A stretch of DNA of 40,486 nt, from IMG/VR virus record IMGVR_UViG_2563366903_000009, positions 1 through 40,486 of that record, one strand, 5' to 3'. The notes beneath the pieces are model-generated. The model did no database searches. It was given only the letters and a program-made list of their open reading frames with translations, and was not told the origin of the DNA. Below are positions 1-40,486 of the stretch, one piece after another (within the stretch, counting starts at the first letter, position 1; the number at the start of each line of letters is the position of its first letter). Made by a program: the position numbers and the translations under genes. This stretch comes from a virus (taxonomy: Duplodnaviria; Heunggongvirae; Uroviricota; Caudoviricetes).

Positions 1-899
1 TCCCACTGCTCACGTGCTGCCCGAATTTCCTGAACTGCCCGTGATGCGGTGCCACCTGGTGCTGCTGCATGGTTTACCCCCTTGCTGACTGGTTTTACCT
101 GTGCCCTGACGTGCTGCACGTGGCGGGCAAATTTCTGCTCCCACTGAACCTGCGTGAAAACCTTCCCCTCCGCCATCCAGTAATCCCGGAATGCGGCAAG
201 CTCTGCAGGTGTAAATTCCGGCTCAGGCAGAGCCATACCCCACACTGCTGCCCGTTGTCGAAAATCCGACGACGGCTGCCAGACAGTAGTCATCGAAAAT
301 TTCCCGATCGGTTCGCTCAGGCCGTCCAGGTATTCAGGTTCGGCTGTCTGCAACGGCGCACCATGCGACTCACCGGTTGGAGCACTCTCGCGCATGCGCG
401 CGTTATGTGTGGGGTTTAATTCTGTATCTGTATCTTTATCTGTCGTGACTTGTCGTGACGGATGCGTGACACGTCGTGACTCATCGTGACAATCAGCATC
501 ATATTTCCGCAGCTTTTCGCGCTCCCGCTGCGCTCTCTTGCGCTCTGCCGGGGATTTTGCCGTTTGCGAAACGTTACCATTGTCCTCTTTCAGCACCTGA
601 CGTTTTTCCCATCCGGAAATAAGGTCACCATCCAGAACCCGCCCCTGCATTGCATGCAAAATTGAATCAATTACGTCTTCCGTCACATCAAGCGCACTTG
701 CTAAATCTTCCGTCGTGACATCAATGTGACCACGTAGTGACACGCCGTGACATGTCGTGACATTTCGTGACGCACTCACCAGAAGGTGGATATACACCGC
801 CATCACTGTTGCGATTGGCTGTCCTGAGACCCTGGCAATGGTTCGCCATTTGGGATCATTTGGCATGTCATGCCACAATCTGAGCCAGGCATTAGCCAT
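1..899 (-). CDS. Phage replication initiation protein, lambda O-like/YdaU-like (partial, runs off window start)
   Basis: Hand translation of minus strand from ATG at 899-897 (RBS GAGGTGAG upstream) gives MANAWLRLWHDMPNDPKWRTIARVSGQPIATVMAVYIHLLV... open for 299 codons to position 3. Absent from the ORF track, consistent with a run-off ORF. Two iteron clusters lie inside the coding sequence, as in lambda O. Confidence 0.55.
   Translation of the reverse strand, partial: MANAWLRLWHDMPNDPKWRTIARVSGQPIATVMAVYIHLLVSASRNVTTCHGVSLRGHIDVTTEDLASALDVTEDVIDSILHAMQGRVLDGDLISGWEKRQVLKEDNGNVSQTAKSPAERKRAQREREKLRKYDADCHDESRRVTHPSRQVTTDKDTDTELNPTHNARMRESAPTGESHGAPLQTAEPEYLDGLSEPIGKFSMTTVWQPSSDFRQRAAVWGMALPEPEFTPAELAAFRDYWMAEGKVFTQVQWEQKFARHVQHVRAQVKPVSKGVNHAAAPGGTASRAVQEIRAAREQW
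441..490. repeat. Iteron cluster A: five direct repeats with core CGTGAC at 10-11 bp spacing
   Basis: CGTGAC at 444-449, 454-459, 465-470, 475-480, 485-490; adjacent AT-rich stretch 421-440 (tctgtatctgtatctttatc). Confidence 0.6.
711..771. repeat. Iteron cluster B: six direct repeats with core GTGAC at 10-11 bp spacing
   Basis: GTGAC-containing units ending at 719, 730, 741, 751, 761, 771; same core as cluster A, about 220 bp away, inside the same ORF. Confidence 0.6.
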
Positions 900-967
900 A
901 CTCACCTCATCTGATACCGAACTTTACCCTCGAATATCCGGAAGAAATCCGGCATGAATATTGTTGG

Positions 968-1393
968 TCAATGCACGACAACAGCATTACCAGGCTGACC
1001 ACCACTGTTAGTCAGGGTGCCCCAGGCGATCGCCGCTGCGACAAAATCATCCACATCTTTCACCAGCCGATCCCTCCGTTCGACGATCTCACGGTAATAT
1101 TCAGAGCTGTGACTGCGCATACGGGCCACCAGCAGAGGCGGCATTGCCTTTTCGATCGCCGGTAACAGAGCCTGAATTTTTTCAACAGCATCAGGGGTGT
1201 CTTTATCCAGCCAACGGAAAATTTTCTGGGTATTACGAGCCAGGGCTTCCGGATGGCTGTCGTCGTACAGTTCCGGGAACGTCATTCCCAGCTCGAAATA
1301 CGCTTTGGTAATTTTCGCAGCCGGTACTTTTTCGCCGTCCGGATGCGCCCAGACATTCATCGCCATGCGGATGTGTTCATGCTTGATTTTCAT
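968..1393 (-). CDS. YdaT-like protein (gene in the cII position downstream of the Cro-like gene)
   Basis: 141-aa ORF MKIKHEHIRMAMNVWAHPDGEKVPAAKITKAYFELGMTFPELYDD...; overlaps the upstream YdaS-like gene by 17 nt, as in Rac-type ydaS-ydaT pairs. Family assignment from position and recall, not a search. Confidence 0.5.
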   Translation of the reverse strand: MKIKHEHIRMAMNVWAHPDGEKVPAAKITKAYFELGMTFPELYDDSHPEALARNTQKIFRWLDKDTPDAVEKIQALLPAIEKAMPPLLVARMRSHSSEYYREIVERRDRLVKDVDDFVAAAIAWGTLTNSGGQPGNAVVVH

Positions 1394-1658
1394 GAATCAA
1401 GCTCCTAGAAAGTGGTTGTGTTAACGTTTTGGTATCTTCCAGCTCGGGCCAAATATTCATCCAATCAAAAGGCCTTAGTTGCTGACGTGTAACTTCACCA
1501 TTACTGGCTCGCTCAATAAGGACACATAACGATGCCCCTAACACTTGACCTTTACTCAATGCTTTTCTTAGATAACCGATGCTGGTACCACACTCGCATG
1601 CAAACATACGCTGTTCATCTGACGAAAGAGAATTGAGAAATATTCTTAATTCTTCCAT
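1377..1658 (-). CDS. YdaS-family Cro-like HTH regulator
   Basis: 93-aa ORF with HTH-like segment CECGTSIGYLRKALSKGQ and C-terminal motif QQLRPFDWMNIWPEL typical of the YdaS family; divergent from the repressor gene. Confidence 0.65.
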   Translation of the reverse strand: MEELRIFLNSLSSDEQRMFACECGTSIGYLRKALSKGQVLGASLCVLIERASNGEVTRQQLRPFDWMNIWPELEDTKTLTQPLSRSLIHENQA

Positions 1659-1758
1659 AGCTACTCCTTAGTAAACACAGCAAAGAATACCCGCAGGTAA
1701 ACAAAAGTCAATACCCACAGGTTGTTTACCTTACGGTAATCGCATCTATTATTTACCT
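1659..1758. promoter_or_regulatory. Divergent repressor/Cro intergenic region with operator-like repeats
   Basis: Direct repeats ACCCGCAGGT (1689-1698) and ACCCACAGGT (1713-1722); inverted pair GGTAAACAA (1696-1704) / TTGTTTACC (1722-1730). Sits between divergent HTH genes. Confidence 0.4.
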
Positions 1759-2178
1759 ATGGACAAATATGAATTTAGACGACAGCAACTCATCAAAATT
1801 CGTGATGAGAAATGCGATGGTAAAGCGGTTAACGTGGCCAGAAAGATCGGGCGCGAGCCTTCTTATGTATCAAGAATGTTGTACCCAGAGGGGAAAAAGG
1901 GAAAAAAACGGATCGCTGATGATATGGTGGAGATTATCGAAGAGTCCTTTGGGTTACCCCGGGGATGGATGGATGGTATCGTTTCATCATCAACGAACAC
2001 AGCCTCCAGTTATGAAACAAGGGTTCTAACGCCACGACAACGTATTTTTTTAGATCTCTTAGACGAACTGCCAGAAAGTGAAGCGGATAAATTATTAAAA
2101 ACTCTTGAAGAGAAAAAACAGTATTACAATATGATCTACGAAGAAATCCGTAAAAAGAAAGCACAAAACGCATCATAG
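1759..2178 (+). CDS. Prophage repressor-like HTH protein (CI/RacR position, no peptidase domain evident)
   Basis: 139-aa ORF MDKYEFRRQQLIKIRDEKCDGKAVNVARKIGREPSYVSRMLY...; divergent from the Cro-like gene and co-oriented with the early-left genes, xis and int. Confidence 0.55.
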   Translation: MDKYEFRRQQLIKIRDEKCDGKAVNVARKIGREPSYVSRMLYPEGKKGKKRIADDMVEIIEESFGLPRGWMDGIVSSSTNTASSYETRVLTPRQRIFLDLLDELPESEADKLLKTLEEKKQYYNMIYEEIRKKKAQNAS

Positions 2179-2220
2179 CTCACCAAACAACTAGTCACCA
2201 GTTAAGACACCGCAAAAATT

Positions 2221-2257
2221 TACCCATAGGTATTTACTTTTTGAATACCTATGGGTA
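2221..2257 (+). promoter_or_regulatory. 14-bp perfect inverted repeat with 9-nt spacer, followed by a T-rich tract; candidate terminator or operator
   Basis: TACCCATAGGTATT (2221-2234) tacttttttg AATACCTATGGGTA (2244-2257), then TCCTTCTTTTCAT. Lies 43 bp after the repressor stop. Confidence 0.4.
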
Positions 2258-2442
2258 TCCTTCTTTTCATACCAACCCACCCCGCCCCACAGAATGCAGG
2301 GCAATACTTCGAGTTACCCGGCAGTGGTCAGGGGTTAAGTAGCCAGCCCGAGGCGTATGAACATGACGGCGGGAACACTTTGTATAACAGCGCAGCAGGT
2401 TTTTGTTCCGCTACCCCGGCGTTAAGGGGAAATGAGGTCAGC

Positions 2443-2595
2443 ATGGATACTATCGAGCTTGGCAACAGCGAATCTCTGGTATGCGGCGTGTTTCCCAACC
2501 AGTACGGCACGTTTACCGCGATGACGTATACCAAAAGTAAAACGTTTAAAACCGAAGCTGGCGCGCATCGCTGGTTAGCAAGAAACTCCGACTGA
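2443..2595 (+). CDS. Small early-left protein, 50 aa (YdaF-like by recall)
   Basis: ATG at 2443 preceded by GAGG (2434-2437); product MDTIELGNSESLVCGVFPNQYGTFTAMTYTKSKTFKTEAGAHRWLARNSD. The longer track ORF from 2251 has no RBS. Confidence 0.45.
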   Translation: MDTIELGNSESLVCGVFPNQYGTFTAMTYTKSKTFKTEAGAHRWLARNSD

Positions 2596-2606
2596 TGAGG
2601 TTGACG

Positions 2607-3008
2607 ATGGAATTTAAAGATTTACCAGTACCATTCCAGGAAATGGCATCGAATGTGGTTCGCTCTCAACTGGCGACTCTTGACCTGAGTACCGTAGAAA
2701 AAGAAACCATCGATACTATATCCGGTAACGTGCGTCGTGCCTTTATAGGTCTGTATGAAGAGAAGCGCCTATTCGGCGGACAGAATTCGCCTGAAAACAA
2801 GAATCAAGCAAATGATGAGAAGCTGAAACACATTATCGCCTTACTTTTGGAAGACGCAAAACGTCTACAGCAACTGGAACCAAATGCAGGCACAGAGGCC
2901 CGCATTTGGATTGCCATGAAATCACTCAAATGTGAAAGCAGTGATTATTTCAAAACAACAATTAAAACTACTCAACTTTCGGGAGAGCTACTGAAGAAAT
3001 TGCCATAA
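2607..3008 (+). CDS. Hypothetical early-left protein
   Basis: ORF 2595-3008; ATG at 2607 (MEFKDLPV...) has GAGG 7 nt upstream; abuts the previous gene. Confidence 0.5.
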   Translation: MEFKDLPVPFQEMASNVVRSQLATLDLSTVEKETIDTISGNVRRAFIGLYEEKRLFGGQNSPENKNQANDEKLKHIIALLLEDAKRLQQLEPNAGTEARIWIAMKSLKCESSDYFKTTIKTTQLSGELLKKLP

Positions 3009-3252
3009 GAGCATGGTCTTTCTCTTGTTCTGCAAGATGAGCATTAATACCTGGTATGGTTTTTTCAAATTTATCTATCTGTTGAATAACAACTTCGCGG
3101 TATACGTTTGTTTTTGTACCACCAAGCGCAGCCGTTAATGCAGAAAGCATATTTAGTATCATATCAGTACGATATGAAAAGAATCCTGATAGCTTCATCT
3201 TGTTTTTCAATAATAGATTGCAGGGCCTCAATTTGCTTTTTATCCATTTCAC
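2968..3252 (-). CDS. Hypothetical protein on opposite strand (sieB-like position); start uncertain
   Basis: Track ORF begins at GTG. An AGGAGG at 3258-3263 precedes an out-of-frame 27-codon ORF (MDKKQIEALQSIIEKQDEAIRILFISY) whose stop lies 1 nt before an in-frame ATG (MILNML..., 3162). Converges on and overlaps the previous gene by about 40 bp. Confidence 0.3.
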   Translation of the reverse strand: MKWIKSKLRPCNLLLKNKMKLSGFFSYRTDMILNMLSALTAALGGTKTNVYREVVIQQIDKFEKTIPGINAHLAEQEKDHALMAISSVALPKVE

Positions 3253-3808
3253 CCTCCTGAGGGTTGGTAATTAAGGAGTTCTCCACGGGTCAGGTGGAGT
3301 GCGTGCGCCGGACACGGGTGAGCATCCGGCACTGACAGTTTACTGAAAGGATATGTCCCTGAAAAGTCAGGGCATAACGCGAAAGCGCACGGCGAAATTG
3401 GTCTCTCTGTACGGTGTCGTTAAATTTAGTTCGACCGTGCACTTCCGGTTGTGGCACTCCGCGAAATGGCGCGGCGGTAAGTATGGCTGGGGTTTCCTCC
3501 ATTGCTCCAGAAAATGCACCGGGTTGTCAGGTTGACCATACGCTTAAGTGACAGCCCCGCCACAATACCCATGCGTAGTCTTTGGTGGCATCAGTTCTAC
3601 TCCGTGACTGCTCTGCCACCCTTTTTAAAGTGAATTTTGTGATGCGGTGAATGCGGCTATGCGCACGCGGAACAGTTAAAACCGTAAAGTGGTCTTTTAC
3701 GGGGCGTAACGGGCATCCTTCTGTATTCCGGCGTTAATTGTTAACTGGTTAACGTCACCTGGAGGCACCAGGCACTGCATCACAAAATTCATTGTTGAGG
3801 ACGCGATA

Positions 3809-3997
3809 ATGGAAACGTTATTACCAAACGTTAATACGTCTGAAGGTTGTTTTGATATTGGAGTTCTGCTCAGTAACCGGGAGTTTACTGAAGATGCCAT
3901 TAAGATGAGAAAATATGAACCTTATCTTCTCAATGATAATTCCATACTTTCCAGAATTGCCCTTCTTGAACTTGGTATTATCGGAGAACAGCAGTGA
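3809..3997 (+). CDS. Small hypothetical protein (62 aa)
   Basis: GAGGA 7 nt upstream of ATG; ATGA overlap with the next ORF suggests translational coupling; AT-rich neighbourhood. Confidence 0.45.
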   Translation: METLLPNVNTSEGCFDIGVLLSNREFTEDAIKMRKYEPYLLNDNSILSRIALLELGIIGEQQ

Positions 3998-4182
3998 CTT
4001 CAGCGTTTGCACTGATAATGACCGTTTTTCTTATAACGGGTGAGCCGCAGAATGTGATTACCGGAATTTATGACAGTAAGTCATCCTGCATTCAGGTAAG
4101 GGACGAACAAAAAATCCCCGGTGAATGCCTCCCGTTAAAAAAAGTATCGCTGTACCTGAATAACGAAACACCGGCTGGATAA
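3994..4182 (+). CDS. Small hypothetical protein with hydrophobic N-terminus (62 aa)
   Basis: Coupled to the upstream ORF; N-terminal SAFALIMTVFLITG looks like a TM or signal segment. Confidence 0.4.
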   Translation: MTSAFALIMTVFLITGEPQNVITGIYDSKSSCIQVRDEQKIPGECLPLKKVSLYLNNETPAG

Positions 4183-4274
4183 CCCGCCAGCCATATTAAC
4201 GCCATACCAACGGATTAAAAATGCCAGCAATGGCAGGAATTTGTTCATCCTTAAAATGGTTATGAGGTTTATCA

Positions 4275-6713
4275 ATGAACGCTGATAAAGAAGAAATTGC
4301 ACTATATTACGAAGCCAAAAATGACAAAGTCAGAAAACGCCTTGGGATTAAAGGTGGTTTTTACTGGCGCACAGCAAAAAAATTATCGGTTGCAATATCA
4401 CGCGGTGTTGCTGCAATGGACGATGCCGGATTTGACGAAGAGGATTTTAAAAAACCCATCCGCGTCCATTTACCCGTTGTGAATGACCTTCCACCGGAAG
4501 GTGTGTTTGATACTGAATTCTGCAACCGATACGAAAAAGGCGGAGAAGATGGTATCACAATGATATTTATAGCGCCCTCCCCCTCAGTTCAGGACAAACC
4601 AGCCAGCACTGACAATACCAACGTCAATGGCGAAGACATGGCTGAGATTGAGGATAATATGCTCCTGCCGATTTCCGGTCAGGAACTGCCCATTCGCTGG
4701 CTTGCGCAACATGGCAGCGAAAAACCGGTAACGCACGTTTCACGAGAAGAACTTCAGGCATTACATATCGCACGAGCTGAAGAACTACCGGCTGTTACTG
4801 GCCTGGCTATTTCCCACAACACAAAGCTGCTCGACCCGCTGGAGATTCGCGACCTTCACAAATTGGTACGCGACACTGACAAAGTTTTCCCTAATCCCGT
4901 TAATTCCAGTCTGGGGTTCATGACTGCTTTTTTCGAAGCATACCTGGACACTGACTATACCGATCGAGGTCTGCTGACAAAAGAGTGGATGAAAGGAAAT
5001 CGTGTTTCTCGCATCACCCGCACGGCTTCCGGTGCAAATGCCGGTGGCGGAAATAAAACCGATCGTAATCCTGACTTAGTACACACTCTCGATACTCTGG
5101 ATGTGGAGGCTGCAGCAGCCACGCTTCCGATGGATTTTAATATTTATGAAATTCCCGGGAGCGTTTATCGTCGCGCAAAAGAAATCGTCCTGAAAAAAGA
5201 AAGTCCGTTCAGGGAATGGTCCGCAGCACTTCGCGCAACCCCTGGTATCCTGGACTATTCCCGCGCAGCTATTTTTGCACTTATCCGAAGCGCCCACCCT
5301 GAGTTTTATCACTACCCGGGGCGCCTTCAGGGGTATATCAATGCCAACCTGACAGAAACTGATCACGAGAATCCCACAGCTGAAACGCTCATGGCTGCCC
5401 GGCATACACCGGAAAAAGATATCCTGGAAGAAATTAACGGCGGACTGGCTGCTGAGTGCAAAACAGAAGAAGAAAAAAATGATGAAGATAACCCGCAACC
5501 ATCTGGCGCAATGGCAGATGAACAGGCAACGGCTGAAACAATGGCAGCGGATACAGTTGAACATCATCAGGACCCGCAGCCGCTGGATGACAAGTCACAG
5601 GTAAAAGTTACCGCTGACGAAGTAAACAAAATTATGCAGGCAGCCAATATCAGCCAGCCTGACGCCGATAAGTTGCTTGCTGCCTCTCGCGGAGAATTTG
5701 TTGCAGGGATTAGCGACCCGAATGATCCGAAATGGGTAAAGGGGATTGAAACCCGCGATTCTGTAAACCAGAACCAGCAAGAATCGGAACAGAACGACCA
5801 GAAAGCGGAACAAAACAGCCCAAATGCGTTACAAAACGAGCCAGAAACGAAACAGCCTGAACCAGTGGCGCAACAGGAAGTGGAAAAAGTCTGCACCGCC
5901 TGCGGTCAGACCGGCGGCGGCAACTGCCCTGATTGTGGCGCGGTGATGGGCGACGCAACATACCAGGAAACATTCGATGAAGAGTATCAGGTTGAAGTTC
6001 AGGAAGATGATCCGGAGGAAATGGAAGGCGCTGAACATCCACACAAGGAGAATGCTGGCAGCGCTCAGGATCACGCCAGCGATAGTGAAACTGGCGAGAC
6101 GGCAGATCCCTTAATTACGGTGAACGGTCATCACGTTATCACATCCACCAGCAGGTTGTGGCACCATCTGATGATTGACCTTGAAACCATGGGAAAAAAT
6201 CCTGATGCCCCGATCATCTCAATAGGTGCAATATTTTTCGATCCGCAAACCGGAGATATGGGACCGGAATTTAGTAAGACTATCGATCTGGAAACTGCTG
6301 GCGGGGTCATTGATCGGGACACCATTAAATGGTGGCTTAAGCAATCACGCGAAGCGCAATCTGCCATTATGACCGATGAAATCCCGTTAGATGATGCACT
6401 GTTACAATTGCGGGAATTTATCGACGAAAACTCCGGTGAATTTTTTGTTCAGGTCTGGGGAAATGGAGCCAACTTCGACAACACGATTTTGCGCCGTTCA
6501 TACGAACGGCAGGGGATCCCCTGCCCGTGGAGTTACTACAACGATCGCGATGTACGCACAATCGTTGAGCTGGGGAAAGCCATAGACTTCGATGCCAGAA
6601 CTGCTACCCCATTCGAAGGTGAGCGCCATAATGCACTTGATGACGCCCGTTATCAGGCAAAATACGTTTCAGCTATCTGGCAAAAACTGATCCCGAGTCA
6701 GGCTGATTTTTAA
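4275..6713 (+). CDS. Exonuclease-like protein, 812 aa, with C-terminal DnaQ-like DEDDh 3'-5' exonuclease domain
   Basis: C-terminal motifs [29 protein letters not shown]; central acidic/Gln-rich linker and a Cys4 cluster ([16 protein letters not shown]); occupies the recE position before xis-int. Confidence 0.7.
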
Positions 6714-6784
6714 TGTTCAACCGTCGTCGGTTGCAATTGGTATTCTGCAACCGGCGTTCATCTGATGTAAGAGATAAAGAATCG

Positions 6785-7036
6785 ATGAGCGAAGTAATCA
6801 TGATCGTCTCTCCTGGCAAATGGGTATCCGAAGAGCAGTTAATTGCACTTAAAGGAATCAAAAAGGGAACGCTAAAAAAAGCCAGGGAAAAATCGTTTAT
6901 GGAAGGAAGGGAATATAAGCATGTCGCTCATGACGGTATGCCATGGGATAACAGTCCATGCTTTTACAACCTGGAAGAAATTGATCGCTGGATTGAGCGC
7001 CAGGCATCTGCAAGACCAAGACGTCATCTTGCTTGA
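6785..7036 (+). CDS. xis: Excisionase-like protein
   Basis: Small ORF immediately upstream of int (MSEVIMIVSPGKWVSEEQLIALKGIKKGTLKKAREKSFMEGREYKHV...); start chosen within track ORF 6713-7036. Confidence 0.55.
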   Translation: MSEVIMIVSPGKWVSEEQLIALKGIKKGTLKKAREKSFMEGREYKHVAHDGMPWDNSPCFYNLEEIDRWIERQASARPRRHLA

Positions 7037-7055
7037 CTAAAAGCAACACGAACCA

Positions 7056-8351
7056 ATGAGAGAAGCTGAAATGAAATATCCGACAGGCGTGGAAAACCAT
7101 GGAGGGAAATTACGTATCTGGTTTGTTTATAAAGGTGTAAGAGTCCGGGAAAATCTTGGGGTTCCTGACACAGCAAAAAACAGACGCATTGCAGGTGAGC
7201 TACGCGCCTCTGTTTGTTACGCAATAAAAACTGGCGCTTTCGACTATGCAAAACAGTTTCCCGCCTCACACAATCTGGAAAAATTTGGTGAGGCCCGACA
7301 AGATTTAACCATAAAAGAACTGGCTGAAAAATTTCTGGCACTGAAAGAAACTGAAGTCGCAAAAACGTCACTCAACACGTACCGTGCCGTCATCAAAAAT
7401 ATTCTGAGCATAATCGGTGAAAAAAATCTTGCATCATCGATTAATAAAGAAAAATTGCTGGCGGTACGTAAAGAGTTACTGACTGGATACCAGATCCCCA
7501 AAAGTAACTATATTGTTACACAACCAGGGAGATCGGCTGTTACCGTAAATAATTACATGACAAATCTTTACGCCGTGTTCCAGTTTGGTGTTGATAACGG
7601 TTATCTGGCAGACAATCCATTTAAGGGGATCTCACCATTAAAGGAGTCGAGAACCATCCCGGATCCACTTTCGCGGGAGGAGTTTATCCGCCTTATTGAC
7701 GCGTGCAGAAATCAGCAAGCCAAAAATTTATGGTGTGTTTCCGTTTATACTGGGATTCGCCCTGGTGAACTCTGTGCGCTTGGATGGGAAGATATAGATC
7801 TGAAAAATGGAACAATGATAATCAGAAGAAATCTGGCAAAAGACCGTTTTACAGTACCAAAAACACAGGCGGGAACCAATCGTGTGATTCACCTTATTAA
7901 GCCCGCAATCGACGCTCTCCGGAGTCAGATGGCACTAACGAGACTGAGCAAAGAGCATATCATCGATGTTCACCTCAGAGAATTCGGCAGAACAGAGAAA
8001 CAAAAATGTACCTTTGTTTTTCAACCTGAAGTGTCAGCGAAAGTAAAAAATTATGGTGACCATTTTACCGTTGACTCAATAAGGCAGATGTGGGACGCAG
8101 CGGTAAAGCGTGCCGGAATCCGCCATCGCAAATCGTATCAGTCGAGACACACTTATGCCTGCTGGTCGTTAACAGCAGGAGCTAACCCGGCATTCATTGC
8201 AAACCAGATGGGCCATGCAGATGCGCAAATGGTGTTTCAGGTGTACGGGAAATGGATGTCAGAAAATAATAATGCGCAGGTAACGCTGTTAAATACACAG
8301 TTAAGCGAGTTTGCCCCAACCATGCCCCATAACGAAGCAATGAAAAATTAA
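7056..8351 (+). CDS. int: Tyrosine site-specific integrase
   Basis: 431-aa ORF with phage-integrase C-terminal catalytic region (...HTYACWSLTAGANPAFIANQMGHADAQMVFQVYGKW...); last gene before the host junction. Alternative start at 7071. Confidence 0.85.
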   Translation: MREAEMKYPTGVENHGGKLRIWFVYKGVRVRENLGVPDTAKNRRIAGELRASVCYAIKTGAFDYAKQFPASHNLEKFGEARQDLTIKELAEKFLALKETEVAKTSLNTYRAVIKNILSIIGEKNLASSINKEKLLAVRKELLTGYQIPKSNYIVTQPGRSAVTVNNYMTNLYAVFQFGVDNGYLADNPFKGISPLKESRTIPDPLSREEFIRLIDACRNQQAKNLWCVSVYTGIRPGELCALGWEDIDLKNGTMIIRRNLAKDRFTVPKTQAGTNRVIHLIKPAIDALRSQMALTRLSKEHIIDVHLREFGRTEKQKCTFVFQPEVSAKVKNYGDHFTVDSIRQMWDAAVKRAGIRHRKSYQSRHTYACWSLTAGANPAFIANQMGHADAQMVFQVYGKWMSENNNAQVTLLNTQLSEFAPTMPHNEAMKN

Positions 8352-8370
8352 TTTAATATTTATCAAATAG

Positions 8371-8481
8371 TTAACACGCATGACTCTTGAAATCCATAAA
8401 TTCAAGCGCAGTGCCCAACCATCCCGATACTGCTGCTTTCACCAAATCCTTAGTACTTCTTTCGTGTTTTTCTATTATCAT
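8371..8481 (-). pseudogene. ydfJ: 5' fragment of an MFS transporter gene truncated at the prophage junction (ydfJ-like)
   Basis: Minus-strand translation MIIEKHERSTKDLVKAAVSGWLGTALEFMDFKSHAC*; the GWLGTALEFMDF segment resembles the N-terminal motif of metabolite:H+ symporters, then stops after 36 codons. Gene name inferred from K-12 gene order by recall. Confidence 0.4.
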
Positions 8482-8538
8482 AATGGTTATCTCTAAAAAA
8501 GAGGTAAGATGCGTACTACTTACTCGCCGTTATTGGTA

Positions 8539-9558
8539 TTATTCAGAAAAAGTGAGTAAGACTTTGCAGCAATGTTTTTGATCCAGTTCAAATAAACTAA
8601 TGGCATCCGCAACATGCTGGAAATCAAACGTATGGGTAATTAGTTTTTCTGGTTTAATTAACCCTTTACTTAACCAGTCGATAACGACCGGGAATTTATT
8701 TGCATTTAAGCGTGAAGAGAAAATAGAGAGTTCTTTTCCGGTAATTCCTTGCTGAATCACTTCAGACGGTTCACTGGAGAAGCCCATCAATACAATACGT
8801 GCCGCTGGAGAAGCCAGCGTTACGGCTTCTTTCAGGATTGAAGGATGACAAGCCGCATCGATAATTAATGTCGGCTTGATGCCTTTTTCAGCGAAAATCT
8901 CGCCAAGCGGTGTCTGGCTGTTATTAATCGCCCAGTCTGCCCCGCTCTCTTTCGCTTTTTCCAGTCGTTCATCAATGCGATCGGCAACAATCACATTCTT
9001 AACGTTATAGACGCCTTTTAATACCTGAACGATCGTCAGGCCGATTGGACCTGCACCGTAAACCAGAACGGTATCATTTTCAGTCGGTTGACCATGACCG
9101 GTAACGTTAGCCGCAATGGTAAAAGGTTCAATCATCACCGCATATTGATCGGCCACTGCTTCAGGAATTTTCCACGCATTTTTTGCCGGCACCACGGCAT
9201 ATTCACTGAAACCACCGTCAGCGTGCACACCTAATACAGCAAGTGTCGTACAAACGTTCGGCTTACCTATAGAGCACGGATAGCAATGCCCACAGCTGAC
9301 CACCGGATCGACAGCAACGCGTTCACCGACTCTGGCGCTTTCCACGCCGTCACCCACTGCATCAATGACGCCAAAGAATTCATGACCAATGACGCGCGGA
9401 TATTTCGCAAAAGGATTATGCCCACGGTAAATATGGCTATCTGAACCACAAATTCCGGCAAGTTTAACTTTTACTCGTACTTCACCCGCTGACGGGGTGG
9501 GTATTTCACGTTCGATAATCGACAGTTGATTCGGTTTTTCAATTAAAATGCTTTTCAT
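8539..9558 (-). CDS. rspB: Zinc-dependent alcohol dehydrogenase family protein RspB
   Basis: MKSILIEKPNQL...GICGSDSHIYRGHNPFAKYPRVIGHEFFGVI...; start set at the MKSIL methionine inside track ORF 8539-9582. Confidence 0.9.
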   Translation of the reverse strand: MKSILIEKPNQLSIIEREIPTPSAGEVRVKVKLAGICGSDSHIYRGHNPFAKYPRVIGHEFFGVIDAVGDGVESARVGERVAVDPVVSCGHCYPCSIGKPNVCTTLAVLGVHADGGFSEYAVVPAKNAWKIPEAVADQYAVMIEPFTIAANVTGHGQPTENDTVLVYGAGPIGLTIVQVLKGVYNVKNVIVADRIDERLEKAKESGADWAINNSQTPLGEIFAEKGIKPTLIIDAACHPSILKEAVTLASPAARIVLMGFSSEPSEVIQQGITGKELSIFSSRLNANKFPVVIDWLSKGLIKPEKLITHTFDFQHVADAISLFELDQKHCCKVLLTFSE

Positions 9559-9569
9559 TACCTTACTCC

Positions 9570-10784
9570 TTACCAGTTCCACAGCGTGCCATCTTCCAGA
9601 CGTGCGACTGGCAGATAAGCAGGTTCATAGGGATATTTCGCCGCCAGCTTTTCATCGAATTCGATGCCAAGACCCGGTTTTTCTCCCGGATGCATATAGC
9701 CGTTATCGAAAGTCCAGTTGTGCGGGAAGACTTCGAGCATTTGTTCGGAATAACCCATGTATTCCTGGACACCGAAATTGGGGACCCACAGATCAAAGTG
9801 CAGCGCCGCAGCCATGCAGACTGGTGACAAATCGGAAGGACCGTGTGAGCCAGTACGTACCTGATACAGCGAAGCAAAATCGGCAATCCGACACATACCG
9901 GTAATTCCGCCTGCATGGGTCAGCGTGGTGCGGATATAATCGATGAGTTGCTCTTCAATCAGTTGTTTGCAGTCCCAAATGCTGTTGAAGACTTCACCCA
10001 CCGCGATGGGTGTGACGGTATGTTGGCGAATGAGACGGAAGCATTCCTGGTTTTCCGCAGGCGTCGGGTCTTCCATCCAGAACATGCGATAATCTTCAAT
10101 GCTCTTACCAAAGCGCGCCGCTTCAATAGGCGTTAAGCGATGGTGCATGTCATGCAGCAGATGTTCATCAAAACCAAACTTGTTACGTACCGCGTCAAAC
10201 AATTTCGGCATGAAATCGAGGTATTTCTCCGTCGACCACAGCTGCTCTTCCGGCCACTGTCCTTTGGTTGCGGGTTCATAAGCCAGACCTTTACCTTTCG
10301 ACATGCCGTAGGTGGTTTTCATACCAGGGATTCCGCACTGCACGCGGATGGCTTTGAATCCCAGCTCCTGATGACGGGCATAATCATCCAGAGCTTCATC
10401 AATACTGTGACCGGTGGTATGGCAATAAACCATCACCCCTTCACGAGACGCGCCGCCGAGTAACTGGTAAAGCGGCATGTTGGCAGCTTTGGCTTTAATA
10501 TCCCACAGCGCCATATCAACCGCTGAAATGGCCGACATCGTAACCGGACCGCGACGCCAGTAAGCACCTTTATAGAAAAACTGCCAGATATCTTCGATAC
10601 GGTGTGCATCGCGACCAATAAGCTGCGGACAAAGGTGATCCTGCAAATAAGAGGCCACGGAAAGCTCACGTCCATTTAGGGTGGCATCCCCAAGGCCCGT
10701 AATACCGTCCTCAGTGGTGATTTTTAATGTGACGAAATTACGCCCCGGACAGGTAACAAAAACTTCAGCCTTTACGATCTTCAT
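9570..10784 (-). CDS. rspA: Enolase-superfamily mannonate dehydratase-like protein RspA
   Basis: [50 protein letters not shown]...; start set at MKIVK inside track ORF 9570-10817. Confidence 0.9.
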
Positions 10785-10990
10785 GTTCGATTCCTTGCAT
10801 CGCTTGTCGTGATGCATGAAATCTACGCAACTGAGCTACTACCATACAAGTATGAAGATCAAAAAAAAGCCGGAGTGATCACAAAAAAAGGCGTATATTT
10901 GCGCCGTGAATGGTTGACAAAAGATGAAATAGAATACCTTTTGTCAGCTGACACTTCCTCGTATCTTATTGATAAAATGGATTTATGTTC

Positions 10991-11317
10991 CTACGTGCGC
11001 CCCCAGCCCGCAACAATGATCAACATGCCGCAAAGCGCAATTAACGCCCCCGTCCAGTCATAAAGAGTCAGTTTCACGCCATCCACAACGCGCAGCCACA
11101 TCAAAGCCGTGCAGACATAAACGCCACCATAAGCCGCGTAAACACGCCCACTCGCCGCAGGATGCAACGTTAACAACCAGACAAACAGCGCCAGTGAAAT
11201 CCCCGCCGGAAGCAACAGCCAGATACTGGCGTTTCGCTTCAACCACAGCCAGGGCAAAAAGCATCCAATAATTTCACACAGCGCAGTAGCAAAAAATAGT
11301 AACGTTGTTTTAATCAT
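10991..11317 (-). CDS. ynfA: UPF0060 family inner membrane protein YnfA
   Basis: [49 protein letters not shown]...; hydrophobic 108-aa product. Confidence 0.85.
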
Positions 11318-11451
11318 CTTTGTCACTTATTGACATCACGTATAGTTATAGGGCGACATAATATCATCAATATAAACACCCTCCTTGAACGTTTTGCGTT
11401 CGCAGTGGATGGTGTAGAATCAGCTTTAATCATTCATACAGGGAATGAATT

Positions 11452-11793
11452 ATGAAAATCACTCTCAGCAAACGAATCGGCCTGCTCGCTTTTCTGCTGC
11501 CTTGCGCACTGGCATTGAGCACAACTGTTCATGCCGAAACTAACAAACTGGTGATTGAGTCTGGCGACAGTGCACAAAGCCGCCAGCGCGCCGCTATGGA
11601 AAAAGAGCAATGGAATGACACGCGTAATCTGCGCCAGAAAGTGAATAAACGCACTGAAAAAGAGTGGGATAAAGCCGACGCTGCTTTTGATAACCGCGAT
11701 AAATGTGAGCAAAGCGCCAACATCAATGCCTACTGGGAGCCAAATACTTTGCGCTGCCTGGACCGTCGAACTGGCCGCGTTATTATCCCCTAA
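11452..11793 (+). CDS. ynfB: Small secreted protein YnfB
   Basis: [28 protein letters not shown] signal peptide, 113 aa. Confidence 0.85.
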
Positions 11794-11827
11794 CCTGTTA
11801 TTGATTTAAGGAATGTAAGGACACGTT

Positions 11828-12388
11828 ATGCCAAGCGCCCACAGTGTTAAGCTACGCCCGCTGGAGCGTGAAGATTTACGCTATGTACATCAACTCGACA
11901 ATAACGCCAGTGTGATGCGTTACTGGTTTGAGGAACCCTACGAAGCCTTTGTTGAACTCTCTGATCTGTATGATAAGCATATTCACGATCAGAGCGAACG
12001 GCGCTTTGTGGTGGAATGTGACGGCGAAAAAGCCGGTCTGGTGGAGCTGGTGGAAATTAACCATGTTCATCGCCGCGCAGAATTTCAGATAATTATCTCC
12101 CCGGAGTATCAGGGGAAAGGTCTGGCAACCCGTGCCGCCAAATTAGCAATGGACTATGGCTTCACCGTTCTCAATCTCTATAAGCTGTATCTGATCGTTG
12201 ATAAAGAGAATGAAAAAGCGATTCACATTTACCGCAAGCTTGGCTTTACGGTTGAAGGTGAATTGATGCATGAGTTCTTTATTAATGGTCAATATCGTAA
12301 TGCCATTCGCATGTGTATATTCCAGCATCAGTATCTGGCTGAGCACAAAACACCGGGTCAGACTCTCCTGAAGCCGACCGCACAATAG
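11828..12388 (+). CDS. speG: Spermidine N1-acetyltransferase
   Basis: 186-aa GNAT-fold [44 protein letters not shown]... Confidence 0.9.
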
Positions 12389-12390
12389 TA

Positions 12391-13101
12391 TTAATAATAA
12401 TCGATCGTATTTTTGATGGTGTAAACCCGTTCGACGGCGGGTTTTACTCCTTCATCAACAATGATTAGCTGACAGTCCACCGGATTGGCGTGATTGTCAT
12501 ATTCACAGCTCTGTTTTACATTTCCAACCCGTTGATTATTCAGTAAAGTAACCGCTGTGTAATCTAATTTTTTGATCGGGTCCGTTGATGGCGTGGCGCT
12601 GACAGATAATGTTTTATCGTTACTTTTCGTGGTTTTACCCAGCGGATACCCCTGATCATCATAGCGATATTCCATCTGCATCTGTTTGCTGCTGGCTTTA
12701 ATCACGAAACCATTATCATCGGTTTCCCAACTCACCCCGGCAGAAGGTAATTCTGCTAGCTGGCATTTTCCCTGCAAACGAACTCTTTTCTCCAGCGTCT
12801 CGGCATCACGGTAATAATTGGCGTCCAGTACCAGGGCAACCACGGTATTATTTTCCAGATCCAGTAATTCGAGAGAATCAAAACAGCCTTCTTCCGACAA
12901 AGTCCCCGAAACACGTTTCGTCACTTCACCTTGCTCATCCATTAATGTCTGAGTGAAATCTTTTACGGGACCACGCAGCGGATCAAAATCGAATTCATTA
13001 GAGAAACTGGCCATCTCCGGGGTAAATGAAAGTGTTACCTCTGTGCGGTCACATCCTGTGAGTAATATCGCGAGTAAGCATGGCAGTAATTTGTATTTCA
13101 C
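12391..13101 (-). CDS. ynfC: Lipoprotein YnfC
   Basis: KYKLLPCLLAILLTGC lipobox signal; start probably the GTG preceding KYKLL, inside track ORF 12391-13137. Confidence 0.8.
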   Translation of the reverse strand: MKYKLLPCLLAILLTGCDRTEVTLSFTPEMASFSNEFDFDPLRGPVKDFTQTLMDEQGEVTKRVSGTLSEEGCFDSLELLDLENNTVVALVLDANYYRDAETLEKRVRLQGKCQLAELPSAGVSWETDDNGFVIKASSKQMQMEYRYDDQGYPLGKTTKSNDKTLSVSATPSTDPIKKLDYTAVTLLNNQRVGNVKQSCEYDNHANPVDCQLIIVDEGVKPAVERVYTIKNTIDYY

Positions 13102-13205
13102 AACAGTCACCTGAGAGTAGAGATGATTCTCAATCATAGTAGCAAATACAGTACTTTACACGTTAAATGCTATGCTTAAAGAAGTTATCTTCGCGTAAGG
13201 AGCTT

Positions 13206-13514
13206 ATGATGAAACTCTCAACCTGCTGTGCCGCGCTTCTGCTCGCCCTCGCCTCACCCACGGCACTCGCCGCGCCGGGATCCTGTGAGCGCATACAGAG
13301 CGATATATCACAGCGCATTATCAATAATGGCGTACCCGAAAACAGCTTCACGTTAAGTATTGTACCCAATGACCAGGTTGATCAGCCTGATTCCCAGGTC
13401 GTCGGGCATTGCGCTAATGATACGCATAAAATTCTCTACACCCGTACCACCAGCGGTAACGTCTCTGCTCCCGCGCAGTCTACCCAGGATAACGCGCCTG
13501 CTGAACCGCAGTAA
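13206..13514 (+). CDS. ynfD: Small secreted protein YnfD
   Basis: MMKLSTCCAALLLALASPTALA signal peptide; ATG at 13206 preceded by AGGAG. Confidence 0.8.
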   Translation: MMKLSTCCAALLLALASPTALAAPGSCERIQSDISQRIINNGVPENSFTLSIVPNDQVDQPDSQVVGHCANDTHKILYTRTTSGNVSAPAQSTQDNAPAEPQ

Positions 13515-13599
13515 CACATTATCGACTGAACGCCGGATACGACACATCCGGCGATTTGAACATACAACATAATCCCACCTTATTACTCATACCCTTCTA

Positions 13600-13613
13600 T
13601 TGATATGGATTAA
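13600..13613. promoter_or_regulatory. Candidate FNR-type site upstream of ynfE
   Basis: TTGATatggATTAA, one mismatch from TTGAT-N4-ATCAA, about 100 bp upstream of the ynfE ATG. Confidence 0.3.
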
Positions 13614-13712
13614 TAATTATTAACCCCAAATGGGTAGACTCCCTCTATTGTTAGCGCGCTAAATATTCAATATATAAACATTTATATAACGATAAAAAAC
13701 AGGGAGTGAGTT

Positions 13713-16138
13713 ATGTCCAAAAATAAACAAATGGTGGGCATCAGCCGCAGAACACTCGTTAAATCTACCGCGATAGGTTCTCTGGCGCTGGCTGCAGGCG
13801 GTTTTTCTTTGCCGTTTACCCTGCGCAGTGCAGCAGCAGCGGTACAACAGGCCAGCGAAAAAGTGGTCTGGGGTGCCTGTTCCGTCAACTGTGGTAGCCG
13901 CTGTGCACTTCGTCTGCATGTTAAAGATAATGAAGTGACCTGGGGGGAAACTGACAACACCGGCAGCGACGAGTATGGCAACCATCAGGTACGCGCCTGT
14001 TTGCGCGGTCGCTCCATCCGTCGGCGTATTAATCATCCCGATCGCCTGAATTACCCAATGAAACGCGTGGGCAAACGCGGCGAAGGCAAATTCGAACGGA
14101 TTAGCTGGGATGAAGCCCTGGATACTATCGCCAGTAGCCTGAAAAAAACCGTCAAACAATATGGCAATGAGGCTGTATATATTCAGTACTCTTCGGGGAT
14201 TGTTGGCGGCAATATGACCCGCTCTTCTCCATCAGCCTCGGCGGTCAAACGCCTGATGAACTGCTACGGCGGTTCACTAAATCAGTATGGCTCCTACAGC
14301 ACTGCGCAAATTTCCTGTGCCATGCCCTACACCTACGGCAGTAATGATGGCAACAGCACCACGGATATTGAAAACAGCAAGCTGGTCGTGATGTTTGGTA
14401 ACAACCCGGCTGAAACCCGCATGAGCGGCGGTGGCATCACTTATCTTCTTGAAAAAGCGCGCGAGAAATCGAACGCAAAAATGATTGTTATCGATCCGCG
14501 ATATACCGATACGGCTGCTGGTCGTGAAGATGAATGGCTTCCTATTCGCCCGGGCACCGATGCCGCGCTGGTTGCGGGTATTGCCTGGGTATTGATTAAC
14601 GAAAATCTCGTTGATCAACCTTTTCTCGATAAATACTGCGTCGGCTATGACGAAAAAACCTTACCCGCAGATGCACCCAAAAATGGTCACTATAAAGCCT
14701 ATATTCTTGGTGAAGGTGATGATAAAACAGCGAAAACGCCGCAGTGGGCTTCGCAAATTACAGGTATCCCGGTAGACCGTATCATCAAACTGGCGCGTGA
14801 AATTGGCACAGCAAAACCCGCTTATATCTGCCAGGGCTGGGGGCCGCAACGCCAGGCAAACGGCGAGCTGACGGCACGCGCTATTGCTATGTTGCCTATT
14901 TTGACGGGCAATGTCGGCATCAGCGGCGGAAATAGTGGTGCGCGTGAATCGACCTACACCATTACCATCGAACGCTTGCCGGTGCTGGATAATCCGGTCA
15001 AAACGTCAATCTCCTGCTTCAGCTGGACAGATGCTATCGATCATGGCCCGCAAATGACGGCAATCCGCGACGGCGTCCGGGGCAAAGATAAACTAGATGT
15101 GCCCATTAAGTTCATCTGGAACTACGCGGGAAATACCCTGGTTAATCAGCATTCTGACATCAACAAAACGCATGAAATTCTGCAGGACGAATCGAAATGC
15201 GAAATGATTGTGGTCATCGAAAACTTTATGACCTCATCGGCAAAATATACCGACATTCTGCTGCCAGACCTGATGACCGTTGAGCAGGAAGATATTATTC
15301 CTAACGACTACGCCGGTAACATGGGATATCTCATTTTCCTCCAGCCTGTCACCAGCGAAAAATTCGAACGCAAACCAATTTACTGGATCCTGAGTGAAGT
15401 CGCGAAACGTCTTGGACCTGACGTCTATCAAAAGTTCACTGAAGGTCGCACGCAGGAACATTGGTTACAACATCTGTACGCCAAAATGCTTGCCAAAGAT
15501 CCGGCATTACCGTCTTACGACGAATTAAAAAAATGGGTATCTATAAGCGTAAAGATCCCAATGGTCATTTTGTCGCCTACAAAGCATTTCGTGACGACCC
15601 CGAGGCAAATCCACTTAAAACGCCTTCCGGTAAGATTGAAATTTATTCCAGCAAGCTGGCGGAAATTGCCCGTACCTGGGAACTGGAAAAAGATGAAGTG
15701 ATAAGCCCACTGCCGGTTTATGCCTCAACCTTTGAAGGCTGGGACTCCCCTGAACGTAGTGCCTTCCCACTGCAACTGTTTGGTTTCCATTACAAATCCC
15801 GTACGCACTCGACCTACGGCAACATTGATGTCCTGAAGGCAGCCTGCCGTCAGGAAGTGTGGATCAACCCTATAGATGCACAGAAACGTGGGATTGCCAA
15901 CGGCGATATGGTGCGGGTGTTTAACCATCGTGGCGAAGTTCGGCTACCAGCCAAAGTGACACCACGCATTCTCCCTGGAGTTAGTGCTATGGGCCAGGGA
16001 GCCTGGCACGAGGCCAATATGTCTGGCGATAAAATCGACCACGGCGGCTGTGTGAATACGCTAACCACTCTGCGCCCTTCACCACTGGCGAAGGGAAACC
16101 CGCAGCACACTAATCTGGTCGAGATCGAAAAAATATAA
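13713..16138 (+). pseudogene. ynfE: DMSO-reductase-family molybdoenzyme catalytic subunit YnfE, disrupted by -1 frameshift in an A7 tract
   Basis: Track ORFs 13713-15701 and 15461-16138 together align end-to-end with the intact paralog ynfF. The frame change maps to the A run at 15527-15533 (..DELKK|MGIYKRKDPNGHFVAYKAF..). Tat-type signal and Cys cluster at the N-terminus. Confidence 0.75.
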
Positions 16139-16195
16139 CCCACTACGACCATAAATTTTGACATGACATTTTGTTTGAAAAGCAATAAGTGAGTA

Positions 16196-18622
16196 ATGAT
16201 GAAAATCCATAACACAGAGGCGCTCATGTCGGCTGAAATCAGTCGTAGAAGTCTGATGAAAACCTCCGCACTTGGCAGTCTCGCGCTGGCAAGCAGTGCT
16301 TTCACTTTGCCGTTTTCCCAAATGGTCCGAGCGGCACAGGCACCGGTAGAAGAGAAAGCGGTCTGGAGTTCCTGCACCGTTAACTGCGGGAGCCGCTGTC
16401 TGTTACGTTTGCATGTGAAAGATGACACCGTGTACTGGGTAGAGTCTGATACGACAGGTGACGACGTTTACGGTAATCATCAGGTTCGGGCATGTTTACG
16501 CGGGCGCTCTATCCGCCGACGGATGAATCATCCTGACAGGTTGAAATATCCCATGAAGCGCGTCGGCAAGCGCGGTGAAGGTAAATTTGAACGGATAAGT
16601 TGGGACGAAGCCCTGGATACCATCAGTGATAATCTTCGGCGGATCCTAAAAGATTACGGCAATGAGGCTGTACATGTTCTCTATGGAACAGGCGTAGATG
16701 GCGGAAACATCACCAACTCAAACGTCCCGTACCGTCTGATGAACTCTTGCGGTGGTTTTCTCAGTCGCTATGGCAGCTATAGTACCGCACAGATCAGTGC
16801 CGCAATGAGTTATATGTTCGGTGCCAATGATGGCAACAGCCCGGATGATATCGCCAATACGAAACTGGTCGTTATGTTCGGAAATAACCCGGCAGAAACA
16901 CGGATGAGCGGCGGTGGTGTCACTTACTACGTCGAGCAAGCCCGCGAACGTTCAAACGCACGCATGATCGTCATCGATCCACGTTATAACGACACAGCTG
17001 CCGGGCGTGAAGATGAATGGCTGCCCATTCGCCCTGGCACCGATGGCGCACTGGCCTGTGCGATTGCCTGGGTACTGATTACTGAAAACATGGTCGATCA
17101 GCCATTTCTCGACAAATATTGTGTTGGTTACGATGAAAAAACGCTGCCAGCTAACGCTCCACGTAACGCGCATTATAAAGCCTATATTCTGGGCGAAGGG
17201 ACTGACAGCATAGCTAAGACGCCGGAATGGGCAGCAAAAATCACCAGCATCCCAGCAGAAAAAATTATCCAGTTGGCACGAGAGATCGGTTCAGCAAAAC
17301 CGGCTTATATTTGTCAGGGTTGGGGGCCACAACGACATTCCAACGGCGAGCAAACGTCCCGCGCTATTGCCATGCTTTCCGTTCTCACCGGTAACGTCGG
17401 CATAAACGGCGGCAACTCAGGTGTACGCGAAGGTAGCTGGGATCTGGGGGTAGAATGGTTCCCGATGCTCGAGAATCCAGTTAAAACGCAGATTTCCGTC
17501 TTTACATGGACAGATGCCATCGACCATGGTACGGAAATGACCGCGACCCGTGATGGTGTTCGAGGAAAAGAAAAACTGGATGTCCCCATCAAGTTTTTAT
17601 GGTGCTACGCCAGTAACACATTGATCAATCAACATGGCGACATCAATCACACCCATGAGGTGCTTCAGGATGACAGCAAGTGCGAGATGATTGTTGGCAT
17701 TGACCACTTCATGACTGCCTCGGCTAAGTATTGCGATATCCTGTTACCCGACCTGATGCCAACAGAGCAAGAAGACCTTATCTCTCATGAGTCTGCCGGG
17801 AATATGGGCTATGTGATCCTCGCCCAACCCGCAACCTCAGCAAAATTTGAACGCAAACCCATCTACTGGATGCTGAGCGAAGTCGCCAAACGCTTAGGAC
17901 CAGACGTTTATCAAACCTTTACTGAAGGTCGCAGTCAGCATGAATGGATCAAATATCTCCATGCGAAAACGAAGGAACGTAACCCTGAGATGCCCGACTA
18001 CGAGGAGATGAAAACGACCGGGATCTTTAAGAAAAAATGCCCGGAAGAACACTACGTCGCTTTCCGCGCATTCCGTGAAGATCCACAGGCAAATCCGTTG
18101 AAAACACCTTCGGGGAAAATCGAAATTTATTCTGAACGACTGGCGAAGATTGCAGATACCTGGGAATTGAAAAAAGATGAAATTATTCATCCCCTTCCTG
18201 CGTATACCCCAGGTTTTGATGGCTGGGACGATCCCCTGCGGAAAACCTATCCACTGCAACTAACGGGCTTCCACTACAAAGCGCGTACCCACTCCAGCTA
18301 CGGCAATATTGATGTGTTACAGCAGGCCTGCCCACAAGAGGTGTGGATCAACCCTATTGATGCTCAGGCACGCGGTATCCGTCATGGCGATACCGTGCGG
18401 GTATTTAACAATAATGGAGAAATGCTGATTGCCGCAAAAGTGACTCCGCGTATTCTGCCTGGCGTTACCGCCATCGGGCAAGGTGCGTGGCTTAAAGCGG
18501 ATATGTTTGGTGACCGGGTCGATCACGGCGGCAGTATCAATATTCTGACCTCTCACCGCCCTTCACCGCTGGCAAAGGGAAACCCGTCGCACAGCAATCT
18601 TGTCCAGATCGAAAAGGTTTAA
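16196..18622 (+). CDS. ynfF: DMSO-reductase-family molybdoenzyme catalytic subunit YnfF
   Basis: 808-aa ORF with twin-arginine signal (SRRSLMKTSALGSLALA), Cys cluster CTVNCGSRC and molybdopterin oxidoreductase-like body; tandem paralog of ynfE. Confidence 0.9.
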   Translation: MMKIHNTEALMSAEISRRSLMKTSALGSLALASSAFTLPFSQMVRAAQAPVEEKAVWSSCTVNCGSRCLLRLHVKDDTVYWVESDTTGDDVYGNHQVRACLRGRSIRRRMNHPDRLKYPMKRVGKRGEGKFERISWDEALDTISDNLRRILKDYGNEAVHVLYGTGVDGGNITNSNVPYRLMNSCGGFLSRYGSYSTAQISAAMSYMFGANDGNSPDDIANTKLVVMFGNNPAETRMSGGGVTYYVEQARERSNARMIVIDPRYNDTAAGREDEWLPIRPGTDGALACAIAWVLITENMVDQPFLDKYCVGYDEKTLPANAPRNAHYKAYILGEGTDSIAKTPEWAAKITSIPAEKIIQLAREIGSAKPAYICQGWGPQRHSNGEQTSRAIAMLSVLTGNVGINGGNSGVREGSWDLGVEWFPMLENPVKTQISVFTWTDAIDHGTEMTATRDGVRGKEKLDVPIKFLWCYASNTLINQHGDINHTHEVLQDDSKCEMIVGIDHFMTASAKYCDILLPDLMPTEQEDLISHESAGNMGYVILAQPATSAKFERKPIYWMLSEVAKRLGPDVYQTFTEGRSQHEWIKYLHAKTKERNPEMPDYEEMKTTGIFKKKCPEEHYVAFRAFREDPQANPLKTPSGKIEIYSERLAKIADTWELKKDEIIHPLPAYTPGFDGWDDPLRKTYPLQLTGFHYKARTHSSYGNIDVLQQACPQEVWINPIDAQARGIRHGDTVRVFNNNGEMLIAAKVTPRILPGVTAIGQGAWLKADMFGDRVDHGGSINILTSHRPSPLAKGNPSHSNLVQIEKV

Positions 18623-18632
18623 GGAGTAGCCC

Positions 18633-18746
18633 ATGACCACACAATATGGATTTTTTATCGATTCCAGCCGCTGTACTGGCTGTAAAACCTGCGAACTGGC
18701 GTGCAAAGATTTTAAAGTTGGTTACGTATCGTTTAAAATCAATTAG
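18633..18746 (+). pseudogene. ynfG: 5' fragment of Fe-S subunit gene ynfG, truncated by prophage insertion
   Basis: MTTQYGFFIDSSRCTGCKTCELACKDFK (ferredoxin-type Cys motif), then unrelated sequence VGYVSFKIN* from about 18717. RBS AGGAG upstream of ATG at 18633. Confidence 0.7.
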
Positions 18747-18790
18747 ATAGCCCGTCATTTCTGCGCTCACACGTCCCAACATTGAAAAAC

Positions 18791-18824
18791 ATGCAAAGCT
18801 TTGTAAGCCGATGCAAAGCTTTGT
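18791..18824. repeat. Tandem pair of palindromic 14-mers ATGCAAAGCTTTGT, 20 bp centre-to-centre
   Basis: Copies at 18791-18804 and 18811-18824; each contains the perfect palindrome CAAAGCTTTG. Lies about 75 bp inside the prophage end. Confidence 0.45.
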
Positions 18825-18910
18825 GTGTCTCACTTTTGTCCCAATACCAATCCGAATCCACCCTTTGTCATCATTGAGAAATGGCAAGGAAGAAAAGGAT
18901 GTTACTGCAC

Positions 18911-18997
18911 GATTTGACAAATCCGCCAGAGCTATCGCATACTGACCGCACTACAACGTCAGCGGTCAACCGCACCCGATAGCTTTGCGGCTTTTTT
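18911..18997 (+). promoter_or_regulatory. Leader cassette 1 upstream of antirepressor 1: palindrome over a -35 TTGACA, then short hairpin and T6 tract
   Basis: GATTTGACAAATC (18911-18923); GCGGtcaaCCGC (18962-18973), then GCGG and TTTTTT (18992-18997). Same architecture as cassette 2. Confidence 0.4.
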
Positions 18998-19151
18998 ATG
19001 CCTGTTTACAGGTATCGCCATATCAATGGCGGGTCGAGAGAGCCTAATACAATACCCTTTCGGGAAATACGCTCCGCCGTCTGACGCGGTAGTTGAAGCC
19101 CGCCACCCCACTAAGGTGGCAGTCAATACTAAAACGTCAGGAGTCATAATT

Positions 19152-19787
19152 ATGACTAATCAACTCATCCCCGTATTCAACGGTTCTATCTCAAACCAAG
19201 CAGCCCTTCTATGCAATGCTCGCAATCTACACGCTTTCCTTGGGGTTGGTAAACGCTTTGCATCGTGGATAACAGAACGTATTGCTGAATATGGTTTCGT
19301 TGAAAATCAGGACTATATGATTGCTTCCCAAATTCGGGAAGCAAAAGGTAGAGGCGGTCACAACCGCAAGGAATACCACCTCACCCTCGACACAGCCAAA
19401 GAGCTTGCGATGGTTGAACGTAACGAAAAAGGTCGCCAGATCCGCCGCTACTTCATCGAGTGCGAAAAGAAACTTCGCAACATTCAGCCAGTACAAGCAG
19501 AACCACAGCCGCAATTCACAGCCGAGGAAATCATCCTCCTTTGCTACATGCAGCTCTGGATGGAAAAAGCCCAGGACCTCAGCAAACACCTGTATCCCAT
19601 CATGAAAGAGCTGAACTCCTCATACACGAACAAGCTGTATGACATTGCGTTTGAGACCATCTACATGGTGACGAAGAACAGAGATGCGTTACTGAGGGAG
19701 GTAACACGTCTCGACATGTCAAGTTCCGTTATCCAGCGGGCCATGCCAATGCTGAAAAGCCTGCGGGCAAGACAATTCGAGTTTTAA
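19152..19787 (+). CDS. Phage antirepressor, KilA-C-type N-terminal region with shared Ant C-terminal domain
   Basis: ATG at 19152 with AGGAG RBS; N-terminal ...GKRFASWITERIAEYGFVENQDY...EYHLTLDTAKELAMVERNEKGRQIRRYFIECEK; C-terminal ~90 aa near-identical to the second antirepressor. Confidence 0.7.
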   Translation: MTNQLIPVFNGSISNQAALLCNARNLHAFLGVGKRFASWITERIAEYGFVENQDYMIASQIREAKGRGGHNRKEYHLTLDTAKELAMVERNEKGRQIRRYFIECEKKLRNIQPVQAEPQPQFTAEEIILLCYMQLWMEKAQDLSKHLYPIMKELNSSYTNKLYDIAFETIYMVTKNRDALLREVTRLDMSSSVIQRAMPMLKSLRARQFEF

Positions 19788-19792
19788 GGCCA

Positions 19793-19891
19793 GATTTGAC
19801 AAATCCGCATTAACGGGGATATATTCCGCTCCATGGTGCTGAACACACCTTCGAAAGCGGAAACCGCGCCCGTCAGTCATGCGGATTTTTT
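19793..19891 (+). promoter_or_regulatory. Leader cassette 2 upstream of antirepressor 2: same palindrome over -35, -10 TATATT, hairpin and T6 tract
   Basis: GATTTGACAAATC (19793-19805), TTGACA-N18-TATATT (19820-19825); GCGGaaaCCGC (19857-19867), then GCGG and TTTTTT (19886-19891). Confidence 0.45.
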
Positions 19892-20041
19892 ATGTCCATT
19901 TTTCAGATATGGTCGGGTAGCGCGTATACCGAAAAACAGCCGTAAGGCTAAGGATGCGGGCCGAACTTTCGACGGTGTTCAAGTACCCGACCGCCCTGCT
20001 GAACACGGGGTGATCTGAACGAATCGAAAGGACATAAAACT

Positions 20042-20674
20042 ATGAGCACTCAACTTGTATTCCACAATGTTCAATTCCAGACCGTTCAACGAGATGGTCT
20101 ACTGTGGTTGTCTGCCCCCCAAATAGCCAGCGCGTTACAATATGCAGATCAAAGCTCGGTAACACGCATCTATGCCCGTCACGCAGATGAATTCACAAAC
20201 GGTATGACAGCCTCGGTCAAATTGACCGATCCTAAAGGGGACAAGCAAGAGACTCGCATCTTCTCATTACGCGGCGCTCACCTAATAGCGATGTTTGCTC
20301 GAACTCCAATAGCAAAAGAGTTTCGTCGCTGGGTATTGGATATTCTGGACCGTGAAGCTGAAAAAAGCGCTATACCGCCACAACCTCATATTCAGCCTCA
20401 ATTCACAGCAGAAGACATCATCCTGCTCTGCTACGTTCAACTCTGGATGGAAAAAGCACAACAACTCAGTAAACAGCTATACCCCGTCATGAGAGAACTG
20501 AACTCTGATTACTATGGAAAGCTGTTTGATCTGGCCTACGAAACTCGTCATATAACCAACCGGACTCGCGACACATTGCTCCGCGAAGCAGCAAAACTTG
20601 ATCCCGCCAACTATACGGTGCACAGGGCCAGAAGTATGCTGGCGCAACTAAGAGCAAGACAATTTGAATTCTGA
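20042..20674 (+). CDS. Phage antirepressor, Bro-N-type N-terminal domain with shared Ant C-terminal domain
   Basis: MSTQLVFHNVQFQTVQRDGLLWLSAPQIASALQY... (Bro-N-like); C-terminal QPQFTAEDIILLCYVQLWMEKAQQLSK...LRARQFEF paralogous to antirepressor 1. Confidence 0.7.
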   Translation: MSTQLVFHNVQFQTVQRDGLLWLSAPQIASALQYADQSSVTRIYARHADEFTNGMTASVKLTDPKGDKQETRIFSLRGAHLIAMFARTPIAKEFRRWVLDILDREAEKSAIPPQPHIQPQFTAEDIILLCYVQLWMEKAQQLSKQLYPVMRELNSDYYGKLFDLAYETRHITNRTRDTLLREAAKLDPANYTVHRARSMLAQLRARQFEF

Positions 20675-20678
20675 AACC

Positions 20679-20701
20679 AAAGGAGCTTCGGCTCCTTTTT
20701 T
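20679..20701 (+). terminator. Intrinsic terminator after antirepressor 2
   Basis: GGAGC ttcg GCTCC (20682-20695) followed by T6, 8 bp after the stop codon; A-run on the 5' side. Confidence 0.7.
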
Positions 20702-20721
20702 CATGCCTGAAGGAAAGGAAA

Positions 20722-20943
20722 ATGGCAGATATCATCGACAATGCCGCTGAAATCGAAGAATTGCAGCGCAATCTCTCCCTGCAAAAATACAAATCCGATA
20801 GTAATGCCCCATCTGCTACTCATTGTTGCGAGTGTGGCGATCCGATAGATGAGCGGCGACGCCAGGCTGTTCGCGGATGCCGAACTTGCGCCAGTTGCCA
20901 GCAGGATATTGAACTTATCAACAAACAGAGAGGTGTGAAGTGA
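20722..20943 (+). CDS. TraR/DksA-family C4 zinc-finger protein
   Basis: 73-aa ORF with CCECGDPIDERRRQAVRGCRTCASCQ four-Cys motif; RBS AGGAAA upstream. Confidence 0.7.
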   Translation: MADIIDNAAEIEELQRNLSLQKYKSDSNAPSATHCCECGDPIDERRRQAVRGCRTCASCQQDIELINKQRGVK

Positions 20944-21224
20944 GCATAGACACCACTATAACGATCGATACGGCCCTCAACACAGGTCTGGCGCTTCTTG
21001 GTTATTTTTACATTATGTTCTGCGCCGGGCGGTGGCTATCGCTGTTGTTACTGAAAAAATGGAATAAATGCCGTAAGCAGGATCAACGCCAGAAGGCAAT
21101 GAATGCGTTTTCCGAAGCCTTCGGGATTGACAGCATGGAGCCAGGAGGTCCAGCTCGCGTAATTAGCAGAGGTGACGTTGTAATTCTTGTATACCGGAGC
21201 GAAGAGAAAAATGAGCGAGATTAA
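20940..21224 (+). CDS. Small hypothetical membrane protein
   Basis: GTG start overlapping the TraR stop (GTGA); predicted TM segment LALLGYFYIMFCAGRWLSLLLL. Confidence 0.4.
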   Translation: MSIDTTITIDTALNTGLALLGYFYIMFCAGRWLSLLLLKKWNKCRKQDQRQKAMNAFSEAFGIDSMEPGGPARVISRGDVVILVYRSEEKNERD

Positions 21225-21909
21225 CTATCAGGTACTGCGTGAAAAGGCAGAAAAAGCAACGCGTGGTGAGTGGTCGCTCGAATATGGAGAGAACCGATTT
21301 GATGGTGATGATGCACTAATTCATCGCGAGGCTGCTGGATATATTCCCATTTGCAGAATTGAAGGAGCACATCCTGAAAGCGGTTTCGATGAAGATTTCC
21401 AAATGGAACAGCAGGCCAATGCTGAATTCATCGCCGCAGCCAATCCGGCTACCGTGCTGGCACTGCTGAATGAACGGGAAAGAAACCAGCAATACATCAA
21501 ACGCCGCGACCAAGAGAACGAGGATATTGCGCTTACTGTTGGGAAGCTGAGAGTTGAGCTTGAGGAGACAAAATCAAAACTCAACGAGCAGCGTGAGTAT
21601 TACGAAGGTGTTATCTCGGATGGAAGTAAGCGCATAGCAGAACTGGAAGCACGGGAAATAAAACCAGCCAAAGGCGAAGTTCTTGTCGTTGTATCTGGTT
21701 TTACTGGTTGCGGGAAAAGCGCCATTGCCGGGGAAATAGAAATTGCGATGAAAGCTATTGGTGTGCCGGTTCTATGGACTAATGGCGATGCGGAAAAGCG
21801 CATGACAGGAGCTGACTGGCTGACAGCGATTGAGATGTACAAACCAACAGTGCGCATCGTGGAAGTTAATGTGCCACGCGCTGCTGGCATTCGCATCAAA
21901 GGAGAGTGA
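21211..21909 (+). CDS. Ea22-like early protein
   Basis: MSEINYQVLREKAEKATRGEWSLEYGENRF... with central coiled-coil-like region; assignment by resemblance to lambdoid Ea22-type N-termini. Confidence 0.5.
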   Translation: MSEINYQVLREKAEKATRGEWSLEYGENRFDGDDALIHREAAGYIPICRIEGAHPESGFDEDFQMEQQANAEFIAAANPATVLALLNERERNQQYIKRRDQENEDIALTVGKLRVELEETKSKLNEQREYYEGVISDGSKRIAELEAREIKPAKGEVLVVVSGFTGCGKSAIAGEIEIAMKAIGVPVLWTNGDAEKRMTGADWLTAIEMYKPTVRIVEVNVPRAAGIRIKGE

Positions 21910-21910
21910 G

Positions 21911-22522
21911 ATGACCACTATTACCAATAAGAAACAGTATCCCAGCGAGCAATATCTTAATGAGCTGATCACCAACATAGAGTTTGCTGCAAGGGCACCA
22001 GTTGAAGTCGTGAGAGCAATGGCAGCAGAGCTACAGAAGCGGCGCGAAGCTGATAGTGCAGAACCTGTAAGCCAAACTTACAGGTTGCCACAAACGCAGT
22101 TTGAACAGGTTGCTGACCTCTACGAAATGCAATTTGATGACGGACGCACTTGCGCCTTTCACACTGATGCACAAAAGGCTGCGCAATGGCTTCAGGCATG
22201 CGACGGAAACAGGGTTCAGGAATACGTGAAACTGGAGCGACTGCAGAACGCGCTATCGGACAACTATCCGGTAACTCCGGATGGTTGGATAAGCTGTAGT
22301 GATCGAATGCCAGAAATGGGAGAGCGACAATACTATGTGTTAGCAGCTGACTTTAAAAACAACTACCCACCAAGCATCCCCAACACTCAGGTCGGCGTAT
22401 ATGGCGACTGGTTTAATGATGGCAATCCCACTTGGGATGACGGTGATGGCGAAGACCTGCATCTCAAAGAAGTAACCCACTGGATGCCGCTACCAGAACC
22501 GCCGAAGGAGGTACGCCAATGA
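21911..22522 (+). CDS. DUF551-domain protein
   Basis: C-terminal WISCSDRMPE...VTHWMPLPEPP signature; ATG at 21911 preceded by GGAGAG, immediately after the upstream gene stop. Confidence 0.6.
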   Translation: MTTITNKKQYPSEQYLNELITNIEFAARAPVEVVRAMAAELQKRREADSAEPVSQTYRLPQTQFEQVADLYEMQFDDGRTCAFHTDAQKAAQWLQACDGNRVQEYVKLERLQNALSDNYPVTPDGWISCSDRMPEMGERQYYVLAADFKNNYPPSIPNTQVGVYGDWFNDGNPTWDDGDGEDLHLKEVTHWMPLPEPPKEVRQ

Positions 22523-22608
22523 CCTAGCCTGAAGCATTTGCAATTGTAGTGGCTGCCATTTCGATCGCACTGATTGTTTTTGTGATTTGCCGCTGGGGGT
22601 AAAATAGT

Positions 22609-22800
22609 TCACCTGCATGGAGATTTGATGCCGGGGAATTGTGGGGGAGCATTCAAACCTCTCCCCTTCCCGGTTAAAGACTCCATTGCTTTGCGGTCAG
22701 AGAGATACATCAGCTTCATCAGCTTAATGAAACGCATAGATCCGCCATGCTTTTTCAGCAAATACGCTGCCATTTGCGCAACTTTTTCTTCATTAAACAT
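22609..22800 (-). pseudogene. Truncated Panacea-domain (DUF4065-like) gene fragment
   Basis: 63-aa ORF MFNEEKVAQMAAYLLKKHGGSMRFIKLMKLMYLSDRKAM... matches the N-terminal signature of Panacea-domain proteins but stops with only about 85 bp left before the convergent DUF551 gene. Confidence 0.4.
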
Positions 22801-22923
22801 AAATCGGCTCTCTGTCTCACATGAAATACTCTTTCTGACTATATGTTAATAGCTCCGGTTATAACAGGTTAATGTGTGTTTATTTCTTAATCAGCCCCGC
22901 ACTTCCGTACGGGGCCATTTCTG

Positions 22924-25900
22924 TTAATCCACTCCCACTTTTTTGTTGTACTCGCGGTTAAACCGATCCACGGCAATTTTCATATCCCGCTCTACCGATT
23001 TCACCATCGCCGACTGTTGCGCCAGACTGAGAGTACTGTCGGCGTAAATGGCATCACGTTGTTTACGCAAATCCTTCAGTCTCTTCCGGGTATCCTGCAT
23101 AAGCCCGTTCATCGACAATTTTCCGTTGTTCTCGTCAATGAATGCCGTTCTTTCTGCACCGGTCAGACTCTTCAGCTCTGCGTGGTACTGCGCAACCTCC
23201 GTCATCCGGTCATACATCTTCTGCTGGTCAGCATACGGCATCACCTCACCCGAAATTTTCCCCAGGAAGGGCACCTGCTGCTCCGGTATATCAATACCGT
23301 TCAGCGATTTCACCGCCGCATCTGTGGTTTTGGAAATGAAGCGCCCTGTCCCTCCGGAGATATAGTCAATCCAGAATTTCAGCGATTCCGGTGTGATATC
23401 CACCGCGCCGGGACGATACTGGCTGCCACCTGAGAACGCATTCAGCCAGGATGCAAACGCCTTGTACGCCTCAGGCGTTGAACGTCTGCCCAGCTGGCTG
23501 TCCGGTTTCGGTGTGCCAAATGGCATGTTCTCCTGGTAAATCTGCGCCCCCATGAAGTTTTCATTCATGGCAAGGTTCGCAAACGGACGCAGAATGGTCG
23601 GCGCTGCATTTTTCAGCAATGCCCCGGACAGTGTTTCCGACGTTTCACTGCCCACAGGACTGAATGCCCCCAGGATACCACCGACAACATTACCGGCAGC
23701 ACGTGAAGCAGTCAGGTCGCCCGCTGCCACACCTTCAGCAGTATGCCCGAGCAGGAAGAAAACGTTGTACCCGTAAGGCAGAGGAATACTCCAGTACTCT
23801 CCGGCCTTGCCCCCGAACACCGATTTCATAATGACGAGGTTACGCTCTTTCACATGAGACGGCACCTTGTCATACCAGTTAACCCCGTCATCATCCTCCC
23901 CCGCAACACTGCGGTTAAGCGAGCCAAGCAGATAACCCGCTCCCACAGCTGCAAGCGCGATTTTCTGCGGTACATTGAGATTCTTCCAGCGAAGGCGCTC
24001 CGGTAACGGCCCGTCGCCATTAAGATGTCCGAGCGTTCTCACCAGGTTTGCGGTCCCCTGAATGCTGGCGTTGGCAAACATATACAGCGAGTTCATCAGC
24101 GCTCCCTGCTCACCACGACGGTTAAAGTTCACCGTCATGTTTTTGGCAAGAGACGCCGCCTGCTGGCGTGACAAACCAGCATCACGGGCGTGTTTATAGG
24201 CAGAAAGACGCAGAGCGTTTTCAACCGCCCCGTTGGCATCCTCGACAAGGTTAAGGAACGAATTCCATGCACCGATACTCTGGCCTTTCCATCCGCCCTT
24301 CGCCAGCGACACAAGGCGATCCATTTCCTTCTGCTGGCCCTCAAGGTCACCCATGTTAAACCAGCCGGTTTTACCTCCGTCCTCAACAAACTCTTTCCAC
24401 ACTTTCTGCCACTGTGCGCCTTTGCCCGTGAGGGTTTTGCCACGCAGACTGGCGTACACGGCTGACATTGCAGAACGGCTGTCTTTGACTACAGCCAGGG
24501 CGGATAAGTTATCCAGCCCTTTCAGTTTACCGTCGCTCCTTCCCTGCTCCGCCTTCAGGTTCATCACCGCCGTCTGCACGTCACGGATGAAGTTACTGAC
24601 CAGAAATTCCGGGTTATACGACGTGTTCACCGTTGCCAGGAAGCGGTTAACTTTCCCCAGCGTACGGATTACGGCGTTACTGGTTTCCGGCCCCATGTTC
24701 TTCATCGCACGCATCAGGCGCGGATCATGAAGTTTAATGTAGTAAGTTTTGCCGTCCTTTTTGGTGGTGAAGTAGCGATCCGCCATCATTGCCATCGGCA
24801 CAGGGCGCTCGACAACTTCGCGAATGGTTTCACCAGTTTCCTGGTCCTTGCGCTCTGCAATCACACGCATTGTATCCGGTCTGTCATCAGTGAATACCTG
24901 CCAGTAATCCTTGTCGGGATTATCCTGTACCAGTTTCAGGAAGGCGTTACCCACTTCATTTTTGCGATTGCGGATCAGCGATTCACTCAAATCCTGTATC
25001 GCCTGAGTGGAAGGAGACTGTGCGCGGGATGCACGCCCCATGGCCTGCTTACTTTCACGCCCGCCGATGGTGAATCCCTTGCCTGTACGTGGCTGTGACA
25101 CCACACCGTCAACATCCTGCCCTTTCAGGGGGACGTAGTAACGGTAGGCTTTCTGCCAGGCATCCACCACGCCGCTCTCTTCCAGTCCTGCCTCACGGAT
25201 AATCTCACGGCGACGGGCCAGCATATCGTCAATAATCCCTGCCAGACGGTCATACTGTGCCTGTTTGCCGCTGTTACGCACACGCTGCATGATTTCCGCC
25301 GCTTCCGCGTTGGTCATCCCCGAACCGCCGTCCGGCATTTTCGGGTTGATTTTCGCAATATGCGCGTTACGTTCCGGCGCGTGACGGGCGTAGAGGTACT
25401 CATCCAGATCGGCCTGCGCAATTTTGTAGTCCGCCAGCAATTTGGCCAGCGGCTGAACGTAGCGCTCCTTCATTACGTTCAGGTCGTTTTCCGCCTTCCC
25501 GTGGAAGAGTTCTTCTGCCATATAAGCGTTGTTACTGTCGTCCACTTTGCCGCCAGTTTTACGGATATTCTCCTGAACAGCTTTCAGCACCTGGAATTTA
25601 TCCTGCATCTGGCGCACAAAACGCGATGCAATAGTCTCTTCCGGTGTCAGACTGCTGGTACGGGAGTAATACGGCCCCTTGCGAATATCCTCAGGATGTA
25701 GTATTTTAAATCCAGAAGAGCCGTTGATGGTGTTCGCCTCGGGCAATTGGAGCCCGACTGCATGAAGCCATTCAGCGGCTTTTTCTTTATTAAGATACAG
25801 CAAAGATGTATCAAGCTGATCCTGCAAAGCACTCCTTTTGTCCTTTCCATAGGCACTGGCAATTTTGTTTATCTCTGCAAATCCATCGCCTTTCACATGG

Positions 25901-28900
25901 GTATGAATTGCAACAATGACAGGATTCCCTTTTGTATCGGTCGCCTGAATTAAAGATACCAACGCATCCGATTCAGTTTTCGAACGCATAACTGCTACCG
26001 GATCTGTCAGAAGTTGAGGCAAATCAGCCAGTGTTTCCACTGACACAAAGTGTTCTCTGATCTCTGGTCTCGTAGCCTTATGCACAACAGATGCAGGCAT
26101 AACCAGTTCAAGATCTGGTGCCCCCAATGCGCGCAAAACACGAGGCGTATCCCCAACTCTGAGCATTTCCCTTCTGGAAACCGATTGTAATCCGGCAATG
26201 CGACGCACTTCTGAAGCAAACTGCTTTGCATCATAGGCGTCAGCCTTAAACGGATCAGGTTTACCACTACGGGAGTACTGAGACGATGCGCCCGCGCCAT
26301 CCTCACGCGGCGTGTAACCTTCCCGCACACGCTGGCCTAACGTACGGATGGTCTCGCGAACAAGTCTGATATCGTTCAGTTCCGTCGGCTTCAGTAACCC
26401 CGTACGACGCAGTACCCCTTTGACCAGGGCAACAACACGCTCCCATGCCGCCACGAATTTATTCGGCTGTTTCTCCGCCATATGTGCCAGAAATTCACCC
26501 GCCTGCACTTCCGGTGATTCCTTACCATAGGACGCATCAACCTTACGCCAGGCTTCACGGATGGTGGCGTTATCACTGTCGCGGGTTTTCAGCACGGTTT
26601 TGATGATCGTCTGATATTCCGCTGGCGTGACAACATGCTCCATGGCATGGTGGATAATCTCGTGACGCAACTTCTCGCGTACGGTCCGCCCGTCAGGGAT
26701 GTTATCCGCCACCAGGACAATTTCACGTTTATCCGGACGATAGAACGCGTGCACCTTGCCGTAACCGTCGAATGATTCACCCGCCAGTGCTTCAGCCTCT
26801 TTCTGTGACTTCACCACGCGGACCTTCAGGTCACTGTCCTTAATGCCACTAATCACGCCACGGGCAACCGCTTCAACCTGCGGGACCGGGCTGCCTTTGG
26901 CTTCCGCACTGCGGTTAACATCCGAAATGAGATTGCCTTCAGGTGTGCGGGTCACGCCCTTACGGGAATAAAACGCAACGCCCTTGTCCGTCTCACGGGT
27001 TTTCAGGGTGCGGAACAGGTGATCGAATGCCTCACGAATGCCACCATCCAGTTCCGCATTCGTCGGATAAGCGTAGGTGTTATCTGTGTTGTGCTCAGGT
27101 GCCTTACGGATATTGACCAGATAATCATTCTCCACGCCAGCCGTACGCGCCTTATCCTGAACATAACGCTCAAAGGCACGTGCCGCCATTTCAACATCCG
27201 TTGACCAGTACGGTTTTGAGCGCACCTCATCGAGAAGAGCTGAACGACGCGGCATGTCACTGTTTTTAATGGCCTCAATGACACCTTTAAACGCGTCGTA
27301 AACCTCCTGACGCACCGGATATTCAGCGTCAACAAACCTGCCGTCTTTAAATACGCGCTTAACACGCCTGGCTTCCGTCATAAAGTCACCACCTGACGTA
27401 ATCTTCCCGTCAGTGGAAACATCATAACGACCAAAATAATTATCCAGTGAATGGAACCATTCGTGCGCCAGCGCACCCGGTCCGTTACCTTTTGTCAGGT
27501 TGATTGCCACCTCACCCGGCTCATAGTGTGCTGCCGCCTTACCCTTACCACGGGCACCAAATGCCAGGCCAAGACGACCGTTCAGGGAAAGCGCTTTTGT
27601 CGGTACATTCAGTACTTCAGCAAGGTCATGCAGCGAGTCATAAGCCCGGTTCAAATCAGCCTGACGACGCGGACCTTCCACGTAGTTACCAAACTGCACA
27701 CCACGAAAACCAAACGCATCGCTGAACTGCTTCGGTGAGACATCACCCTTGCGGCGTTCTGGCCCGGTACGATCGCGGTTGGTGGCGTTACGCTGCTCCT
27801 CACGGGAAATCTCACGCATCTCCTTCACATGACGAACAAGCTCATCACGATGTGAATCAATGTACTTACGCGCATCACTGGCTGACTTAAAGCCACCTCT
27901 CACCCGCATTTTGTTTTTGCCGTAAGCAATAAAAATATCGCCACTGCGGGTATTCCGGTATACGTCAAAGCTGATTTTGTCATCCGGTGACGGTGCTGTT
28001 TTTTCATCACCTTTCGCCTGTGATTTTTCCTCCTGCTCTGCAAACCAGGATTTTGCCTTTGTCAGTAATTCATCCCTGCTTTCCGAGAAAAAGAGATTGC
28101 TCCCCTTATTGTCCTTATTGCGCAGTGAATAAAGTTTCCGTGGCGGATCGTAACGTTTCCCTCCTGCCGCCTGATACACACCGGATACCACCCGATAAGC
28201 AGAAGCCTTGTCTATCTGCGAGGGTGGCAGCGTGCGTAACAGTTGCCATGTGTCCGCGTAACGGGCGGGCATTCTGCCTTCCATCCACTCAGCAAGCCGT
28301 CCGGCAGTCACTTTTCCTTCCAGCATTCCCGCCACACTTGTGCGGATGCTCTTTACACTCTCCACCCACTTCACTGCATTGAGTTTCGTCTTCGCCGGAA
28401 TATCGCTACGATACAGCGCTATCATTGCCAGGGTATCAGCATCGGCACCTTCGTTCGCCAGTTTTGCGTAGTCCGGTTTCGGGAACAGTTTGCTCAGCGG
28501 TTGCGTGACATAATCCCTGTCTTCCAGCGTTTTACCCAGTGTTTCGGCAAGCTGTGCATAACGGTGTTTTGCCGCGCCCTTAATCTCCTCGCCAAAGTCT
28601 TCAATTTTTGCACCACGCGCCTGCTGGTGAGTGCTCGGTTTATCTACCGGCACCGGCACCGGCACCTCAGTATCCGGAACATCGGTTATGGTCTGGCGAT
28701 TATCCCCGGTCTGTCTGCGCGCTTCTGCCTGCTGTGCCAGTTCCGGAAGGGAGTCACGAACCATACGAGGGAGTGATTCAGGATGTGGCATATCAACCCC
28801 ACGCTGTTCAGGTGCAGGAAGTCCTTCACGCACTGGTGCTGTGGCGTTCTGCTCATCCGGTGACGGCAGACCACGACGAACCGGTTCGCTCTCCAGTATT

Positions 28901-31299
28901 TCCCCCTGGCGACCAGCGGCATTTTCCGGTGCCTGCGCACGTCCTTTCTGGAAACTCTGGCCCTTCACCTCACCGGTTGTGGTAAAACGACCACCACGTC
29001 CGGCCTGATTTTCATCCGGCGTACGCGCCACTTCTCCTGGTAACGGATATCCCTGTCCGGGATGAATATCGCCGGGAGCGGGAAGGCGTGGACGCTCAGT
29101 TAACTCCTGTGCTGTCGGACCGGCATCACCTTCAGCCATCTGTGAACGTACAAGCTCCTCTGCCGTCGGCGCGTTGCCACGGGCAAGGCGGGCCTGCACT
29201 TCTGTATCATCCCCCGTGAAACCACGGAATCGCGGGTCACGCATGAACGCGGGCTGCTCCATCGGTTCAGCATCAGCAATACGCTCTCCGTCAGCCAGGG
29301 TGTTAATGGTCTCCGTTGCCACATCTTCAGAGAACGCAGGATTATCCATTTCAACGGCATACTGATTCTCGCCTTTCTTCACTACGGACGGTTTCAGGCC
29401 GGTGGCGCTGGCATTGCGGAAAACATCGCTCCCCAGAGCACTTTTTTCATCCGTGAAATAACGGTTGTCCGGACGCACCTTTTCAATGCGTTCTGCTGGT
29501 CTGGACGCACCACTCCCGTTAATTTCAATACGAACTTCATCCGGATCGCGGAACCGCACCGTCGGGTAAATACTCCCGTCGCCATCATCCGCATTTTCCG
29601 GCTGTGGCTGTGCCTCCGGTCTGGCCTCCTGCTGAGGGCGAAGCACATCACGGATAGCCCGTAACTGCTGCTCTTCAGTATCAGTACGCCCTTCCTTCAG
29701 GCTGAGTTTTCGGTATTCCTCAAGCAGTTCAGGGCGCGGCTTCGCCTTCAGCTCATCCATCACCGCCTGTCGCTTCGCCTGTTCATCCAGTTCATTTAAC
29801 AGCTGGCTGGCGGCTTCCCGGCGATGAACGGCAGACGTGTCTCCCTCAGGTGCCATATCCGCATCAGCATACTGTTCCAGAAGTTGCTCGCGATTCATGC
29901 CCTGCATGGATTCGCGATGCTGTGCCACCGGATCAGCCGGTTCGGGTTGCGGGGCTGCTTCACCCTGCTGTACGACTTCAGCCTCACGCATGGCGGTTTC
30001 TTCTGCGGCCTGACGTTTTCCACGATATCCGGCAACCGCACCGAACGGTGCGCCCATCGCTGCACCAAGAGCGGCTCCTTCGATCGTTGCGTCAGCTACC
30101 CCCTCCCATGGTGATACATCCATTCCGGCAGTCTCACGCAACGTCATATTTTCCTGGTAACGCGAATAGCCGCCCTGCGCCGCATTAATCGTCCCCTGTT
30201 CCGTGGCATTTCTGACAATGCCGCTTTTAACGGTCTTCGCCGTGCCCCGCATCGCCAGATTAAACAACTGAGCATCGCCCAGTTTTGCCGCCATGGCATT
30301 CACAGCCAGCAATTCAGGATCGGTTGCCAGCTGCGCGCGCACCTCATCGGCAACACGCTCTTTTGCCAGATCCATTTTCTGGCGATCAGTAAGCTGTGCG
30401 TGCTGCGGATCTGCATCAATTGACAAAAACGTCTGCTGAAATTTCGGGGACTTCGCCAGCTCAGAGTAATCCGCGTTAAGAACAGAGTCTGCTGCTGCCA
30501 TTGCACTCTGCCCCTGTGCGCTGGCTGAGGAATGGGTGATCAGGCCTGCCTGGAATAAATCCGGCATTTTTTTATCGACAGCTTCTGCTGCCAGTGCGGT
30601 AGCTCTTTCCGGCTGCATCCCTGCCGCAATGTATTTTTTCTCCAGCCCGGCGGTCAGCACTTTTCGCAGAGTGACTTCACCCAGCTTTTTAGTCACACCG
30701 CCTGCAACCAGATCAGGTACAAGCGCACCAATCAGGTTTACACCCTTCGTCAGCAAGACCGCAGAATCATCATAGCCTTCACTCATTGGCGTGTTCAGCG
30801 CACGAACAGCACCCGGCGACATCTGATCTGTCAGCCATTCATCCGAGGCTTTGGCACCATCACTGACTGCCTTGCCTGTGGCCTTCAGACCTTTACCGAC
30901 AGTATCAGTCACCGCGTTTTTCCCTGTTCCATCGGGAATGTTTTTAATCGCATCTCCAACAGAAGGTGGTGCGCCCAGTTCCTTTTGCGTGGAGGAAGGC
31001 GGCATGTAAACATCCGTCATGAAAGACGACAACCCGGCAAGCGTTTTTACAGGATTATTTACAAGTGCATCACCGAGTCCACGGGCCATTTCCCCTGTTC
31101 CCCGGACGGACTGGGCGAAACCTTTACCCATTGTTGGCAATACATCGCCCAGGCTGAACGACGTGCTGTGATCAACAGCGTTCTCCGGGTTGTTGAAAAA
31201 ATCCTGCCAGTAATTTTCTCCCGGCTGCTTAATGTTCAGACTGCTGCGGTTCTGGTTACCCAATTGCGCTTCAGGGCGCTGCTCATCTGAAAAAGCCAT
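22924..31299 (-). CDS. Giant 2,791-aa protein with two HExxH zincin-like motifs; candidate virion-packaged polyvalent protein
   Basis: Single uninterrupted ORF with RBS GGAG before the ATG; HEWFH at aa 1279-1283 (27451-27465) and HEIIH at aa 1546-1550 (26650-26664); acidic/Pro-rich low-complexity region at about aa 430-850; last gene of the minus-strand block. All plus-strand ORFs inside it are antisense artefacts. Confidence 0.8.
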   Translation of the reverse strand: MAFSDEQRPEAQLGNQNRSSLNIKQPGENYWQDFFNNPENAVDHSTSFSLGDVLPTMGKGFAQSVRGTGEMARGLGDALVNNPVKTLAGLSSFMTDVYMPPSSTQKELGAPPSVGDAIKNIPDGTGKNAVTDTVGKGLKATGKAVSDGAKASDEWLTDQMSPGAVRALNTPMSEGYDDSAVLLTKGVNLIGALVPDLVAGGVTKKLGEVTLRKVLTAGLEKKYIAAGMQPERATALAAEAVDKKMPDLFQAGLITHSSASAQGQSAMAAADSVLNADYSELAKSPKFQQTFLSIDADPQHAQLTDRQKMDLAKERVADEVRAQLATDPELLAVNAMAAKLGDAQLFNLAMRGTAKTVKSGIVRNATEQGTINAAQGGYSRYQENMTLRETAGMDVSPWEGVADATIEGAALGAAMGAPFGAVAGYRGKRQAAEETAMREAEVVQQGEAAPQPEPADPVAQHRESMQGMNREQLLEQYADADMAPEGDTSAVHRREAASQLLNELDEQAKRQAVMDELKAKPRPELLEEYRKLSLKEGRTDTEEQQLRAIRDVLRPQQEARPEAQPQPENADDGDGSIYPTVRFRDPDEVRIEINGSGASRPAERIEKVRPDNRYFTDEKSALGSDVFRNASATGLKPSVVKKGENQYAVEMDNPAFSEDVATETINTLADGERIADAEPMEQPAFMRDPRFRGFTGDDTEVQARLARGNAPTAEELVRSQMAEGDAGPTAQELTERPRLPAPGDIHPGQGYPLPGEVARTPDENQAGRGGRFTTTGEVKGQSFQKGRAQAPENAAGRQGEILESEPVRRGLPSPDEQNATAPVREGLPAPEQRGVDMPHPESLPRMVRDSLPELAQQAEARRQTGDNRQTITDVPDTEVPVPVPVDKPSTHQQARGAKIEDFGEEIKGAAKHRYAQLAETLGKTLEDRDYVTQPLSKLFPKPDYAKLANEGADADTLAMIALYRSDIPAKTKLNAVKWVESVKSIRTSVAGMLEGKVTAGRLAEWMEGRMPARYADTWQLLRTLPPSQIDKASAYRVVSGVYQAAGGKRYDPPRKLYSLRNKDNKGSNLFFSESRDELLTKAKSWFAEQEEKSQAKGDEKTAPSPDDKISFDVYRNTRSGDIFIAYGKNKMRVRGGFKSASDARKYIDSHRDELVRHVKEMREISREEQRNATNRDRTGPERRKGDVSPKQFSDAFGFRGVQFGNYVEGPRRQADLNRAYDSLHDLAEVLNVPTKALSLNGRLGLAFGARGKGKAAAHYEPGEVAINLTKGNGPGALAHEWFHSLDNYFGRYDVSTDGKITSGGDFMTEARRVKRVFKDGRFVDAEYPVRQEVYDAFKGVIEAIKNSDMPRRSALLDEVRSKPYWSTDVEMAARAFERYVQDKARTAGVENDYLVNIRKAPEHNTDNTYAYPTNAELDGGIREAFDHLFRTLKTRETDKGVAFYSRKGVTRTPEGNLISDVNRSAEAKGSPVPQVEAVARGVISGIKDSDLKVRVVKSQKEAEALAGESFDGYGKVHAFYRPDKREIVLVADNIPDGRTVREKLRHEIIHHAMEHVVTPAEYQTIIKTVLKTRDSDNATIREAWRKVDASYGKESPEVQAGEFLAHMAEKQPNKFVAAWERVVALVKGVLRRTGLLKPTELNDIRLVRETIRTLGQRVREGYTPREDGAGASSQYSRSGKPDPFKADAYDAKQFASEVRRIAGLQSVSRREMLRVGDTPRVLRALGAPDLELVMPASVVHKATRPEIREHFVSVETLADLPQLLTDPVAVMRSKTESDALVSLIQATDTKGNPVIVAIHTHVKGDGFAEINKIASAYGKDKRSALQDQLDTSLLYLNKEKAAEWLHAVGLQLPEANTINGSSGFKILHPEDIRKGPYYSRTSSLTPEETIASRFVRQMQDKFQVLKAVQENIRKTGGKVDDSNNAYMAEELFHGKAENDLNVMKERYVQPLAKLLADYKIAQADLDEYLYARHAPERNAHIAKINPKMPDGGSGMTNAEAAEIMQRVRNSGKQAQYDRLAGIIDDMLARRREIIREAGLEESGVVDAWQKAYRYYVPLKGQDVDGVVSQPRTGKGFTIGGRESKQAMGRASRAQSPSTQAIQDLSESLIRNRKNEVGNAFLKLVQDNPDKDYWQVFTDDRPDTMRVIAERKDQETGETIREVVERPVPMAMMADRYFTTKKDGKTYYIKLHDPRLMRAMKNMGPETSNAVIRTLGKVNRFLATVNTSYNPEFLVSNFIRDVQTAVMNLKAEQGRSDGKLKGLDNLSALAVVKDSRSAMSAVYASLRGKTLTGKGAQWQKVWKEFVEDGGKTGWFNMGDLEGQQKEMDRLVSLAKGGWKGQSIGAWNSFLNLVEDANGAVENALRLSAYKHARDAGLSRQQAASLAKNMTVNFNRRGEQGALMNSLYMFANASIQGTANLVRTLGHLNGDGPLPERLRWKNLNVPQKIALAAVGAGYLLGSLNRSVAGEDDDGVNWYDKVPSHVKERNLVIMKSVFGGKAGEYWSIPLPYGYNVFFLLGHTAEGVAAGDLTASRAAGNVVGGILGAFSPVGSETSETLSGALLKNAAPTILRPFANLAMNENFMGAQIYQENMPFGTPKPDSQLGRRSTPEAYKAFASWLNAFSGGSQYRPGAVDITPESLKFWIDYISGGTGRFISKTTDAAVKSLNGIDIPEQQVPFLGKISGEVMPYADQQKMYDRMTEVAQYHAELKSLTGAERTAFIDENNGKLSMNGLMQDTRKRLKDLRKQRDAIYADSTLSLAQQSAMVKSVERDMKIAVDRFNREYNKKVGVD

Positions 31300-31311
31300 A
31301 CAGACTCCAGT

Positions 31312-31338
31312 AAAAAAAGCCCGACACGATGGTCGGGC
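31312..31338 (-). terminator. Intrinsic terminator between the 420-aa gene and the giant gene
   Basis: Minus-strand GCCCGAC catcgt GTCGGGC followed by TTTTTTT (plus-strand A-run 31312-31318), only about 15 nt before the giant ORF RBS. Confidence 0.7.
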
Positions 31339-31383
31339 GTAAGTGAACGAGATTAACGGTGAGTGCGTTACTGCCGCGTATTT

Positions 31384-32646
31384 TTACTTCATCCAGCCTT
31401 TGATCTTCTCGGCAGATGCGGAAGCGCTATAATCCAGCGCCTTTTCATGCTCTGCCTTTTTATCCCTGAGGTGATTCTGGTAATAAATTTCCACCTCCTT
31501 TTCACGACCAGGTTCCAGCAAAGCAGGCATATTGGCGGCAGTCGCTTTTACAAACTCCTGTTTAACCGGATCGCCCGCCGCCCACGTCTGCCACTTCTGT
31601 AAAAGCTGTTGGGTTTTCTGTTGCTGAATTTTCTGTTGATGCGGTTGTGAACCAGTCGCAGCATAATATTCATCCACCGCAGCCTGTGCATTACCGCCAT
31701 TCTTGATCGCGTCCGCCGCTACGTTGCTGGCCCCCTTCTGAAGCTCTTTCAGAGAAAGTCCCTGCTGCTTCGGCATAAAATAACCATAATTTTTCGATAT
31801 CTCTGCAAATTTGCTGCGATCCCTGACCTGAGCGATAGCCTTATCAACGGGTATCGCCAGCACGGTTTGATCATCAGGGTGCGCACTGCCGTATTCTGTT
31901 ACAGGTTTATGCGCGGTGGAGCCATCGCTGTATGTGAGATCAAGGCCAATAAGTACGTACCCTTCCTGCTGCGCCGGTACGATACTGCCAATCCTGGCCT
32001 CTTTTATCGTTTTTTCCCCGGTTGAATCAGGCATGCCAATACGCTGTTGTAGTTCCGGGGCAAACACGCCGGAAAGCACATCGAGATTTTCCGGGGTATT
32101 CAGCGAAGCAATCGCCCTGTCCGGCTTATCATCAAAGATTTTCTGCAGGTTGTTCACGGCCTGACCCGCTTTCGCAGCATAGCCTACCGTTGACATCATC
32201 TTAAGCGGATTGGCGTCCGATAATTTACCGAACAGATGAGAAGCCGCATCATGGTCACCCGCATCAATCGCTTTTCCCAGCGCCGCCATCACAGGCTGAT
32301 CGCGCGCCAGCATATCGTTATACTCAAGCCGTCGCTGGTTGTATTTCTGCAACTGGAGTCGTTGCTGTTCCATCCCCAGCGACGCATTCCGGTAATTCTG
32401 GTTGGCGTTAAACTCCCTTTCCTGCAGTGTGTAATTGCGGTCATCAACTTTGGCTCTGTAATCAAAGTTCCGCTGATCAACGTCTTTATTATGTTCAAAC
32501 TGAGACTGCGCAAATTCAAAATCGCGCTCGTTATTTTTCTGTTGCTGAGCAAGCTGTGCTTCTCGCAAACCAAGCTCCTTACGACGGGTCATTGCCTGGT
32601 CAACAGTGCTGAATCCGGCAAGTAACCCCTGTGCAAATCCGCTCAT
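31384..32646 (-). CDS. Hypothetical 420-aa protein, Gln/Asn-rich with coiled-coil-like segments (possible virion internal protein)
   Basis: Complete ORF in the same operon orientation; no motif recognised. Confidence 0.55.
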   Translation of the reverse strand: MSGFAQGLLAGFSTVDQAMTRRKELGLREAQLAQQQKNNERDFEFAQSQFEHNKDVDQRNFDYRAKVDDRNYTLQEREFNANQNYRNASLGMEQQRLQLQKYNQRRLEYNDMLARDQPVMAALGKAIDAGDHDAASHLFGKLSDANPLKMMSTVGYAAKAGQAVNNLQKIFDDKPDRAIASLNTPENLDVLSGVFAPELQQRIGMPDSTGEKTIKEARIGSIVPAQQEGYVLIGLDLTYSDGSTAHKPVTEYGSAHPDDQTVLAIPVDKAIAQVRDRSKFAEISKNYGYFMPKQQGLSLKELQKGASNVAADAIKNGGNAQAAVDEYYAATGSQPHQQKIQQQKTQQLLQKWQTWAAGDPVKQEFVKATAANMPALLEPGREKEVEIYYQNHLRDKKAEHEKALDYSASASAEKIKGWMK

Positions 32647-32656
32647 TCACCACTCC

Positions 32657-32908
32657 TTAAAACAAAGAACCAGCAATGCCGCCAATTACTGCACCAGCAA
32701 CAGCGCCAACAGGACCACCAACGGATGCGCCAATAGCCGCCCCCGTACCAATGCCCGTACCGATATTCTGCTTGTTCTGCGCTTTCTGCTGCGCCGCCAT
32801 CTGTTTGTTCGCAGCCTCAATTTCTTCACGTCGTCGGTCTGCGTCACTTATTCCCTGTAATGCCTCACGCCGTGACTGATTCGCAATATCCAGTAAACCG
32901 TATCCCAT
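32657..32908 (-). CDS. Small glycine-zipper membrane protein (83 aa)
   Basis: C-terminal GTGIGTGAAIGASVGGPVGAVAGAVIGGIAGSLF; polar N-terminal half. Confidence 0.55.
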   Translation of the reverse strand: MGYGLLDIANQSRREALQGISDADRRREEIEAANKQMAAQQKAQNKQNIGTGIGTGAAIGASVGGPVGAVAGAVIGGIAGSLF

Positions 32909-32917
32909 ATTTCCTCC

Positions 32918-33370
32918 TTACGCTGACACCAGTTGTCCGCCAACACTCAGTTGCTGTCTTGCAGGTGCAGAAGCCCCCGTCAGTATGTTCATCTGACGAT
33001 CCTGCTCTGCTTCACGGATACCATTTTTCGCGCCAGCAATTGCCAGGGCATTACGTAACCCCAGCGTATTACTGTTGGGATTATCAGGTCGGTTAACGCC
33101 ATATCGTGCCATCTGGTTATCCTGCGCCATCTGCGCTGTACGGAGACTGGAAGTGGCAAGGCCGCCCACCCGGGCAAGCTGTGCATTCATCAGGCTGTTG
33201 TTCTCGCCAAGGTCAGCCAGCCTTGCTACACGGGGTAAATATCTGGTGCGCCAGTCGTCGTATTGCTGGCGGGTCAGCGCTGCGGATGTCTGCCAGTCCC
33301 CCTGAGGGCGGGCTGCTCCGGTATAACCGTATCTCGCAAGTGTTTCGTATTTACCGTACTCCATAATCAC
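32918..33370 (-). CDS. Hypothetical 150-aa protein
   Basis: ATGA-coupled to the upstream 218-aa ORF (33367-33370). Confidence 0.5.
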   Translation of the reverse strand: MIMEYGKYETLARYGYTGAARPQGDWQTSAALTRQQYDDWRTRYLPRVARLADLGENNSLMNAQLARVGGLATSSLRTAQMAQDNQMARYGVNRPDNPNSNTLGLRNALAIAGAKNGIREAEQDRQMNILTGASAPARQQLSVGGQLVSA

Positions 33371-34023
33371 AGTCTCCAGTTCTGAGCCTGATGCTGAATG
33401 GCATTAGCGCCGGTGCCAGGTGTTTTAGCACCGCCACTTCCTCCGCTACCACCAGCCTTATGCATCGCATATGCACCTACCGCACCCAAACCAGCGCCAA
33501 CAAGAGAGGCTCGCCCCTGCTGTTTCGTAAACGCCGCCTGTGCATCCGATTTGGCTTTTGCCAGACTGCTGTCAGCCAGGGAGTTAAAACTCTGTAACGC
33601 ATCTGCCTTCTGACCGGAACCGAGAGCCGCAACATCCTGTAGCCCGGCAATATATTTATCTGCCTGCGATACCTGCCCCCGTGTGGTCGTGTCAATCTGC
33701 CCGATCACCTGGTCGCTTTGATTTGCATCCATTACTGCATTAAAACGACCACTGGATGGGTCAACGCCGGACTGAGCAAGATTACCCGCCAGCTCCCTTC
33801 GCGCTTCACCAAACTGTTTCTGATACCCAAGATTTGTTGTGCCTGCGATATTTTCGTACTGCTGCTCACTGTTAAGGTCATCGACCTTTTTCATGAAGTT
33901 ATCTTCTGCCGGACGGAGAATATTTTTGTAATCCTGCCACCCTTTCCAGGCCACCTCTTCCTGTGCTATTTGCGCTGCTGTTGGTTTTACTTTGGTATCA
34001 CCACCACCTTTACTTCCGCCCAT
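33367..34023 (-). CDS. Hypothetical 218-aa protein with Gly-rich termini
   Basis: MGGSKGGGDTKVK... and ...GGSGGSGGAKTPGTGANA; RBS-like GGAGC upstream. Confidence 0.5.
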   Translation of the reverse strand: MGGSKGGGDTKVKPTAAQIAQEEVAWKGWQDYKNILRPAEDNFMKKVDDLNSEQQYENIAGTTNLGYQKQFGEARRELAGNLAQSGVDPSSGRFNAVMDANQSDQVIGQIDTTTRGQVSQADKYIAGLQDVAALGSGQKADALQSFNSLADSSLAKAKSDAQAAFTKQQGRASLVGAGLGAVGAYAMHKAGGSGGSGGAKTPGTGANAIQHQAQNWRL

Positions 34024-34116
34024 AATGGCTCCTCAGATAACAAAAAACCCTGCCGGAGCAGGGTCAGAATGTGAATTGCAATGTGGGTTTACGCTCGATG
34101 ATGAATACAGTGGCAG

Positions 34117-34494
34117 TCAGACCGCTATCCTGAACACCATGAAGCCATCCTCATCATCCGGCATTCGCTCAAAGCCCAGACGTTTTCCCAGCCGGATAAA
34201 TCCCCGCCTTGCCGTGTGGAATTCAGCCCAGCGTCCGCCAGCCAGACGGGTTAATGTCTTCACCTCCGGCAGATAACGCTCAACACCGGCACACCCCGTA
34301 CACACACCCAGCAACACCAGAACATAAGGGATACCGTCGTCACTGAGCACAGAACGCAGCACCAGAAAACCATCCGGTGCCTCAAAGCAAAACGCCTGCT
34401 TTTTAAGGCAGGCGTCTTTAACTTCATTCATAAATTCAGGGTTGCGGGAATTTCTCACAACACGCTGCATATACCGGAGAATTCTGTCGTCCAT
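34117..34494 (-). CDS. Hypothetical 125-aa protein
   Basis: Start chosen at MDDRIL (GGTGAG RBS) inside track ORF 34117-34518. Confidence 0.45.
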   Translation of the reverse strand: MDDRILRYMQRVVRNSRNPEFMNEVKDACLKKQAFCFEAPDGFLVLRSVLSDDGIPYVLVLLGVCTGCAGVERYLPEVKTLTRLAGGRWAEFHTARRGFIRLGKRLGFERMPDDEDGFMVFRIAV

Positions 34495-34574
34495 TCTCTC
34501 ACCTGAAACGGGTGCCATATCGGCTGAACCTCAGCAACCAGTTGACGGGGACTTTCGTCCCCGTCGCGGTTTTC

Positions 34575-34715
34575 CTACTGCTTACACTGTAAGAACGCCG
34601 CAAACTCCGCTCCCCACAAATTCAGCCGGAACTCACACAACGAGCCGTGTAACATCCAGATGGTGAAGATTACCGTCATACAAATTGTGACGGTGATGAG
34701 CGATTTTTGCGACAT
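34575..34715 (-). CDS. Hok/Gef-family type I toxin-like small membrane peptide (46 aa)
   Basis: Hand translation MSQKSLITVTICMTVIFTIWMLHGSLCEFRLNLWGAEFAAFLQCKQ*; N-terminal TM plus SLCE-x-R...E-x-AAF motif characteristic of Hok/Gef; AGGAGG 8 nt upstream of ATG (34730-34725). Below the 60-aa track cutoff. Stable hairpin GACGGGGAC tttc GTCCCCGTC (34544-34565) just past the stop. Confidence 0.65.
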   Translation of the reverse strand: MSQKSLITVTICMTVIFTIWMLHGSLCEFRLNLWGAEFAAFLQCKQ

Positions 34716-34898
34716 AGCGCTTGCCTCCTGAGTGGAGAGGCGCTAACCTTCTACTTGCTTAAGGTATGATGGTTAGGGCCTCGGGTTAAACAAAATGTTT
34801 GACTCGGGGCCTTTCCACATCAGGCCTTCAGGTTCACCTTCCAGCCATCAGCCGAAAGGCACCCGCGCATAATCTACGATTTTTGCCCTGCACGGGCA

Positions 34899-34925
34899 AC
34901 AAAAAACCCGCCATCACAGCGGGTT
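34899..34925 (-). terminator. Intrinsic terminator after the Lom-family gene
   Basis: Minus-strand AACCCGC tgtgatg GCGGGTT followed by TTTTGTTG, 22 bp after the stop codon. Confidence 0.65.
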
Positions 34926-34947
34926 ATGACATGTTGTCGGATACAGA

Positions 34948-35679
34948 TCAGAATTTCAGGCCAATACCTACAACAACCCCGCTCGTGCGCCAGTCACCAG
35001 ATCCGGAGCTTTCATAAGTGACGTCCATAGCAACACTTTCATTCAGGTTAAATTGTGCACCAGCAGCCCATGCAAGTGCTGTTTTTTTCGTACTGTTGCT
35101 TTCAGAAAATCCACCGGTACTGTTAATGTTGTCCTTAATTTTCAGGTCAGCGGTAACTTTAGCTACGCCCATACCAGCCATTGCATACACACTGAGGTAT
35201 TCGTTAAACCGCCACGAAGGACCCGCTAACAGGCTCCAGTAATTCGCTCTGATATCTGTTCTTCCTGAAGCTGCCGGATTTTTAACCTCTCTGGATTCAT
35301 CTCCTGGGTTAACATCAATAAATGCCTGCGCATTAGTCATAGAACGCGCCCATGTAAAAGATGTTATAACACCAATCTCATCCGTTATCTCATAACGATA
35401 CCTGATGCTCATCCCCTGAGGAGATTTGCCTTTGCCATCATGCCCCCGGACAGAAGCATCTGCATATTCGCCTGAATTGAAGTAGTGTCTGTTTGTAAAA
35501 CGGTTAAAAGTATCAAGATTATAAAGACTTAAATCCTTAACAAAATTGTTCAGTCCAGAGAGCTGAAGATGAGCGTATTCGAAAGAAACTGTACTGTCAC
35601 CTTGTGCTGCACAGGCAGGGGCTGCTACAAAACTCATCACAAAAGTTGTGCACGCAAAAATAATTCTGGTATGTTTCAT
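34948..35679 (-). CDS. lom: Ail/Lom/OmpX-family outer-membrane beta-barrel protein (moron)
   Basis: Signal peptide MKHTRIIFACTTFVMSFVAAPACA, alternating beta-strand pattern, C-terminal ...VGIGLKF; AT-rich upstream region and own terminator. Confidence 0.8.
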   Translation of the reverse strand: MKHTRIIFACTTFVMSFVAAPACAAQGDSTVSFEYAHLQLSGLNNFVKDLSLYNLDTFNRFTNRHYFNSGEYADASVRGHDGKGKSPQGMSIRYRYEITDEIGVITSFTWARSMTNAQAFIDVNPGDESREVKNPAASGRTDIRANYWSLLAGPSWRFNEYLSVYAMAGMGVAKVTADLKIKDNINSTGGFSESNSTKKTALAWAAGAQFNLNESVAMDVTYESSGSGDWRTSGVVVGIGLKF

Positions 35680-35765
35680 TTTTAGACTTTTCCTATAATA
35701 AAATAACCCCGTATTATCTAAGATGAATTTAGTTTTATTACTTAATATTCATACTGACAGGCATA

Positions 35766-36392
35766 TCAGTTATACATTGATGAATTAATGACCAACACTT
35801 TATCTATATACGGCTTCCGAATATCCCATGTTGCACGACCGGAATAATGCTCACAGGAATATATTTTATTTCCTGTAGCACCAGTGGATGTGGTGTAAAT
35901 CGGTCGGTCATAAGGTGTTCGTTTCCAGTTATAATATCCAACCAGTGCAGGCATAATTGCGCATGGATATCCAAGGTCCTTCTCAAACTTGATATCAACT
36001 GGTATTAACTTCGCGTCAAGCAGCATCATTTCGCCATGGTAAATCATCTCACCCGACGGGTTATACATGGCGATACCATACTCAGAAGGTTGAGTAACCA
36101 TATTCGCAAAAGCATAAACAGTCGTAACACCGGGATTCGTTCCCCTGACAATTTGATGAAGCCTTAAGGCATGATATCCATCAATTTGTTCATGCGTGTA
36201 CATAACATCGGCCTTTTTCTCTGTTCTGATAAAGAAAAAACAACTTTTTCCTGACGGGATTGACGTTTTAAAAAAAGCCTTCTCAGTCGCCGGAATAGTT
36301 CCCTTATTGATCAGACACTGAGGCGTAAACCCCGGGCTTATCCACAAGCTGCCATCTGGTTTCGTAATGCTTAAACCATACATACAACTCAC
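35766..36392 (-). CDS. Hypothetical 208-aa protein between the tail protein and the Lom-family gene
   Basis: ATGA-coupled to the upstream 93-aa ORF; N-terminus YGLSITKPDGSLWISPGF loosely resembles the partner's YGFAIYNRNNVNVTGVL. Confidence 0.5.
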   Translation of the reverse strand: MSCMYGLSITKPDGSLWISPGFTPQCLINKGTIPATEKAFFKTSIPSGKSCFFFIRTEKKADVMYTHEQIDGYHALRLHQIVRGTNPGVTTVYAFANMVTQPSEYGIAMYNPSGEMIYHGEMMLLDAKLIPVDIKFEKDLGYPCAIMPALVGYYNWKRTPYDRPIYTTSTGATGNKIYSCEHYSGRATWDIRKPYIDKVLVINSSMYN

Positions 36393-36670
36393 CCCCAGAA
36401 TGTATAAATATATGACCCCATCCCCTGCTCAAGATTCGACCATGTCACCGTATTGCCATTAATGGTTATCTTCGGTACTTTCCGGTCCTTAAATACATTA
36501 TTCCACGGAAATAATGAACAGACTGCCTGTAATGTTTTCCCTTCTGGTTTATTCGTATACGTTTTTGATCCCGACTCCGCCGTAAACCTGTCCAGGAAAA
36601 ATATGGGAGTAAGCACGCCCGTAACATTAACATTGTTTCTGTTGTATATTGCAAAACCATATTCTGCCAA
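36389..36670 (-). CDS. Hypothetical 93-aa protein
   Basis: Follows the J-like gene after 14 bp; coupled to the downstream 208-aa ORF. Confidence 0.45.
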   Translation of the reverse strand: MAEYGFAIYNRNNVNVTGVLTPIFFLDRFTAESGSKTYTNKPEGKTLQAVCSLFPWNNVFKDRKVPKITINGNTVTWSNLEQGMGSYIYTFWG

Positions 36671-36684
36671 TGTCAGCCTCCGGC

Positions 36685-37962
36685 TCAGCTTAACCTGCCT
36701 ATGCGAACAGCCAGGCGTCCGTTCTGGTCATAAACTTCAATTTTATCATTGCGGATCACCAGCCCAACATTCTGATTAGAGTAACGAATTGTCAGTTGCC
36801 CCTGCGACGTAACACTAAAAAGGCCACCAATATTCAGGTTACCCTGAGAATCAACCTGAAAGTTCCCGTTCTGAATAACAGCACTCCGGATAACAGGCGA
36901 CGTGATACTTACCCCGGCTTTTACTTCATCTGCCACAACCTTCCGCGACACCAGTGTTTCAATCACCGCGTCATAAATCATCGCTTTGGGAATAACAACT
37001 TTTCCACCAGAGACCGCAAACGGATAGGCGGTGTTATCCGGATTATTCGGGTCAAAGACAAACAGCTGTGACGCAGAAATTGCAACCTGGCTTACCGGCT
37101 TCCCTTCACCATCTTTTCCTGCAACAATTCCGATCCCCGCAGTAATTCCCTCAACACCGGTCTTTTTTGACCACATGGCCAGGAAAGCTTCACCGCCTTC
37201 TTTATCCACCTTAGTGATGCGCTCATTTACCTTATTAAGCTCTTCACTGGTTGACTTATTCATCCCCGTAACACGGGTATCAATACCACCGATAGTTTTC
37301 AGTGTTTCTTCCCTGAGATTACCCACAACTTCCGTCGTCTCGATTGCCGCGTCCTTTACTGCCTGCCCCTGAGCATTCTTTATTTCCTTACGCAGCTCTT
37401 CCACCACCGGTGACTTTGCAGCCTCCTCCTTGATCTGGTCAATAATGGCCTGAACGCTTATCTGGGTTTGTGCGGGAGTGCCTTTTACCGCGTTCCATGG
37501 CCCTTTCACTCCCGCTGCATTAACAAAGCGTATCCAGTAGAATCCCGACCAGCCCGGATCAACCGGATCAACCGGATCACCGTAAACCTGCCCCGGCGTC
37601 GTGGCAACCAGCACCGCATCCGAAAGGTCATCCTCCGTACCCCGCCAGATTTCAGTCAGTGAATGACCGCGATAATTCGGCATATCCCATTCAAGCAGTA
37701 CCGAGCCAAATCCCCCTGTAGCCTTAAAATTCTGCGGCTTCGATGGGAAATCAACGACCATCAGGGAACTGTCAATCTCGATCCCCGGATTCAGGGCGTA
37801 TGCGGCACCTCCTGAAGCCCGGCGACGGGCAAGCTTCAGACCGACCAGCTCTTCACGGGTTACAAAAGCATGACGACCATCGCCACGTTGTCCTGTCCCT
37901 ATCTCCATATTTTCCACAACCGCAGATAAATCCTTTCCTGCGCGCCACGGTTTTTTTGTCAT
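36685..37962 (-). CDS. Tail fiber / host-specificity protein, lambda J C-terminal-like
   Basis: Segment ...AMWSKKTGVEGITAGIGIVAGKDGEGKPVSQVAISASQLFVFDPNNPDNTAYPFAVSGG... parallels the lambda J region ...[52 protein letters not shown]... (recalled); fibronectin-III-like stretch upstream. Confidence 0.6.
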   Translation of the reverse strand: MTKKPWRAGKDLSAVVENMEIGTGQRGDGRHAFVTREELVGLKLARRRASGGAAYALNPGIEIDSSLMVVDFPSKPQNFKATGGFGSVLLEWDMPNYRGHSLTEIWRGTEDDLSDAVLVATTPGQVYGDPVDPVDPGWSGFYWIRFVNAAGVKGPWNAVKGTPAQTQISVQAIIDQIKEEAAKSPVVEELRKEIKNAQGQAVKDAAIETTEVVGNLREETLKTIGGIDTRVTGMNKSTSEELNKVNERITKVDKEGGEAFLAMWSKKTGVEGITAGIGIVAGKDGEGKPVSQVAISASQLFVFDPNNPDNTAYPFAVSGGKVVIPKAMIYDAVIETLVSRKVVADEVKAGVSITSPVIRSAVIQNGNFQVDSQGNLNIGGLFSVTSQGQLTIRYSNQNVGLVIRNDKIEVYDQNGRLAVRIGRLS

Positions 37963-39584
37963 ACCGGCAGCTCCGACATCGATGTACTGAGTGTGATACG
38001 TTCAACCTGACCAAAACCAGAAACCAGCATCTGCCAGTTTTGCCCGGTTGCAGCAGGTAACCTCACAACGCGTCCTGAAAAGCTTCCTGGTGCAAGGTGA
38101 ATCACCGGCACATCATCAGCCAGCACAGTAATTCCCACCCGCTCTGGCGTCGGAGACTTCACCCTGAGACAGGAAAAAGAGGTTCTTTCCGGAAGGGAAA
38201 ATACCTTTGAATGCCATCTGATTGTCGACGGCAAACTCCCTCCGGCAATCGCAGACATGTTTTGTCCTGATACCACCCGCATAACATCGTTAACCAGGTC
38301 AACACATGCGCAGTCAAACGGCGTACTGAGGTACCGGATATCCATGTTCGCCGGGCTGAAGACAAACACATCCTGCTTACCATCCGGTTTCGTGTAACAG
38401 GCAATGTATTCACCACGCCAGGGATAAGCCACAATGGAGGCCGGATTAAACTGACTCTGCCACTGTTCCGGTGAAATAATCTGTTCCGTCGCCAGAGCGG
38501 CATTACCGTTTGCATCAACAGACACCAGGCCATTTGTTCCTGCATACAGCACAAAGCCCTCCATCGCCACCATACTTCTTCGGCTCAGGCATGCCTGCAT
38601 GGAAGGAATTCTGGAGCCAGAAATTGTGGAAGGCGATACACCACTGAACAGATAAGGCTCACCCTTTGTCGCCACCACCAGTGATGTTCCGAGCGGACAG
38701 ATAGCCACAATATCTTCTGCCGTCGTGTGACGATTCACTTCCGGCCATGCATACGGCAGATACGCTTCCGAAAACATCACTTCATTACCGGCAAATCCGG
38801 CGGCAATACCATTCGCCATCAGGCAAAGGCCTGTCATATTCTCCGGCGGCGGCAGGTAATCCCATGTCGCCAGCGAAGGTCCAAGATTTTTCGCCGGTAT
38901 TTTATCCGTGTAACTGAGCACGGATACATCCAGTTCAGCCACGAGTAAAAAATCGGCTTCTCCTCCCCCTGATGCAGAACGATAAATACGACGACGTTTA
39001 ATACTGGCATTCTGCAATGGCACCGGAGCCAGCGTCAGTTGTACCGCAGTTCCCGGAGTACGGAGTGTTACCTCCAGAGACGCCGGACCTGGCGGACCTT
39101 CTTCACCATAATCTGAGACAAAGGTTTCCGTATAAAACCGGGTTTCATCATCATTCGGGTTATCATCAGAAACATCACCGCCCTGCTGAACAGTACAGAC
39201 AGGAGCTGTCGTCGGCGCGGGGATCCCCAGACGATACGATGATGTCGGGTGATTCCCGTCCCCTTTTGTGGCAATGGTCGCATCCGTCACTTTAGGAAAA
39301 CGCCCGTCAGTGTAGTAAATACGCCCGTGGGGGTCCTGAGCGATCGGACTGCGGATCACATCCACCACATCCGGCCATGCAAACCAGAAATCGTCACGGT
39401 AATGAAAAATTGTTTTTGGCTTAATTGTGAATGTTTTCTCAACCCCGGATATCTGACGTTCTGGTGTAATAACACCAAACCGGAAATGGCAGTCCTCCGC
39501 CAGTACAGCGGAATGCTCGGGCAGCATGGATGTCACAACGCGCGGCATCATCCCACGCATCGTGGTGATATCGATATAGGGCAT
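37959..39584 (-). CDS. Hypothetical tail-associated protein (about 541 aa)
   Basis: ATGA-coupled to the J-like gene; start chosen at MPYIDITTMRG (AAGGA 7 nt upstream) inside track ORF 37959-39662. Confidence 0.5.
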   Translation of the reverse strand: MPYIDITTMRGMMPRVVTSMLPEHSAVLAEDCHFRFGVITPERQISGVEKTFTIKPKTIFHYRDDFWFAWPDVVDVIRSPIAQDPHGRIYYTDGRFPKVTDATIATKGDGNHPTSSYRLGIPAPTTAPVCTVQQGGDVSDDNPNDDETRFYTETFVSDYGEEGPPGPASLEVTLRTPGTAVQLTLAPVPLQNASIKRRRIYRSASGGGEADFLLVAELDVSVLSYTDKIPAKNLGPSLATWDYLPPPENMTGLCLMANGIAAGFAGNEVMFSEAYLPYAWPEVNRHTTAEDIVAICPLGTSLVVATKGEPYLFSGVSPSTISGSRIPSMQACLSRRSMVAMEGFVLYAGTNGLVSVDANGNAALATEQIISPEQWQSQFNPASIVAYPWRGEYIACYTKPDGKQDVFVFSPANMDIRYLSTPFDCACVDLVNDVMRVVSGQNMSAIAGGSLPSTIRWHSKVFSLPERTSFSCLRVKSPTPERVGITVLADDVPVIHLAPGSFSGRVVRLPAATGQNWQMLVSGFGQVERITLSTSMSELPV

Positions 39585-39740
39585 AGAAATTCCTTTGACT
39601 GCTTCAGGCTTAAAAATCAGGGGATTTATGATGGAATTCGCTAAAATCGCGATCGGTATCACTGCAACAGAGTGTTGCTATGATATTCTGGACAAGACGT
39701 AACAACTCACTAATTGTTATCAAACGTCTTTCTTCTGGTC

Positions 39741-39766
39741 GGGGAGCATGTTGCTCCCCTTTTTTT
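39741..39766 (+). terminator. Plus-strand intrinsic terminator inside the minus-strand late block
   Basis: GGGGAGCA tgt TGCTCCCC (39741-39759) followed by T7 (39760-39766). In the minus orientation the stem is preceded, not followed, by the homopolymer. Confidence 0.55.
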
Positions 39767-39947
39767 ACTGCATTACCACCGCAGCTGTAGCAACAAGAGC
39801 CAGCACACCACCAAGCCACACAAACAGCATGAAGCACATTGCACCTGTGGTGTAACGTTTTCTTCCGATTGTCCGGCATCTCTCTTTATTCATCATCTGC
39901 ACCTTCTGAACTATCAGAAGATTCTGCGCATCCGGCAGGACCGCCAT
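39765..39947 (-). CDS. Small membrane peptide (43-60 aa) with basic N-terminus and C-terminal TM
   Basis: ...MMNKERCRTIGRKRYTTGAMCFMLFVWLGGVLALVATAAVVMQ*; likely start at 39896 (AAGGTG 3 nt upstream); stop overlaps the T-run of the plus-strand terminator. Confidence 0.45.
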   Translation of the reverse strand: MAVLPDAQNLLIVQKVQMMNKERCRTIGRKRYTTGAMCFMLFVWLGGVLALVATAAVVMQ

Positions 39948-40417
39948 CAGGCACCAACAAGCCGTCTGACACTCACACCATACAGTCCGTTTTTTGCCAT
40001 TCCCGTATACAGAAAGGTATTCACCGTCTTTGTGTTAATACCCATCTCACTGGCAAGGCGGCAGGGTCTCGACTGGCGGTAGACATAACCGAACATCACC
40101 ACCATCTCTGACATCGTCAGCGGGCGGGCAGCACTGTTATACGTCCAGACGCCGTTGTGTATGGCATCACTTATCTGCTCATCATCACGGAGCAACTCCG
40201 CATCCAGTTGCAGAAAATGACGCCCCTGGAACATGCAGCGCATCAGTCTGCCCAGCAACGTATCACAGATTATCAGCCAGGATTCGTCAAAGTCCGGGAT
40301 ATAACGGCGGTTCTCCGGCAGGAAAAACTCCCTCGCCAGTATCACACTGTGTTCCTTCAGTAACGCCTGCAGACCATACTCCAGATAGCGATTCCTGGTA
40401 GCCAGAATCACCTTCAT
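39947..40417 (-). CDS. LuxR/GerE-type HTH transcriptional regulator
   Basis: C-terminal LTMSEMVVMFGYVYRQSRPCRLASEMGINTKTVNTFLYTGMAKNGL fits the LuxR-type HTH pattern; start chosen at MKVILATRN (AGGAAGG RBS) inside track ORF 39947-40447. Confidence 0.6.
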   Translation of the reverse strand: MKVILATRNRYLEYGLQALLKEHSVILAREFFLPENRRYIPDFDESWLIICDTLLGRLMRCMFQGRHFLQLDAELLRDDEQISDAIHNGVWTYNSAARPLTMSEMVVMFGYVYRQSRPCRLASEMGINTKTVNTFLYTGMAKNGLYGVSVRRLVGA

Positions 40418-40486
40418 CGCAGCACCTTCCTGTTTTTTATGCCCCATGAAAAACGGCAGACCAGAGTCCTGCGCCTGCCGTCATAC

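Follow-up and report, generated by a model that had tools for sequence, protein, structure and literature searches.

The repeats that lie within the replication initiator gene of this prophage very likely constitute a phage replication origin. The DNA analysed, referred to here as the window, is a single stretch of 40,486 nucleotides, and the initiator gene at its left end carries two blocks of short direct repeats, one of which directly adjoins an A+T-rich tract. On sequence grounds, the probability is put at roughly three in four that this proximal block (block B) and the tract together form the origin proper, at which the N-terminal domain of the initiator would bind the repeats, the tract would open, and the C-terminal domain and a lambda-P-like protein would recruit DnaB. 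The distal block (block A) is proposed to be an accessory array that the initiator would also bind. The computational analysis shows that the sites exist, that they are under selection as DNA, that their position is conserved across Proteobacteria, and that they co-vary with the N-terminal domain and with each other. The literature searched yielded no description of an origin in the present initiator family and no experiment on the family.

Repeat blocks and the A+T-rich tract within the initiator gene

The initiator gene occupies positions 1..899 on the minus strand, and its ATG is at 899-897. It is cut off by the left edge of the window, which leaves 299 of its roughly 345 codons. In L166, a 99.1% identical E. 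coli locus, the initiator protein is 345 aa long and the gene that follows overlaps it and matches Pfam Phage_lambda_P (E = 3e-15); the position of that gene is outside the window. Upstream in the same rightward-type operon, also on the minus strand, are a YdaT/cII-like gene (968-1393) and a YdaS/Cro-like gene (1377-1658). These upstream genes (968-1658) are context rather than parts of the origin, and transcription from their operon passes through it. A divergent repressor-like gene lies beyond the YdaS/Cro-like gene, and further right in the window are the DicF RNA, a RecE-like exonuclease gene, an integrase gene and then chromosomal genes. Because of this content and the order of the operon (cro-like, cII-like, initiator and P-like, the last seen in L166), the locus is recognized as the replication module of a Qin/Rac-type lambdoid E. 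coli prophage. PHROGs labels the initiator as a replication initiation protein, and its relatives are named by NCBI either 'phage replisome organizer' or 'DnaT-like ssDNA-binding domain-containing protein'.

The initial annotation had described five and six copies of a GTGAC/GTCAC-core repeat at helical-turn spacing within this reading frame, as units of about 10 bp in two blocks rather than four 19-bp iterons, and all of this was borne out. In the proximal block B (443-490, minus strand), the coding strand repeats (T)GTCACG five times in direct orientation, and the corresponding GTGAC cores of the plus strand are at 445, 455, 466, 476 and 486, in steps of 10, 11, 10 and 10 bp. The distal block A (713-771, minus strand) consists of six direct copies of the same core, at 715, 726, 737, 747, 757 and 767 on the plus strand, in steps of 11, 11, 10, 10 and 10 bp. 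The gap between the blocks is 229 bp, and both are contained in the minus-strand reading frame that starts at the ATG. Tandem Repeats Finder reported period-10 arrays at 442-490 and 737-771.

These blocks are real and far from chance, given how strongly the core is enriched in them and given that no other helically spaced chains occur in the window. Nine of the 17 CGTGAC sites on the plus strand of the 40.5-kb window are inside the two blocks, whereas the background rate predicts 0.07 copies of GTGAC per 61 bp. When both strands of the whole window were searched for chains of at least two GTGAC/GTCAC cores spaced 9-12 bp apart, none was found outside blocks A and B, and the complete 40-kb genome of the related phage Evi likewise has no further chains beyond its own two blocks. 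A distant second array akin to SPP1 oriR is therefore absent from both the window and the complete Evi genome. A single inverted copy of the core lies at 682-686 on the plus strand, where it reads GTCAC (GTGAC on the coding strand, encoding Val72-Thr73), and the closest block A copy is 29 bp from it. This is a twelfth core copy, an addition to the eleven of the initial annotation.

The A+T-rich tract extends over 29 bp at 415-443 (minus strand), is 76% A+T and reads ACAGATAAAGATACAGATACAGAATTAAA on the coding strand, a (GATAAA/GATACA)n repeat that directly adjoins the last iteron of block B. Tandem Repeats Finder described it as a TCTGTA array of 3.8 copies at 421-443, and the 401-440 segment, with 35% G+C, is the minimum across the first 1.4 kb. 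An A+T-rich stretch beside the repeats had been pointed out before, which holds for block B but not for block A, which has none adjoining. In 24 of 24 loci of the clade with the GTCACG core, a (GATAAA/GATACA)n run of 20-40 bp abuts the last proximal site. The tract is proposed to be the DNA-unwinding element, and also a mosaic joint between the N- and C-terminal modules of the gene, with a homology breakpoint falling within it at 421-441. At 29 bp it is short and its A+T-richness is moderate, which counts against reading the region as an origin.

A G+C-rich palindrome, CGCGCATGCGCGCG, is located just past the tract at 389-402, and an imperfect copy of it is found at the equivalent place in ydaU of Rac-SA53; whether it is part of the origin is uncertain. 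No DnaA boxes were found within about 150 bp of either block, another point against an origin here, and their count across the window is at chance level. A scan for promoters and terminators returned nothing exceeding the shuffle expectation. One promoter-like match at 466-493 was rejected as it is composed of the repeats themselves.

Selection on the repeats and switching of their core

The repeats are DNA elements under purifying selection at the DNA level and not a peptide repeat. The 11 coding-strand GTCAC cores occupy reading frames 0, 1 and 2 in 4, 3 and 4 copies, and accordingly encode different tripeptides (ASR, VTT, CHG, VSL, GHI and VTT in one block; CHD, ESR, VTH, PSR and VTT in the other). 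When 28 distinct close alleles drawn from phage contigs and genomes were compared, none of 18 third-codon positions within cores was variable, as opposed to 69 of 138 outside them (Fisher p = 1.5e-5). Within the blocks, 1 of 55 core positions varied compared to 20 of 62 spacer positions across the same 28 alleles. Cores in three frames together with invariant silent core sites rule out a peptide repeat as the explanation.

Copy number does change between relatives. Relative to most relatives, the window allele has two extra repeats in block A (21 bp, 7 aa), and another relative has three (30 bp, 10 aa), added in frame, so that the steps in copy number respect both the repeat unit and the reading frame. 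Variable copy number is what replication slippage predicts, and both blocks encode structurally tolerant segments of the protein, as would be the case if the repeats were a by-product of protein evolution, a low-complexity linker and hairpin generated by slippage with no function as DNA. This is extremely improbable, however, because the core is found in all three frames with differing peptides, because silent core positions are invariant while neighbouring silent positions vary, and because both blocks adopt an identical new core in other clades. The inverted site behaves in the same way. Its Val codon is GTG in 21 of 21 loci of the GTCAC clade that have Val-Thr there, while Val codons elsewhere in the N-terminal domain are GTT (84), GTG (50), GTC (34) and GTA (20). 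In a locus whose blocks are built on GTAACG (L112), that Val is encoded by GTT, so that the site reads GTTAC and matches GTAAC as its reverse complement. In another locus (L101), GTGAC is retained in a different reading frame despite an amino acid change.

The comparison was then widened by scanning one genome per species with the family alignment, which gave 75 diverse loci spanning Enterobacteria to Burkholderiales, Sphingomonadales and Acidobacteria. A de novo search was made at 67 loci for any 5-mer occurring at least three times at 9-12 bp spacing in the first 650 nt of the gene, with flanking sequence and codon shuffles as controls. At least one array of three or more copies was present in 60 of 67 initiator genes, compared with 16 of 402 flanking controls and 27 of 1340 codon shuffles. 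In these 60 relatives a counterpart of block B occupies the equivalent position. The same 5-mer recurred in two arrays more than 100 bp apart in 40 of the 67 genes and in none of the 402 flanks or 1340 shuffles. Absence of the repeats from homologous initiator genes, which the initial annotation held would speak against an origin, was thus not what was found among these diverse homologues. The top 5-mer of block B was also considered as a measure of co-variation and dropped, since an AGATA repeat of the linker dominated the counts.

The core itself differs between clades. It is GTCACG in Enterobacteria, Pseudomonas, Bordetella and Chromobacterium, GTAACG in one Pantoea and one Enterobacter locus, GCAACG in Ralstonia phage Firinga and one Burkholderia locus, (C)GAACG(C) in many beta- and alpha-proteobacteria, and TGACGC in one locus. 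The two blocks agree within one genome, and between clades the core switches in both together, as would be expected if a single protein of drifting specificity read the sites. Both blocks of the GTCACG clade conform to the consensus (T)GTCACG, and their spacing is 10 bp in 106 cases and 11 bp in 34. The two blocks hold 4 + 5 copies in phage Evi, 4 + 4 in Pseudomonas phages and 4 + 3 in an Aeromonas phage. The helical phase between the blocks is only weakly clustered (7 distinct distances, Rayleigh p of about 0.03-0.05, the distances not being independent), so a rigid loop between them is not favoured.

Of 5,426 complete E. coli genomes, 702 carry the module; one genome can have up to four copies, and O157:H7 strains have three. 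It was also found in phages and prophages of other hosts, among them Pseudomonas, Aeromonas, Bordetella, Ralstonia and Burkholderia. Among the matches listed, the annotation under the module is coding sequence only.

The initiator protein and the probable reader of the sites

In AlphaFold models, residues 1-104 of the initiator form a confident helical winged-helix N-terminal domain, residues of about 105-192 form a linker that is disordered at 135-192 (pLDDT <50), and residues 201-267 form a DnaT-like ssDNA-binding domain (Pfam PF17948, E = 3.6e-17). Foldseek matched the latter to the DnaT crystal structures 4ou6 and 6aeq with 52-58% identity and a target TM-score of 0.85-0.94. Equivalence does not extend to full-length DnaT, as the NCBIfam DnaT equivalog scored 96 bits against a cut-off of 201 and covered only residues 194-278. 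DnaT was the sole Pfam family matched by the whole initiator at E <= 0.01, with no lambda O and no RepA_N, and a search with the N-terminal 160 residues gave no Pfam match at E <= 1. The model of the N-terminal replisome-organiser domain, TIGR01714 (PF09681), aligned weakly to residues 5-131 over practically its full length (model positions 1-118 of 119; E = 0.0025, 18 bits against a cut-off of 49.8), and homology to SPP1 G38P was undetectable by profile comparison (hhalign probability 0.1). Gene 15 of phi80, considered as a possible relative, was set aside because phi80 did not turn up among the phages that carry either the N- or the C-terminal domain. The N-terminal domain appears to be DnaD/RepA_N/replisome-organiser-like, and the C-terminal domain is DnaT-like and swappable. 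The protein had been called O-like, which did not hold at the level of sequence; it is O-like in role only.

Block B encodes residues 137-153, which belong to the disordered linker, and together with the A+T-rich tract it encodes residues 137-162, between the N-terminal domain and the DnaT-like domain. Block A encodes residues 43-63, which form a beta-hairpin in the winged-helix domain, placed between its helices 1 and 2. AF2 confidence is lowered at residues 41-60, with pLDDT <50 at 48-53, and is likewise below 50 for the 7-aa insert specific to the window allele. Since the blocks encode a disordered linker and a low-confidence hairpin, the repeats are located in the parts of the protein most tolerant of a sequence dictated by the DNA.

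Several observations point to the N-terminal domain as the reader of the predicted sites. The downstream partner of the initiator is lambda-P-like in E. coli, DnaC/IstB-like in Aeromonas, DnaB in Ralstonia and a Toprim-DnaB fusion in Pseudomonas, and the YdaT-like gene is missing upstream in Pseudomonas and Ralstonia phages that carry the repeats. With partners varying and YdaT missing, the N-terminal domain is the only constant companion of the repeats. Module swaps suggest the same reader. Phage Evi has the N-terminal domain and the repeats in common with the window and a different C-terminal domain. Rac-SA53 YdaU, on the other hand, shares the A+T-rich linker and the DnaT C-terminal domain with the window (about 87% nucleotide identity), while its N-terminal domain is DUF1376 and two palindromic GTGTTYRAACA sites replace the GTCACG repeats.

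A different protein might also bind the sites, such as a host factor or the YdaT/cII-like or Cro-like regulator of the phage. The module common to the window and Evi (421-1405) includes the ydaT-like gene, and so the comparison with Evi alone cannot separate the YdaT-like protein from the initiator. However, the repeats of Pseudomonas and Ralstonia phages are present with no YdaT-like gene upstream, and a core that differs between clades in related hosts argues against a conserved host factor. Additionally, the operator-like repeats of the immunity region have a different sequence, AATACCCRCAGGT. Binding by another protein is therefore very unlikely, and the initiator is the preferred reader.

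The clades may bear on which part of the initiator sets the specificity. Within residues 1-104, the positions that cleanly distinguish the GTCACG clade from the GAACGC clade are all at residues 45-62 or 72-73, and none is at 1-42, 64-70 or 74-104. One reading is that the hairpin at residues 43-63 and the turn at 72-73, before the recognition helix, determine binding specificity, and that the sites would therefore encode their own reader. We regard this as unlikely. Residues 45-62 and 72-73 may equally well follow the DNA passively, with specificity residing in the basic segment at residues 107-127, which also differs between the two clades. If the sites did encode their own reader, one stretch of DNA would specify both site and reader, and neither could change without the other.

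Proposed function and comparison with known origins

The layout of a lambda-type origin inside the initiator gene, as originally described, is supported by conservation at the DNA level, by copy-number changes in frame, and by co-variation of the core with the N-terminal domain across clades. From this we infer protein binding, unwinding, helicase loading and origin activity, which could proceed as follows. The winged-helix domain would bind the (T)GTCACG sites, which, being one helical turn apart, would all face the same side of the DNA. With the five proximal sites (443-490) occupied, a nucleoprotein array would form, and its distortion of the DNA would open the A+T-rich tract (415-443). The DnaT-like C-terminal module and the downstream lambda-P-like protein would bring the host DnaB to the opened DNA. 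The distal array (713-771) and the inverted site (682-686) would provide a second set of sites for the initiator, most likely raising its local concentration or pairing with the proximal array. Such an enhancer or pairing role for block A is considered somewhat more likely than action as a transcription roadblock, a negative control element or a brake on re-initiation.

An origin and a set of initiator-binding sites that serve regulation only cannot be told apart by sequence alone. The repeats might be such control sites, with replication starting elsewhere, and might act through roadblock autoregulation, through handcuffing or titration, or through incompatibility between co-resident prophages. 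For block A alone this is plausible, as it is found just 130 nt into the gene with no A+T-rich tract next to it, and titration would matter in E. coli genomes with up to four copies of the module. There are also known cases in which one initiator has two iteron clusters, one at the origin and one that is accessory or controlling (P1 incC/incA, F incB/incC and P4 ori/crr), and the separate control iterons of the P1 and F plasmids favour a regulatory role here. In those systems the clusters flank or lie outside the initiator gene, whereas both blocks of the window are inside one reading frame. Weak binding of distal iterons in Stx phages (PMC7466680) is also consistent with control sites. For block B, however, the case for control sites is weak. 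The (GATAAA)n tract invariably comes straight after block B with a fixed junction, some distant relatives that have no distal block retain the proximal block and the tract, and the layout matches three experimentally proven origins. Overall, control sites with a start elsewhere are an unlikely explanation, and we favour block B with its tract as the origin proper.

The design principle is known from lambda, SPP1 and the RepA_N plasmids, and the proposed origin is an as yet uncharacterised form of intragenic iteron origin. The lambda iterons number four or more, are 19 bp long and have internal dyad symmetry. The units of the window differ in being about 7 bp long at 10-11 bp spacing with no dyad symmetry, and in forming two separate blocks 229 bp apart with one inverted site. 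The initiator also differs, having no detectable relationship to lambda O and a DnaT-like C-terminal domain. What the two share is the arrangement. The lambda origin, iterons and A+T tract, lies in the middle of gene O (PMC7466680). In both cases direct repeats followed by an A+T tract are placed between the coding parts for a DNA-binding N-terminal domain and a partner-binding C-terminal domain, and the initiator gene is part of a rightward operon, after cro and cII and before a P-type loader gene. Stx phages have two extra iterons (six in total), which lengthen O by 13 aa and are required for replication though weakly bound (PMC7466680). The extra iterons of the window are also in frame, two of them amounting to 7 aa here and 13 aa there.

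The oriL of SPP1 is inside gene 38, where direct repeats bound by G38P are found beside an A+T unwinding element, and it suffices for reconstituted theta replication (PMC5737612). Inspection of the gene 38 sequence identified GAAAcGACAC-type units with an 11-bp period followed by an A+T-rich run, and therefore short repeats of one turn (about 11 bp) have a precedent. As in the window, these are short direct repeats in the linker-coding part of the initiator gene with the unwinding element after them, and the NCBI name of the present family, 'phage replisome organizer', is a further likeness. Another region bound by G38P, oriR, is located about 13 kb from there (PMC6316719). SPP1 thus resembles the window in having two separate repeat regions, both bound by its initiator, but its second region is remote and has its own A+T tract, whereas the second block of the window, at a distance of 229 bp, belongs to the same gene and lacks such a tract.

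In the Gram-positive plasmid pSK41, the N-terminal domain of the RepA_N initiator binds four Rep boxes located centrally within rep, Rep provided in trans tolerates in-frame removal of the linker that the origin encodes, and the C-terminal domain is exchangeable (PMC5703833). The initiator of the window differs from RepA_N proteins in having no RepA_N Pfam match and in being carried by phages and prophages of Proteobacteria, and its gene has an extra block of sites inside the part coding for the DNA-binding domain. For Rac, the passages that refer to its origin in PMC11014345 and PMC3945230 cite oriJ as known genetically; the Rac initiator differs from the present one in having another N-terminal domain.

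Compared to lambda, SPP1 and pSK41, three features are new. A second block of the same sites is located in the same reading frame 229 bp off, block A overlaps a structural element of the DNA-binding domain, and the core switches clade by clade in both blocks. Nothing is overturned by the finding of this probable origin. It does allow annotation of a module that is widespread across E. coli genomes and the phages of other Proteobacteria. With the origin and its specificity classes known, it could be predicted which co-resident prophages cross-activate or compete with each other, and the clade-specific cores are candidate orthogonal pairs of initiator and origin. The family is also a clear natural example of co-evolution between a DNA-binding protein and sites that its own reading frame contains.

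Mosaic joint and repeat variants in the initiator gene

Comparison with loci L001 and L002, the latter containing ydaU of Rac-SA53, places a mosaic joint within the initiator gene at window positions 421-441. To the right of the joint (421-1405) the sequence has about 84% identity to the related phages Evi and Tritos, and to the left of it (1-441) about 87% identity to Rac-SA53 ydaU, whose N-domain differs. The (GATAAA/GATACA)n linker is common to these genes and may be the recombination point for the exchange of initiator modules.

The initiator of Rac-SA53, YdaU, consists of a DUF1376 N-domain and a DnaT C-domain. In its gene a palindromic GTGTTYRAACA site occurs twice, at a distance of 23 bp, beside the same A+T linker (L002 2971-3005), and the two copies are candidate binding sites of Rac oriJ. 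The linker region of two loci from Serratia and Pantoea (L138 and L152) is without the GATAAA tract and carries a different repeat with CTACGTA-type units, which may represent a further origin variant.

Directly past the A+T tract, on the side of the C-terminal module, lies a G+C-rich palindrome, CGCGCATGCGCGCG (389-402), and Rac-SA53 ydaU has an imperfect palindrome copy, CGCGCACGCGCGCG, at the equivalent position. In lambda an inverted repeat adjoins the A+T region. The palindrome at 389-402 is reminiscent of that arrangement, and its membership in the origin is putative.

Prophage identity, immunity region and right end

A DicF antisense RNA was matched with Rfam at 3570-3621 (58.9 bits), and the near-identical E. 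coli locus L166 has dicB in the corresponding stretch; together these assign the prophage to the Qin/dic family. The cro-like gene and the repressor-like gene are separated by a divergent promoter region that holds the operator-like repeats AATACCCGCAGGT and AATACCCACAGGT (1686-1698 and 1710-1722). Directly after the repressor-like gene is a perfect 14-bp inverted repeat, TACCCATAGGTATT / AATACCTATGGGTA (2221-2257), that also scores as a terminator.

After the tyrosine integrase gene (7056-8351) come one gene of the enolase superfamily and two molybdopterin oxidoreductase genes (7056-18622 for this stretch), which places the prophage end near 8.4 kb. The window past about 8.4 kb is chromosome or other elements. 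Two Rfam matches to sRNA-Xcc1 lie beyond the prophage end as set by the integrase gene: one (19028-19112, 53 bits) falls at the 5' end of an ORF for an AntA-type antirepressor (19026-19787), and the other (19911-20000, 67.7 bits) is directly upstream of a BRO-N-type ORF (20042-20674). A single ORF of 2,791 codons occupies 22924-31299 on the minus strand.

Module copies within one genome

The module made up of the N-domain and its repeats occurs in up to four copies in one E. coli genome, and several O157:H7 strains have three copies each. Because of this multiplicity, the initiator of one prophage could act on the origins of co-resident prophages.

Follow-up and report, generated by a model that had tools for sequence, protein, structure and literature searches.

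The paired 14-mers that lie just inside a prophage junction in ynfG are, in our assessment with high confidence, an inherited part of a P22-type attP arm, where they occupy a periodic spacer of fixed length between putative integrase arm-type sites. The finding is real but largely ordinary, in that it concerns a Shiga-toxin-phage-like prophage at the known ynfG site; insertion site, phage group and att family were all known already, attP of P22 has been dissected biochemically, and nothing here overturns current understanding. What emerges is a sequence-level map of a widespread att arm, in which a proximal site is followed by a periodic spacer with a constant length of 48 bp and then by tandem distal sites, and with it a concrete way to separate a spacer read as DNA by Xis from an RNA hairpin.

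The first-pass annotation of the 40.5-kb window (by which we mean the whole stretch of DNA analysed) had placed a prophage insertion in ynfG at about 18717, where the frame leaves ...ELACKDFK for unrelated sequence and a stop, and alignment to the intact gene bears this out. From its start at 18633, ynfG equals intact K-12 ynfG base for base through 18717 and is unrelated from 18718, the frame at the junction reading MTTQYGFFIDSSRCTGCKTCELACKDFK and then VGYVSFKIN* where intact YnfG has DLGPEV.... When 18400-19100 was compared by megablast with 5,426 complete E. coli genomes, nearly all aligned only to query base 318 (equivalent to 18717), and 82 of them share the junction, with a match over the full stretch. 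E. coli FORC_069 is 100% identical to the window across this interval, and its copy of the ynfG fragment bears the RefSeq label of an incomplete 4Fe-4S binding protein. The window stops within the prophage, and the far junction and the integrase, which fall beyond it, were located in FORC_069 as a sister genome: the far junction lies ~62.5 kb off, with the distal ynfG remainder beside it and a 387-aa integrase gene (intD, P22-like) 52 bp from that remainder. As had been proposed, ynfE and ynfF are thus split from ynfG'-ynfH-dmsD.

Comparison with intact ynfG also yields the core overlap. The window-side junction reads ...GATTTTAAAG/TTGG and the integrase-side junction in FORC_069 ...CAACAACTTTAAAG/ATCTTGG (slashes mark the junctions), and attB, taken from intact ynfG, is GATTTTAAAGATCTTGG; the 7-bp core TTTAAAG is present in all three, the far junction being that of the sister genome. 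In the reconstructed attP, a perfect 14-bp palindrome, CAACTTTAAAGTTG, is centred on this core. Further upstream, at ~15526, ynfE has a 1-bp deletion relative to FORC_069 ynfE that causes a frameshift, with a stop after codon 662 of 808. Either ynfE is a true pseudogene here, of a sort often met in Shigella, or the deletion is a sequencing error; if real, the ynfEFGH-dmsD selenate reductase operon would be broken twice in this strain, by the ynfE frameshift and by the ynfG insertion.

To the right of 18717, the closest relatives of the DNA are the ends of Shigella phages POCJ13 and 75/02 Stx, followed by 933W-like Stx phages. POCJ13, 75/02 Stx and the Stx prophages of E. coli at ynfG/Z2577 have the same junction and arm sequence, the ends of the two named phages being 100% identical to the window there. 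Because the window prophage matches these phages at only ~95% identity over about two thirds of its first 4 kb, it is a mosaic relative of POCJ13/75/02 Stx and not the same phage. The target gene, which is Z2577 in EDL933 and corresponds to S1742, is a classical insertion site of Stx phages, used by 75/02 Stx and POCJ13 (PMC5447701) and by an Stx1a prophage of an avian STEC (PMC10562709). Experiments with phiPOC-J13 have yielded lysogens of S. flexneri 2457T and of E. coli MG1655 that carry the phage at S1742/ynfG (PMC4193171).

A second affiliation emerges from sensitive blastn searches, in which 18732-18849 matches, at 82-85% identity over ~118 bp, the P arm of attP in Salmonella phages P22 (AF217253, 2914-3030), L and ST64T and in other phages (SfV and ENT47670 among them). 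The two arms have the same parts in the same order: a proximal GTCCCA, a 48-bp spacer with two units that contain ATGCAAAG, and tandem distal GTCCCA sites. The integration proteins agree as well, although these had to be examined beside the other arm in sister elements (POCJ13 and FORC_069), the window being without that end. In P22, xis (116 aa) overlaps int (387 aa) just upstream of attP. In POCJ13, the 387-aa Int gives a Phage_integrase match and is 71% identical to P22 Int over 377 aa, ungapped, and a 123-aa HTH_17 ORF overlapping the start of int shows ~72% identity to P22 Xis, with which it shares the recognition region ISRPTA.NWIRTGRLQATRK. Where the systems differ is the core: P22 uses a ~46-bp core in the thrW tRNA gene, whereas the window prophage uses 7 bp in a protein-coding gene. 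Given the P22 arm homology together with P22-like Int and Xis, the prophage uses an integration module of P22 type in which ynfG has replaced thrW as the target of the core. In annotation, the ynfG 5' stub is then best joined with the 7-bp core and roughly the first 126 bp of prophage sequence into one attachment-site junction of a P22-type module, here retargeted from a tRNA gene to a protein-coding gene. In the accessible literature we found no statement that expressly connects Stx-type phages integrating at ynfG with the att arm of P22.

Table 1. Coordinates of the ynfG junction, of the elements of the attachment arm and of block copies found beyond the att sites of other phages.
Feature	Location	Strand	Remarks
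ynfE	13713-16138		
ynfF	16196-18622		
ynfG 5' fragment, host (B) side	18633-18717	+	28 codons + 1 base (first 84-85 bases); identity to intact K-12 ynfG
Core/overlap TTTAAAG	18711-18717		common to attB and both prophage junctions
P arm of P22-type attP, int-distal arm (predicted)	18718-18843	+	homology to P22-type attP P arms
Putative IHF-like site AATCAATTAGATA	18737-18749	+	one mismatch to WATCAANNNNTTR; read from the letters
Block CGTCATTTCTGCGCTCACAC	18753-18772	+	adjoins proximal arm site; alternative candidate Xis site
Putative proximal integrase arm-type site GTCCCA	18773-18778	+	same hexamer in P' arm
48-bp inter-site spacer	18779-18826	+	five 10-bp units; holds both 14-mers
17-bp hairpin	18789-18828	+	arms 18789-18805 and 18812-18828, loop AGCCGA, then CTCACTTTTG
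14-mer ATGCAAAGCTTTGT, first copy	18791-18804		
14-mer ATGCAAAGCTTTGT, second copy	18811-18824		
Putative distal tandem arm-type sites	18827-18843	+	degenerate GTCTCA 18827-18832 and GTCCCA 18838-18843, 11 bp apart
Block copy, lambda	NC_001416, ~27467-27505		~40 bp past tI hairpin
Block copies, HK106 and JEP4			lambda-type Int
Block copies, HK542 and HK446			SfX-type Int
Block copy, Stx2 phage 1717			
Block copy, SEN22			~300 bp outside its own P22-type arm
Block copy, L236			CGACAC-type Int

Within the arm, the best candidates for integrase arm-type sites are the GTCCCA motifs, because they are repeated in both arms and switch with the Int family as expected. The tandem GTCCCA-N5-GTCCCA (11-bp spacing) recurs in the 3' end of int, that is, in the P' arm, of FORC_069, POCJ13 and P22, and the P arm presents one GTCCCA, the 48-bp spacer and then GTCTCA-N5-GTCCCA. 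Where the integrase belongs to another family, the two arms again agree with each other but use another hexamer: HK542 and HK446 have GGCACA, and L235-L258 have CGACAC. A pattern scan of IMG/VR returned 120 related arms, which collapse to 61 unique ones; the distal sites keep fixed positions in these, with GTCYCR at the first in 60 of the 61 and GTCYCA at the second in 57. One scanned record (L234/L094, IMGVR_UViG_2927693043_000001) has a hybrid att site, with a CGACAC-type tandem on the int side and a GTCCCA-type other arm; its halves do not match, and the site is possibly non-functional or recently recombined. Between the core and the proximal site, the putative IHF-like site has the position of TTTTAAGTCAACAACATA in P22-type arms, and the block that follows contains GCTCACAC, which is kept in 8 of 8 phage-database arms whichever core they use; across the 120 IMG/VR arms, conservation of this block is partly imposed by the search pattern.

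The 14-mers themselves were described correctly in number and place: ATGCAAAGCTTTGT occurs exactly twice in the window, 20 bp apart from start to start, with the first copy 74 bp inside the junction (about 75 bp in the first-pass annotation), and every further match in the window has 3 mismatches. Their description as palindromes stands only in part, since it is just the inner 10 bp, CAAAGCTTTG, that form a perfect palindrome, the whole 14-mer being an exact direct repeat. Nor is palindromy within each unit conserved: when each 14-mer was considered as a conserved palindrome of its own, 37 of 500 shuffles reached the covariation score and 249 of 500 the number of pairs changed on both sides, no better than chance rearrangement.

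The repeats are better described as parts of the spacer, whose units read, in order, TTGAAAAACA, TGCAAAGCTT, TGTAAGCCGA, TGCAAAGCTT and TGTGT. The first 14-mer corresponds to unit 2 and the second to unit 4, both running on into the beginning of the following unit, with a weaker unit in between. Bar one outlier, the length of 48 bp is constant across the 61 unique arms, and yet the sequences fall into at least 18 clusters with less than 75% ungapped identity to one another. What the clusters share is periodic. T is kept at spacer positions 3, 13, 23, 33 and 43 in 14-17 of the 18 cluster representatives, and runs of A are found at 8-10 in 17-18 representatives and at 16-18, 27-28 and 37-38 in 12-14. 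A-occupancy has a period of 9-10 bp (permutation p=0.0012 over the 18 spacer clusters), a signal that survives removal of most of the hairpin family discussed below. Over 26 representatives the whole-arm consensus is tgaTgc.AAAAgaTgcaAAg.c.Tg.aAac...Tg.aAA.c..Tg..t, and the units have the consensus TG.AAA at a period of ~10 bp, in tandem, about one helical turn apart and adjoining an arm-type site. No description of a fixed 48-bp periodic spacer was found in the accessible literature.

Why should a spacer be fixed in length and periodic in sequence while varying so freely elsewhere? The reading that we tentatively favour is that the array is an Xis-type bending segment of the arm. The prophage entered ynfG at the 7-bp core, leaving the P arm as its integrase-distal end, with core, IHF-like site, conserved block, one GTCCCA, 48-bp spacer and two tandem arm sites in that order. 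The spacer is occupied by an array of five TG.AAA units with a 10-bp period, of which the 14-mers, as units 2 and 4, are the best two copies. On this model the array would act as an accessory bending segment of the recombination complex; P22-type Xis would bind it cooperatively, one monomer per helical turn, and the resulting bend would return integrase at the distal sites to the core during excision. In lambda, X1 and X2 are direct repeats ~20 bp apart, with the weak X1.5 between them, beside arm site P2, and the array would be the counterpart of X1-X1.5-X2, which likewise abuts an arm site. The two arrangements are alike in spacing, in the weaker middle site, in being rich in A-tracts and in their place in the int-distal arm. 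They differ in that there is no sequence similarity between the sites, lambda Xis being unrelated in sequence to P22-type Xis, and in that the lambda sites lie between P2 and the core, whereas the window array lies between two sets of arm sites.

We prefer this reading because tandem bending sites one turn apart are a signature of recombination directionality factors (RDFs) and because of the layout shared with X1/X1.5/X2. RDFs, P22 Xis included, bind tandem repeats one helical turn apart and bend att DNA (PMC7498355). The arm homology, the layout of sites, the fixed spacer length, the periodic pattern and the P22-like Int and Xis of sister prophages are directly supported; our inference is that the array is read by Xis and does not act through intrinsic curvature or some other factor. 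Recognition would have to be loose, because essentially the same Xis recognition region, in P22, Kati, S107 and L123, goes with spacers that are alike only at the periodic positions. Three IMG/VR scans for pairing between Xis and spacer returned mostly near-identical Xis proteins or prophage ends without a P arm, and the few intact cases with a diverged Xis include one (L094/L234) that is the hybrid described above.

Three further observations count against an Xis array. First, the commonest spacer type, that of Kati and SfV, has lost the A-run of unit 4 and kept the hairpin. Second, the block at 18753-18772 is another candidate Xis site, lying between arm site and IHF site as in lambda. Third, a block with the hairpin is found beside the att sites of lambda, HK542, HK446, HK106, JEP4, SEN22 and L236, which have different Xis and Int proteins.

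In the window, both units have CTTTGT as their second half (the corresponding second halves in P22 are CCTTGC and ATTTGT), which makes the units identical and the hairpin in question perfect. In this lineage the units are also self-complementary, and a 17-bp transcript hairpin may provide a second role at the RNA level. Taken as the explanation of the repeats, a stem-loop in att-crossing transcripts, akin to lambda tI/sib or to an insulating terminator, is a close rival, if on balance somewhat less likely than an Xis array. In the free phage, where the core separates it from int, it would end transcripts of int sense or expose them to RNase III; in the prophage it would keep transcription of ynfEF from running on into the antirepressor genes. 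Both int and ynfEFG are read in the + sense, and the RNA of that strand has a folding energy of -22.7 kcal/mol (z=-5.3, compared with z=-0.76 for the minus strand) and is terminator-like in a consensus scan. No other strong hairpin comes before it on the far side of the core from int, a position held in lambda by tI/sib, which likewise is transcribed in the int sense and lies just past the P arm or inside it; lambda tI differs in sequence and has a GC-rich stem with U6 directly after it.

Comparative evidence points the same way. In a gap-free alignment of 39 distinct homologues, 88.5% of cells in the long hairpin are paired and 7 pairs have changed on both sides, a number reached by 4 of 500 shuffles; the covariation score is reached by none of the 500, and the palindromes within units show no such signal. 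The compensatory events are, however, few, and the homologues are related by descent. In Kati/SfV-type arms, copy 2 has been rewritten (ATTGTGAGGCCTTATGTG, 6-7 bases), and 12 Watson-Crick and 4 G-U pairs are still formed. The depositors of phage L annotated a terminator over the element, though on the opposite strand.

Yet, according to where the energy cut-off is set, no more than 4 to 8 of the 18 spacer clusters can form a comparable hairpin, so that it is not required in the arm, and the idea of the hairpin as a universal feature of the spacer was dropped since most clusters are without one. The + strand tail, CUCACUUUUG, has a U-run of only four U that begins 5-6 nt past the stem, and on the minus strand UUUUU comes directly after the weaker stem. 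Nor could a strand be assigned to the hairpin from G-U as against A-C cells (69 versus 49), energies being similar on both strands and the family showing no consistent bias, although the copy in the window itself clearly prefers the + strand. T-rich linkers, considered as a companion of hairpin spacers, gave no signal (cluster counts of 2/5 versus 2/9). Finally, no Rfam family matched at gathering score over 18787-18830, the only hit being a spurious mir-19 (26 bits against 50).

Phages whose integrases differ from the P22 type also have the block, hairpin and tandem GTCYCA together, a short way outside their att sites and with its orientation to int unchanged, as does SEN22 outside its own P22-type arm (Table 1). 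These outside copies carry 1-3 outright mismatches, compared with 0-2, usually 0-1, within P22-type arms; the lambda copy is somewhat decayed (GCACAAAGCCTCGCAATCCAGTGCAAAGCTTTGTGTGCC) and lies beyond tI/sib, outside the minimal attP, and we know of no described function for it. On the simplest reading, the outside copies are remnants of int-att cassette replacement at one genomic position. They may also have an independent function, for example in terminating transcription where the int and tail-fibre units of HK phages converge. A regex search for copies of the element downstream of non-hairpin arms returned none, with a pattern that was probably too strict, and remnant copies in lambda and other phages were not found described in the accessible literature.

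An Xis array and an RNA hairpin are not mutually exclusive. The spacer DNA might be the Xis or bending segment, the RNA (or a cruciform in supercoiled attP) a sib-like retroregulator or insulator across the core from int, and the decaying outside copies fossils of cassette replacement, although we regard the combination of all these parts as unlikely. If it were true, the cruciform could be a built-in stand-in for the IHF-induced turn and would help to explain IHF-independent recombination of P22.

Similarly improbable, in our estimate, is a purely architectural spacer that involves no sequence-reading protein and sets distance and phasing, adding intrinsic curvature from phased A-tracts or an attP cruciform. 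Fixed length with freely varying sequence is what such a spacer would look like, A-runs are phased at 9-10 bp in all clusters, and P22 integration is possible without IHF according to PMC7581858, which cites Smith-Mungo 1994. However, T at exact 10-bp steps and the TG that opens each unit look base-specific, and the A3 and T3 runs of CAAAGCTTTG, being half a turn apart, should largely cancel curvature.

That the 14-mers are integrase arm-type sites or operators of a dimeric repressor, as the first-pass annotation had also offered, is highly improbable: two exact copies do lie within an att arm, and a third ATGCAAAG sits 69 bp across the core in the 3' end of int in FORC_069, but that copy is absent from P22 and other relatives, it is GTCCCA that recurs in tandem on either side of the core and changes from one Int family to the next, and the 14-mers lie between its copies and are therefore not arm sites themselves, palindromy within units is not conserved, and the element is common to P22, L, SfV, lambda and HK phages with unrelated immunity regions. 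Of the dimeric proteins originally suggested, this leaves the directionality factor as a live option, favoured here if unproven.

Several further features of the window deserve brief mention. Between the att arm and the antirepressor region there is a 21-codon ORF, MARKKRMLLHDLTNPPELSHT (18882-18948, + strand), followed ~20 bp later by a weak stem CCGCA...TGCGG with CTTTTTTA (18970-18999, + strand). An Rfam match to sRNA-Xcc1 at 19028-19112 (+ strand) just reaches the gathering score (53 bits, E=1.6e-8). An AntA/P22AR antirepressor gene (19152-19787) follows 40 nt downstream of this match, and a promoter-like TTGACA-18-CATACT stands ahead of it at 18914-18943. We take this layout to resemble the c4-RNA/ant arrangement of phage P1 immI. 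On the minus strand, a 2,791-aa ORF (22924-31299) has LPD5, LPD1, MuF_C and LPD38 domains and encodes a large polyvalent protein of the kind typical of 933W-like short-tailed Stx phages.

The window also contains the end of a second prophage (4275-8351, + strand), which encodes a RecE/exonuclease VIII-like protein (812 aa), a DUF1233 excisionase (107 aa) and a 431-aa integrase with Arm-DNA-bind_2. This prophage, which only ~10 kb separate from the one in ynfG, stops shortly before rspB (8539-9582, minus strand), where K-12 has its Qin prophage.

Follow-up and report, generated by a model that had tools for sequence, protein, structure and literature searches.

In the window (the whole stretch of 40,486 nucleotides of viral DNA analysed here) the two antirepressor genes, ant1 and ant2, are probably each governed by a separate antisense RNA cassette, transcribed together with the gene and of the c4 type known from the immI region of phage P1. 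The most likely mode of action, by analogy with P1 c4, is an antisense block on the translation of ant with one specificity for each gene. Both leaders show the same order, with a predicted sigma-70 promoter, a short leader holding the boxes a1 and b1 and a GCGG, a hairpin followed by T6, an RNA of the sRNA-Xcc1 family (Xcc1 RNA) and finally the boxes a2 and b2 situated on the Shine-Dalgarno sequence of ant (Table 1). The RNA family membership, the cassette layout and the covarying complementarity were established directly.

The antirepressor genes and their leaders

The leaders were initially annotated as duplicates of about 250 bp, in agreement with the lengths of 241 and 249 bp of the two alignable copies. 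Of the N-terminal domains proposed in the same annotation the Bro-N domain of Ant2 was recovered, while that of Ant1 belongs to AntA/AntB (PF08346) and not to KilA-C, and the C-terminal ~90 aa, described as near-identical, show ~63% identity over ~93 aa and 50% over 137 aa. The boundary motif following ant2 is a repeat (D17), 92% identical to positions 18992-19004, and the neighbouring genes encode TraR/DksA, DUF4752, Ead/Ea22 and DUF551 proteins.

Table 1. Features identified in and around the two ant leaders, in order of position.
Feature	Position	Strand	Basis or remark
Palindrome GATTTGACAAATC (13 bp), copy 1	18911..18923	+	Exact match; overlaps the -35 box of cassette 1
Predicted sigma-70 promoter, cassette 1 (TTGACA, 18-nt spacer, CATACT)	18914..18943	+	Promoter scan, 10/12
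Long-range helix 1	18920..18995	+	Promoter spacer, -10 box and CCGC pair with GCGG, terminator loop and terminator 3' strand
Leader boxes, cassette 1: a1 (ACTAC, 18950-18954), b1 (CGTCAG, 18957-18962), then GCGG	18950..18965	+	Direct repeat family D7 with the RBS region
Small hairpin GCGG-TCAA-CCGC	18962..18973	+	In the minimum-free-energy fold of the leader from its own promoter
Terminator-like hairpin 1: CCGCA, 11-nt loop CCCGATAGCTT, TGCGG, then C + T6	18970..18997	+	Stem covariation
sRNA-Xcc1-family RNA 1: closing stem, hairpin 1, hairpin 2 with b' (CTGACG, 19081-19086), a' (GTAGT, 19089-19093), tail ACCC	19028..19112	+	Rfam RF02221, 53.0 bits
Target boxes, cassette 1: a2 (ACTA), b2 (CGTCAGG), on the ant1 Shine-Dalgarno GGAG (19140-19143)	19128..19143	+	Duplex energy
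ant1: AntA/AntB N-terminal domain (PF08346) and P22_AR_C	19152..19787	+	Pfam, E = 2.7e-26 and 7.3e-07
Palindrome GATTTGACAAATC, copy 2	19793..19805	+	Exact match; 6 nt past the ant1 stop codon
Predicted sigma-70 promoter, cassette 2 (TTGACA, 18-nt spacer, TATATT)	19796..19825	+	Promoter scan, 11/12
Long-range helix 2 (AAATCCGCAT/ATGCGGATTT, ACGGG/CCCGT, TTCCGCT/AGCGGAA), enclosing promoter 2	19801..19888	+	Inverted repeat I18
Leader boxes, cassette 2: a1 (TGAACAC, 19840-19846), b1 (TCGAAAG, 19851-19857), then GCGG	19835..19860	+	Inverted repeat I12, fold
Terminator-like hairpin 2: CCGCG, CCCGTCAGTCA, TGCGG, then A + T6	19864..19891	+	Fold, stem covariation
T-tract and ATGTCCATT	19886..19900	+	Inverted repeat I7; 92% complementary to 20027-20041 (GGACATAAAA, ant2 Shine-Dalgarno region)
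sRNA-Xcc1-family RNA 2: b' (CTTTCGA, 19966-19972), a' (GGTGTTCA, 19974-19981), tail GCCC	19911..20000	+	Rfam RF02221, 67.7 bits
Target boxes, cassette 2: a2 (TGAAC), b2 (TCGAAAG), on the ant2 Shine-Dalgarno (AGGA)	20016..20032	+	Duplex energy
ant2: Bro-N domain and P22_AR_C	20042..20674	+	Pfam, E = 3.6e-11 and 3.2e-07
Canonical hairpin (AAGGAGC-TTCG-GCTCCTT) and T-run, then boundary motif TTTTTCATGCCTG	20680..20701	+	Read from sequence

sRNA-Xcc1-family RNAs upstream of ant1 and ant2

The largest conserved element of the leaders, overlooked in the initial annotation together with the two copies of the target boxes in each leader, is a structured RNA of 85-90 nt situated between T6 and the ant ribosome-binding site. 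Rfam defines sRNA-Xcc1 (RF02221) by an 87-position model with a gathering score of 53 bits, and both elements belong to the family with model positions 1-87 covered, element 1 lying exactly at the threshold. The two elements are located 40-41 nt before the start codons of the ant genes on the plus strand, the same as ant, and their ends are tRNA-like with a 9-bp closing stem, one nucleotide and CC(C/A). In RNA 1, b' constitutes the loop of hairpin 2 and a' the 3' junction. The earlier suggestion of a regulatory RNA encoded in the leader is consistent with these findings, but the regulator is probably the sRNA-Xcc1 element 3' of T6, which had gone unseen.

No match to isrK, or to C4, c4-2 or other models of the C4 clan, was obtained within positions 18700-20760 even at E <= 10, nor did the short leaders match any other Rfam family at that limit, while the same covariance search does detect C4 and c4-2 in the loci L102, L035, L006 and L040. 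Architecture and position, not detectable homology, are therefore the grounds for relating the elements to c4.

Complementarity and covariation

When comparing the two RNAs with their own transcripts, each was found to complement two sites, one in the leader and one at the Shine-Dalgarno sequence: for CUGACG..GUAGU of Xcc1-1 these are ACUAC..CGUCAG and ACUA..CGUCAGG, and for CUUUCGA..GGUGUUCA of Xcc1-2 they are UGAACAC..UCGAAAG and UGAAC..UCGAAAG, respectively. The box sequences of the two leaders are unlike each other, yet the complementarity is maintained. Cognate duplexes range from -15 to -29 kcal/mol and cross duplexes from -9.5 to -17 kcal/mol; for the leader boxes the energies are -23.9 (cognate) and -13.1 (other element) kcal/mol in cassette 1 and -28.6 and -16.8 kcal/mol in cassette 2, where a1 sits in the loop of a hairpin GGTG/CACC, and for the target boxes -15.2 kcal/mol with Xcc1-1 against -9.5 with Xcc1-2 in cassette 1 and -19.8 kcal/mol with Xcc1-2 against -11.3 with Xcc1-1 in cassette 2. 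At the ribosome-binding site the contiguous Watson-Crick core is short, 6-7 bp for b and 4-5 bp for a. In both cassettes b2 overlaps the Shine-Dalgarno sequence of the ant gene itself (19135-19143 and 20024-20032), with no ORF in between the element and ant. With different box sequences in the two cassettes, Ant1 and Ant2 would be repressed by separate, non-cross-reacting RNAs.

The same relation was found among homologues. With Ant1 and Ant2, 114 phage loci were fetched, and the 116 sequences searched comprised 115 loci and the window; in 96 of them nhmmer placed an Xcc1 element ~40 nt before the ant start on the same strand. Among 20 hairpin-2 types an exact complement of 7 nt or more was present in the own RBS region for 17 (non-cognate pairs 4.5%) and in the own leader for 19 (non-cognate pairs 9.2%), and the mean duplex energies of cognate and non-cognate pairs over these types were -19.2 vs -12.1 kcal/mol at the RBS and -24.2 vs -16.8 kcal/mol at the leader, the cognate mean being matched by none of 20000 permutations. 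In an independent set, made up of Xcc1 elements of species genomes and representing 87 specificity types, the same 7-nt minimum gave a b1 for 67 of the 87 leaders (non-cognate pairs 4.3%) and a b2 for 24 of 55 RBS regions (1.4%); exact-complement counts were used for this set instead of energy ranking, which is noisy across genomes of very different G+C (rank 0 in 8/55, the mean being significant). Where two or three cassettes stand in tandem, no loop is shared in any of the 22 sequences (21 loci and the window). The covariation of the RNA with sites in the same transcript favours a cognate target in cis, and the RNA may also act on these boxes in trans.

Promoters and the palindrome

The palindrome GATTTGACAAATC was confirmed as two exact copies with no further copy in the window, and, as first described, both overlap a TTGACA, which is accompanied by a good -10 partner at a spacing of 18 nt. 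From these promoters transcription is predicted to start near 18950 in cassette 1 and near 19832 in cassette 2. All cassette types, as well as the isrK locus L102, contain a predicted promoter at a constant distance to a1b1. The promoter scan predicted no minus-strand promoters within 18900-20050.

The palindrome might itself be an operator, in which case a phage or host repressor would mainly control both ant promoters, as do Mnt/Arc at P22 Pant and C1 at P1 Op51, and the RNAs would be secondary. This is suggested by its perfect 6-1-6 symmetry centred on the -35 box, identical in both cassettes and absent elsewhere in the window, and by its presence in 15 of 27 unique cassettes of related phages, but the -35 core TTGACAA (TTG-A-CAA) is self-complementary even without the arms and the palindrome adds just three outer pairs on each side. 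Furthermore, among 11 promoter contexts the palindrome is complete in only three and has its arms altered without compensating changes in eight, and the right arm doubles as a strand of a long RNA helix (AAAUCCGC/GCGGAUUU). A dedicated palindrome-binding protein is, with arms this poorly conserved, not required. The initial annotation found no evident binder, and indeed the neighbouring genes encode no candidate and the window holds no further palindrome copies that would point to a regulator gene, though such a protein may exist. Control mainly through an operator is considered unlikely.

Leader hairpins and termination

Both GCGG-loop-CCGC hairpins of the initial annotation are present (18962-18973 and 19857-19867) and so are the second GCGG and T6 followed by ATG (18987-19000 and 19881-19894). 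The small hairpin of cassette 1 vies with the terminator stem for CCGC and is missing from some cassette types. The hairpin preceding T6, here a 5-bp stem topped by an 11-nt loop, is conserved in most leaders, with pairing kept across at least 10 different stem sequences and a loop motif, CCG-NN-A, conserved across cassettes. A scan for consensus terminators did not call the leader hairpins, the loop of hairpin 1 being longer than 8 nt, and the short leader from its own start folds weakly as a whole (-8 to -14 kcal/mol, z near 0). The conserved terminator-loop motif CCCG(A/U)(C/U)AG might also pair with the Xcc1 RNA, at the 5' strand of its closing stem, but this idea was rejected, as the pairing does not covary in cassette 1.

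Much stronger folds are obtained for longer transcripts. Helix 1, possible only in RNA begun upstream of the cassette 1 promoter, reaches -30.2 kcal/mol (z = -4.3) vs -8.2 kcal/mol for RNA from its own start, and such a long-range helix is seen again, with other sequences, in three cassette types. Helix 2 reaches -34.6 kcal/mol (z = -2.6) vs -13.5 kcal/mol from the own start and is probably the terminator of ant1 transcripts. In cassette 2 the T-tract with ATGTCCATT may work in cis as an anti-SD for ant2; the minimum-free-energy fold of the complete leader includes its pairing with 20027-20041, which is retained in the L063, L064, L103 and L034 cassettes.

The initial annotation had also proposed a switch in which CCGC pairs with either GCGG. 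Both pairings can form in the window, but in homologous cassettes terminator stems such as CCAAC/GTTGG, CCACA/TGTGG and CCCACC/GGTGGG abolish the alternative, while the GCGG after b1 is mostly retained, and the switch is therefore not a conserved one; specificity resides in the a/b boxes and not in GCGG/CCGC. The switch together with an effector nevertheless gives a second alternative, modelled on the P4 CI and N15 CA RNAs, namely that the main control is transcription attenuation, possibly RNA-guided, with the GCGG/CCGC hairpin as anti-terminator; if this was blocked, for example by Xcc1 RNA on the nascent a1-b1-GCGG, CCGCA/UGCGG and T6 would terminate transcription and only the short leader would be made. 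Such a role would agree with the mutually exclusive nature of the two pairings, with the greater stability of the small hairpin in own-promoter leaders, with the cognate leader duplex, which reaches the CGG of GCGG over a 1-2 nt bulge, and with the hairpin kept before the T-run in most leaders. The anti-terminator pairing is, however, missing with CCAAC, CCACA, TCAC or CCCACC stems where the remaining cassette is intact, and the constant placement of b2 on the Shine-Dalgarno sequence is left unexplained, which makes attenuation as the main control doubtful.

Proposed regulation of the ant genes

Under the preferred reading, antisense control of translation, a constitutive-looking predicted sigma-70 promoter would start the leader, consisting of boxes a1 and b1, a weak hairpin and T6, and transcripts passing T6 would carry the 85-90 nt three-way-junction RNA of the sRNA-Xcc1 family, followed by a2 and b2 and then by ant. 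The b' in the loop of hairpin 2 and the a' in the 3' junction of the Xcc1 RNA would pair with a2-b2, which span the 5' part of the Shine-Dalgarno sequence and 7-15 nt upstream of it, and since a2-b2 cover this part, the paired Xcc1 RNA would block the translation of ant. The a1-b1 of the short leader would bind the same surface of the Xcc1 RNA more strongly and is probably a competitor, in cis within the precursor and, by analogy with IsrK, in trans as a short RNA lifting repression, so that the short terminated leader may serve the antisense RNA as a decoy. For IsrK it has been reported that the full-length RNA is translationally inactive when a1 and a' are paired, which makes it uncertain in which direction a1-b1 would act in cis. 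The direction of regulation and the decoy role of a1-b1 are inferred, and the promoters and the termination are predictions. Processing of the RNA would follow the precedent of c4, which according to the literature is processed by RNase P, and the tRNA-like ends of the two elements would be in keeping with this.

Prophage induction by antirepressors can bypass the SOS pathway, and the prophage studied here is a member of the Stx-phage group, in which toxin-carrying relatives exist; the silencing of ant therefore bears on prophage induction and on toxin release in the relatives.

The sRNA-Xcc1 family beyond these phages

The family spans Enterobacterales to Desulfovibrionaceae and Xanthomonadales, and the genes located 3' of the elements elsewhere are mostly of antirepressor type (Bro-N, Rha, AntA, ORF6N, KilA-N and P22_AR). 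The Xanthomonadales members keep the upstream a1-b1-GCGG-terminator module, but no b2 box was found at the RBS downstream of these elements, where recurrent matches are only G+C-rich words of coding sequence unrelated to the loop, and the family does hence not always work in the way proposed here. The literature presents sRNA-Xcc1 as carried on an integron, acting in trans and controlled by HrpG/HrpX, and in 2025 it was placed upstream of symE without a described mechanism. That the elements studied here are likewise trans-acting sRNAs against host mRNAs, with their position upstream of ant incidental, would fit the presentation of sRNA-Xcc1 in Xanthomonas and Xylella as trans-acting and virulence-linked but is highly improbable, as a conserved host target would keep the loop constant, while in 20 types from related phages and 87 from other genomes the one hypervariable segment of the RNA changes in step with two sites of the transcript that contains it, and the element is fixed in position and orientation relative to ant.

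A tentative wider reading, slightly less probable than not, is that the whole sRNA-Xcc1 family is a programmable, c4-like RNA-immunity module. The 7-8 nt hypervariable loop may determine specificity and the built-in a1-b1 sponge may provide an RNA-only toggle for antirepressors, and for SymE toxins in Xanthomonas, while stacked cassettes with different loops may gate each antirepressor independently. The T-tract may be context-dependent, acting as a strong terminator for upstream transcripts (from the host ynfEFGH operon or ant1) and being leaky for the promoter embedded in the stem. With the cassettes described here, an Rfam family so far treated as a virulence sRNA of undescribed mechanism gains a concrete proposed function, and the dozens of natural loop/target pairs of differing sequence could serve the study or engineering of antisense control free of cross-talk.

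Comparison with known systems

The regulatory principle is already known, while the connection of Rfam sRNA-Xcc1 to antirepressor control appears undescribed in the searchable literature. There is a close likeness to immI of P1 and P7 (C4, RF01695, clan CL00128; icd, ant), where the antisense RNA is also co-transcribed 5' of its antirepressor gene on the same strand, a'/b' pair with a2/b2 at the ribosome-binding site, a second copy, a1/b1, lies upstream and the box sequence determines specificity, as in the heteroimmunity of P1 and P7. C4 and Xcc1 have in common a closing stem, a tetraloop hairpin, a large-loop hairpin, a junction and a CC-rich 3' tail, but unlike in P1 C4 the closing stem is here 9 bp and not 17, and hairpin 1 is longer with an internal loop. 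In P1 the small upstream ORF icd is needed for the expression of ant, through translational coupling and Rho polarity. Here a2 and b2 instead adjoin each other right on the Shine-Dalgarno sequence of ant, without an intervening icd-like ORF, so that neither translational coupling nor Rho polarity is needed, and, also unlike P1, two or three cassettes of differing specificity stand in tandem. For c4 it has been published that antirepressor synthesis is stopped through pairing around the RBS.

In the IsrK/orf45/anrP region of Gifsy-1 (isrK, RF01394) the short leader RNA stops at an intrinsic terminator immediately 5' of the antirepressor gene, an arrangement that the cassettes, with a predicted promoter and a terminator-like hairpin, would resemble; there some transcripts read through, and pairing with the short form alters the translation of the long one, the short IsrK having been published to activate the read-through anrP mRNA. 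The C4 elements of the loci L102 and L006 have isrK as their a1-b1 leader. The leaders studied here differ from IsrK in being shorter, about 45-60 nt, and in giving no match to the isrK model. The sRNA-Xcc1 of Xanthomonas campestris belongs to the same Rfam family (RF02221) and has the same a1-b1-GCGG-terminator module upstream, unlike the cassettes here lacking the b2 box at the downstream RBS in its Xanthomonadales copies.

The immI of P22 (Pant, Mnt, Arc, sar RNA) is likewise a dedicated module with an antisense RNA at the ant RBS which silences the antirepressor in the lysogen, but sar is encoded on the opposite strand while the RNA here shares the strand of its target and is encoded upstream of it; a scan of the leaders showed no convergent antisense promoter of P22 type, and no arc/mnt genes are found among the neighbouring genes. 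The microRNA-size RNA 24B_1 of the Stx phage Phi24B and its target d_ant, also considered, belong to other loci (the lom-vb_24B_43 region and downstream of R), and the Phi24B ant of Fogg et al. is situated near Q/pR' and not at the genome end.

As with the CI RNA of P4 and the CA RNA of N15, a small, processed leader RNA would pair with repeats in the same transcript. The output of the P4 and N15 RNAs is transcription termination, whereas here the downstream box is on the Shine-Dalgarno sequence; a1-b1 might also affect termination, though not in a conserved way. In the position of Xcc1, other homologues of Ant are preceded by isrK and C4, by C4 alone or by c4-2, and those loci keep the order a1, b1-(G)CGG, terminator, RNA with a'b', a2 and b2/SD. 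The analysis connects C4, c4-2, isrK and sRNA-Xcc1 as exchangeable components of a single regulatory design.

sRNA-Xcc1 elements in the two ant leaders

A scan against Rfam revealed a member of the sRNA-Xcc1 family (RF02221, gathering score 53) in each of the two leader modules, cassette 1 and cassette 2, that precede the antirepressor genes ant1 and ant2. Both elements had been missed in the initial annotation and RefSeq carries no RNA annotation in this leader; each is situated between T6, the T-run ending the terminator-like hairpin of the short leader, and the ant ribosome-binding site. The family model is a three-way junction: a 9-bp stem closes it, hairpin 1 is long and ends in a tetraloop, hairpin 2 has a larger loop, and a single-stranded junction on the 3' side is followed by a CC-rich tail.

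Positions of the RNA elements, their pairing segments and neighbouring genes
Feature	Position	Strand	Sequence	Source
sRNA-Xcc1 (RF02221) element 1	19028-19112	+		Rfam scan, 53.0 bits
sRNA-Xcc1 (RF02221) element 2	19911-20000	+		Rfam scan, 67.7 bits
Cassette 1, b' (hairpin 2 loop)	19081-19086		CUGACG	
Cassette 1, a' (3' junction)	19089-19093		GUAGU	
Cassette 2, b'	19966-19972		CUUUCGA	
Cassette 2, a'	19974-19981		GGUGUUCA	
DicF antisense RNA	3570-3621	+		Rfam RF00039, 58.9 bits
ynfF-type reductase gene	16196-18622			
ynfG, first 37 codons only	18633-18746			

The b' and a' segments are complementary to two places in their own cassette, boxes a1-b1 in the leader and a2-b2 at the ant Shine-Dalgarno sequence. 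In cassette 1 these are ACUAC..CGUCAG of the short leader (18950-18962) and ACUA..CGUCAGG (19128-19141), the latter continuing into the Shine-Dalgarno GGAG, and in cassette 2 UGAACAC..UCGAAAG of the leader (19840-19857) and UGAAC..UCGAAAG (20016-20030), continuing into AGGA. The box sequences differ wholly between the cassettes while the complementarity is kept in both. Cognate duplex energies in cassettes 1 and 2 were -23.9 and -28.6 kcal/mol for the leader (cross pairs -13.1 and -16.8) and -15.2 and -19.8 kcal/mol for the RBS region (cross pairs -9.5 and -11.3). The U-tract of cassette 2 together with AUGUCC (19886-19900) is also complementary to GGACAUAAAA at the ant2 Shine-Dalgarno sequence, kept with G-U changes in related cassettes, and judging from the sequence this putative pairing is an extra layer in cassette 2.

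A small hairpin, AGUCAU-AAUU-AUGACU (19142-19157), has the ant1 start codon in its 3' strand, and most related cassettes have an equivalent (GGTCATCATGACC); such a hairpin may be a further translation brake. An in-frame ATG at 19026 lengthens the ant1 ORF to 253 aa (19026-19787), spanning the sRNA-Xcc1 element, and gene callers possibly over-extend ant1, since homologues and the Shine-Dalgarno sequence indicate a start at 19152. The N-terminal domain of Ant1, formerly described as KilA-C-like, is AntA/AntB, and the C-terminal part shared with Ant2 is not near-identical as had been claimed, because identity is ~63% in the last 93 residues and 50% across 137 aa.

Covariation in related phages

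The cassette layout and the covariation of its boxes were observed directly in related phages. With Ant1 and Ant2 as queries 114 phage loci were fetched, and an HMM of the element, run on 116 sequences (115 loci and the window), found 119 copies in 96 of them, all on the ant strand and, in loci centred on the gene, with the 3' end ~40 nt upstream of the ant start. The 29 unique cassettes gave 20 hairpin 2 types, among which three parts vary together: the b' loop, b1 (the 7–8 nt directly 5' of GCGG in the leader) and b2 (the 7–8 nt running into the Shine-Dalgarno sequence). Examples of loops with their b1/b2 boxes are CTTATTTG with CAAATAAG, CTTGTAAG with CTTACAAG, CTTTGAAG with CTTCAAAG, CCTATATT with AATATAGG, CTGTTTGT with ACAAACAG, CTTGCTG with CAGCAAG and CCTAATA with TATTAGG. 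Hairpin 2 has an exact complement of 7 nt or more in its own RBS region in 17 of the 20 types (4.5% of non-cognate pairs) and in its own leader in 19 (9.2%). Mean duplex energies were -19.2 kcal/mol for cognate versus -12.1 for non-cognate pairs at the RBS and -24.2 versus -16.8 kcal/mol in the leader, and none of 20000 permutations matched the cognate mean. The junction box covaries too (CUCAGU with ACUGA, CUCUAGU with ACUAGA). Tandem cassettes, two or three, are present in 22 sequences (21 loci and the window), always with different loops within a sequence.

Leader hairpin, terminator and palindrome

The initial annotation had described duplicated leaders, and the two copies do align, with the GCGG-loop-CCGC hairpins, second GCGG and T6-ATG found in both. 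The palindrome GATTTGACAAATC is likewise confirmed at 18911-18923 and 19793-19805, with no further copy in the window; it overlaps TTGACA in both leaders, the promoter scan giving -10 partners CATACT and TATATT at 18-nt spacing, and the ant1 stop codon is 6 nt upstream of the second copy. Alternative pairing of CCGC with either GCGG exists in the window but is lost in cassettes with a non-CCGC terminator stem, where the GCGG after b1 is mostly kept. With a GCCG stem in hairpin 2, this GCGG lets the b1 duplex continue into that stem, with a small bulge in between.

The hairpin directly 5' of the T-run is itself conserved, pairing being kept in at least 10 different stem sequences (among them CCGCA/UGCGG, CCAAC/GUUGG, CCACA/UGUGG, CCCACC/GGUGGG, UCAC/GUGA and GCCUU/AAGGC) and the loop retaining a CCG-NN-A motif. 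The short leader from its own promoter folds weakly, with -8.2 (cassette 1) and -13.5 kcal/mol (cassette 2) and z near 0. In an RNA begun upstream, GCGG, the terminator loop and the 3' strand of the terminator find partners in the promoter spacer, -10 box and adjoining CCGC, giving a helix of -30.2 (z = -4.3) and -34.6 kcal/mol (z = -2.6), respectively, with the same U-tract end. Three cassette types have this extended helix, in differing sequences, and four lack it. From these folds one would infer that T6 is a strong terminator for transcripts from upstream, which would come from the host ynfEFGH operon for cassette 1 and from ant1 for cassette 2, and leaky for the cassette's own. The palindrome shares its right arm with the long helix, is intact in 3 of 11 promoter contexts and elsewhere has arms altered without compensation; every consensus -35 box with A next has the same self-complementary core, TTG-A-CAA. 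A role as operator is possible but not needed.

The sequence TTTTT(T/C)ATGCCTG, ending each leader terminator (in cassette 1 at 18992-19004), appears again at 20697-20709, after the ordinary ant2 terminator and just before a traR-like gene, and may mark boundaries of cassette exchange. The A/G-TG following the T-run is also kept in Xanthomonadales (TTTTTTGTGCC). In the leader-terminator loops (18975-18985 and 19869-19879) a motif CCCG(A/U)(C/U)AG is kept from E. coli to Xanthomonas; it is similar to the 3' strand of the Xcc1 closing stem (CACCCGAC), and no covariation explaining this likeness was found in the window and comparison loci.

Genomic setting of the prophage

On its left side the window consists of E. 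coli-like chromosome, where DicF points to a Qin-type cryptic prophage ahead of the ynf operon, as in E. coli K-12. The prophage studied here begins at ~18.75 kb, within ynfG, and extends rightwards; the insertion is also present in E. coli genomes with an identical junction. Among phages it is closest to Sepvirinae of the Stx-phage group, namely Shigella phage POCJ13 (92% identity) and phage 75/02 Stx. The first prophage genes past the junction are ant1 and ant2, followed by genes for TraR/DksA, DUF4752, Ead/Ea22 and DUF551 proteins. Transcription of the host ynfEFGH operon runs in the direction of the first ant cassette, so host transcripts would read into the prophage unless terminated. Within 18789-18828, ATGCAAAGCTTTGT occurs in two palindromic copies 20 bp apart (at 18791 and 18811); paired with each other they give a hairpin of 17 pairs with a T-rich tail behind it, called by the terminator scan. 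The repeat is possibly an arm element of the attachment site, or else a terminator at the end of the prophage. A 2791-aa ORF (22924-31299, minus strand) with a HExxH-type motif is typical of the giant proteins in Stx-like short-tailed phages.

Wider distribution

A search with a hairpin-1-only pattern on one-genome-per-species contigs gave at least 120 loci, the hosts among the matches listed being Xanthomonadales, Enterobacterales, Pasteurellaceae, Neisseriaceae, Desulfovibrionaceae, alphaproteobacteria and others. Among these listed matches a b1 box of at least 7 nt was found in 67 of 87 distinct leaders (non-cognate pairs 4.3%), in Xanthomonadales copies 72–85 nt upstream of the element where positions were listed. 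A b2 box of at least 7 nt, 6–13 nt before the start codon, was found in 24 of 55 (non-cognate 1.4%), these 24 being essentially all non-Xanthomonadales members among the matches listed. The listed Xanthomonadales copies keep the a1-b1-GCGG-terminator module, and b2, looked for at their next RBS, was not found. Xanthomonas-type copies may thus work differently, a1-b1 being present and the loop-complementary RBS box absent. The 62 ORFs downstream of listed elements include 9 Bro-N, 6 Phage_pRha, 5 SymE_toxin, 4 P22_AR_C, 3 AntA, 3 ORF6N, 2 KilA-N and 2 P22_AR_N. In Xanthomonas-type loci (L117, L143, L156, L186, L220 and others of the comparison set) the module precedes SymE-toxin genes (5 of the 62 ORFs) or unannotated proteins of ~200–250 aa.

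Proposed mechanism and relation to c4, IsrK and sRNA-Xcc1

By analogy with known systems we infer a direction of regulation, a processing of the RNA and a decoy role for a1-b1. The predicted promoter would fire and the leader expose a1-b1, with the a1 of cassette 2 located in a hairpin loop of the fold. Part of the transcripts would stop at T6, the remainder carrying Xcc1 RNA and ant mRNA. The Xcc1 RNA, probably excised, would pair with a2-b2 and cover the Shine-Dalgarno sequence, so that Ant would not be made. Since a1-b1 binds the same Xcc1 surface 5–9 kcal/mol more strongly than a2-b2 according to the duplex energies, it may act as a decoy, and surplus short leader should derepress ant, like IsrK.

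In P1/P7, according to a review, c4 pairs around the ribosome-binding site and so keeps the antirepressor from being made, the basis of P1/P7 heteroimmunity. RNase P accepts the c4 precursor as a substrate. IsrK, in its short terminated form, turns on translation of the read-through isrK-orf45-anrP transcript in trans, its residues G28/G31 pairing with C159/C162. Rfam annotation of 20 Ant loci revealed that the slot of sRNA-Xcc1 is filled elsewhere by isrK then C4 (comparison loci L102 and L006), C4 alone (L035) or c4-2 (L040). These loci have the same order as the cassettes here, namely a1, b1-(G)CGG, a hairpin plus U-tract, an RNA carrying a'b', then a2, and b2 at the Shine-Dalgarno sequence. 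In front of Ant homologues, isrK stands directly before the C4 element (L102 1265-1447; L006 286-471). By sequence, G28/G31 and C159/C162 would correspond in L102 coordinates to a1 and the a' junction of the C4 element, a mapping by analogy since L102 is not the Gifsy-1 sequence itself. The orf45 region of the IsrK paper, together with its processed fragment STnc1160, seems to match the C4-like RNA in position, in which case the G28/G31-C159/C162 helix would represent the pairing of a1 and a'.

The C4 and Xcc1 models, each of 87 positions, have the overall architecture and the CC-rich 3' tail in common. Neither detects the other, and the window has no C4-clan or isrK match even at E <= 10. In contrast to P1, the ant Shine-Dalgarno sequence is here targeted directly without an icd-like ORF, the scaffold is undetectable by the C4 model, cassettes of different specificities are stacked and the promoter lies embedded in the preceding terminator; these four differences together make it a variant rather than a copy of the P1 system. 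sRNA-Xcc1 has been portrayed in papers as a virulence-linked, trans-acting sRNA, and a copy upstream of an ORF6N gene was noted in an APSE phage paper; a link to c4-type control was not found in the searchable literature. The principle goes back to P1 c4, and the RNA belongs to an existing Rfam family; the finding is genuine, and a known kind of system explains it.

Follow-up and report, generated by a model that had tools for sequence, protein, structure and literature searches.

A cysteine-free giant polyvalent protein with two predicted zincin-like domains closes the morphogenesis block of a 933W/phi24B-type prophage

The 40,486-nt stretch of viral DNA analysed here (the window) carries a single large ORF at 22924..31299 on the minus strand, the strand of all features described below unless stated otherwise. 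It starts with ATG and encodes a protein of 2,791 residues (307 kDa) that contains no cysteine; a run of 2,791 random codons without a stop has a probability of ~1e-58. An earlier note, made from the sequence alone, gave the gene a span of 22924-31338; the coordinate 31338 takes in the upstream hairpin and lies outside the ORF. Ahead of the giant ORF on the same strand are orthologs of the nozzle, needle, Lom, gp51, gp50 and gp48 genes. Downstream, the region at 18.7-22.5 kb is entirely plus strand (antirepressors, DUF4752, Ead/Ea22 and DUF551), and the ORF does close the minus-strand late block, as the note had stated; beyond this region lie the E. coli chromosomal gene ynfG (disrupted) and then ynfF/ynfE. 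The giant ORF comes last in the morphogenesis block, and the host element is a 933W/phi24B-type (Traversvirus-like) prophage inserted in ynfG. Four upstream genes (31384..34023; 420, 83, 150 and 218 aa) are likewise cysteine-free and are orthologs of phi24B gp48, an 83-aa protein, gp50 and gp51, all detected in phi24B virions by mass spectrometry (MS) in a 2026 preprint. The supplement of that preprint places gp48 among structural candidates, together with gp50 and gp51; its text seems to dismiss gp48 as a contaminating "transcription regulation factor". In Vibrio phage D56, too, a gp48-like gene accompanies the giant gene, and the products of the four cysteine-free genes are probably co-packaged partners of the giant protein.

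An intrinsic-terminator-like hairpin followed by seven T residues (31312..31338) is located just upstream of the ribosome-binding site of the giant gene. Its stem comprises 7 bp, 6 of them G-C (GCCCGAC-CATCGT-GTCGGGC, then T7, at 31338..31312), and the sequence continues as ACTGGAGTCTGT-ATG, such that the terminator ends 12 nt ahead of the start codon; a GGAG Shine-Dalgarno (31305..31308) lies 6 nt upstream of the ATG. PhiR5_2 and phi24B keep the hairpin, with covariation at pair 1 (G-C / A-U / G-U) and pair 6 (A-U / G-C / G-C), and the public phi24B start codon, 13 codons upstream, falls within it. The earlier description of a strong intrinsic terminator leaving little room for a promoter is borne out by this conservation and by the 84-nt intergenic gap, in which a search found no promoter-like site. 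The terminator ahead of the gene would keep it silent unless RNA polymerase is modified by a late antiterminator; we infer expression only under late antitermination from the conserved terminator, Q and pR' being outside the 40,486-nt window.

The giant protein is the ortholog of 933W L0134 and phi24B gp47 (vb_24B_48), with 88% amino acid identity over the full length, and it belongs to an already described kind, the giant packaged polyvalent protein of 933W/phi24B-type Shiga-toxin phages. In purified phi24B virions, gp47 gave the second-highest spectral-count total, with peptides from every module, although it is missing from the cryo-EM map (2026 preprint); length-normalised spectral counts give a rough figure of ~20 copies per virion. 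The claim that the protein is packaged in the virion is thus supported through an 88%-identical ortholog that is abundant by MS, and a more distant relative, JC1 gp69, is also virion-associated by MS. In gel slices of phi24B, gp47 peptides reach their maximum at the top (2026 preprint), implying that most gp47 is very large and uncut in the virion and, hence, that any processing must come later.

A Pfam search found LPD5, LPD1, MuF_C and LPD38, all well above their cut-offs; their presence in one chain encoded among late genes agrees with the designation polyvalent protein. The order is an N-domain, an acidic linker, LPD5 with an HExxHxxD metallopeptidase (containing LPD1), an HExxxH-family metallopeptidase, MuF-C and a 910-aa helical LPD38 module. 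The conserved N-terminal domain (30079..30840, aa 154-407; phrog_37568) is ~31% identical to giant proteins of Vibrio phages. The linker that follows (28585..29979, aa 441-905) has the long, acidic and Pro-rich character previously ascribed to it (D+E 19%, P 9.7%, net charge -31) and is low in hydrophobic residues (19%). Two HExxH motifs, HEWFH (27451..27465, aa 1279-1283) and HEIIH (26650-26664, aa 1546-1550), are present exactly where the earlier note had located them, compared with 0.037 expected from the protein's own composition. The outcome that the note had named as refuting its reading, placement in a tail-fibre or tape-measure family, did not arise. Apart from its size, nothing about the protein suggests a tail fibre or tape measure: there is no match to a family of either kind, and the phi24B map accounts for the whole of the podovirus tail without the giant protein. 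A chance occurrence of HExxH in a non-enzymatic protein is at odds with the conservation of both motifs in deep families, and these alternatives are ruled out by the domain and conservation results.

Metallopeptidase 1 (26995..27771, aa 1177-1435) is of the CLCA_X / phage-type polyvalent MPTase kind and is preceded by LPD5 (27715..28164, aa 1046-1195), which always lies ahead of the first metallopeptidase, stand-alone homologs of 480-650 aa included. The CLCA_X HMM matches it over 243/250 positions (E = 9.5e-44); the score of 150 bits falls under the NCBIfam cut-off of 260 bits set for the stand-alone family. The Pfam LPD1 match (aa 1356-1435) corresponds to the C-terminal portion of this domain. 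Its key residues are H1258, E1260, H1279-E1280-x-x-H1283, D1286 and a helix bearing E1370/R1374/E1377; in an alignment of 20 sequences (39-65% identity), H1258, E1260, HEWxH, D1286 and E1370/R1374/E1377 are invariant. The Asp three residues after the motif, the His at the end of strand 2 and the downstream Glu helix place the domain in the HExxH+D clade, and its features fit the clade described in PMC5512222 and PMC3650047. A profile search against PDB sequences returned no match for this domain.

Metallopeptidase 2 (26260..26907, aa ~1465-1680) represents a family absent from Pfam, with the motif RHE-x-x-x-H-[HY]-G-L. The version here, HEIIHH (26647..26664, aa 1546-1551), has one residue deleted in this lineage and can be read as HExxH or as HExxxH; both zincin variants, HExxH + D and HExxxH, are described in PMC5512222. 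E1602, the conserved Glu on a following helix, is invariant (100%) in 124 sequences. Nearly all of the 402 relatives of this domain lie within proteins of 1,400-6,000 aa, and in 72% of 117 giant proteins of any length the HE motif is 950-1,350 aa from the C-terminus. An AF2 model of poor quality (pLDDT 58) has a helix-strand-helix-strand-strand-motif helix order consistent with a zincin; Foldseek returned nothing below E = 0.2 with this model, and hhalign against the metallopeptidase 1 clade gave a weak match (probability 5.9%). We predict metallopeptidase 2 to be a zincin-like domain of the HExxxH clade. The zincin-like domains that the earlier note had envisaged are therefore recognised for both motifs, the first in a CLCA_X-type metallopeptidase with invariant catalytic residues and the second in a conserved family with HExxxH and an invariant Glu; judged from sequence, both motifs appear to sit in real, conserved zinc-protease-like domains.

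The MuF-C domain (25774..26070, aa 1744-1842) corresponds to PBECR, a predicted RNase of the BECR fold, and is matched by profile PF18819 with E = 9.7e-24 over 99/103 positions. Foldseek gave faint, non-significant matches to the HigB2 and CdiA-CT toxins. Two allelic types of the domain occur across E. coli and Salmonella copies, and the present protein has the rarer one, in common with some Salmonella copies. By family definition MuF-C is a predicted RNase-like domain, and not a peptidase as it is labelled in the phi24B preprint. Giant proteins of other podophages also have the N-domain, the second metallopeptidase and the C-module, with the middle part replaced by methyltransferase, ART, InPase, PRTase, LPD3 or lytic transglycosylase domains.

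The C-terminal module (22927..25659, aa 1881-2791, about 910-940 aa) is mostly helical (AF2 pLDDT 82, pTM 0.79) and includes LPD38 (PF18857; 23263-23880, aa 2474-2679; E = 3e-48). It aligns over its full length with 45 homologs, is conserved end to end at 33-59% identity behind differing upstream domains, and is common to giant virion proteins of Vibrio, Ralstonia and Burkholderia podophages and phage PTXU04. The fold was found in 69 viral proteins in BFVD (TM up to 0.86), the PTXU04 protein among them. Knockdown of the PTXU04 protein, the only relative with a knockdown phenotype, blocks efficient infection; since the module is the conserved core (~940 aa), the giant protein is not merely accessory. 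It is possible, though doubtful, that the module serves solely for incorporation into the head, as a signal or scaffold, and has no part in DNA delivery. Its position at the extreme C-terminus (50/50), the lack of predicted membrane helices, the lack of matches to ejection proteins and the precedent of the N4 virion RNA polymerase part required for encapsidation (cited from PMC5512222) are consistent with this proposal, but some 900 residues that keep their fold down to 14-16% identity are large for a targeting tag, and in some genomes the module by itself makes up an entire protein. A role as a DarB-like antirestriction protein, modifying or shielding the incoming DNA, is suggested by phrog_10089 ("DarB-like antirestriction"), which matches aa 2349-2679, and by the annotation of the GP4 and Bcep22 relatives. 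The phrog_10089 match is, however, limited to the shared C-module, and Pfam and NCBIfam identified no methyltransferase or helicase domains of the P1 DarB type in the giant protein, making such a role highly improbable.

The phi24B preprint proposes a purely structural ejection protein that forms a trans-periplasmic conduit, with a metallopeptidase digesting peptidoglycan. The protein is indeed in the virion yet unseen in the map, the PTXU04 relative is needed for infection as above, and relatives such as JC1 gp69 have a lytic transglycosylase domain. We nevertheless consider this unlikely: the "metallopeptidase" of the preprint is the MuF-C domain, RNase-like by definition; both zincins belong to polyvalent clades also found in conjugative elements and stand-alone proteins rather than to cell-wall peptidase families; Pfam identifies no lytic transglycosylase in the giant protein; and the swapping of the middle third among relatives is unexpected for a conduit subunit.

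We favour instead (probability about 0.7) a virion-internal polyvalent protein that serves as a delivery chassis with swappable cargo, is ejected with the DNA and has self-cutting zincins. The conserved ends would constitute the chassis, taking the protein into the head and out via the tail with DNA, and the middle would be cargo acting in the newly infected cell. The most likely substrate of both zincins would be the polyprotein itself, cleaved once ejected at exposed linkers that bear [FY]S[RK]; such cleavage would free the RNase-like domain and other modules. Eukaryotic CLCA1 is a self-cleaving zincin. Self-processing of the polyprotein is the role that the literature favours for such domains. 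The zincins might instead be effectors that cut host proteins of defence or housekeeping, a role named in PMC5512222 and compatible with the occurrence of the LPD5-zincin-LPD1 unit by itself in mobile elements, which offer it no polyprotein to process. This seems rather improbable to us, as the zincins are not known to have such a target and no PADLOC or anti-defence family was matched; moreover, the fixed distance of metallopeptidase 2 from the C-module, whatever the protein length, and the conserved motifs flanking the domains point to a function bound up with the architecture of the protein itself.

These motifs are YSR sequences after metallopeptidase 1 (26962..26970, aa 1444-1446; in a low-confidence linker), after metallopeptidase 2 (26269..26277, aa 1675-1677) and at the C-module start (25660..25668, aa 1878-1880). 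[FY]S[RK] motifs occur at fixed distances around metallopeptidase 2, in low-pLDDT linkers, and 270 were seen against 144 +/- 13 expected; the sequences are related by descent, so this enrichment is not an independent test. Cysteine, absent from the giant protein, numbers 34 per 310,414 residues in its relatives, and such near absence would fit transit, unfolded, along the tail channel and across the oxidising periplasm. We tentatively propose, as a speculative extension of self-cutting delivery, that [FY]S[RK] at aa 1444, 1675 and 1878 may be zincin cleavage sites, yielding in the new host an N-terminal piece, a zincin unit, a free RNase-like toxin domain and the C-module, and that the lack of cysteine may be a signature of ejection. 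If so, cysteine depletion, in the giant class as in the four small partners, would be a general mark of proteins that leave via the tail and traverse the periplasm unfolded, usable for finding ejected proteins in any phage genome.

Comparison with other head-packaged proteins reveals both parallels and differences. T7 gp14-16 and P22 gp7/16/20 are similarly packaged in the head, lie outside the symmetric map and are released at infection. They have no sequence or fold similarity to the giant protein, which has no membrane-spanning segments or lytic transglycosylase and is one 307-kDa chain with four small cysteine-free partners. The N4 virion RNA polymerase is likewise a giant protein, ejected into the cell from the T=9 podovirus head in which it is packaged, and has a polyvalent-type metallopeptidase (PMC5512222), but its cargo is an RNA polymerase, and comparison with the C-module revealed no relation in sequence or fold. 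The Escherichia phage protein PTXU04_00025 shares the C-module fold (TM 0.63 over 962 columns) with LPD38 as its sole annotated domain, but is only 15% identical and has 2,198 aa. The "DarB-like" proteins Bcep22 gp75, JC1 gp69 and Ralstonia GP4 share the C-module at 26-27% identity over 84-98% of its length; as here, their genes end the morphogenesis block, and JC1 and 933W have related structural genes. These proteins differ in length (4,500-4,600 aa) and cargo (lytic transglycosylase, methylase, helicase and LPD3). Metallopeptidase 1 matches the model for CLCA_X, related to the CLCA N-terminal zincin (Lenart et al., 2013; PMC3650047), but in contrast to stand-alone CLCA_X is embedded and always has LPD5 in front. 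The polyvalent proteins of Iyer et al. (2017; PMC5512222) are, like the present one, giant, multi-domain and late-encoded, with metallopeptidase hubs, LPDs and PBECR; LPD38, treated there as a domain of 189 aa, belongs here to one fold of ~910-940 aa, and that work makes no mention of cysteine depletion or the junction motif. Closest are phi24B gp47, 933W L0134 and the VT2-Sakai homolog, which occupy the same slot after a gp48-like gene and agree with the present protein in Pfam domains and in both motifs, with the N-terminal 460 aa only ~81% identical to those of phi24B gp47 and 933W L0134.

The giant ORF is uninterrupted along the minus strand (22924..31299) and encodes a protein of 2,791 residues (307 kDa, pI 7.2), a run that random codons would achieve without a stop with a probability of ~1e-58. 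As an earlier note had described, it carries two HExxH motifs, HEWFH (residues 1279–1283; 27451-27465) and HEIIH (residues 1546–1550; 26650-26664), against 0.037 expected from the protein's own composition, and a long linker (residues 441–905) that is acidic and proline rich (19% Asp plus Glu, net charge −31, 9.7% Pro) with few hydrophobic residues. The proposed terminator with little room for a promoter was likewise found: the 84-nt gap between the ORF and the upstream gene holds a terminator-like hairpin (31338..31312, minus strand; 7 bp, G+C-rich, followed by T7) and no promoter-like site, and the 12 nt between T7 and the ATG include GGAG. The hairpin is kept in PhiR5_2 and phi24B despite sequence differences, by covarying pairs (G-C, A-U or G-U at the base; A-U, G-C and G-C at pair 6), and is therefore under selection. 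In the phi24B record (HM208303; 1349-1390 of locus L005; 49148-), the start of gp47, the ortholog of the giant protein, is annotated 13 codons 5′ of an SD-preceded ATG, and the annotated N-terminus (MPGHCAGFFYGVC) is a translation of the terminator hairpin; the upstream extension explains the record's “putative leader peptide” remark. Two more strong terminator-like hairpins are present on the minus strand of the late block (34905-34925 and 34046-34065), one of them directly after lom; these two fit moron-type units read through by antiterminated polymerase only.

The window comprises E. coli chromosome and prophage, with ynfE, ynfF and the start of ynfG at 13.7-18.7 kb. Insertion of the prophage interrupts the 5′ end of ynfG (about 18633-18720), a 4Fe-4S subunit gene of which the first 80-odd bases are left beside ynfF. 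Relative to strain NCTC9112, ynfE (13713-16138) has a 1-nt deletion beside an A7 run (about 15525) that splits it into ORFs of 662 and 225 aa; the deletion either marks a pseudogene or is a sequencing error in the homopolymer. Beyond ynfG, plus-strand prophage genes encode AntA and Bro-type antirepressors, DUF4752, Ead/Ea22 and DUF551, and the giant gene is convergent with them. The same strand upstream of the giant gene carries genes with phi24B orthologs, namely gp48 (83% identity), an 83-aa Gly-zipper protein (100%), gp50 (98%), gp51 (95%), a 133-aa protein, Lom, gp54, the needle (gp56) and the nozzle (gp57). With virion-gene orthologs upstream and plus-strand genes converging on it, the giant gene therefore ends the morphogenesis block, in line with its proposed position at the end of a late operon. 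Megablast located it in 186 phage records, nearly all Stx-converting, at 90–97% identity. In 933W it is L0134, on which a literature search gave nothing; PGAP (NCBI) labels the protein “LPD38 (or LPD5) domain-containing protein”, and a preprint on PhiXacm4-11 gave nothing relevant.

Pfam identifies LPD5 (residues 1046–1195), LPD1 (1356–1435), MuF_C (1744–1842) and LPD38 (2474–2679) in a single chain, supporting the earlier assignment as a polyvalent protein; both HExxH motifs lie outside MuF_C. PHROGs matches were to families of unknown function and to one “DarB-like” family, the latter on the C-terminal part alone. A DarB enzyme was rejected, as was a tail fibre or tape measure protein, the defining domains being absent. 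PADLOC assigned the giant protein to no defence or anti-defence family, and a sequence search against solved structures with the whole protein and two module profiles returned nothing or low-complexity noise.

The first motif falls within an NCBIfam CLCA_X match (residues 1177–1432; 243 of 250 model positions, E = 9.5e-44). The paper that defined CLCA_X describes it as a group of zincins frequent in phages and plasmids whose sister is the CLCA metalloprotease domain (PMC3650047), and the same clade occurs in phage polyvalent proteins, with a histidine ending strand 2 and an aspartate three residues past HExxH (Iyer et al., 2017; PMC5512222). An alignment of 20 sequences (39–65% identity) gives H1258, E1260, H1279, E1280, W1281, H1283, D1286, E1370, R1374 and E1377 as invariant; since E1370 and E1377 lie within LPD1, Pfam LPD1 is the C-terminal, glutamate-bearing part of this first peptidase (zincin 1). 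The LPD5-peptidase-LPD1 unit also stands alone in many bacteria, in proteins of 480–650 aa. In Gemmobacter caeni, one such protein (P0120, locus L004) is encoded beside H-NS, PcfJ and a >1,700-aa SNF2-like helicase, at a locus that looks like an integrative conjugative element, next to a Tn7-like TniQ/TniB/transposase set.

For the second motif, a word-indexed search matched residues 1436–1743 in E. coli and Salmonella only; an exhaustive HMMER search recovered 402 relatives (E < 0.001), with few exceptions parts of proteins of 1,400–6,000 aa; a few stand alone (210–270 aa). The family is missing from Pfam, which gives only faint Peptidase_M76 hints at the motif. Alignment of 124 members yields the motif RHE-x-x-x-H-[HY]-G-L, i.e. 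HExxxH, one residue of which is deleted in the 933W/Salmonella lineage to give HEIIHH, and the glutamate at E1602, 56 residues past the motif, is 100% conserved. This combination agrees with the “HEXXXH” metallopeptidase set of Iyer et al. (PMC5512222). The model of zincin 2 plus MuF-C is poor (pLDDT 58.5) because its input was limited to close E. coli/Salmonella homologs, and Foldseek with it gave no match below E = 0.2; the predicted order of elements (helix, strand, helix, strand, strand, motif-helix) weakly suggests a zincin core. When the two peptidase families were compared by hhalign, the HE helix alone aligned, with a probability of 5.9%, which is no evidence for a specific relationship between them. 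The notion of two zincin-like domains thus stands insofar as both motifs belong to conserved metallopeptidase families, the second with a putative zincin fold.

MuF-C was called a metallopeptidase that “degrades peptidoglycan” in a preprint on phi24B (doi 10.64898/2026.04.10.717836), whereas the domain's source paper defined it as an RNase-like PBECR domain; with the HExxH domains located elsewhere, the metallopeptidase label is therefore a mislabel. Among otherwise near-identical E. coli/Salmonella copies, MuF-C (25774-26070) exists as two clearly different alleles, and the window has the rarer one, in common with three homologs (P0156, P0157 and P0178). Such allelic variation would be typical of toxin-like cargo.

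Packaging in the virion, as the earlier note predicted, is supported by mass spectrometry of phi24B, whose gp47 matches the window protein at 88% identity along the entire chain. The 2026 preprint reports that purified virions contain gp47 among their most abundant proteins and that the cryo-EM model lacks it; its authors propose an ejection protein (doi 10.64898/2026.04.10.717836). In its supplement the gp47 spectral-count total ranks second, behind the major capsid protein, and peptides span every part of the chain (residues 78 to 2673). Gel-slice counts, given per protein and not per peptide, are highest in the uppermost slices, above the one with the portal, indicating that gp47 is mostly a very large species in virions. 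Our rough estimate, from length-normalised counts scaled to 12 portal copies, is about 23 gp47 copies per virion; the same method returns 6 for the hexameric nozzle. gp48, gp50 and gp51 are also in the virion data and are all structural candidates in the supplement, and the preprint text appears to dismiss gp48 as a contaminating “transcription regulation factor” (doi 10.64898/2026.04.10.717836). Overall, the observation in the earlier note is real and its interpretation essentially right.

The window giant protein contains no cysteine, and in 120 giant relatives 34 of 310,414 residues are cysteine (100 of the 120 have none). The products of the four genes upstream of the giant ORF (31384-34023) and the needle (36685-37962) are cysteine-free as well; nozzle, Lom, gp54 and chromosomal gene products have 0.8–3% cysteine. 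The four are the orthologs of gp48, the 83-aa protein, gp50 and gp51, all seen in virions, and these four may be ejected along with the giant protein. A second signature is the tripeptide YSR, which occurs four times in the giant protein where 0.35 are expected; three of these copies fall at module junctions (residues 1444, 1675 and 1878), each in a low-confidence linker of the models. An [FY]S motif ends the zincin 1 unit in distant relatives also, and ends zincin 2 with F in 72% and S in 61%. In giant relatives, [FY]S[RK] is 1.9-fold enriched (270 observed, 144 ± 13 expected; control patterns show no enrichment) and occurs at fixed distances on either side of zincin 2; as the sequences share descent, the enrichment is a lead, not proof. 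Cysteine depletion is not mentioned by Iyer et al. (PMC5512222), and neither signature was found in the literature consulted.

The last 941 residues, here termed the C-module, are conserved along their whole length (33–59% identity) behind differing upstream parts (methyltransferase, ART-PolyVal, LPD3, InPase or MuF_C), and also occur alone in proteins of 900–1,000 aa; the locus of one stand-alone copy (P0187) is a small degraded prophage with uninformative context. tblastn detected the module in 357 phage records, from Stx phages, Vibrio phages (about 100; 41% identity), Ralstonia GP4-like (26%) and Burkholderia Bcep22-like (27%) phages and, in part, Bacillus podophages. AlphaFold2 with 46 sequences predicts a single unit, mainly helical but including a small beta subdomain (pLDDT 82.3, pTM 0.79), which matched 69 BFVD proteins at E ≤ 0.001 (TM 0.6–0.86 over about 950 columns, identity down to 14–16%). 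These include the PTXU04 protein, the sole relative with a phenotype: knockdown of PTXU04_00025 blocks efficient infection (doi 10.1101/2023.09.18.558157). In phage JC1, whose portal and capsid genes are similar to those of 933W, gp69 (4,515 aa; lytic transglycosylase, methylase, helicase, LPD3 and C-terminal LPD38) is virion-associated by MS (PMC9144972).

With identity, genome position, domain families, catalytic-residue conservation and packaging of an ortholog established, a course of events can be proposed. The giant gene would be transcribed only within the Q-antiterminated late transcript, the conserved terminator stopping other polymerases, e.g. those from lom and other upstream moron-like genes, which carry terminator-like hairpins of their own. 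About 20 copies of the protein would be packaged along with the small cysteine-free proteins and, on infection, the needle would depart and the giant and small proteins leave via the tail before or with the DNA. Incorporation and exit may be supplied by the C-module, perhaps also by the N-domain; the C-module could form a conduit or be a mere packaging handle, and the data accommodate both. In the cell, the zincins would cleave the chain at exposed junctions, releasing the RNase-like domain and the LPD5-peptidase unit; the phi24B gel data argue against cutting of the chain inside the virion, and a literature search for experimental processing of polyvalent proteins found none. Less probably, the zincins may instead attack host proteins.

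The giant protein is already known and annotated, in a well-known phage group, and its class was described in 2017. Added here are the placement of both peptidase domains, the corrected MuF-C label, the true extent of the C-module (~910–940 aa), which has no solved counterpart in the searches run, and two sequence signatures that suggest concrete experiments. Phages of this group carry EHEC Shiga toxin genes, and the giant gene makes up about one seventh of a Stx-phage genome. The domain placement provides precise mutation targets, namely E1280 and E1547 of the putative zincins and the RNase-like domain. Roughly 20 copies of 307 kDa amount to ~6–7 MDa of internal protein (an estimate from spectral counts), which, speculatively, may explain a T=9 head for a 60-kb genome.

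Among 117 giant relatives (1,216–6,026 aa), the zincin 2 HE motif lies 950–1,350 residues from the C-terminus in 72%, and its position relative to the N-terminus spans a roughly seven-fold range; the C-module is at the C-terminal end in 50 of the 50 proteins where its profile is detected. On these sequence comparisons, we read zincin 2 and the C-module, together with the N-domain, as a probable conserved chassis, with a cargo slot between the N-domain and the zincin 2/C-module unit and, in some relatives and for MuF-C here, apparently also between zincin 2 and the C-module. Salmonella copies have a phosphoribosyltransferase domain inserted directly after LPD1. In three homologs from Salmonella and Edwardsiella (P0012, P0019 and P0050), this ~270-aa domain sits exactly after the LPD1-ending FYSR (window residues 1446/1447), a clean case of cassette insertion at the junction motif. 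Under the chassis-and-cargo picture, removal or exchange of the middle third should be tolerated; the giant protein would then be a possible vehicle for bringing foreign proteins into E. coli. Vibrio phage D56 offers a comparison: its giant protein (3,066 aa) has an N-domain in common with the window protein (residues 154–407, 31% identity), as well as the second peptidase (33%, its motif a canonical HExxxH) and the C-module (40% over 957 aa), and the gene upstream is homologous to the window's 420-aa gene, but in place of the window protein's middle it has a methyltransferase.

Follow-up and report, generated by a model that had tools for sequence, protein, structure and literature searches.

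Downstream of a Lom-family gene in the viral record IMGVR_UViG_2563366903_000009 (40,486 nt, all of which is referred to here as the window) lies a block of five small genes, and the question is what these genes do for the phage. The initial annotation, which assumed a lambdoid phage lacking side tail fibre genes, described the block as uncharacterised and likened its products to internal virion or ejection proteins of short-tailed phages. Our analysis suggests that the block most likely supplies the small proteins of a DNA-ejection cassette, six genes long and conserved among podoviruses of the 933W/phi24B type.

The phage and its late genes

Comparison of the DNA with 186 Stx/Sepvirinae phage records gave identities of 90-96%, and the cassette proteins were 82-100% identical to their orthologues in phi24B and VT2-Sakai (Sp5). 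The prophage is thus a 933W/phi24B-type podovirus (Sepvirinae) rather than a lambda-like siphovirus, the lambdoid framing was mistaken, and the cassette is normal content at this locus in such phages. The DNA also matched 425 of 5426 complete E. coli genomes. The features discussed below are as follows.

37959..39662, minus strand: tail nozzle gene, 567 aa, orthologue of phi24B gp57 and Sp5 ORF70 (PHROG 511 at 8e-273)
36685..37962, minus strand: central tail needle / tail-tip fibre gene, 425 aa (Pfam Phage_Tail_Tip 1e-10, PHROG 496)
34575..36670, minus strand: inserted morons (93-aa ORF, 208-aa ORF, Lom, Hok/Gef toxin), outside the cassette
34948-35679, minus strand: Lom (Pfam Ail_Lom 2.6e-31)
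34575-34715, minus strand: Hok/Gef-family toxin gene, 46 aa, between Lom and the block
34117-34518, minus strand: p133, 133 aa (125 aa if counted from Met9 at 34494)
34046..34065, minus strand: terminator-like hairpin and T-run between p133 and p218; 8-bp stem, 5 GC pairs, TTTTGTTATC tail
33367..34023, minus strand: p218, 218 aa, candidate gp7-like ejection protein
32918..33370, minus strand: p150, GTG start, 150 aa (in relatives ATG start at 33364, 148 aa)
32657..32908, minus strand: p83, 83-aa mini-protein
31384..32646, minus strand: p420, 420 aa, helical
31319..31338, minus strand: terminator-like hairpin and T-run between p420 and the giant ORF; 7-bp stem, 6 GC pairs, TTTTTTTACT tail
22924..31299, minus strand: giant polyvalent protein, 2791 aa, final cassette gene

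All five ORFs of the initial annotation were recovered on the minus strand at the coordinates it had given, its end at 34494 corresponding to the Met9 start of a protein annotated at 133 aa in RefSeq relatives. Each matches a large PHROG family (610, 611, 596, 594 and 601 for p133, p218, p150, p83 and p420; E 1e-45 to 1e-195), and these matches, together with the conserved DNA and same-order homologues of all five in distant loci, indicate genes rather than chance ORFs. Genes p218 and p150 overlap by 4 nt, and gaps of 9 and 10 nt separate p150 from p83 and p83 from p420, the tightly packed non-overlapping genes carrying AGGAG-type ribosome-binding sites; of the translational coupling proposed for several genes, one overlapping pair therefore stands, in an otherwise closely spaced array. 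The gaps from p133 to p218 (93 nt) and from p420 to the giant (84 nt) each contain a terminator-like hairpin. Composition bore out the described Gly-rich termini, glycine zipper and Gln-rich regions: p218 has 13.8% Gly and 10.1% Gln, beginning MGGSKGGG and carrying GGSGGSGG near its C-terminus, p83 has 18% Gly and 18% Ala with a C-terminal glycine zipper, and p420 has 9.8% Gln. No strongly hydrophobic transmembrane helix was found in p218, p150 or p420.

Upstream, the nozzle orthologue is labelled 'gp57 nozzle' in the phi24B supplement (bioRxiv 10.64898/2026.04.10.717836), and the needle orthologue, gp56, departs on ejection according to that preprint. Lom, Hok and the two small ORFs are morons inserted between needle and cassette, as judged from their absence between these genes in six other loci (L003, L005, L012, L013, L098 and L099). 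The 46-aa Hok/Gef toxin gene had previously been overlooked.

By analogy with lambda, genes that follow a J-like tail-tip gene and lom would be expected to encode side tail fibres or fibre-assembly chaperones. Such an identity is scarcely credible here: Pfam, PHROG, NCBIfam and PDB showed nothing resembling fibres or chaperones, structure prediction gave helices rather than beta-rich fibres, and in this podovirus the lateral fibre genes lie upstream.

Conserved order and cysteine content of the cassette

The locus was compared with eight other gene neighbourhoods: five on genome or metagenome contigs, one in a Stx phage and the rest in phages of Aeromonas and Vibrio. The order p133, p218, p150, p83, p420, giant directly follows the needle gene in L003/L004, L005, L098, L099, Vibrio phage D80 and Aeromonas phage phiARM81mr, and also occurs on two short contigs, L096 and L097. 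Pairwise homologies across these loci were all significant, p133 homologues hold the first place in every cassette, and wherever the contig is long enough each p420 homologue is followed by a giant homologue of 2022 to >4206 aa. The cassette is thus a conserved six-gene unit.

In the window, p218, p150, p83, p420 and the giant contain no cysteine in 3662 aa (none in the 2791 aa of the giant), and their homologous sets are Cys-free in every locus checked. No cysteine occurs in 33 members of the p218 family or 23 of the p150 family, and among the 24,443 residues of the p420 family there are 4, confined to two aberrant sequences. Nozzles, unlike cassette proteins, have 5-9 (9 in the window). Known ejection proteins are likewise devoid of cysteine (P22 0/1309, N4 0/4294, T7 gp15+gp16 0/2065), with cysteines present in the first genes of the corresponding sets (P22 gp14 4, T7 gp13 3, p133 4).

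In position, size and Cys content p133 is like P22 gp14 and T7 gp13, its sequence similarity to gp14 being not significant. Its orthologue has no entry in the phi24B protein table as far as that table is accessible (bioRxiv 10.64898/2026.04.10.717836), and Sp5 ORF75 lies outside the essential gene set (PMC5155283). These features set p133 apart from the other four products, with which it had been grouped as virion-type, and by analogy it is probably a non-virion accessory factor.

Similarities to P22 ejection proteins

Besides PHROG 611, p218 matches PHROG 8003 'virion structural protein' at 8e-9. From N- to C-terminus the protein comprises a gp7-like domain, a helical central part and a glycine-zipper segment at residues 172-186. 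Among 86 P22, T7 and N4 proteins, P22 gp7 was the top match of the p218 profile, both in hhalign (E 0.0011-0.0026, up to 65 columns, score 27-29.5, next best 18-19) and in hmmsearch (E 0.0013, runner-up 0.16). For the family the Smith-Waterman z against shuffles reached 11.4 (median 6.2); for the window's own p218 it was 4.4. In gp7 the alignment begins at the N-terminus produced by OpdA processing. The resemblances to gp7 cover short stretches and are weak for the window's own sequences, the glycine-zipper match is of low complexity, and the PHROG HMMs of gp7 and gp14 gave no match to cassette proteins. AlphaFold2 returned helices for p218 and no confident monomer (pLDDT 44.7), as expected if folding occurs only as an oligomer.

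The p150 and p218 families align in hhalign with E 1.5e-5 to 6.8e-5 over 66-68 columns (reversed control 0.021), and the p218 HMM matches p150-like proteins at about 1e-5, which suggests that p150 is probably a paralogue of the N-terminal half of p218. In the mini-protein p83 a polar helix at the N-terminus is followed by a glycine zipper at the C-terminus, with the terminal GSLF that it shares with P22 gp7; its profile aligns with gp7 residues 192-229 (hhalign probability 91-94%, E 8e-8 to 1.3e-6), the Smith-Waterman z being 1.7 for the window's sequence and up to 8.1 for relatives.

PGAP names p83 a 'bacteriocin', and glycine-zipper matches connect it with OmpA-like lipoproteins and Bacteriocin_IIc; these matches all lie below curated cut-offs (Pfam Gly-zipper_YMGG, 25.7 bits against 28.9), and the name is unsupported. 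On that name, and with Lom and Hok adjoining, the genes could be taken for morons serving lysogenic conversion, p83 being a membrane toxin or bacteriocin that, with its companions, benefits the lysogen as lom and hok do. This is very improbable, as the genes are co-oriented and packed in a late structural operon, no transporter or immunity genes lie nearby, and a PADLOC defence search was negative. Moreover, their order is kept in D80 and phiARM81mr, both without Lom and Hok, and the orthologous products described below occur in virions, one being essential for infectivity.

For p420, which has 72 representative relatives, AlphaFold2 gave a pLDDT of 86.5 and predicted a helix of 126 residues (4-129), a helical bundle, a small beta domain and C-terminal helices. 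No match to this fold was found in the PDB or annotated viral models, and similarity in sequence or fold to P22 gp20, P22 gp16, T7 gp15 or N4 gp51 was undetectable. The profile and structure searches against podovirus ejection proteins that had been proposed earlier thus yielded gp7 likeness for p218 and p83, and left p420 without a match. A connection is provided by the natural fusion P0266 (1386 aa, 0 Cys), in which residues 5-356 are p420-like (PHROG 601, 3e-39; alignable part of p420, residues 1-259), residues 346-480 form a gp20-type C-half (PHROG 2534, 2e-21) and residues 745-1383 are like P22 gp16 (36% identity, 2e-77). From its place in the gp20/gp15 position, p420 is a candidate periplasmic-tunnel component. 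The giant, with Pfam domains LPD5, LPD1, MuF_C and LPD38, is last in the cassette, in the gp16 / N4-vRNAP position. Cys absence, gp7 similarity and the fusion to gp20-/gp16-like parts together indicate ejection proteins.

The constant position of the giant ORF after a p420 homologue and the unrelatedness of the p420 fold to known tunnel proteins would also be in keeping with a role in cargo loading or as internal scaffold, in which the small proteins recruit, chaperone or organise the giant in the head and act as packaging adaptors that form no trans-envelope channel; the Sp5 deletion phenotypes of the p420 and giant orthologues are alike as well. We consider this unlikely, because p218 and p83 resemble gp7, glycine-zipper segments suggest membrane insertion, P0266 joins the p420 N-part to gp20-/gp16-like conduit proteins without giant polyvalent domains, and the small proteins are retained in the mature virion at high copy number.

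Orthologues, virion content and related ejection systems

The genes are not as uncharacterised as had been supposed. Sp5 ORF75-80 (ECs1237-1242) and phi24B vb_24B_43-48 (gp52-gp47 in preprint numbering) are the same genes as the cassette, and the Sp5 deletion phenotypes and phi24B virion mass spectrometry apply directly to them. Deletion of ORF79 (p420) or ORF80 (giant), both essential, leaves DNA packaging normal, and deletion of ORF76 (p218) is leaky with markedly reduced infectivity; ORF75, ORF77 and ORF78 (p133, p150 and p83) lie outside the nine essential genes and are dispensable for plaque formation on K-12 (PMC5155283).

Three of the five small products are abundant in purified phi24B virions. 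Total PSMs were 10962 for gp47 (giant), 1634 for gp48 (p420), 523 for gp51 (p218), 129 for gp50 (p150; 83 of them in column EA1833) and 13 for the p83 orthologue, which was barely detected and which the authors regarded as a contaminant (bioRxiv 10.64898/2026.04.10.717836). The gel peak of gp48 was slice EA1815, adjoining the peak slice of the capsid protein. From the EA1833 counts, normalised for length and to 12 portal copies, we estimated about 37, 32, 48 and 23 copies for these four virion proteins, with about 37 for gp48; for comparison, P22 injects gp7 and gp16 at about 12 copies each and gp20 at about 30 (PMC8402733). In the accessible cryo-EM text the phi24B tail comprises portal, two adaptor rings, nozzle, needle and lateral fibres, no density is assigned to gp47, gp48, gp50 or gp51, gp48/50/51 are nowhere named, and the giant gp47 alone is proposed as an ejection protein (bioRxiv 10.64898/2026.04.10.717836). 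In the published studies the p420 orthologue is labelled 'Transcription factor?' and the small proteins are left 'hypothetical'. To these data our analysis adds Cys absence, the gp7 likeness of p218 and p83, the putative p150 paralogy, the natural fusion and a predicted p420 fold without solved homologue.

Mondal et al. reported that ORF79 and ORF80 deletion particles, which package DNA, fail to bind an anti-lateral-tail-fibre antibody ('data not shown'), and concluded that both act in tail formation (PMC5155283), under which ORF79 is filed there, unlike in the ejection reading here. On that account p420 and the giant, perhaps with p218, would build or stabilise the short tail at the portal vertex, would be found in virions as tail-lumen or plug components and would form no post-ejection conduit. 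The antibody result speaks against the ejection reading, since the purely internal ejection proteins of P22 are not known to affect tail assembly. Consistent with the tail account, phi24B 'internal tail contents' may constrain tail orientation in full particles (bioRxiv 10.64898/2026.04.10.717836), and the N-termini of N4 gp52 are located in the tail lumen. Tail assembly nevertheless appears improbable, since the antibody result could be secondary to a defective portal vertex, the phi24B tail, as described in the accessible text, has no density assigned to gp47, gp48, gp50 or gp51, and estimates of tens of copies and the size of the giant are ill-suited to a tail lumen. Cys absence, gp7 similarity and the gp20-/gp16-like fusion also favour ejection proteins.

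Most likely, then, the 218-, 150-, 83- and 420-aa products are carried in the virion and ejected with the giant to build a DNA channel, so that the earlier ejection idea is favoured for these four and not for p133. The locus would be an unannotated, expanded ejection-protein cassette, ejection itself being what we infer; we likewise infer release on infection, the envelope layer of each protein, stoichiometry and the p133 role. Under this model, p218, p150, p420, the giant and a little p83 would be packed inside the T=9 head without belonging to the ordered shell, apparently in tens of copies, and p133 would serve in assembly or loading and stay behind in the producing cell. Once the needle binds its receptor and departs, the Cys-free, mostly helical proteins would leave in extended form via the portal-nozzle channel and fold again within the cell envelope. 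On the nozzle, p218 and p150 may dock through their gp7-like N-domains and so lengthen it, glycine-zipper helices of the p218 C-terminus and p83 may enter a membrane, and p420 with its ~19-nm helix could form the periplasmic tube, as gp20 does in P22 or gp15 in T7. The giant would lie at the inner membrane, its enzymatic domains entering the cell before the DNA. Several observations weigh against this reading: the antibody result in Sp5, the dispensability of p133, p150 and p83, the trace amount of p83 in virions, the shortness and weakness of the gp7 similarities, the absence of a match for p420, and the absence of strongly hydrophobic transmembrane helices from p218, p150 and p420.

The cassette differs from T7 in lacking any sequence or fold similarity, in that no peptidoglycan hydrolase domain was recognised in its small proteins, and in that an ordered core stack is not described for phi24B in the accessible text (bioRxiv 10.64898/2026.04.10.717836). 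The T7 layout after the nozzle gene is parallel (gp12, gp13 138, gp14 196, gp15 747, gp16 1318 aa), a Cys-containing gp13 precedes the Cys-poor or Cys-free gp14, gp15 and gp16, and three roles are filled, those of outer-membrane pore, periplasmic tunnel and inner-membrane/enzymatic component.

With N4/DEV the cassette shares a T=9 podovirus head and a giant (~3000-residue) Cys-free protein, thought to thread a narrow channel and encoded last, after small ejection proteins behind the tail plug gene (N4: plug, gp52 150, gp51 644, gp50 3500, the virion RNA polymerase). On the other hand, p420, p218 and p150 have no sequence similarity to gp51 or gp52, the cargo is polyvalent with a metallopeptidase-type MuF_C instead of an RNA polymerase, and the phage is temperate, with four small proteins instead of two.

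Relative to P22, the small virion proteins number four as against two, the set containing a probable gp7-N paralogue as well as a mini-protein that resembles gp7-C and stands alone; p218 lacks the 20-residue propeptide that is cleaved from gp7, homology of p420 to gp20 was undetectable, HMMs do not place the cassette proteins in the P22 families, and the last protein has 2791 aa with LPD and MuF_C as against the 609-aa gp16. The parallel in layout is nevertheless extensive, with sizes ascending after the needle in both (gp14 151 aa, gp7 229, gp20 471, gp16 609), a first gene of ~130-150 aa with Cys and all later proteins Cys-free. At its N-terminus p218 resembles mature gp7, and p83 resembles the C-terminal zipper of gp7; gp20 is present in about 30 copies against about 37 estimated for the p420 orthologue, and a natural fusion ties the p420 N-part to gp20-/gp16-like parts.

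Gene content of the block and the phages that carry it

The block comprises five ORFs on the minus strand, named here by their lengths in residues (p133, p218, p150, p83 and p420). A giant ORF follows p420 directly, and the six genes together are referred to as the cassette:

34518-34117, minus strand, p133 (133 aa; 125 aa if started at Met9)
34023-33367, minus strand, p218 (218 aa)
33370-32918, minus strand, p150 (150 aa with a GTG start; 148 aa with the ATG at 33364)
32908-32657, minus strand, p83 (83 aa)
32646-31384, minus strand, p420 (420 aa)
31299-22924, minus strand, giant ORF (2791 aa, with LPD5, LPD1, MuF_C and LPD38 domains)

The p218 and p150 genes overlap by 4 nt, and spacers of 9 and 10 nt lie at the p150/p83 and p83/p420 junctions. 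The p133/p218 spacer (93 nt) and the p420/giant spacer (84 nt) each contain one terminator-like hairpin. Such sites numbered 12 in the region, against 4.8 expected from shuffled sequences. The late-operon hairpins with T-runs, possibly subject to read-through under Q antitermination or serving to tune expression, are:

34905-34925, minus strand, after lom
34046-34065, minus strand, after p133
31319-31338, minus strand, in the p420/giant spacer

The remarks of the initial annotation on the composition of these ORFs (Gly-rich termini, a glycine-zipper membrane segment and Gln/Asn-rich coiled-coil-like regions) were correct. It had also taken the side-tail-fibre layout of lambda as the reference for the position of the block, which is the wrong comparison, since the phages carrying the block are 933W/Sp5/phi24B-type podoviruses. 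The block DNA is 90-96% identical to 186 phage records, nearly all of them Stx-converting or Sepvirinae phages, and up to 99.4% identical to E. coli chromosomal prophages, being present in 425 of 5426 complete genomes. The four small proteins are 94-100% identical to their orthologues in phi24B and VT2-Sakai (Sp5), p420 82% and the giant protein 88%; therefore, the published experiments on those phages apply to the window.

Searches of Pfam, NCBIfam and PADLOC gave no above-threshold assignment for the five block proteins, the PADLOC defence-system models gave no meaningful match, and Rfam matched no RNA family within the block. Each protein belongs to a large PHROG without known function. The interpretation of the block as side tail fibre or fibre chaperone genes is scarcely credible, as no fibre-repeat, collagen-like, beta-helical or Tfa-type match was obtained in Pfam, PHROGs or NCBIfam, and the predicted models are alpha-helical.

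Between lom and the cassette lies a 46-aa ORF of the Hok/Gef family of type I toxins (34715-34575, minus strand; MSQKSLITVTICMTVIFTIWMLHGSLCEFRLNLWGAEFAAFLQCKQ), which had been overlooked. It is annotated as Hok/Gef or MokW-like in relatives, and Rfam reported neither the Sok nor the Hok RNA family at threshold for it. The window beyond the late genes holds the end of a second lambdoid prophage (1-8351), followed by host-like genes up to ~18.6 kb:

3570-3621, DicF RNA (second prophage)
4275-6713, RecE-like exonuclease with Rv2179c-like domain (second prophage)
7056-8351, integrase (second prophage)
8539-10817, alcohol-dehydrogenase-family and enolase-superfamily genes (host-like)
12391-13137, UPF0257-family gene (host-like)
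13713-18622, two molybdopterin oxidoreductases (host-like)

We take the host-like genes to be rspB/rspA, ynfC and ynfE/ynfF of E. coli. Within 13713-16138, the first molybdopterin oxidoreductase (presumably ynfE-like) has 662 aa versus 808 aa in its paralogue, and a 225-aa ORF at 15461-16138 overlaps the end of its gene, which may be frameshifted or a pseudogene. In the prophage part beyond the giant ORF, Rfam matched sRNA-Xcc1 at 19028-19112 and 19911-20000 on the plus strand (53 and 67.7 bits), each at the 5′ end of an AntA/Bro-type antirepressor gene.

Infectivity and virion content of the orthologues

Sp5 ORF numbers were assigned by size and order (ORF75, 133 aa; ORF76, 218 aa; ORF77, 148 aa; ORF78, 83 aa; ORF79, 421 aa; ORF80, 2793 aa). 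ORF79 (p420) and ORF80 (giant ORF) are essential for the formation of both plaques and lysogens and can be complemented, and their deletion leaves DNase-resistant DNA normal (Mondal et al., 2016; PMC5155283). In the same study, deletion of ORF76 (p218) markedly reduced infectivity yet left the phage infectious, and ORF75, ORF77 and ORF78 were outside the nine essential genes. A role in infectivity apart from head assembly and packaging thus holds in the Sp5 data for p420 and the giant protein and partly, given the leaky phenotype, for p218, but not for p150, p83 or p133. ORF79 and ORF80 had been filed there under tail formation because an anti-tail-fibre antibody failed to bind the mutant particles, a result cited as data not shown. 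This observation speaks for p420 and the giant protein being tail-assembly factors, which we nevertheless regard as unlikely.

For phi24B, the supplementary table of a 2026 preprint (10.64898/2026.04.10.717836) lists gp47 (giant) with a PSM total of 10962, gp48 (p420) with 1634, gp51 (p218) with 523, gp50 (p150) with 129 and the 83-aa protein with 13, the last being a marginal virion detection. The p133 orthologue has no entry in the part of that table consulted. The gel peak of gp48 is slice EA1815, adjoining the peak of the capsid protein (EA1816). Dividing the EA1833 counts by protein length and scaling to 12 portal copies gave ~37 copies of gp48, ~32 of gp51, ~48 of gp50 and ~23 of gp47, which are order-of-magnitude estimates only, the reference proteins falling within roughly 1-5-fold of their true values. 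Purified virions of phi24B, as distinct from this prophage, hold the orthologues of p420, p218 and p150, with no cryo-EM density assigned to them in the sections of the preprint consulted. Its dataset includes ~36,000 emptied particles, for which those sections give no proteomics of their own. That these proteins serve purely in cargo loading or as an internal scaffold seems improbable.

In the text of the preprint, gp47 alone is discussed, as a proposed ejection protein, and gp48, gp50 and gp51 are never named. In the proteomics sheet, gp48 bears the label 'Transcription factor?', which goes back to an old GenBank note. The source seems to be the note on phi24B vb_24B_47 (7853-9118 of the phi24B comparison locus L094), which reads 'similar to putative transcription initiation factor and seryl tRNA synthetase', and gp48 may have been counted among the phi24B proteins dismissed as contaminants. 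A database name is likewise misleading for the 567-aa protein of the window (37959-39662, minus strand): PHROG 511 is called 'internal virion protein', whereas the phi24B orthologue, gp57, is the tail nozzle in the cryo-EM work. The genes, some of the phenotypes and the giant protein as a proposed ejection protein (2026 preprint) are already known; the searchable literature contained no assignment of the small cassette proteins, and no published measurement of expulsion at infection or of host-envelope assembly for any cassette protein.

Gene order, remote similarities and cysteine content

A search of 1.84 billion representative proteins revealed 72 relatives of p420, down to 24% identity. 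The gene neighbourhoods of seven distant p420 relatives and of two phages reached via p218 were inspected. Wherever the contig was long enough, the order was nozzle, needle/tail-tip, p133-, p218-, p150-, p83- and p420-like genes and a giant ORF. The cassette order recurs in eight other gene neighbourhoods, and every positional counterpart is significantly homologous; two short contigs (L096 and L097) have matching gene order.

Cassette sizes (aa, in gene order) in the comparison loci
L003/L004: 119-210-126-79-466-2103
L005: 131-207-115-80-503-2022
L098: 127-202-126-77-467-2467
L099: 103-225-124-80-554->4206
Vibrio phage D80: 131-201-117-77-[HNH]-467-3066
Aeromonas phage phiARM81mr: 119-212-124-85-466-(1.9-kb gap)-giant

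In those loci the cassette directly follows the needle gene, which indicates that the 93-aa and 208-aa ORFs, lom and hok of the window are inserted morons. The giant partner ORFs range from 2022 to >4206 aa, with differing LPD or InPase domains, and the largest (L099, 9856-17665) runs off its locus. In Vibrio phage D80 (L012, 15224-16015), an HNH homing-endonuclease gene, encoded on the opposite strand, separates the p83-like gene from the p420-like one. Podovirus ejection proteins are recognized by clustering with tail genes, virion location, requirement for infectivity and very low sequence conservation, and their genes run from a small gp14-like gene through a mid-size gene to the largest ORF (PMC8954989). 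The same gene order is found in the window.

Family profiles were compared with 86 proteins, namely all P22 CDS and the virion proteins of T7 and N4. The p218 profile ranked P22 gp7 first of the 86 (hhalign E 0.0026, falling to 0.0011 across 65 columns when the profile was broadened; score 27-29.5 against 18-19 for the runner-up), and hmmsearch with the N-terminal 60 columns of the family gave gp7 at E 0.0013 and the next protein at 0.16. Smith-Waterman alignment of gp7 residues 21-80 to the N-termini of 35 p218-family members, against composition-preserving shuffles, gave a median z of 6.2 and a maximum of 11.4; for p218 of the window, z was 4.4, matched by 2 of 1000 shuffles. The alignment begins at the mature N-terminus of gp7 (20 residues are removed according to the P22 record note), the counterpart of the invariant Met-Gly with which p218 starts. 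The p83 profile matched the last 18-35 residues of gp7 with a probability of 91-94% and E 8e-8 to 1.3e-6 in a low-complexity region; both C-termini have a glycine zipper and a terminal GSLF, and the shuffle z was 1.7 for p83 of the window and up to 8.1 for its relatives. Moreover, hhalign aligned p150 with the N-terminal half of p218 across 66-68 columns at E 1.5e-5 to 6.8e-5 (reversed control 0.021), and the p218 HMM matched p150-like proteins at ~1e-5, suggesting that p150 is probably a paralogue of that half.

The similarity to gp7 is partial and remote, confined to the first ~50-65 residues of p218 and the last ~18-35 of p83. The PHROG HMMs for gp7 and gp14 did not match the cassette proteins, and PHROG 598 (the P22 gp7 family, 'DNA ejection') was not listed by hmmscan at E up to 10 for p218, p150 and their relatives; hence the claim is one of remote relatedness of parts and not of gp7 family membership. 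The P22 gp7 locus search gave only relatives of 86-100% identity, which are so similar that a profile built from them would be of little use. Profile comparison of p218 and p150 with N4 gp52 gave nothing, and the AlphaFold2 model of p218 (pLDDT 44.7) was too poor for a fold search. Glycine zippers occupy residues 50-83 of p83 and 172-186 of p218, and in the giant protein segments that are hydrophobic or of glycine-zipper type lie at about 180-200, 408-424 and 2443-2465. A classical hydrophobic transmembrane helix is lacking in p218, p150 and p420. The PGAP label of p83 as a class II bacteriocin was rejected, PF10439 scoring 19.7 bits against a cut-off of 27.1 with the glycine zipper alone matched. 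No NCBIfam bacteriocin model matched p83, and its neighbours are virion genes. That the block consists of morons or encodes a bacteriocin is very improbable.

A census of cysteine gave a further signature, computed here and not a published class criterion. p218, p150, p83, p420 and the giant protein contain no Cys in 3662 residues, and the homologous sets examined are likewise Cys-free, including a 3066-aa giant. The p218 and p150 families have none in 7,213 and 3,081 residues, and the p420 family has 4 in 24,443, all from two aberrant sequences. The nozzle proteins of the same operons have 5-9. Among known ejection proteins, there is no Cys in P22 gp7/20/16 (1309 residues), N4 gp50/51/52 (4294, including the 3500-aa vRNAP) or T7 gp15/16 (2065), and one in T7 gp14. 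The gene preceding each cassette does encode Cys (P22 gp14, 4; T7 gp13, 3; p133, 4). Absence of Cys may be a sequence-only marker of injected proteins and, if general, a cheap annotation filter for them in phage genomes.

p133 resembles P22 gp14 and T7 gp13 in position, size and Cys content, and its sequence shares with them a short YLPE[VI][KR] motif alone, with no detectable likeness beyond it. Among 86 decoys gp14 ranked second to third (E 0.006-0.04), and the likeness is not taken as homology. The p133 family (34117-34518, alignment A4) has the strand-helix-strand pattern RAFLF..DGF.VL.P...V.V.A....G....RY...V..LAR..GA..L.F.TA.K...R.....GW. A GNAT-type core, a likeness by eye to this beta-alpha-beta pattern, was rejected for lack of HMM support: the 9-sequence p133 profile reached a best E of 0.58 against the PDB with no GNAT listed, and Pfam scans of all 9 members gave no acetyltransferase family.

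For p420, hhalign against P22 gp20, P22 gp16 and N4 gp51 gave nothing, no sequence or fold similarity to the known tunnel proteins (P22 gp20, T7 gp15, N4 gp51-52) was found, and single-sequence and profile searches of the PDB with p420, p218 and p133 gave nothing below E 0.04. A natural fusion links the family to conduit proteins. The protein P0266, from a P4-like satellite of Pectobacterium (1386 aa, Cys-free), belongs to the p420 family over residues 5-356 (PHROG 601, 3e-39; 29% identity to p420 residues 1-259, E 2e-17), matches the C-terminal half of a gp20-type family over residues 346-480 (PHROG 2534, 2e-21) and is 36% identical to P22 gp16 over residues 745-1383 (2e-77). This layout places the p420 N-terminal module where the gp20 N-terminal module would stand, within a single chain that also includes genuine conduit proteins. 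The locus (L007, 10001-14161; Pectobacterium chromosome CP195798.1) has an integrase, AlpA and a primase, and the satellite may supply helper virions with an ejection protein of its own. At the p420 N-terminus (32607-32646, minus strand), a G[FL]LAG[FI]-type motif was noted; 19 of the 53 proteins of the family have it within their first 25 residues, and so does P22 gp20 (GGFLAGIG). The sharing was not significant (Smith-Waterman median z 1.4). A further sequence, P0249, an apparent p83-p420 fusion, was left out of the analysis because its aberrant Cys-containing tail looks like a frameshift or gene-call artefact.

Proposed function and comparison with known ejection systems

We consider it likely that the cassette encodes a DNA-ejection (internal virion protein) system, which would explain both an essential Sp5 gene with normal packaging and abundant phi24B virion proteins. 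Against it stand the Sp5 antibody result, the lack of a detectable relation of p420 to known tunnel proteins and the shortness of the gp7 similarities. p218, p150, p83, p420 and the giant protein would be internal virion proteins, expelled after needle release to build a trans-envelope conduit. The gp7-like N-domains of p218 and p150 would dock on the nozzle, the glycine zippers of p218 and p83 would insert into the membrane, p420 would span the periplasm, and the giant protein, in the gp16/vRNAP position, would carry the enzymatic domains LPD5, LPD1, MuF_C and LPD38; p133 would act in the producing cell. These envelope layers are assigned by inference. If p218, p150 and p83 are paralogues, redundancy between them could account for the leaky ORF76 and silent ORF77 and ORF78 deletions, and synthetic lethality is predicted.

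Short-tailed Stx phages spread Shiga toxin genes, and the cassette bears on how their DNA passes the E. coli envelope after BamA binding. In the 186 phage records, as in hundreds of E. coli genomes, the five block genes carry the labels 'hypothetical', 'bacteriocin' or 'transcription factor?', and an ejection assignment would point to specific genes for host range, superinfection exclusion and blocking Stx-phage transfer. It would also tie temperate enterobacterial phages to the N4-type injection of a giant protein.

A more far-reaching proposal, which we put forward tentatively and hold to be possible rather than probable, is that Stx-type podoviruses have a five-component ejectosome derived from the P22-type gene14-gp7-gp20-gp16 cassette, making the virion a protein-injection device. 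gp7 would have been duplicated and split into p218, p150 and p83, whose partial redundancy would make single deletions leaky or silent; the gp20 slot would hold a new-fold protein with a ~19-nm helix; and the gp16 slot would have grown into a Cys-free polyvalent effector carrier of 2000 to >4200 residues. If so, megadaltons of enzyme domains would be delivered ahead of the DNA, and absence of Cys would mark, in general and from sequence alone, the proteins that phages thread through their tails.

The layout of the cassette parallels those of P22 (needle gp26, then gp14, 151 aa; gp7, 229; gp20, 471; gp16, 609), T7 (nozzle gp12, then gp13, 138; gp14, 196; gp15, 747; gp16, 1318) and N4 (plug gp53, then gp52, 150; gp51, 644; gp50, 3500). 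It is best described as a probable ejection cassette that has more than the three canonical components, internal paralogy, a mid-size protein of new fold and a polyvalent giant.

Follow-up and report, generated by a model that had tools for sequence, protein, structure and literature searches.

The gap of about 430 bp that separates the Lom-family coding sequence (34948-35679) from the next called ORF (start at 34518) in the stretch of viral DNA analysed here (40,486 nt, referred to as the window) very likely holds a self-contained hok/Sok-type type I toxin-antitoxin (TA) cassette, which belongs to a 46-aa Hok subfamily and has the position of a moron, with lom on one side and the late-region genes on the other. 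A membrane peptide of the Hok family, kept by purifying selection, is encoded on the minus strand of the gap, and the RNA predicted from this strand has, in the folding models, the full-length tac-fbi lock typical of hok mRNA. The hok gene is already catalogued in RefSeq and PHROGs and the peptide has already been tested; the locus is not new. The only part of it that may be new is a control of Hok that is independent of the leader ORF mok.

The window represents a 933W/Sp5-like short-tailed phage of the Stx type, in the prophage state. It is 95% identical to phage PhiR12_3, and most other matching records, chiefly Stx-converting phages, share 85-95% identity with it.

The 46-residue Hok peptide and the borders of its cassette

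Upstream of the gap lies the Ail/Lom-family gene (34948-35679; Pfam Ail_Lom, 109 bits), whose intrinsic terminator at 34901-34925 on the minus strand, a GC-rich stem of 9 bp that leads into a T run, forms the upstream boundary of the cassette. A Trp_leader match at 34898-34981 is explained by this terminator and was set aside as spurious. The hok coding sequence occupies 34575-34715 on the minus strand (46 codons plus the stop, which is included in these coordinates) and translates to MSQKSLITVTICMTVIFTIWMLHGSLCEFRLNLWGAEFAAFLQCKQ. The elements that the initial annotation had described for this frame, namely an AGGAGG ribosome binding site, an N-terminal transmembrane segment, and an SLCE motif, are all present in the sequence: the Shine-Dalgarno (SD) hexamer lies at 34724-34729, spaced 8 nt from the hok ATG, residues 6-22 are hydrophobic, and the motif reads SLCEFR...AEFAAF. 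Across the alignment of the subfamily, S25-L26-C27-E28-x-R30 and A39-A40 are kept.

The assignment to Hok/Gef toxins, proposed in the same annotation, is supported by profile alignment. Pfam HOK_GEF (PF01848) scores 33.2 bits against a gathering cutoff of 22 bits (E 4e-8), with residues 8-44 of the peptide aligned to positions 6-42 of the 42-position profile, and the PHROGs family phrog_251 ('MokW-like host killing') aligns with the peptide end to end (E 2.8e-24). The peptide is also identical to the RefSeq protein WP_000078907.1, 'Hok/Gef family protein'. This generic PGAP name is given because the NCBIfam Hok models score under their cutoffs: 22.7 bits against 73 for NF007279 (type I toxin-antitoxin system Hok family toxin), and 38.4 bits against 89 for the HokA model NF007290, the top NCBIfam match. 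PADLOC returned no match for Hok and none for the downstream ORF.

Comparison of diverged copies revealed selection of the coding type. Homolog diversity was taken from contigs encoding related proteins and not from a scan of genome contigs, which gave five loci, three of them in likely contaminated assemblies. The 46-codon frame is free of indels and stops in 19 diverged homologs, and the median dN/dS of these copies is 0.30, all 112 informative pairs lying below 1 at dS values of up to about 1; between the hok of the window and the 933W-type copy, dN is 0 and dS is 0.30. Since purifying selection has acted on the peptide over the long term, Hok must be translated. The same peptide has been expressed by Escalera-Maurer et al. 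as homolog 72_1589 (plasmid LRP157) among 45 tested Hok homologs, of which only 19_179, 60_1482, and 69_1540 were non-toxic (bioRxiv 10.1101/2025.08.07.668861). As only these three others were reported non-toxic, 72_1589 was scored toxic on arabinose induction, in an assay that used an arabinose promoter and the SD of the vector, not the native locus (bioRxiv 10.1101/2025.08.07.668861).

Homologous DNA occurs in about 1,750 of 5,426 complete E. coli genomes, with 'Hok/Gef family protein' as the PGAP name in the records listed. Relatives of the protein are limited to E. coli, Shigella, and Salmonella, and nearly all database clusters of the peptide are 46 aa long. The description of the ORF as unannotated holds for the ORF track supplied with the window and for many GenBank phage records, among them 933W (AF125520), VT2-Sakai (AP000422), and PhiR12_3, but it does not hold for RefSeq and PHROGs: the ORF appears as 'MokW-like host killing' in RefSeq versions of the phages, while further records list a 'small toxic polypeptide' or else a 'host toxic membrane protein'.

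Outside Stx phages, the block of homology stops exactly at 34884 and 34510, which delimits 375 bp. In P2-like prophages the block follows ogr at the prophage end, in lambda-like prophages it lies between gpJ and the gene for the tail fibre, and further copies occur in an island close to ykgM and on a plasmid. Because the same block recurs in P2-like, lambda-like, island, and plasmid settings, the 375-bp element is regarded as an autonomous moron.

The next gene on the minus strand belongs to phrog_610 (34117-34494). It encodes 125 aa from the ATG at 34494 and 133 aa if read from 34518; positions 1-124 of the 124-position profile match the 125-aa version, the ATG at 34494 is preceded by AGGTGA, and that at 34518 lies inside the fbi element of the cassette. 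A start at 34494 is therefore the likelier one from the sequence. After fbi, no minus-strand terminator was found in the window until 34046-34065, the first strong one, which lies beyond this ORF, while the P2-type copy of the cassette has a bidirectional terminator about 20 nt past fbi. Since no terminator follows fbi here, hok may be co-transcribed with the phrog_610 ORF, and the phage context may lack a separate full-length RNA whose 3′ end is at fbi.

Predicted hok mRNA and Sok antisense RNA

The predicted hok promoter lies at 34871-34899 on the minus strand, with a -35 hexamer TTGCCC (34894-34899), a 17-nt spacer, and a -10 hexamer TAGATT (34871-34876). It agrees with the consensus at 8 of 12 positions, which places it below the listing of the promoter scan, and its -10 keeps the pattern TA[GAC]A[TGA]T in an alignment of 19 sequences. 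The predicted core hok mRNA in its full-length form comprises about 355 nt (34510-34864, minus strand), from a putative +1 at GGGUGCC near 34864 to the end of fbi. The RNA 34864-34506 folds with a minimum free energy of -158 kcal/mol (z -7.6), and its 5′ 17 nt are paired with 34527-34510, in the centroid structure as well. These two arms correspond to the tac element at the 5′ end (34847-34864, minus strand) and to the complementary fold-back inhibition element fbi (34510-34527, minus strand), which includes the ATG at 34516-34518. When the RNA is trimmed to 34541 (fold 34864-34541), its 5′ end adopts a new, local hairpin, in which tac pairs with a ucb-like segment at 34831-34846.

This architecture is backed by compensatory changes. 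The consensus fold of the 19-sequence alignment contains 19 pairs with such changes; 96.7% of the cells in its helices are paired, compared to 38-43% when the partners are slid, and 79 double-change cells were observed, compared to 1-12 in the slid controls. None of 500 shuffles reached the observed covariation score. In helix 2, the variable part of the tac-fbi pairing, all four pairs carry 7-8 double compensatory changes. Helix 6 is a long-range helix whose 5′ arm, CCUUAAGC (34757-34764, minus strand), pairs with 34529-34535 and masks the target of the Sok tail; three of its six pairs show compensatory changes. Around the hok AGGAGG (34724-34729), helices 7-8 of the consensus fold form an anti-SD/SD hairpin at 34716-34744 on the minus strand. 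The hok AUG region pairs with the FAAF codons at 34595-34604 (helix 9), which is 100% paired and so nearly invariant that covariation is uninformative. In the full-length and trimmed ensembles alike, the hok SD and AUG are about 80% paired.

The hairpin that the initial annotation had placed at 34544-34565 was recovered at 34543-34566 on the minus strand as a GC-rich stem-loop of 10 bp, and it corresponds to the conserved 3′ stem-loop of hok mRNA. Five of the nine pairs of this helix (helix 15) covary. Mutations in the last stem-loop of R1 destabilise Tr-hok (PMC9841398), and by comparison the trimmed hok mRNA, the active form, is predicted to be protected at its 3′ end by the stem-loop at 34543-34566. 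A terminator-like call for the plus strand at 34543-34566 was discarded, as it is this stem-loop read backwards, the T run being part of the AACCG/CGGTT helix 14. The inverted repeats noted earlier in the leader were likewise accounted for by the tac/ucb hairpin and the Sok hairpin.

A covariance search, which had been suggested as a check of the Hok/Gef interpretation, bore it out in part. The Rfam model RF01794 ('sok') matches 34704-34864 on the minus strand, the strand of the hok leader, over its full length with 41.9 bits (E 1.9e-7), but this score is under the gathering score of 59 bits, and no RF01794 match was obtained at gathering in the window. The control loci scored 113.5 bits (hokW) and 87.2 bits (R1-type locus), both on the hok-sense strand. 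The minus-strand match was rejected as an antitoxin gene, since the model describes the hok leader and the annotated sokW of 933W lies on the other strand.

A Sok-like promoter and terminator, which the initial annotation had not located, are predicted on the plus strand. The promoter (34721-34749) is sigma-70-like. Its -35 hexamer, TTGCCT at 34721-34726, shares positions with the hok SD and is separated by a 17-nt spacer from the -10 hexamer, TAACCT at 34744-34749. The predicted Sok RNA of about 60 nt (34756-34816, plus strand) would consist of a single-stranded 5′ tail of 17-20 nt (34756-34772) and an 18-bp hairpin (34776-34811) followed by UUUCC; with only UUU after the hairpin, the U tail is short and the terminator weak. 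The Sok segment folds with -28.1 kcal/mol (z -5.4) and the sense strand of the same segment with only -14.6, because G.U pairs become C.A mismatches. Both the promoter and this excess in stability of the antisense strand were found in 18 of 18 homologs. The hexamers and spacing, TTGCCT-17-TAACCT, equal those upstream of the annotated sokW in 933W, and the R1-type locus carries TTGCGC-17-TATCCT at the same position. In our reading, the primers used to render sokW promoter-less (YO-421 and YO-597; PMC8621323) alter exactly the TTGCCT-17-TAACCT stretch of sokW. For the Sok-tail target of the window, the predicted unpaired probability is 0.18 before 3′ trimming and 0.55 after it, and an increase was seen in 11 of 12 homologs. 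The Sok gene, the hok +1, and the site of 3′ processing have been predicted from the sequence, from which we also infer the ends of Sok.

The layout is closely related to that of the R1 hok/Sok/mok (parB) system. Both have an mRNA of about 355-400 nt with a tac-fbi lock, a 5′ hairpin after trimming, and a 3′ stem-loop, a PF01848 peptide, and an antisense RNA of about 60 nt (predicted here) made up of an unpaired 5′ tail and a single hairpin, and both have a Sok -35, likewise predicted here, that overlaps the hok SD and stands 17 nt from the -10. In contrast, Hok of R1 has 52 aa and shares 30% identity with the peptide of the window, including the LCE-x-R...E-x-A-x-F core, the RF01794 score is 87 bits for the R1-type locus and 41.9 here, and the window lacks the mok leader ORF and a terminator after fbi, and its cassette is located in a prophage, not on a plasmid. 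Reference resources for the 46-aa cassette (WP_000078907.1, phrog_251, cluster 72), which include prophages of Salmonella and Shigella, do not differ from the window at the gene level; they cover the peptide only.

By analogy with R1 and hokW-sokW, the full-length hok mRNA would be inert. Slow trimming of its 3′ end to the stem-loop would free the tac-fbi pairing and expose the Sok-target region, where abundant but unstable Sok would pair, with RNase III destroying the duplex. Were Sok lost, Hok would be made, insert into the inner membrane, and cause depolarisation or killing. Such a loss might accompany loss of the prophage, or it might come about during induction. The hok of the window has the same orientation as lom and the late genes, so that late read-through from lom in the hok sense could swamp Sok transcription or collide with it, and thereby override Sok.

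Absence of mok

The overlapping mok frame that the initial annotation had expected is absent. In the leader of the window, no such ORF was found in any frame with ATG, GTG, TTG, CTG, ATT, ATC, or ATA as the start; the hok frame is shut upstream by a TAG at 34743-34745, and the furthest-reaching leader ORF stops 57 nt short of the hok AUG, so none reaches the hok SD or AUG. A conserved leader ORF was not found in the subfamily either, only sporadic and non-homologous ones. A 15-codon ORF at 34776-34820 was considered as mok and rejected, as it is not conserved (ATG TGA in L009, no ATG in Salmonella). The mok-less state is common to all members examined, across E. coli and Salmonella. Phrase searches of the literature found no description of mok-less or mok-independent hok loci, and the largest survey of Hok left Mok, Sok, and the mRNA elements out of its analysis (bioRxiv 10.1101/2025.08.07.668861).

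One explanation, which we put forward tentatively, is that the 46-aa subfamily may be a natural mok-less form of hok/Sok, in which Hok is translated from its own SD and Sok acts by blocking a standby site and/or by RNase III cleavage. Without a mok leader ORF, translation of Hok would have to start directly at the strong SD of hok itself. Sok would bind at least 27 nt upstream of this SD, and because of this distance it probably acts through mRNA cleavage and/or standby occupation, not by obstructing a mok start. The upstream single strand that trimming newly opens may be where ribosomes load, comparable to the standby site of tisB; such a ribosome standby model was reportedly proposed for tisB/IstR-1 by Darfeuille et al. 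in 2007. The two systems are alike in having a closed toxin start region, no leader peptide, and an antisense RNA that binds well upstream of the SD, but their sequences are unrelated, and IstR-1 is a trans-acting RNA from a divergent gene. For a mok-less hok, a standby site is offered here as a hypothesis, supported by the predicted opening of the Sok target on trimming.

Alternatively, the locus could be a decaying and silent hok relic that lost mok, can no longer be translated into Hok, and persists only as an RNA element or as DNA that hitch-hikes. In E. coli K-12, the inactivation of several chromosomal hok loci was reportedly described by Pedersen and Gerdes in 1999. [quoted passage not shown] The pairing of SD and AUG predicted in both RNA forms points the same way and, as it persists in the trimmed RNA, weighs against a working cassette. 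Yet a relic would hardly keep its 46-codon frame intact in 19 of 19 copies with dN/dS of about 0.3 at dS up to about 1, nor would nearly all database clusters be expected at 46 aa. The promoters, the SD, and the helices are conserved, the latter with compensatory changes, the AGGAGG is perfect at its 8-nt spacing, and the lack of mok is shared by all examined members from E. coli and Salmonella. Moreover, the identical peptide is toxic on expression (bioRxiv 10.1101/2025.08.07.668861). A relic is therefore considered improbable, and a selected hok/Sok-type cassette is preferred.

Relation to hokW-sokW and implications for Stx phages

The phage type of the window and the label 'MokW-like host killing', given to the ORF by RefSeq phage records and PHROGs, might suggest that the locus is the published hokW-sokW of 933W/Sp5, in which case all of it would be known experimentally. 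The hokW-sokW pair has been shown experimentally to be a type I TA system that aids the release of Sp5 (Takada et al. 2021, PMC8621323). This identity is very improbable and was ruled out by the coordinates, the peptide, and the leader. In 933W, hokW lies at 58460-58734 and not at the lom-adjacent locus, and the primers of the paper match the hokW locus, not that of the window (PMC8621323). HokW has 51 aa (MKQQKAM...) and shares 37% identity over 35 residues with the 46-aa peptide, including the LCE-x-R...E-x-A-x-F core, and its locus carries an annotated 71-nt sokW and an annotated mokW, which encodes a 19-codon N-terminal extension of HokW. The hokW leader sequence is absent from the window, which contains no second Hok-like ORF. 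Furthermore, both loci are present in Sp5, where the lom-adjacent copy is intact at AP000422 47015-47155 and encodes the identical peptide. The reading as nothing but a chance small ORF in the intergenic terminator/leader region of the late operon, to which its very short length and its omission from many GenBank phage annotations might lend some colour, was ruled out as practically negligible by the curated profile matches (Pfam, phrog_251), by coding-type selection conserved across species, and by identical cassette boundaries in unrelated genomic contexts.

The lom-adjacent locus, a second hok/Sok-type cassette and a paralog of hokW-sokW, resembles the latter in the kind of phage that carries it, in the Sok hexamers TTGCCT-17-TAACCT, and in the overall layout of the RNA, and the roles of the two in the lysogen and during induction are likely similar. 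They differ in that hokW lies about 13 kb away in 933W on the strand opposite to the late genes, whereas the hok of the window is co-oriented with lom, and in that mokW is annotated there, while mok is absent here.

Well-studied Stx phages such as Sp5 carry an overlooked, second intact hok cassette beside lom, and its omission from records such as 933W and VT2-Sakai, as well as from the ORF track supplied here, illustrates an annotation gap: many phage records still lack their small type I toxins. The lom-adjacent hok is not mentioned in the hokW-sokW paper (PMC8621323), so the phage deleted for hokW-sokW kept this second hok. If the cassette reading is true, the presence of the second locus in the deleted phage could explain its partial phenotype, and redundancy may mask the effect of the deletion. 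Sp5-like Stx phages would then have two Hok systems, and Q-dependent late transcription could make the lom-adjacent Hok a timed helper of lysis. Beyond these phages, a widespread subfamily that has the hok mRNA switch and Sok in predicted form but lacks mok would provide a natural test of leader-independent Hok control.

A second hok cassette in Sp5

The VT2-Sakai/Sp5 record AP000422 carries an intact but unannotated second hok copy at 47015-47155 (1516-1656 of comparison locus L029), whose peptide is identical to the 46-aa Hok encoded in the window. Sp5 is the phage in which the paralogous hokW-sokW locus was characterised (PMC8621323), and because it has this intact second cassette, the published hokW-sokW deletion mutant kept a Hok system.

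The window and Sp5 copies of the cassette are 91% identical overall, with the coding region and the tac and fbi elements, the predicted 5′ and 3′ pairing partners of the hok mRNA, being almost the same in both. The differences, within window 34716-34811, concentrate in two loops, those of the Sok and SD hairpins, and in the target of the Sok 5′-tail; they may set the specificity of Sok-hok pairing.

Strand of the RF01794 match and other RNA families

The Rfam family RF01794, named "sok antitoxin", matched the minus strand of the window at 34704-34864 and the plus strand of comparison locus L005 at 1503-1677, in both cases the hok-sense leader strand. Despite the name of the family, its span runs from the mRNA +1 to the hok AUG on the hok-sense strand, and the model does not match the strand on which sokW is annotated. 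Strand calls taken from this model will put "Sok" on the wrong strand.

On the plus strand of the window, a DicF antisense sRNA (RF00039, 58.9 bits, gathering 48) lies at 3570-3621, this sRNA being typical of immunity or early regions in lambdoid prophages, and two sRNA-Xcc1 matches (RF02221, gathering 53) lie about 800 bp apart at 19028-19112 (53.0 bits) and 19911-20000 (67.7 bits).

hok copies in other genomes

In Salmonella enterica, two 46-aa hok genes (L027 and L028, 103-243 and 601-741) stand in tandem, on the same strand and about 500 bp apart. Copies with 100% or 76% identity to this enterobacterial hok were also found in assemblies of unrelated taxa, namely Xanthomonas pisi (on a tiny contig of 857 bp), a Planococcaceae MAG (with a masked N run over the hok leader) and Vagococcus sp., and most likely represent assembly contamination.

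The downstream phrog_610 ORF

The usual start call for the 133-aa ORF downstream of hok, ATG 34518 (minus strand), lies inside the fbi element and hence within the mobile hok cassette. ATG 34494 (minus strand), which is preceded by AGGTGA and is used in one phage record, yields a 125-aa protein covering positions 1-124 of the 124-position phrog_610 profile; the 133-aa call is probably eight codons too long.

In the P2-type cassette copy, fbi is followed some 20 nt later by a strong bidirectional terminator (L008 1895-1922), whereas on the minus strand of the window (34046-34527) no intrinsic terminator was found between the cassette and 34046-34065, the first one 3′ of the cassette, located beyond the phrog_610 ORF. 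In Stx phages, hok and this ORF of unknown function may thus form one transcription unit.
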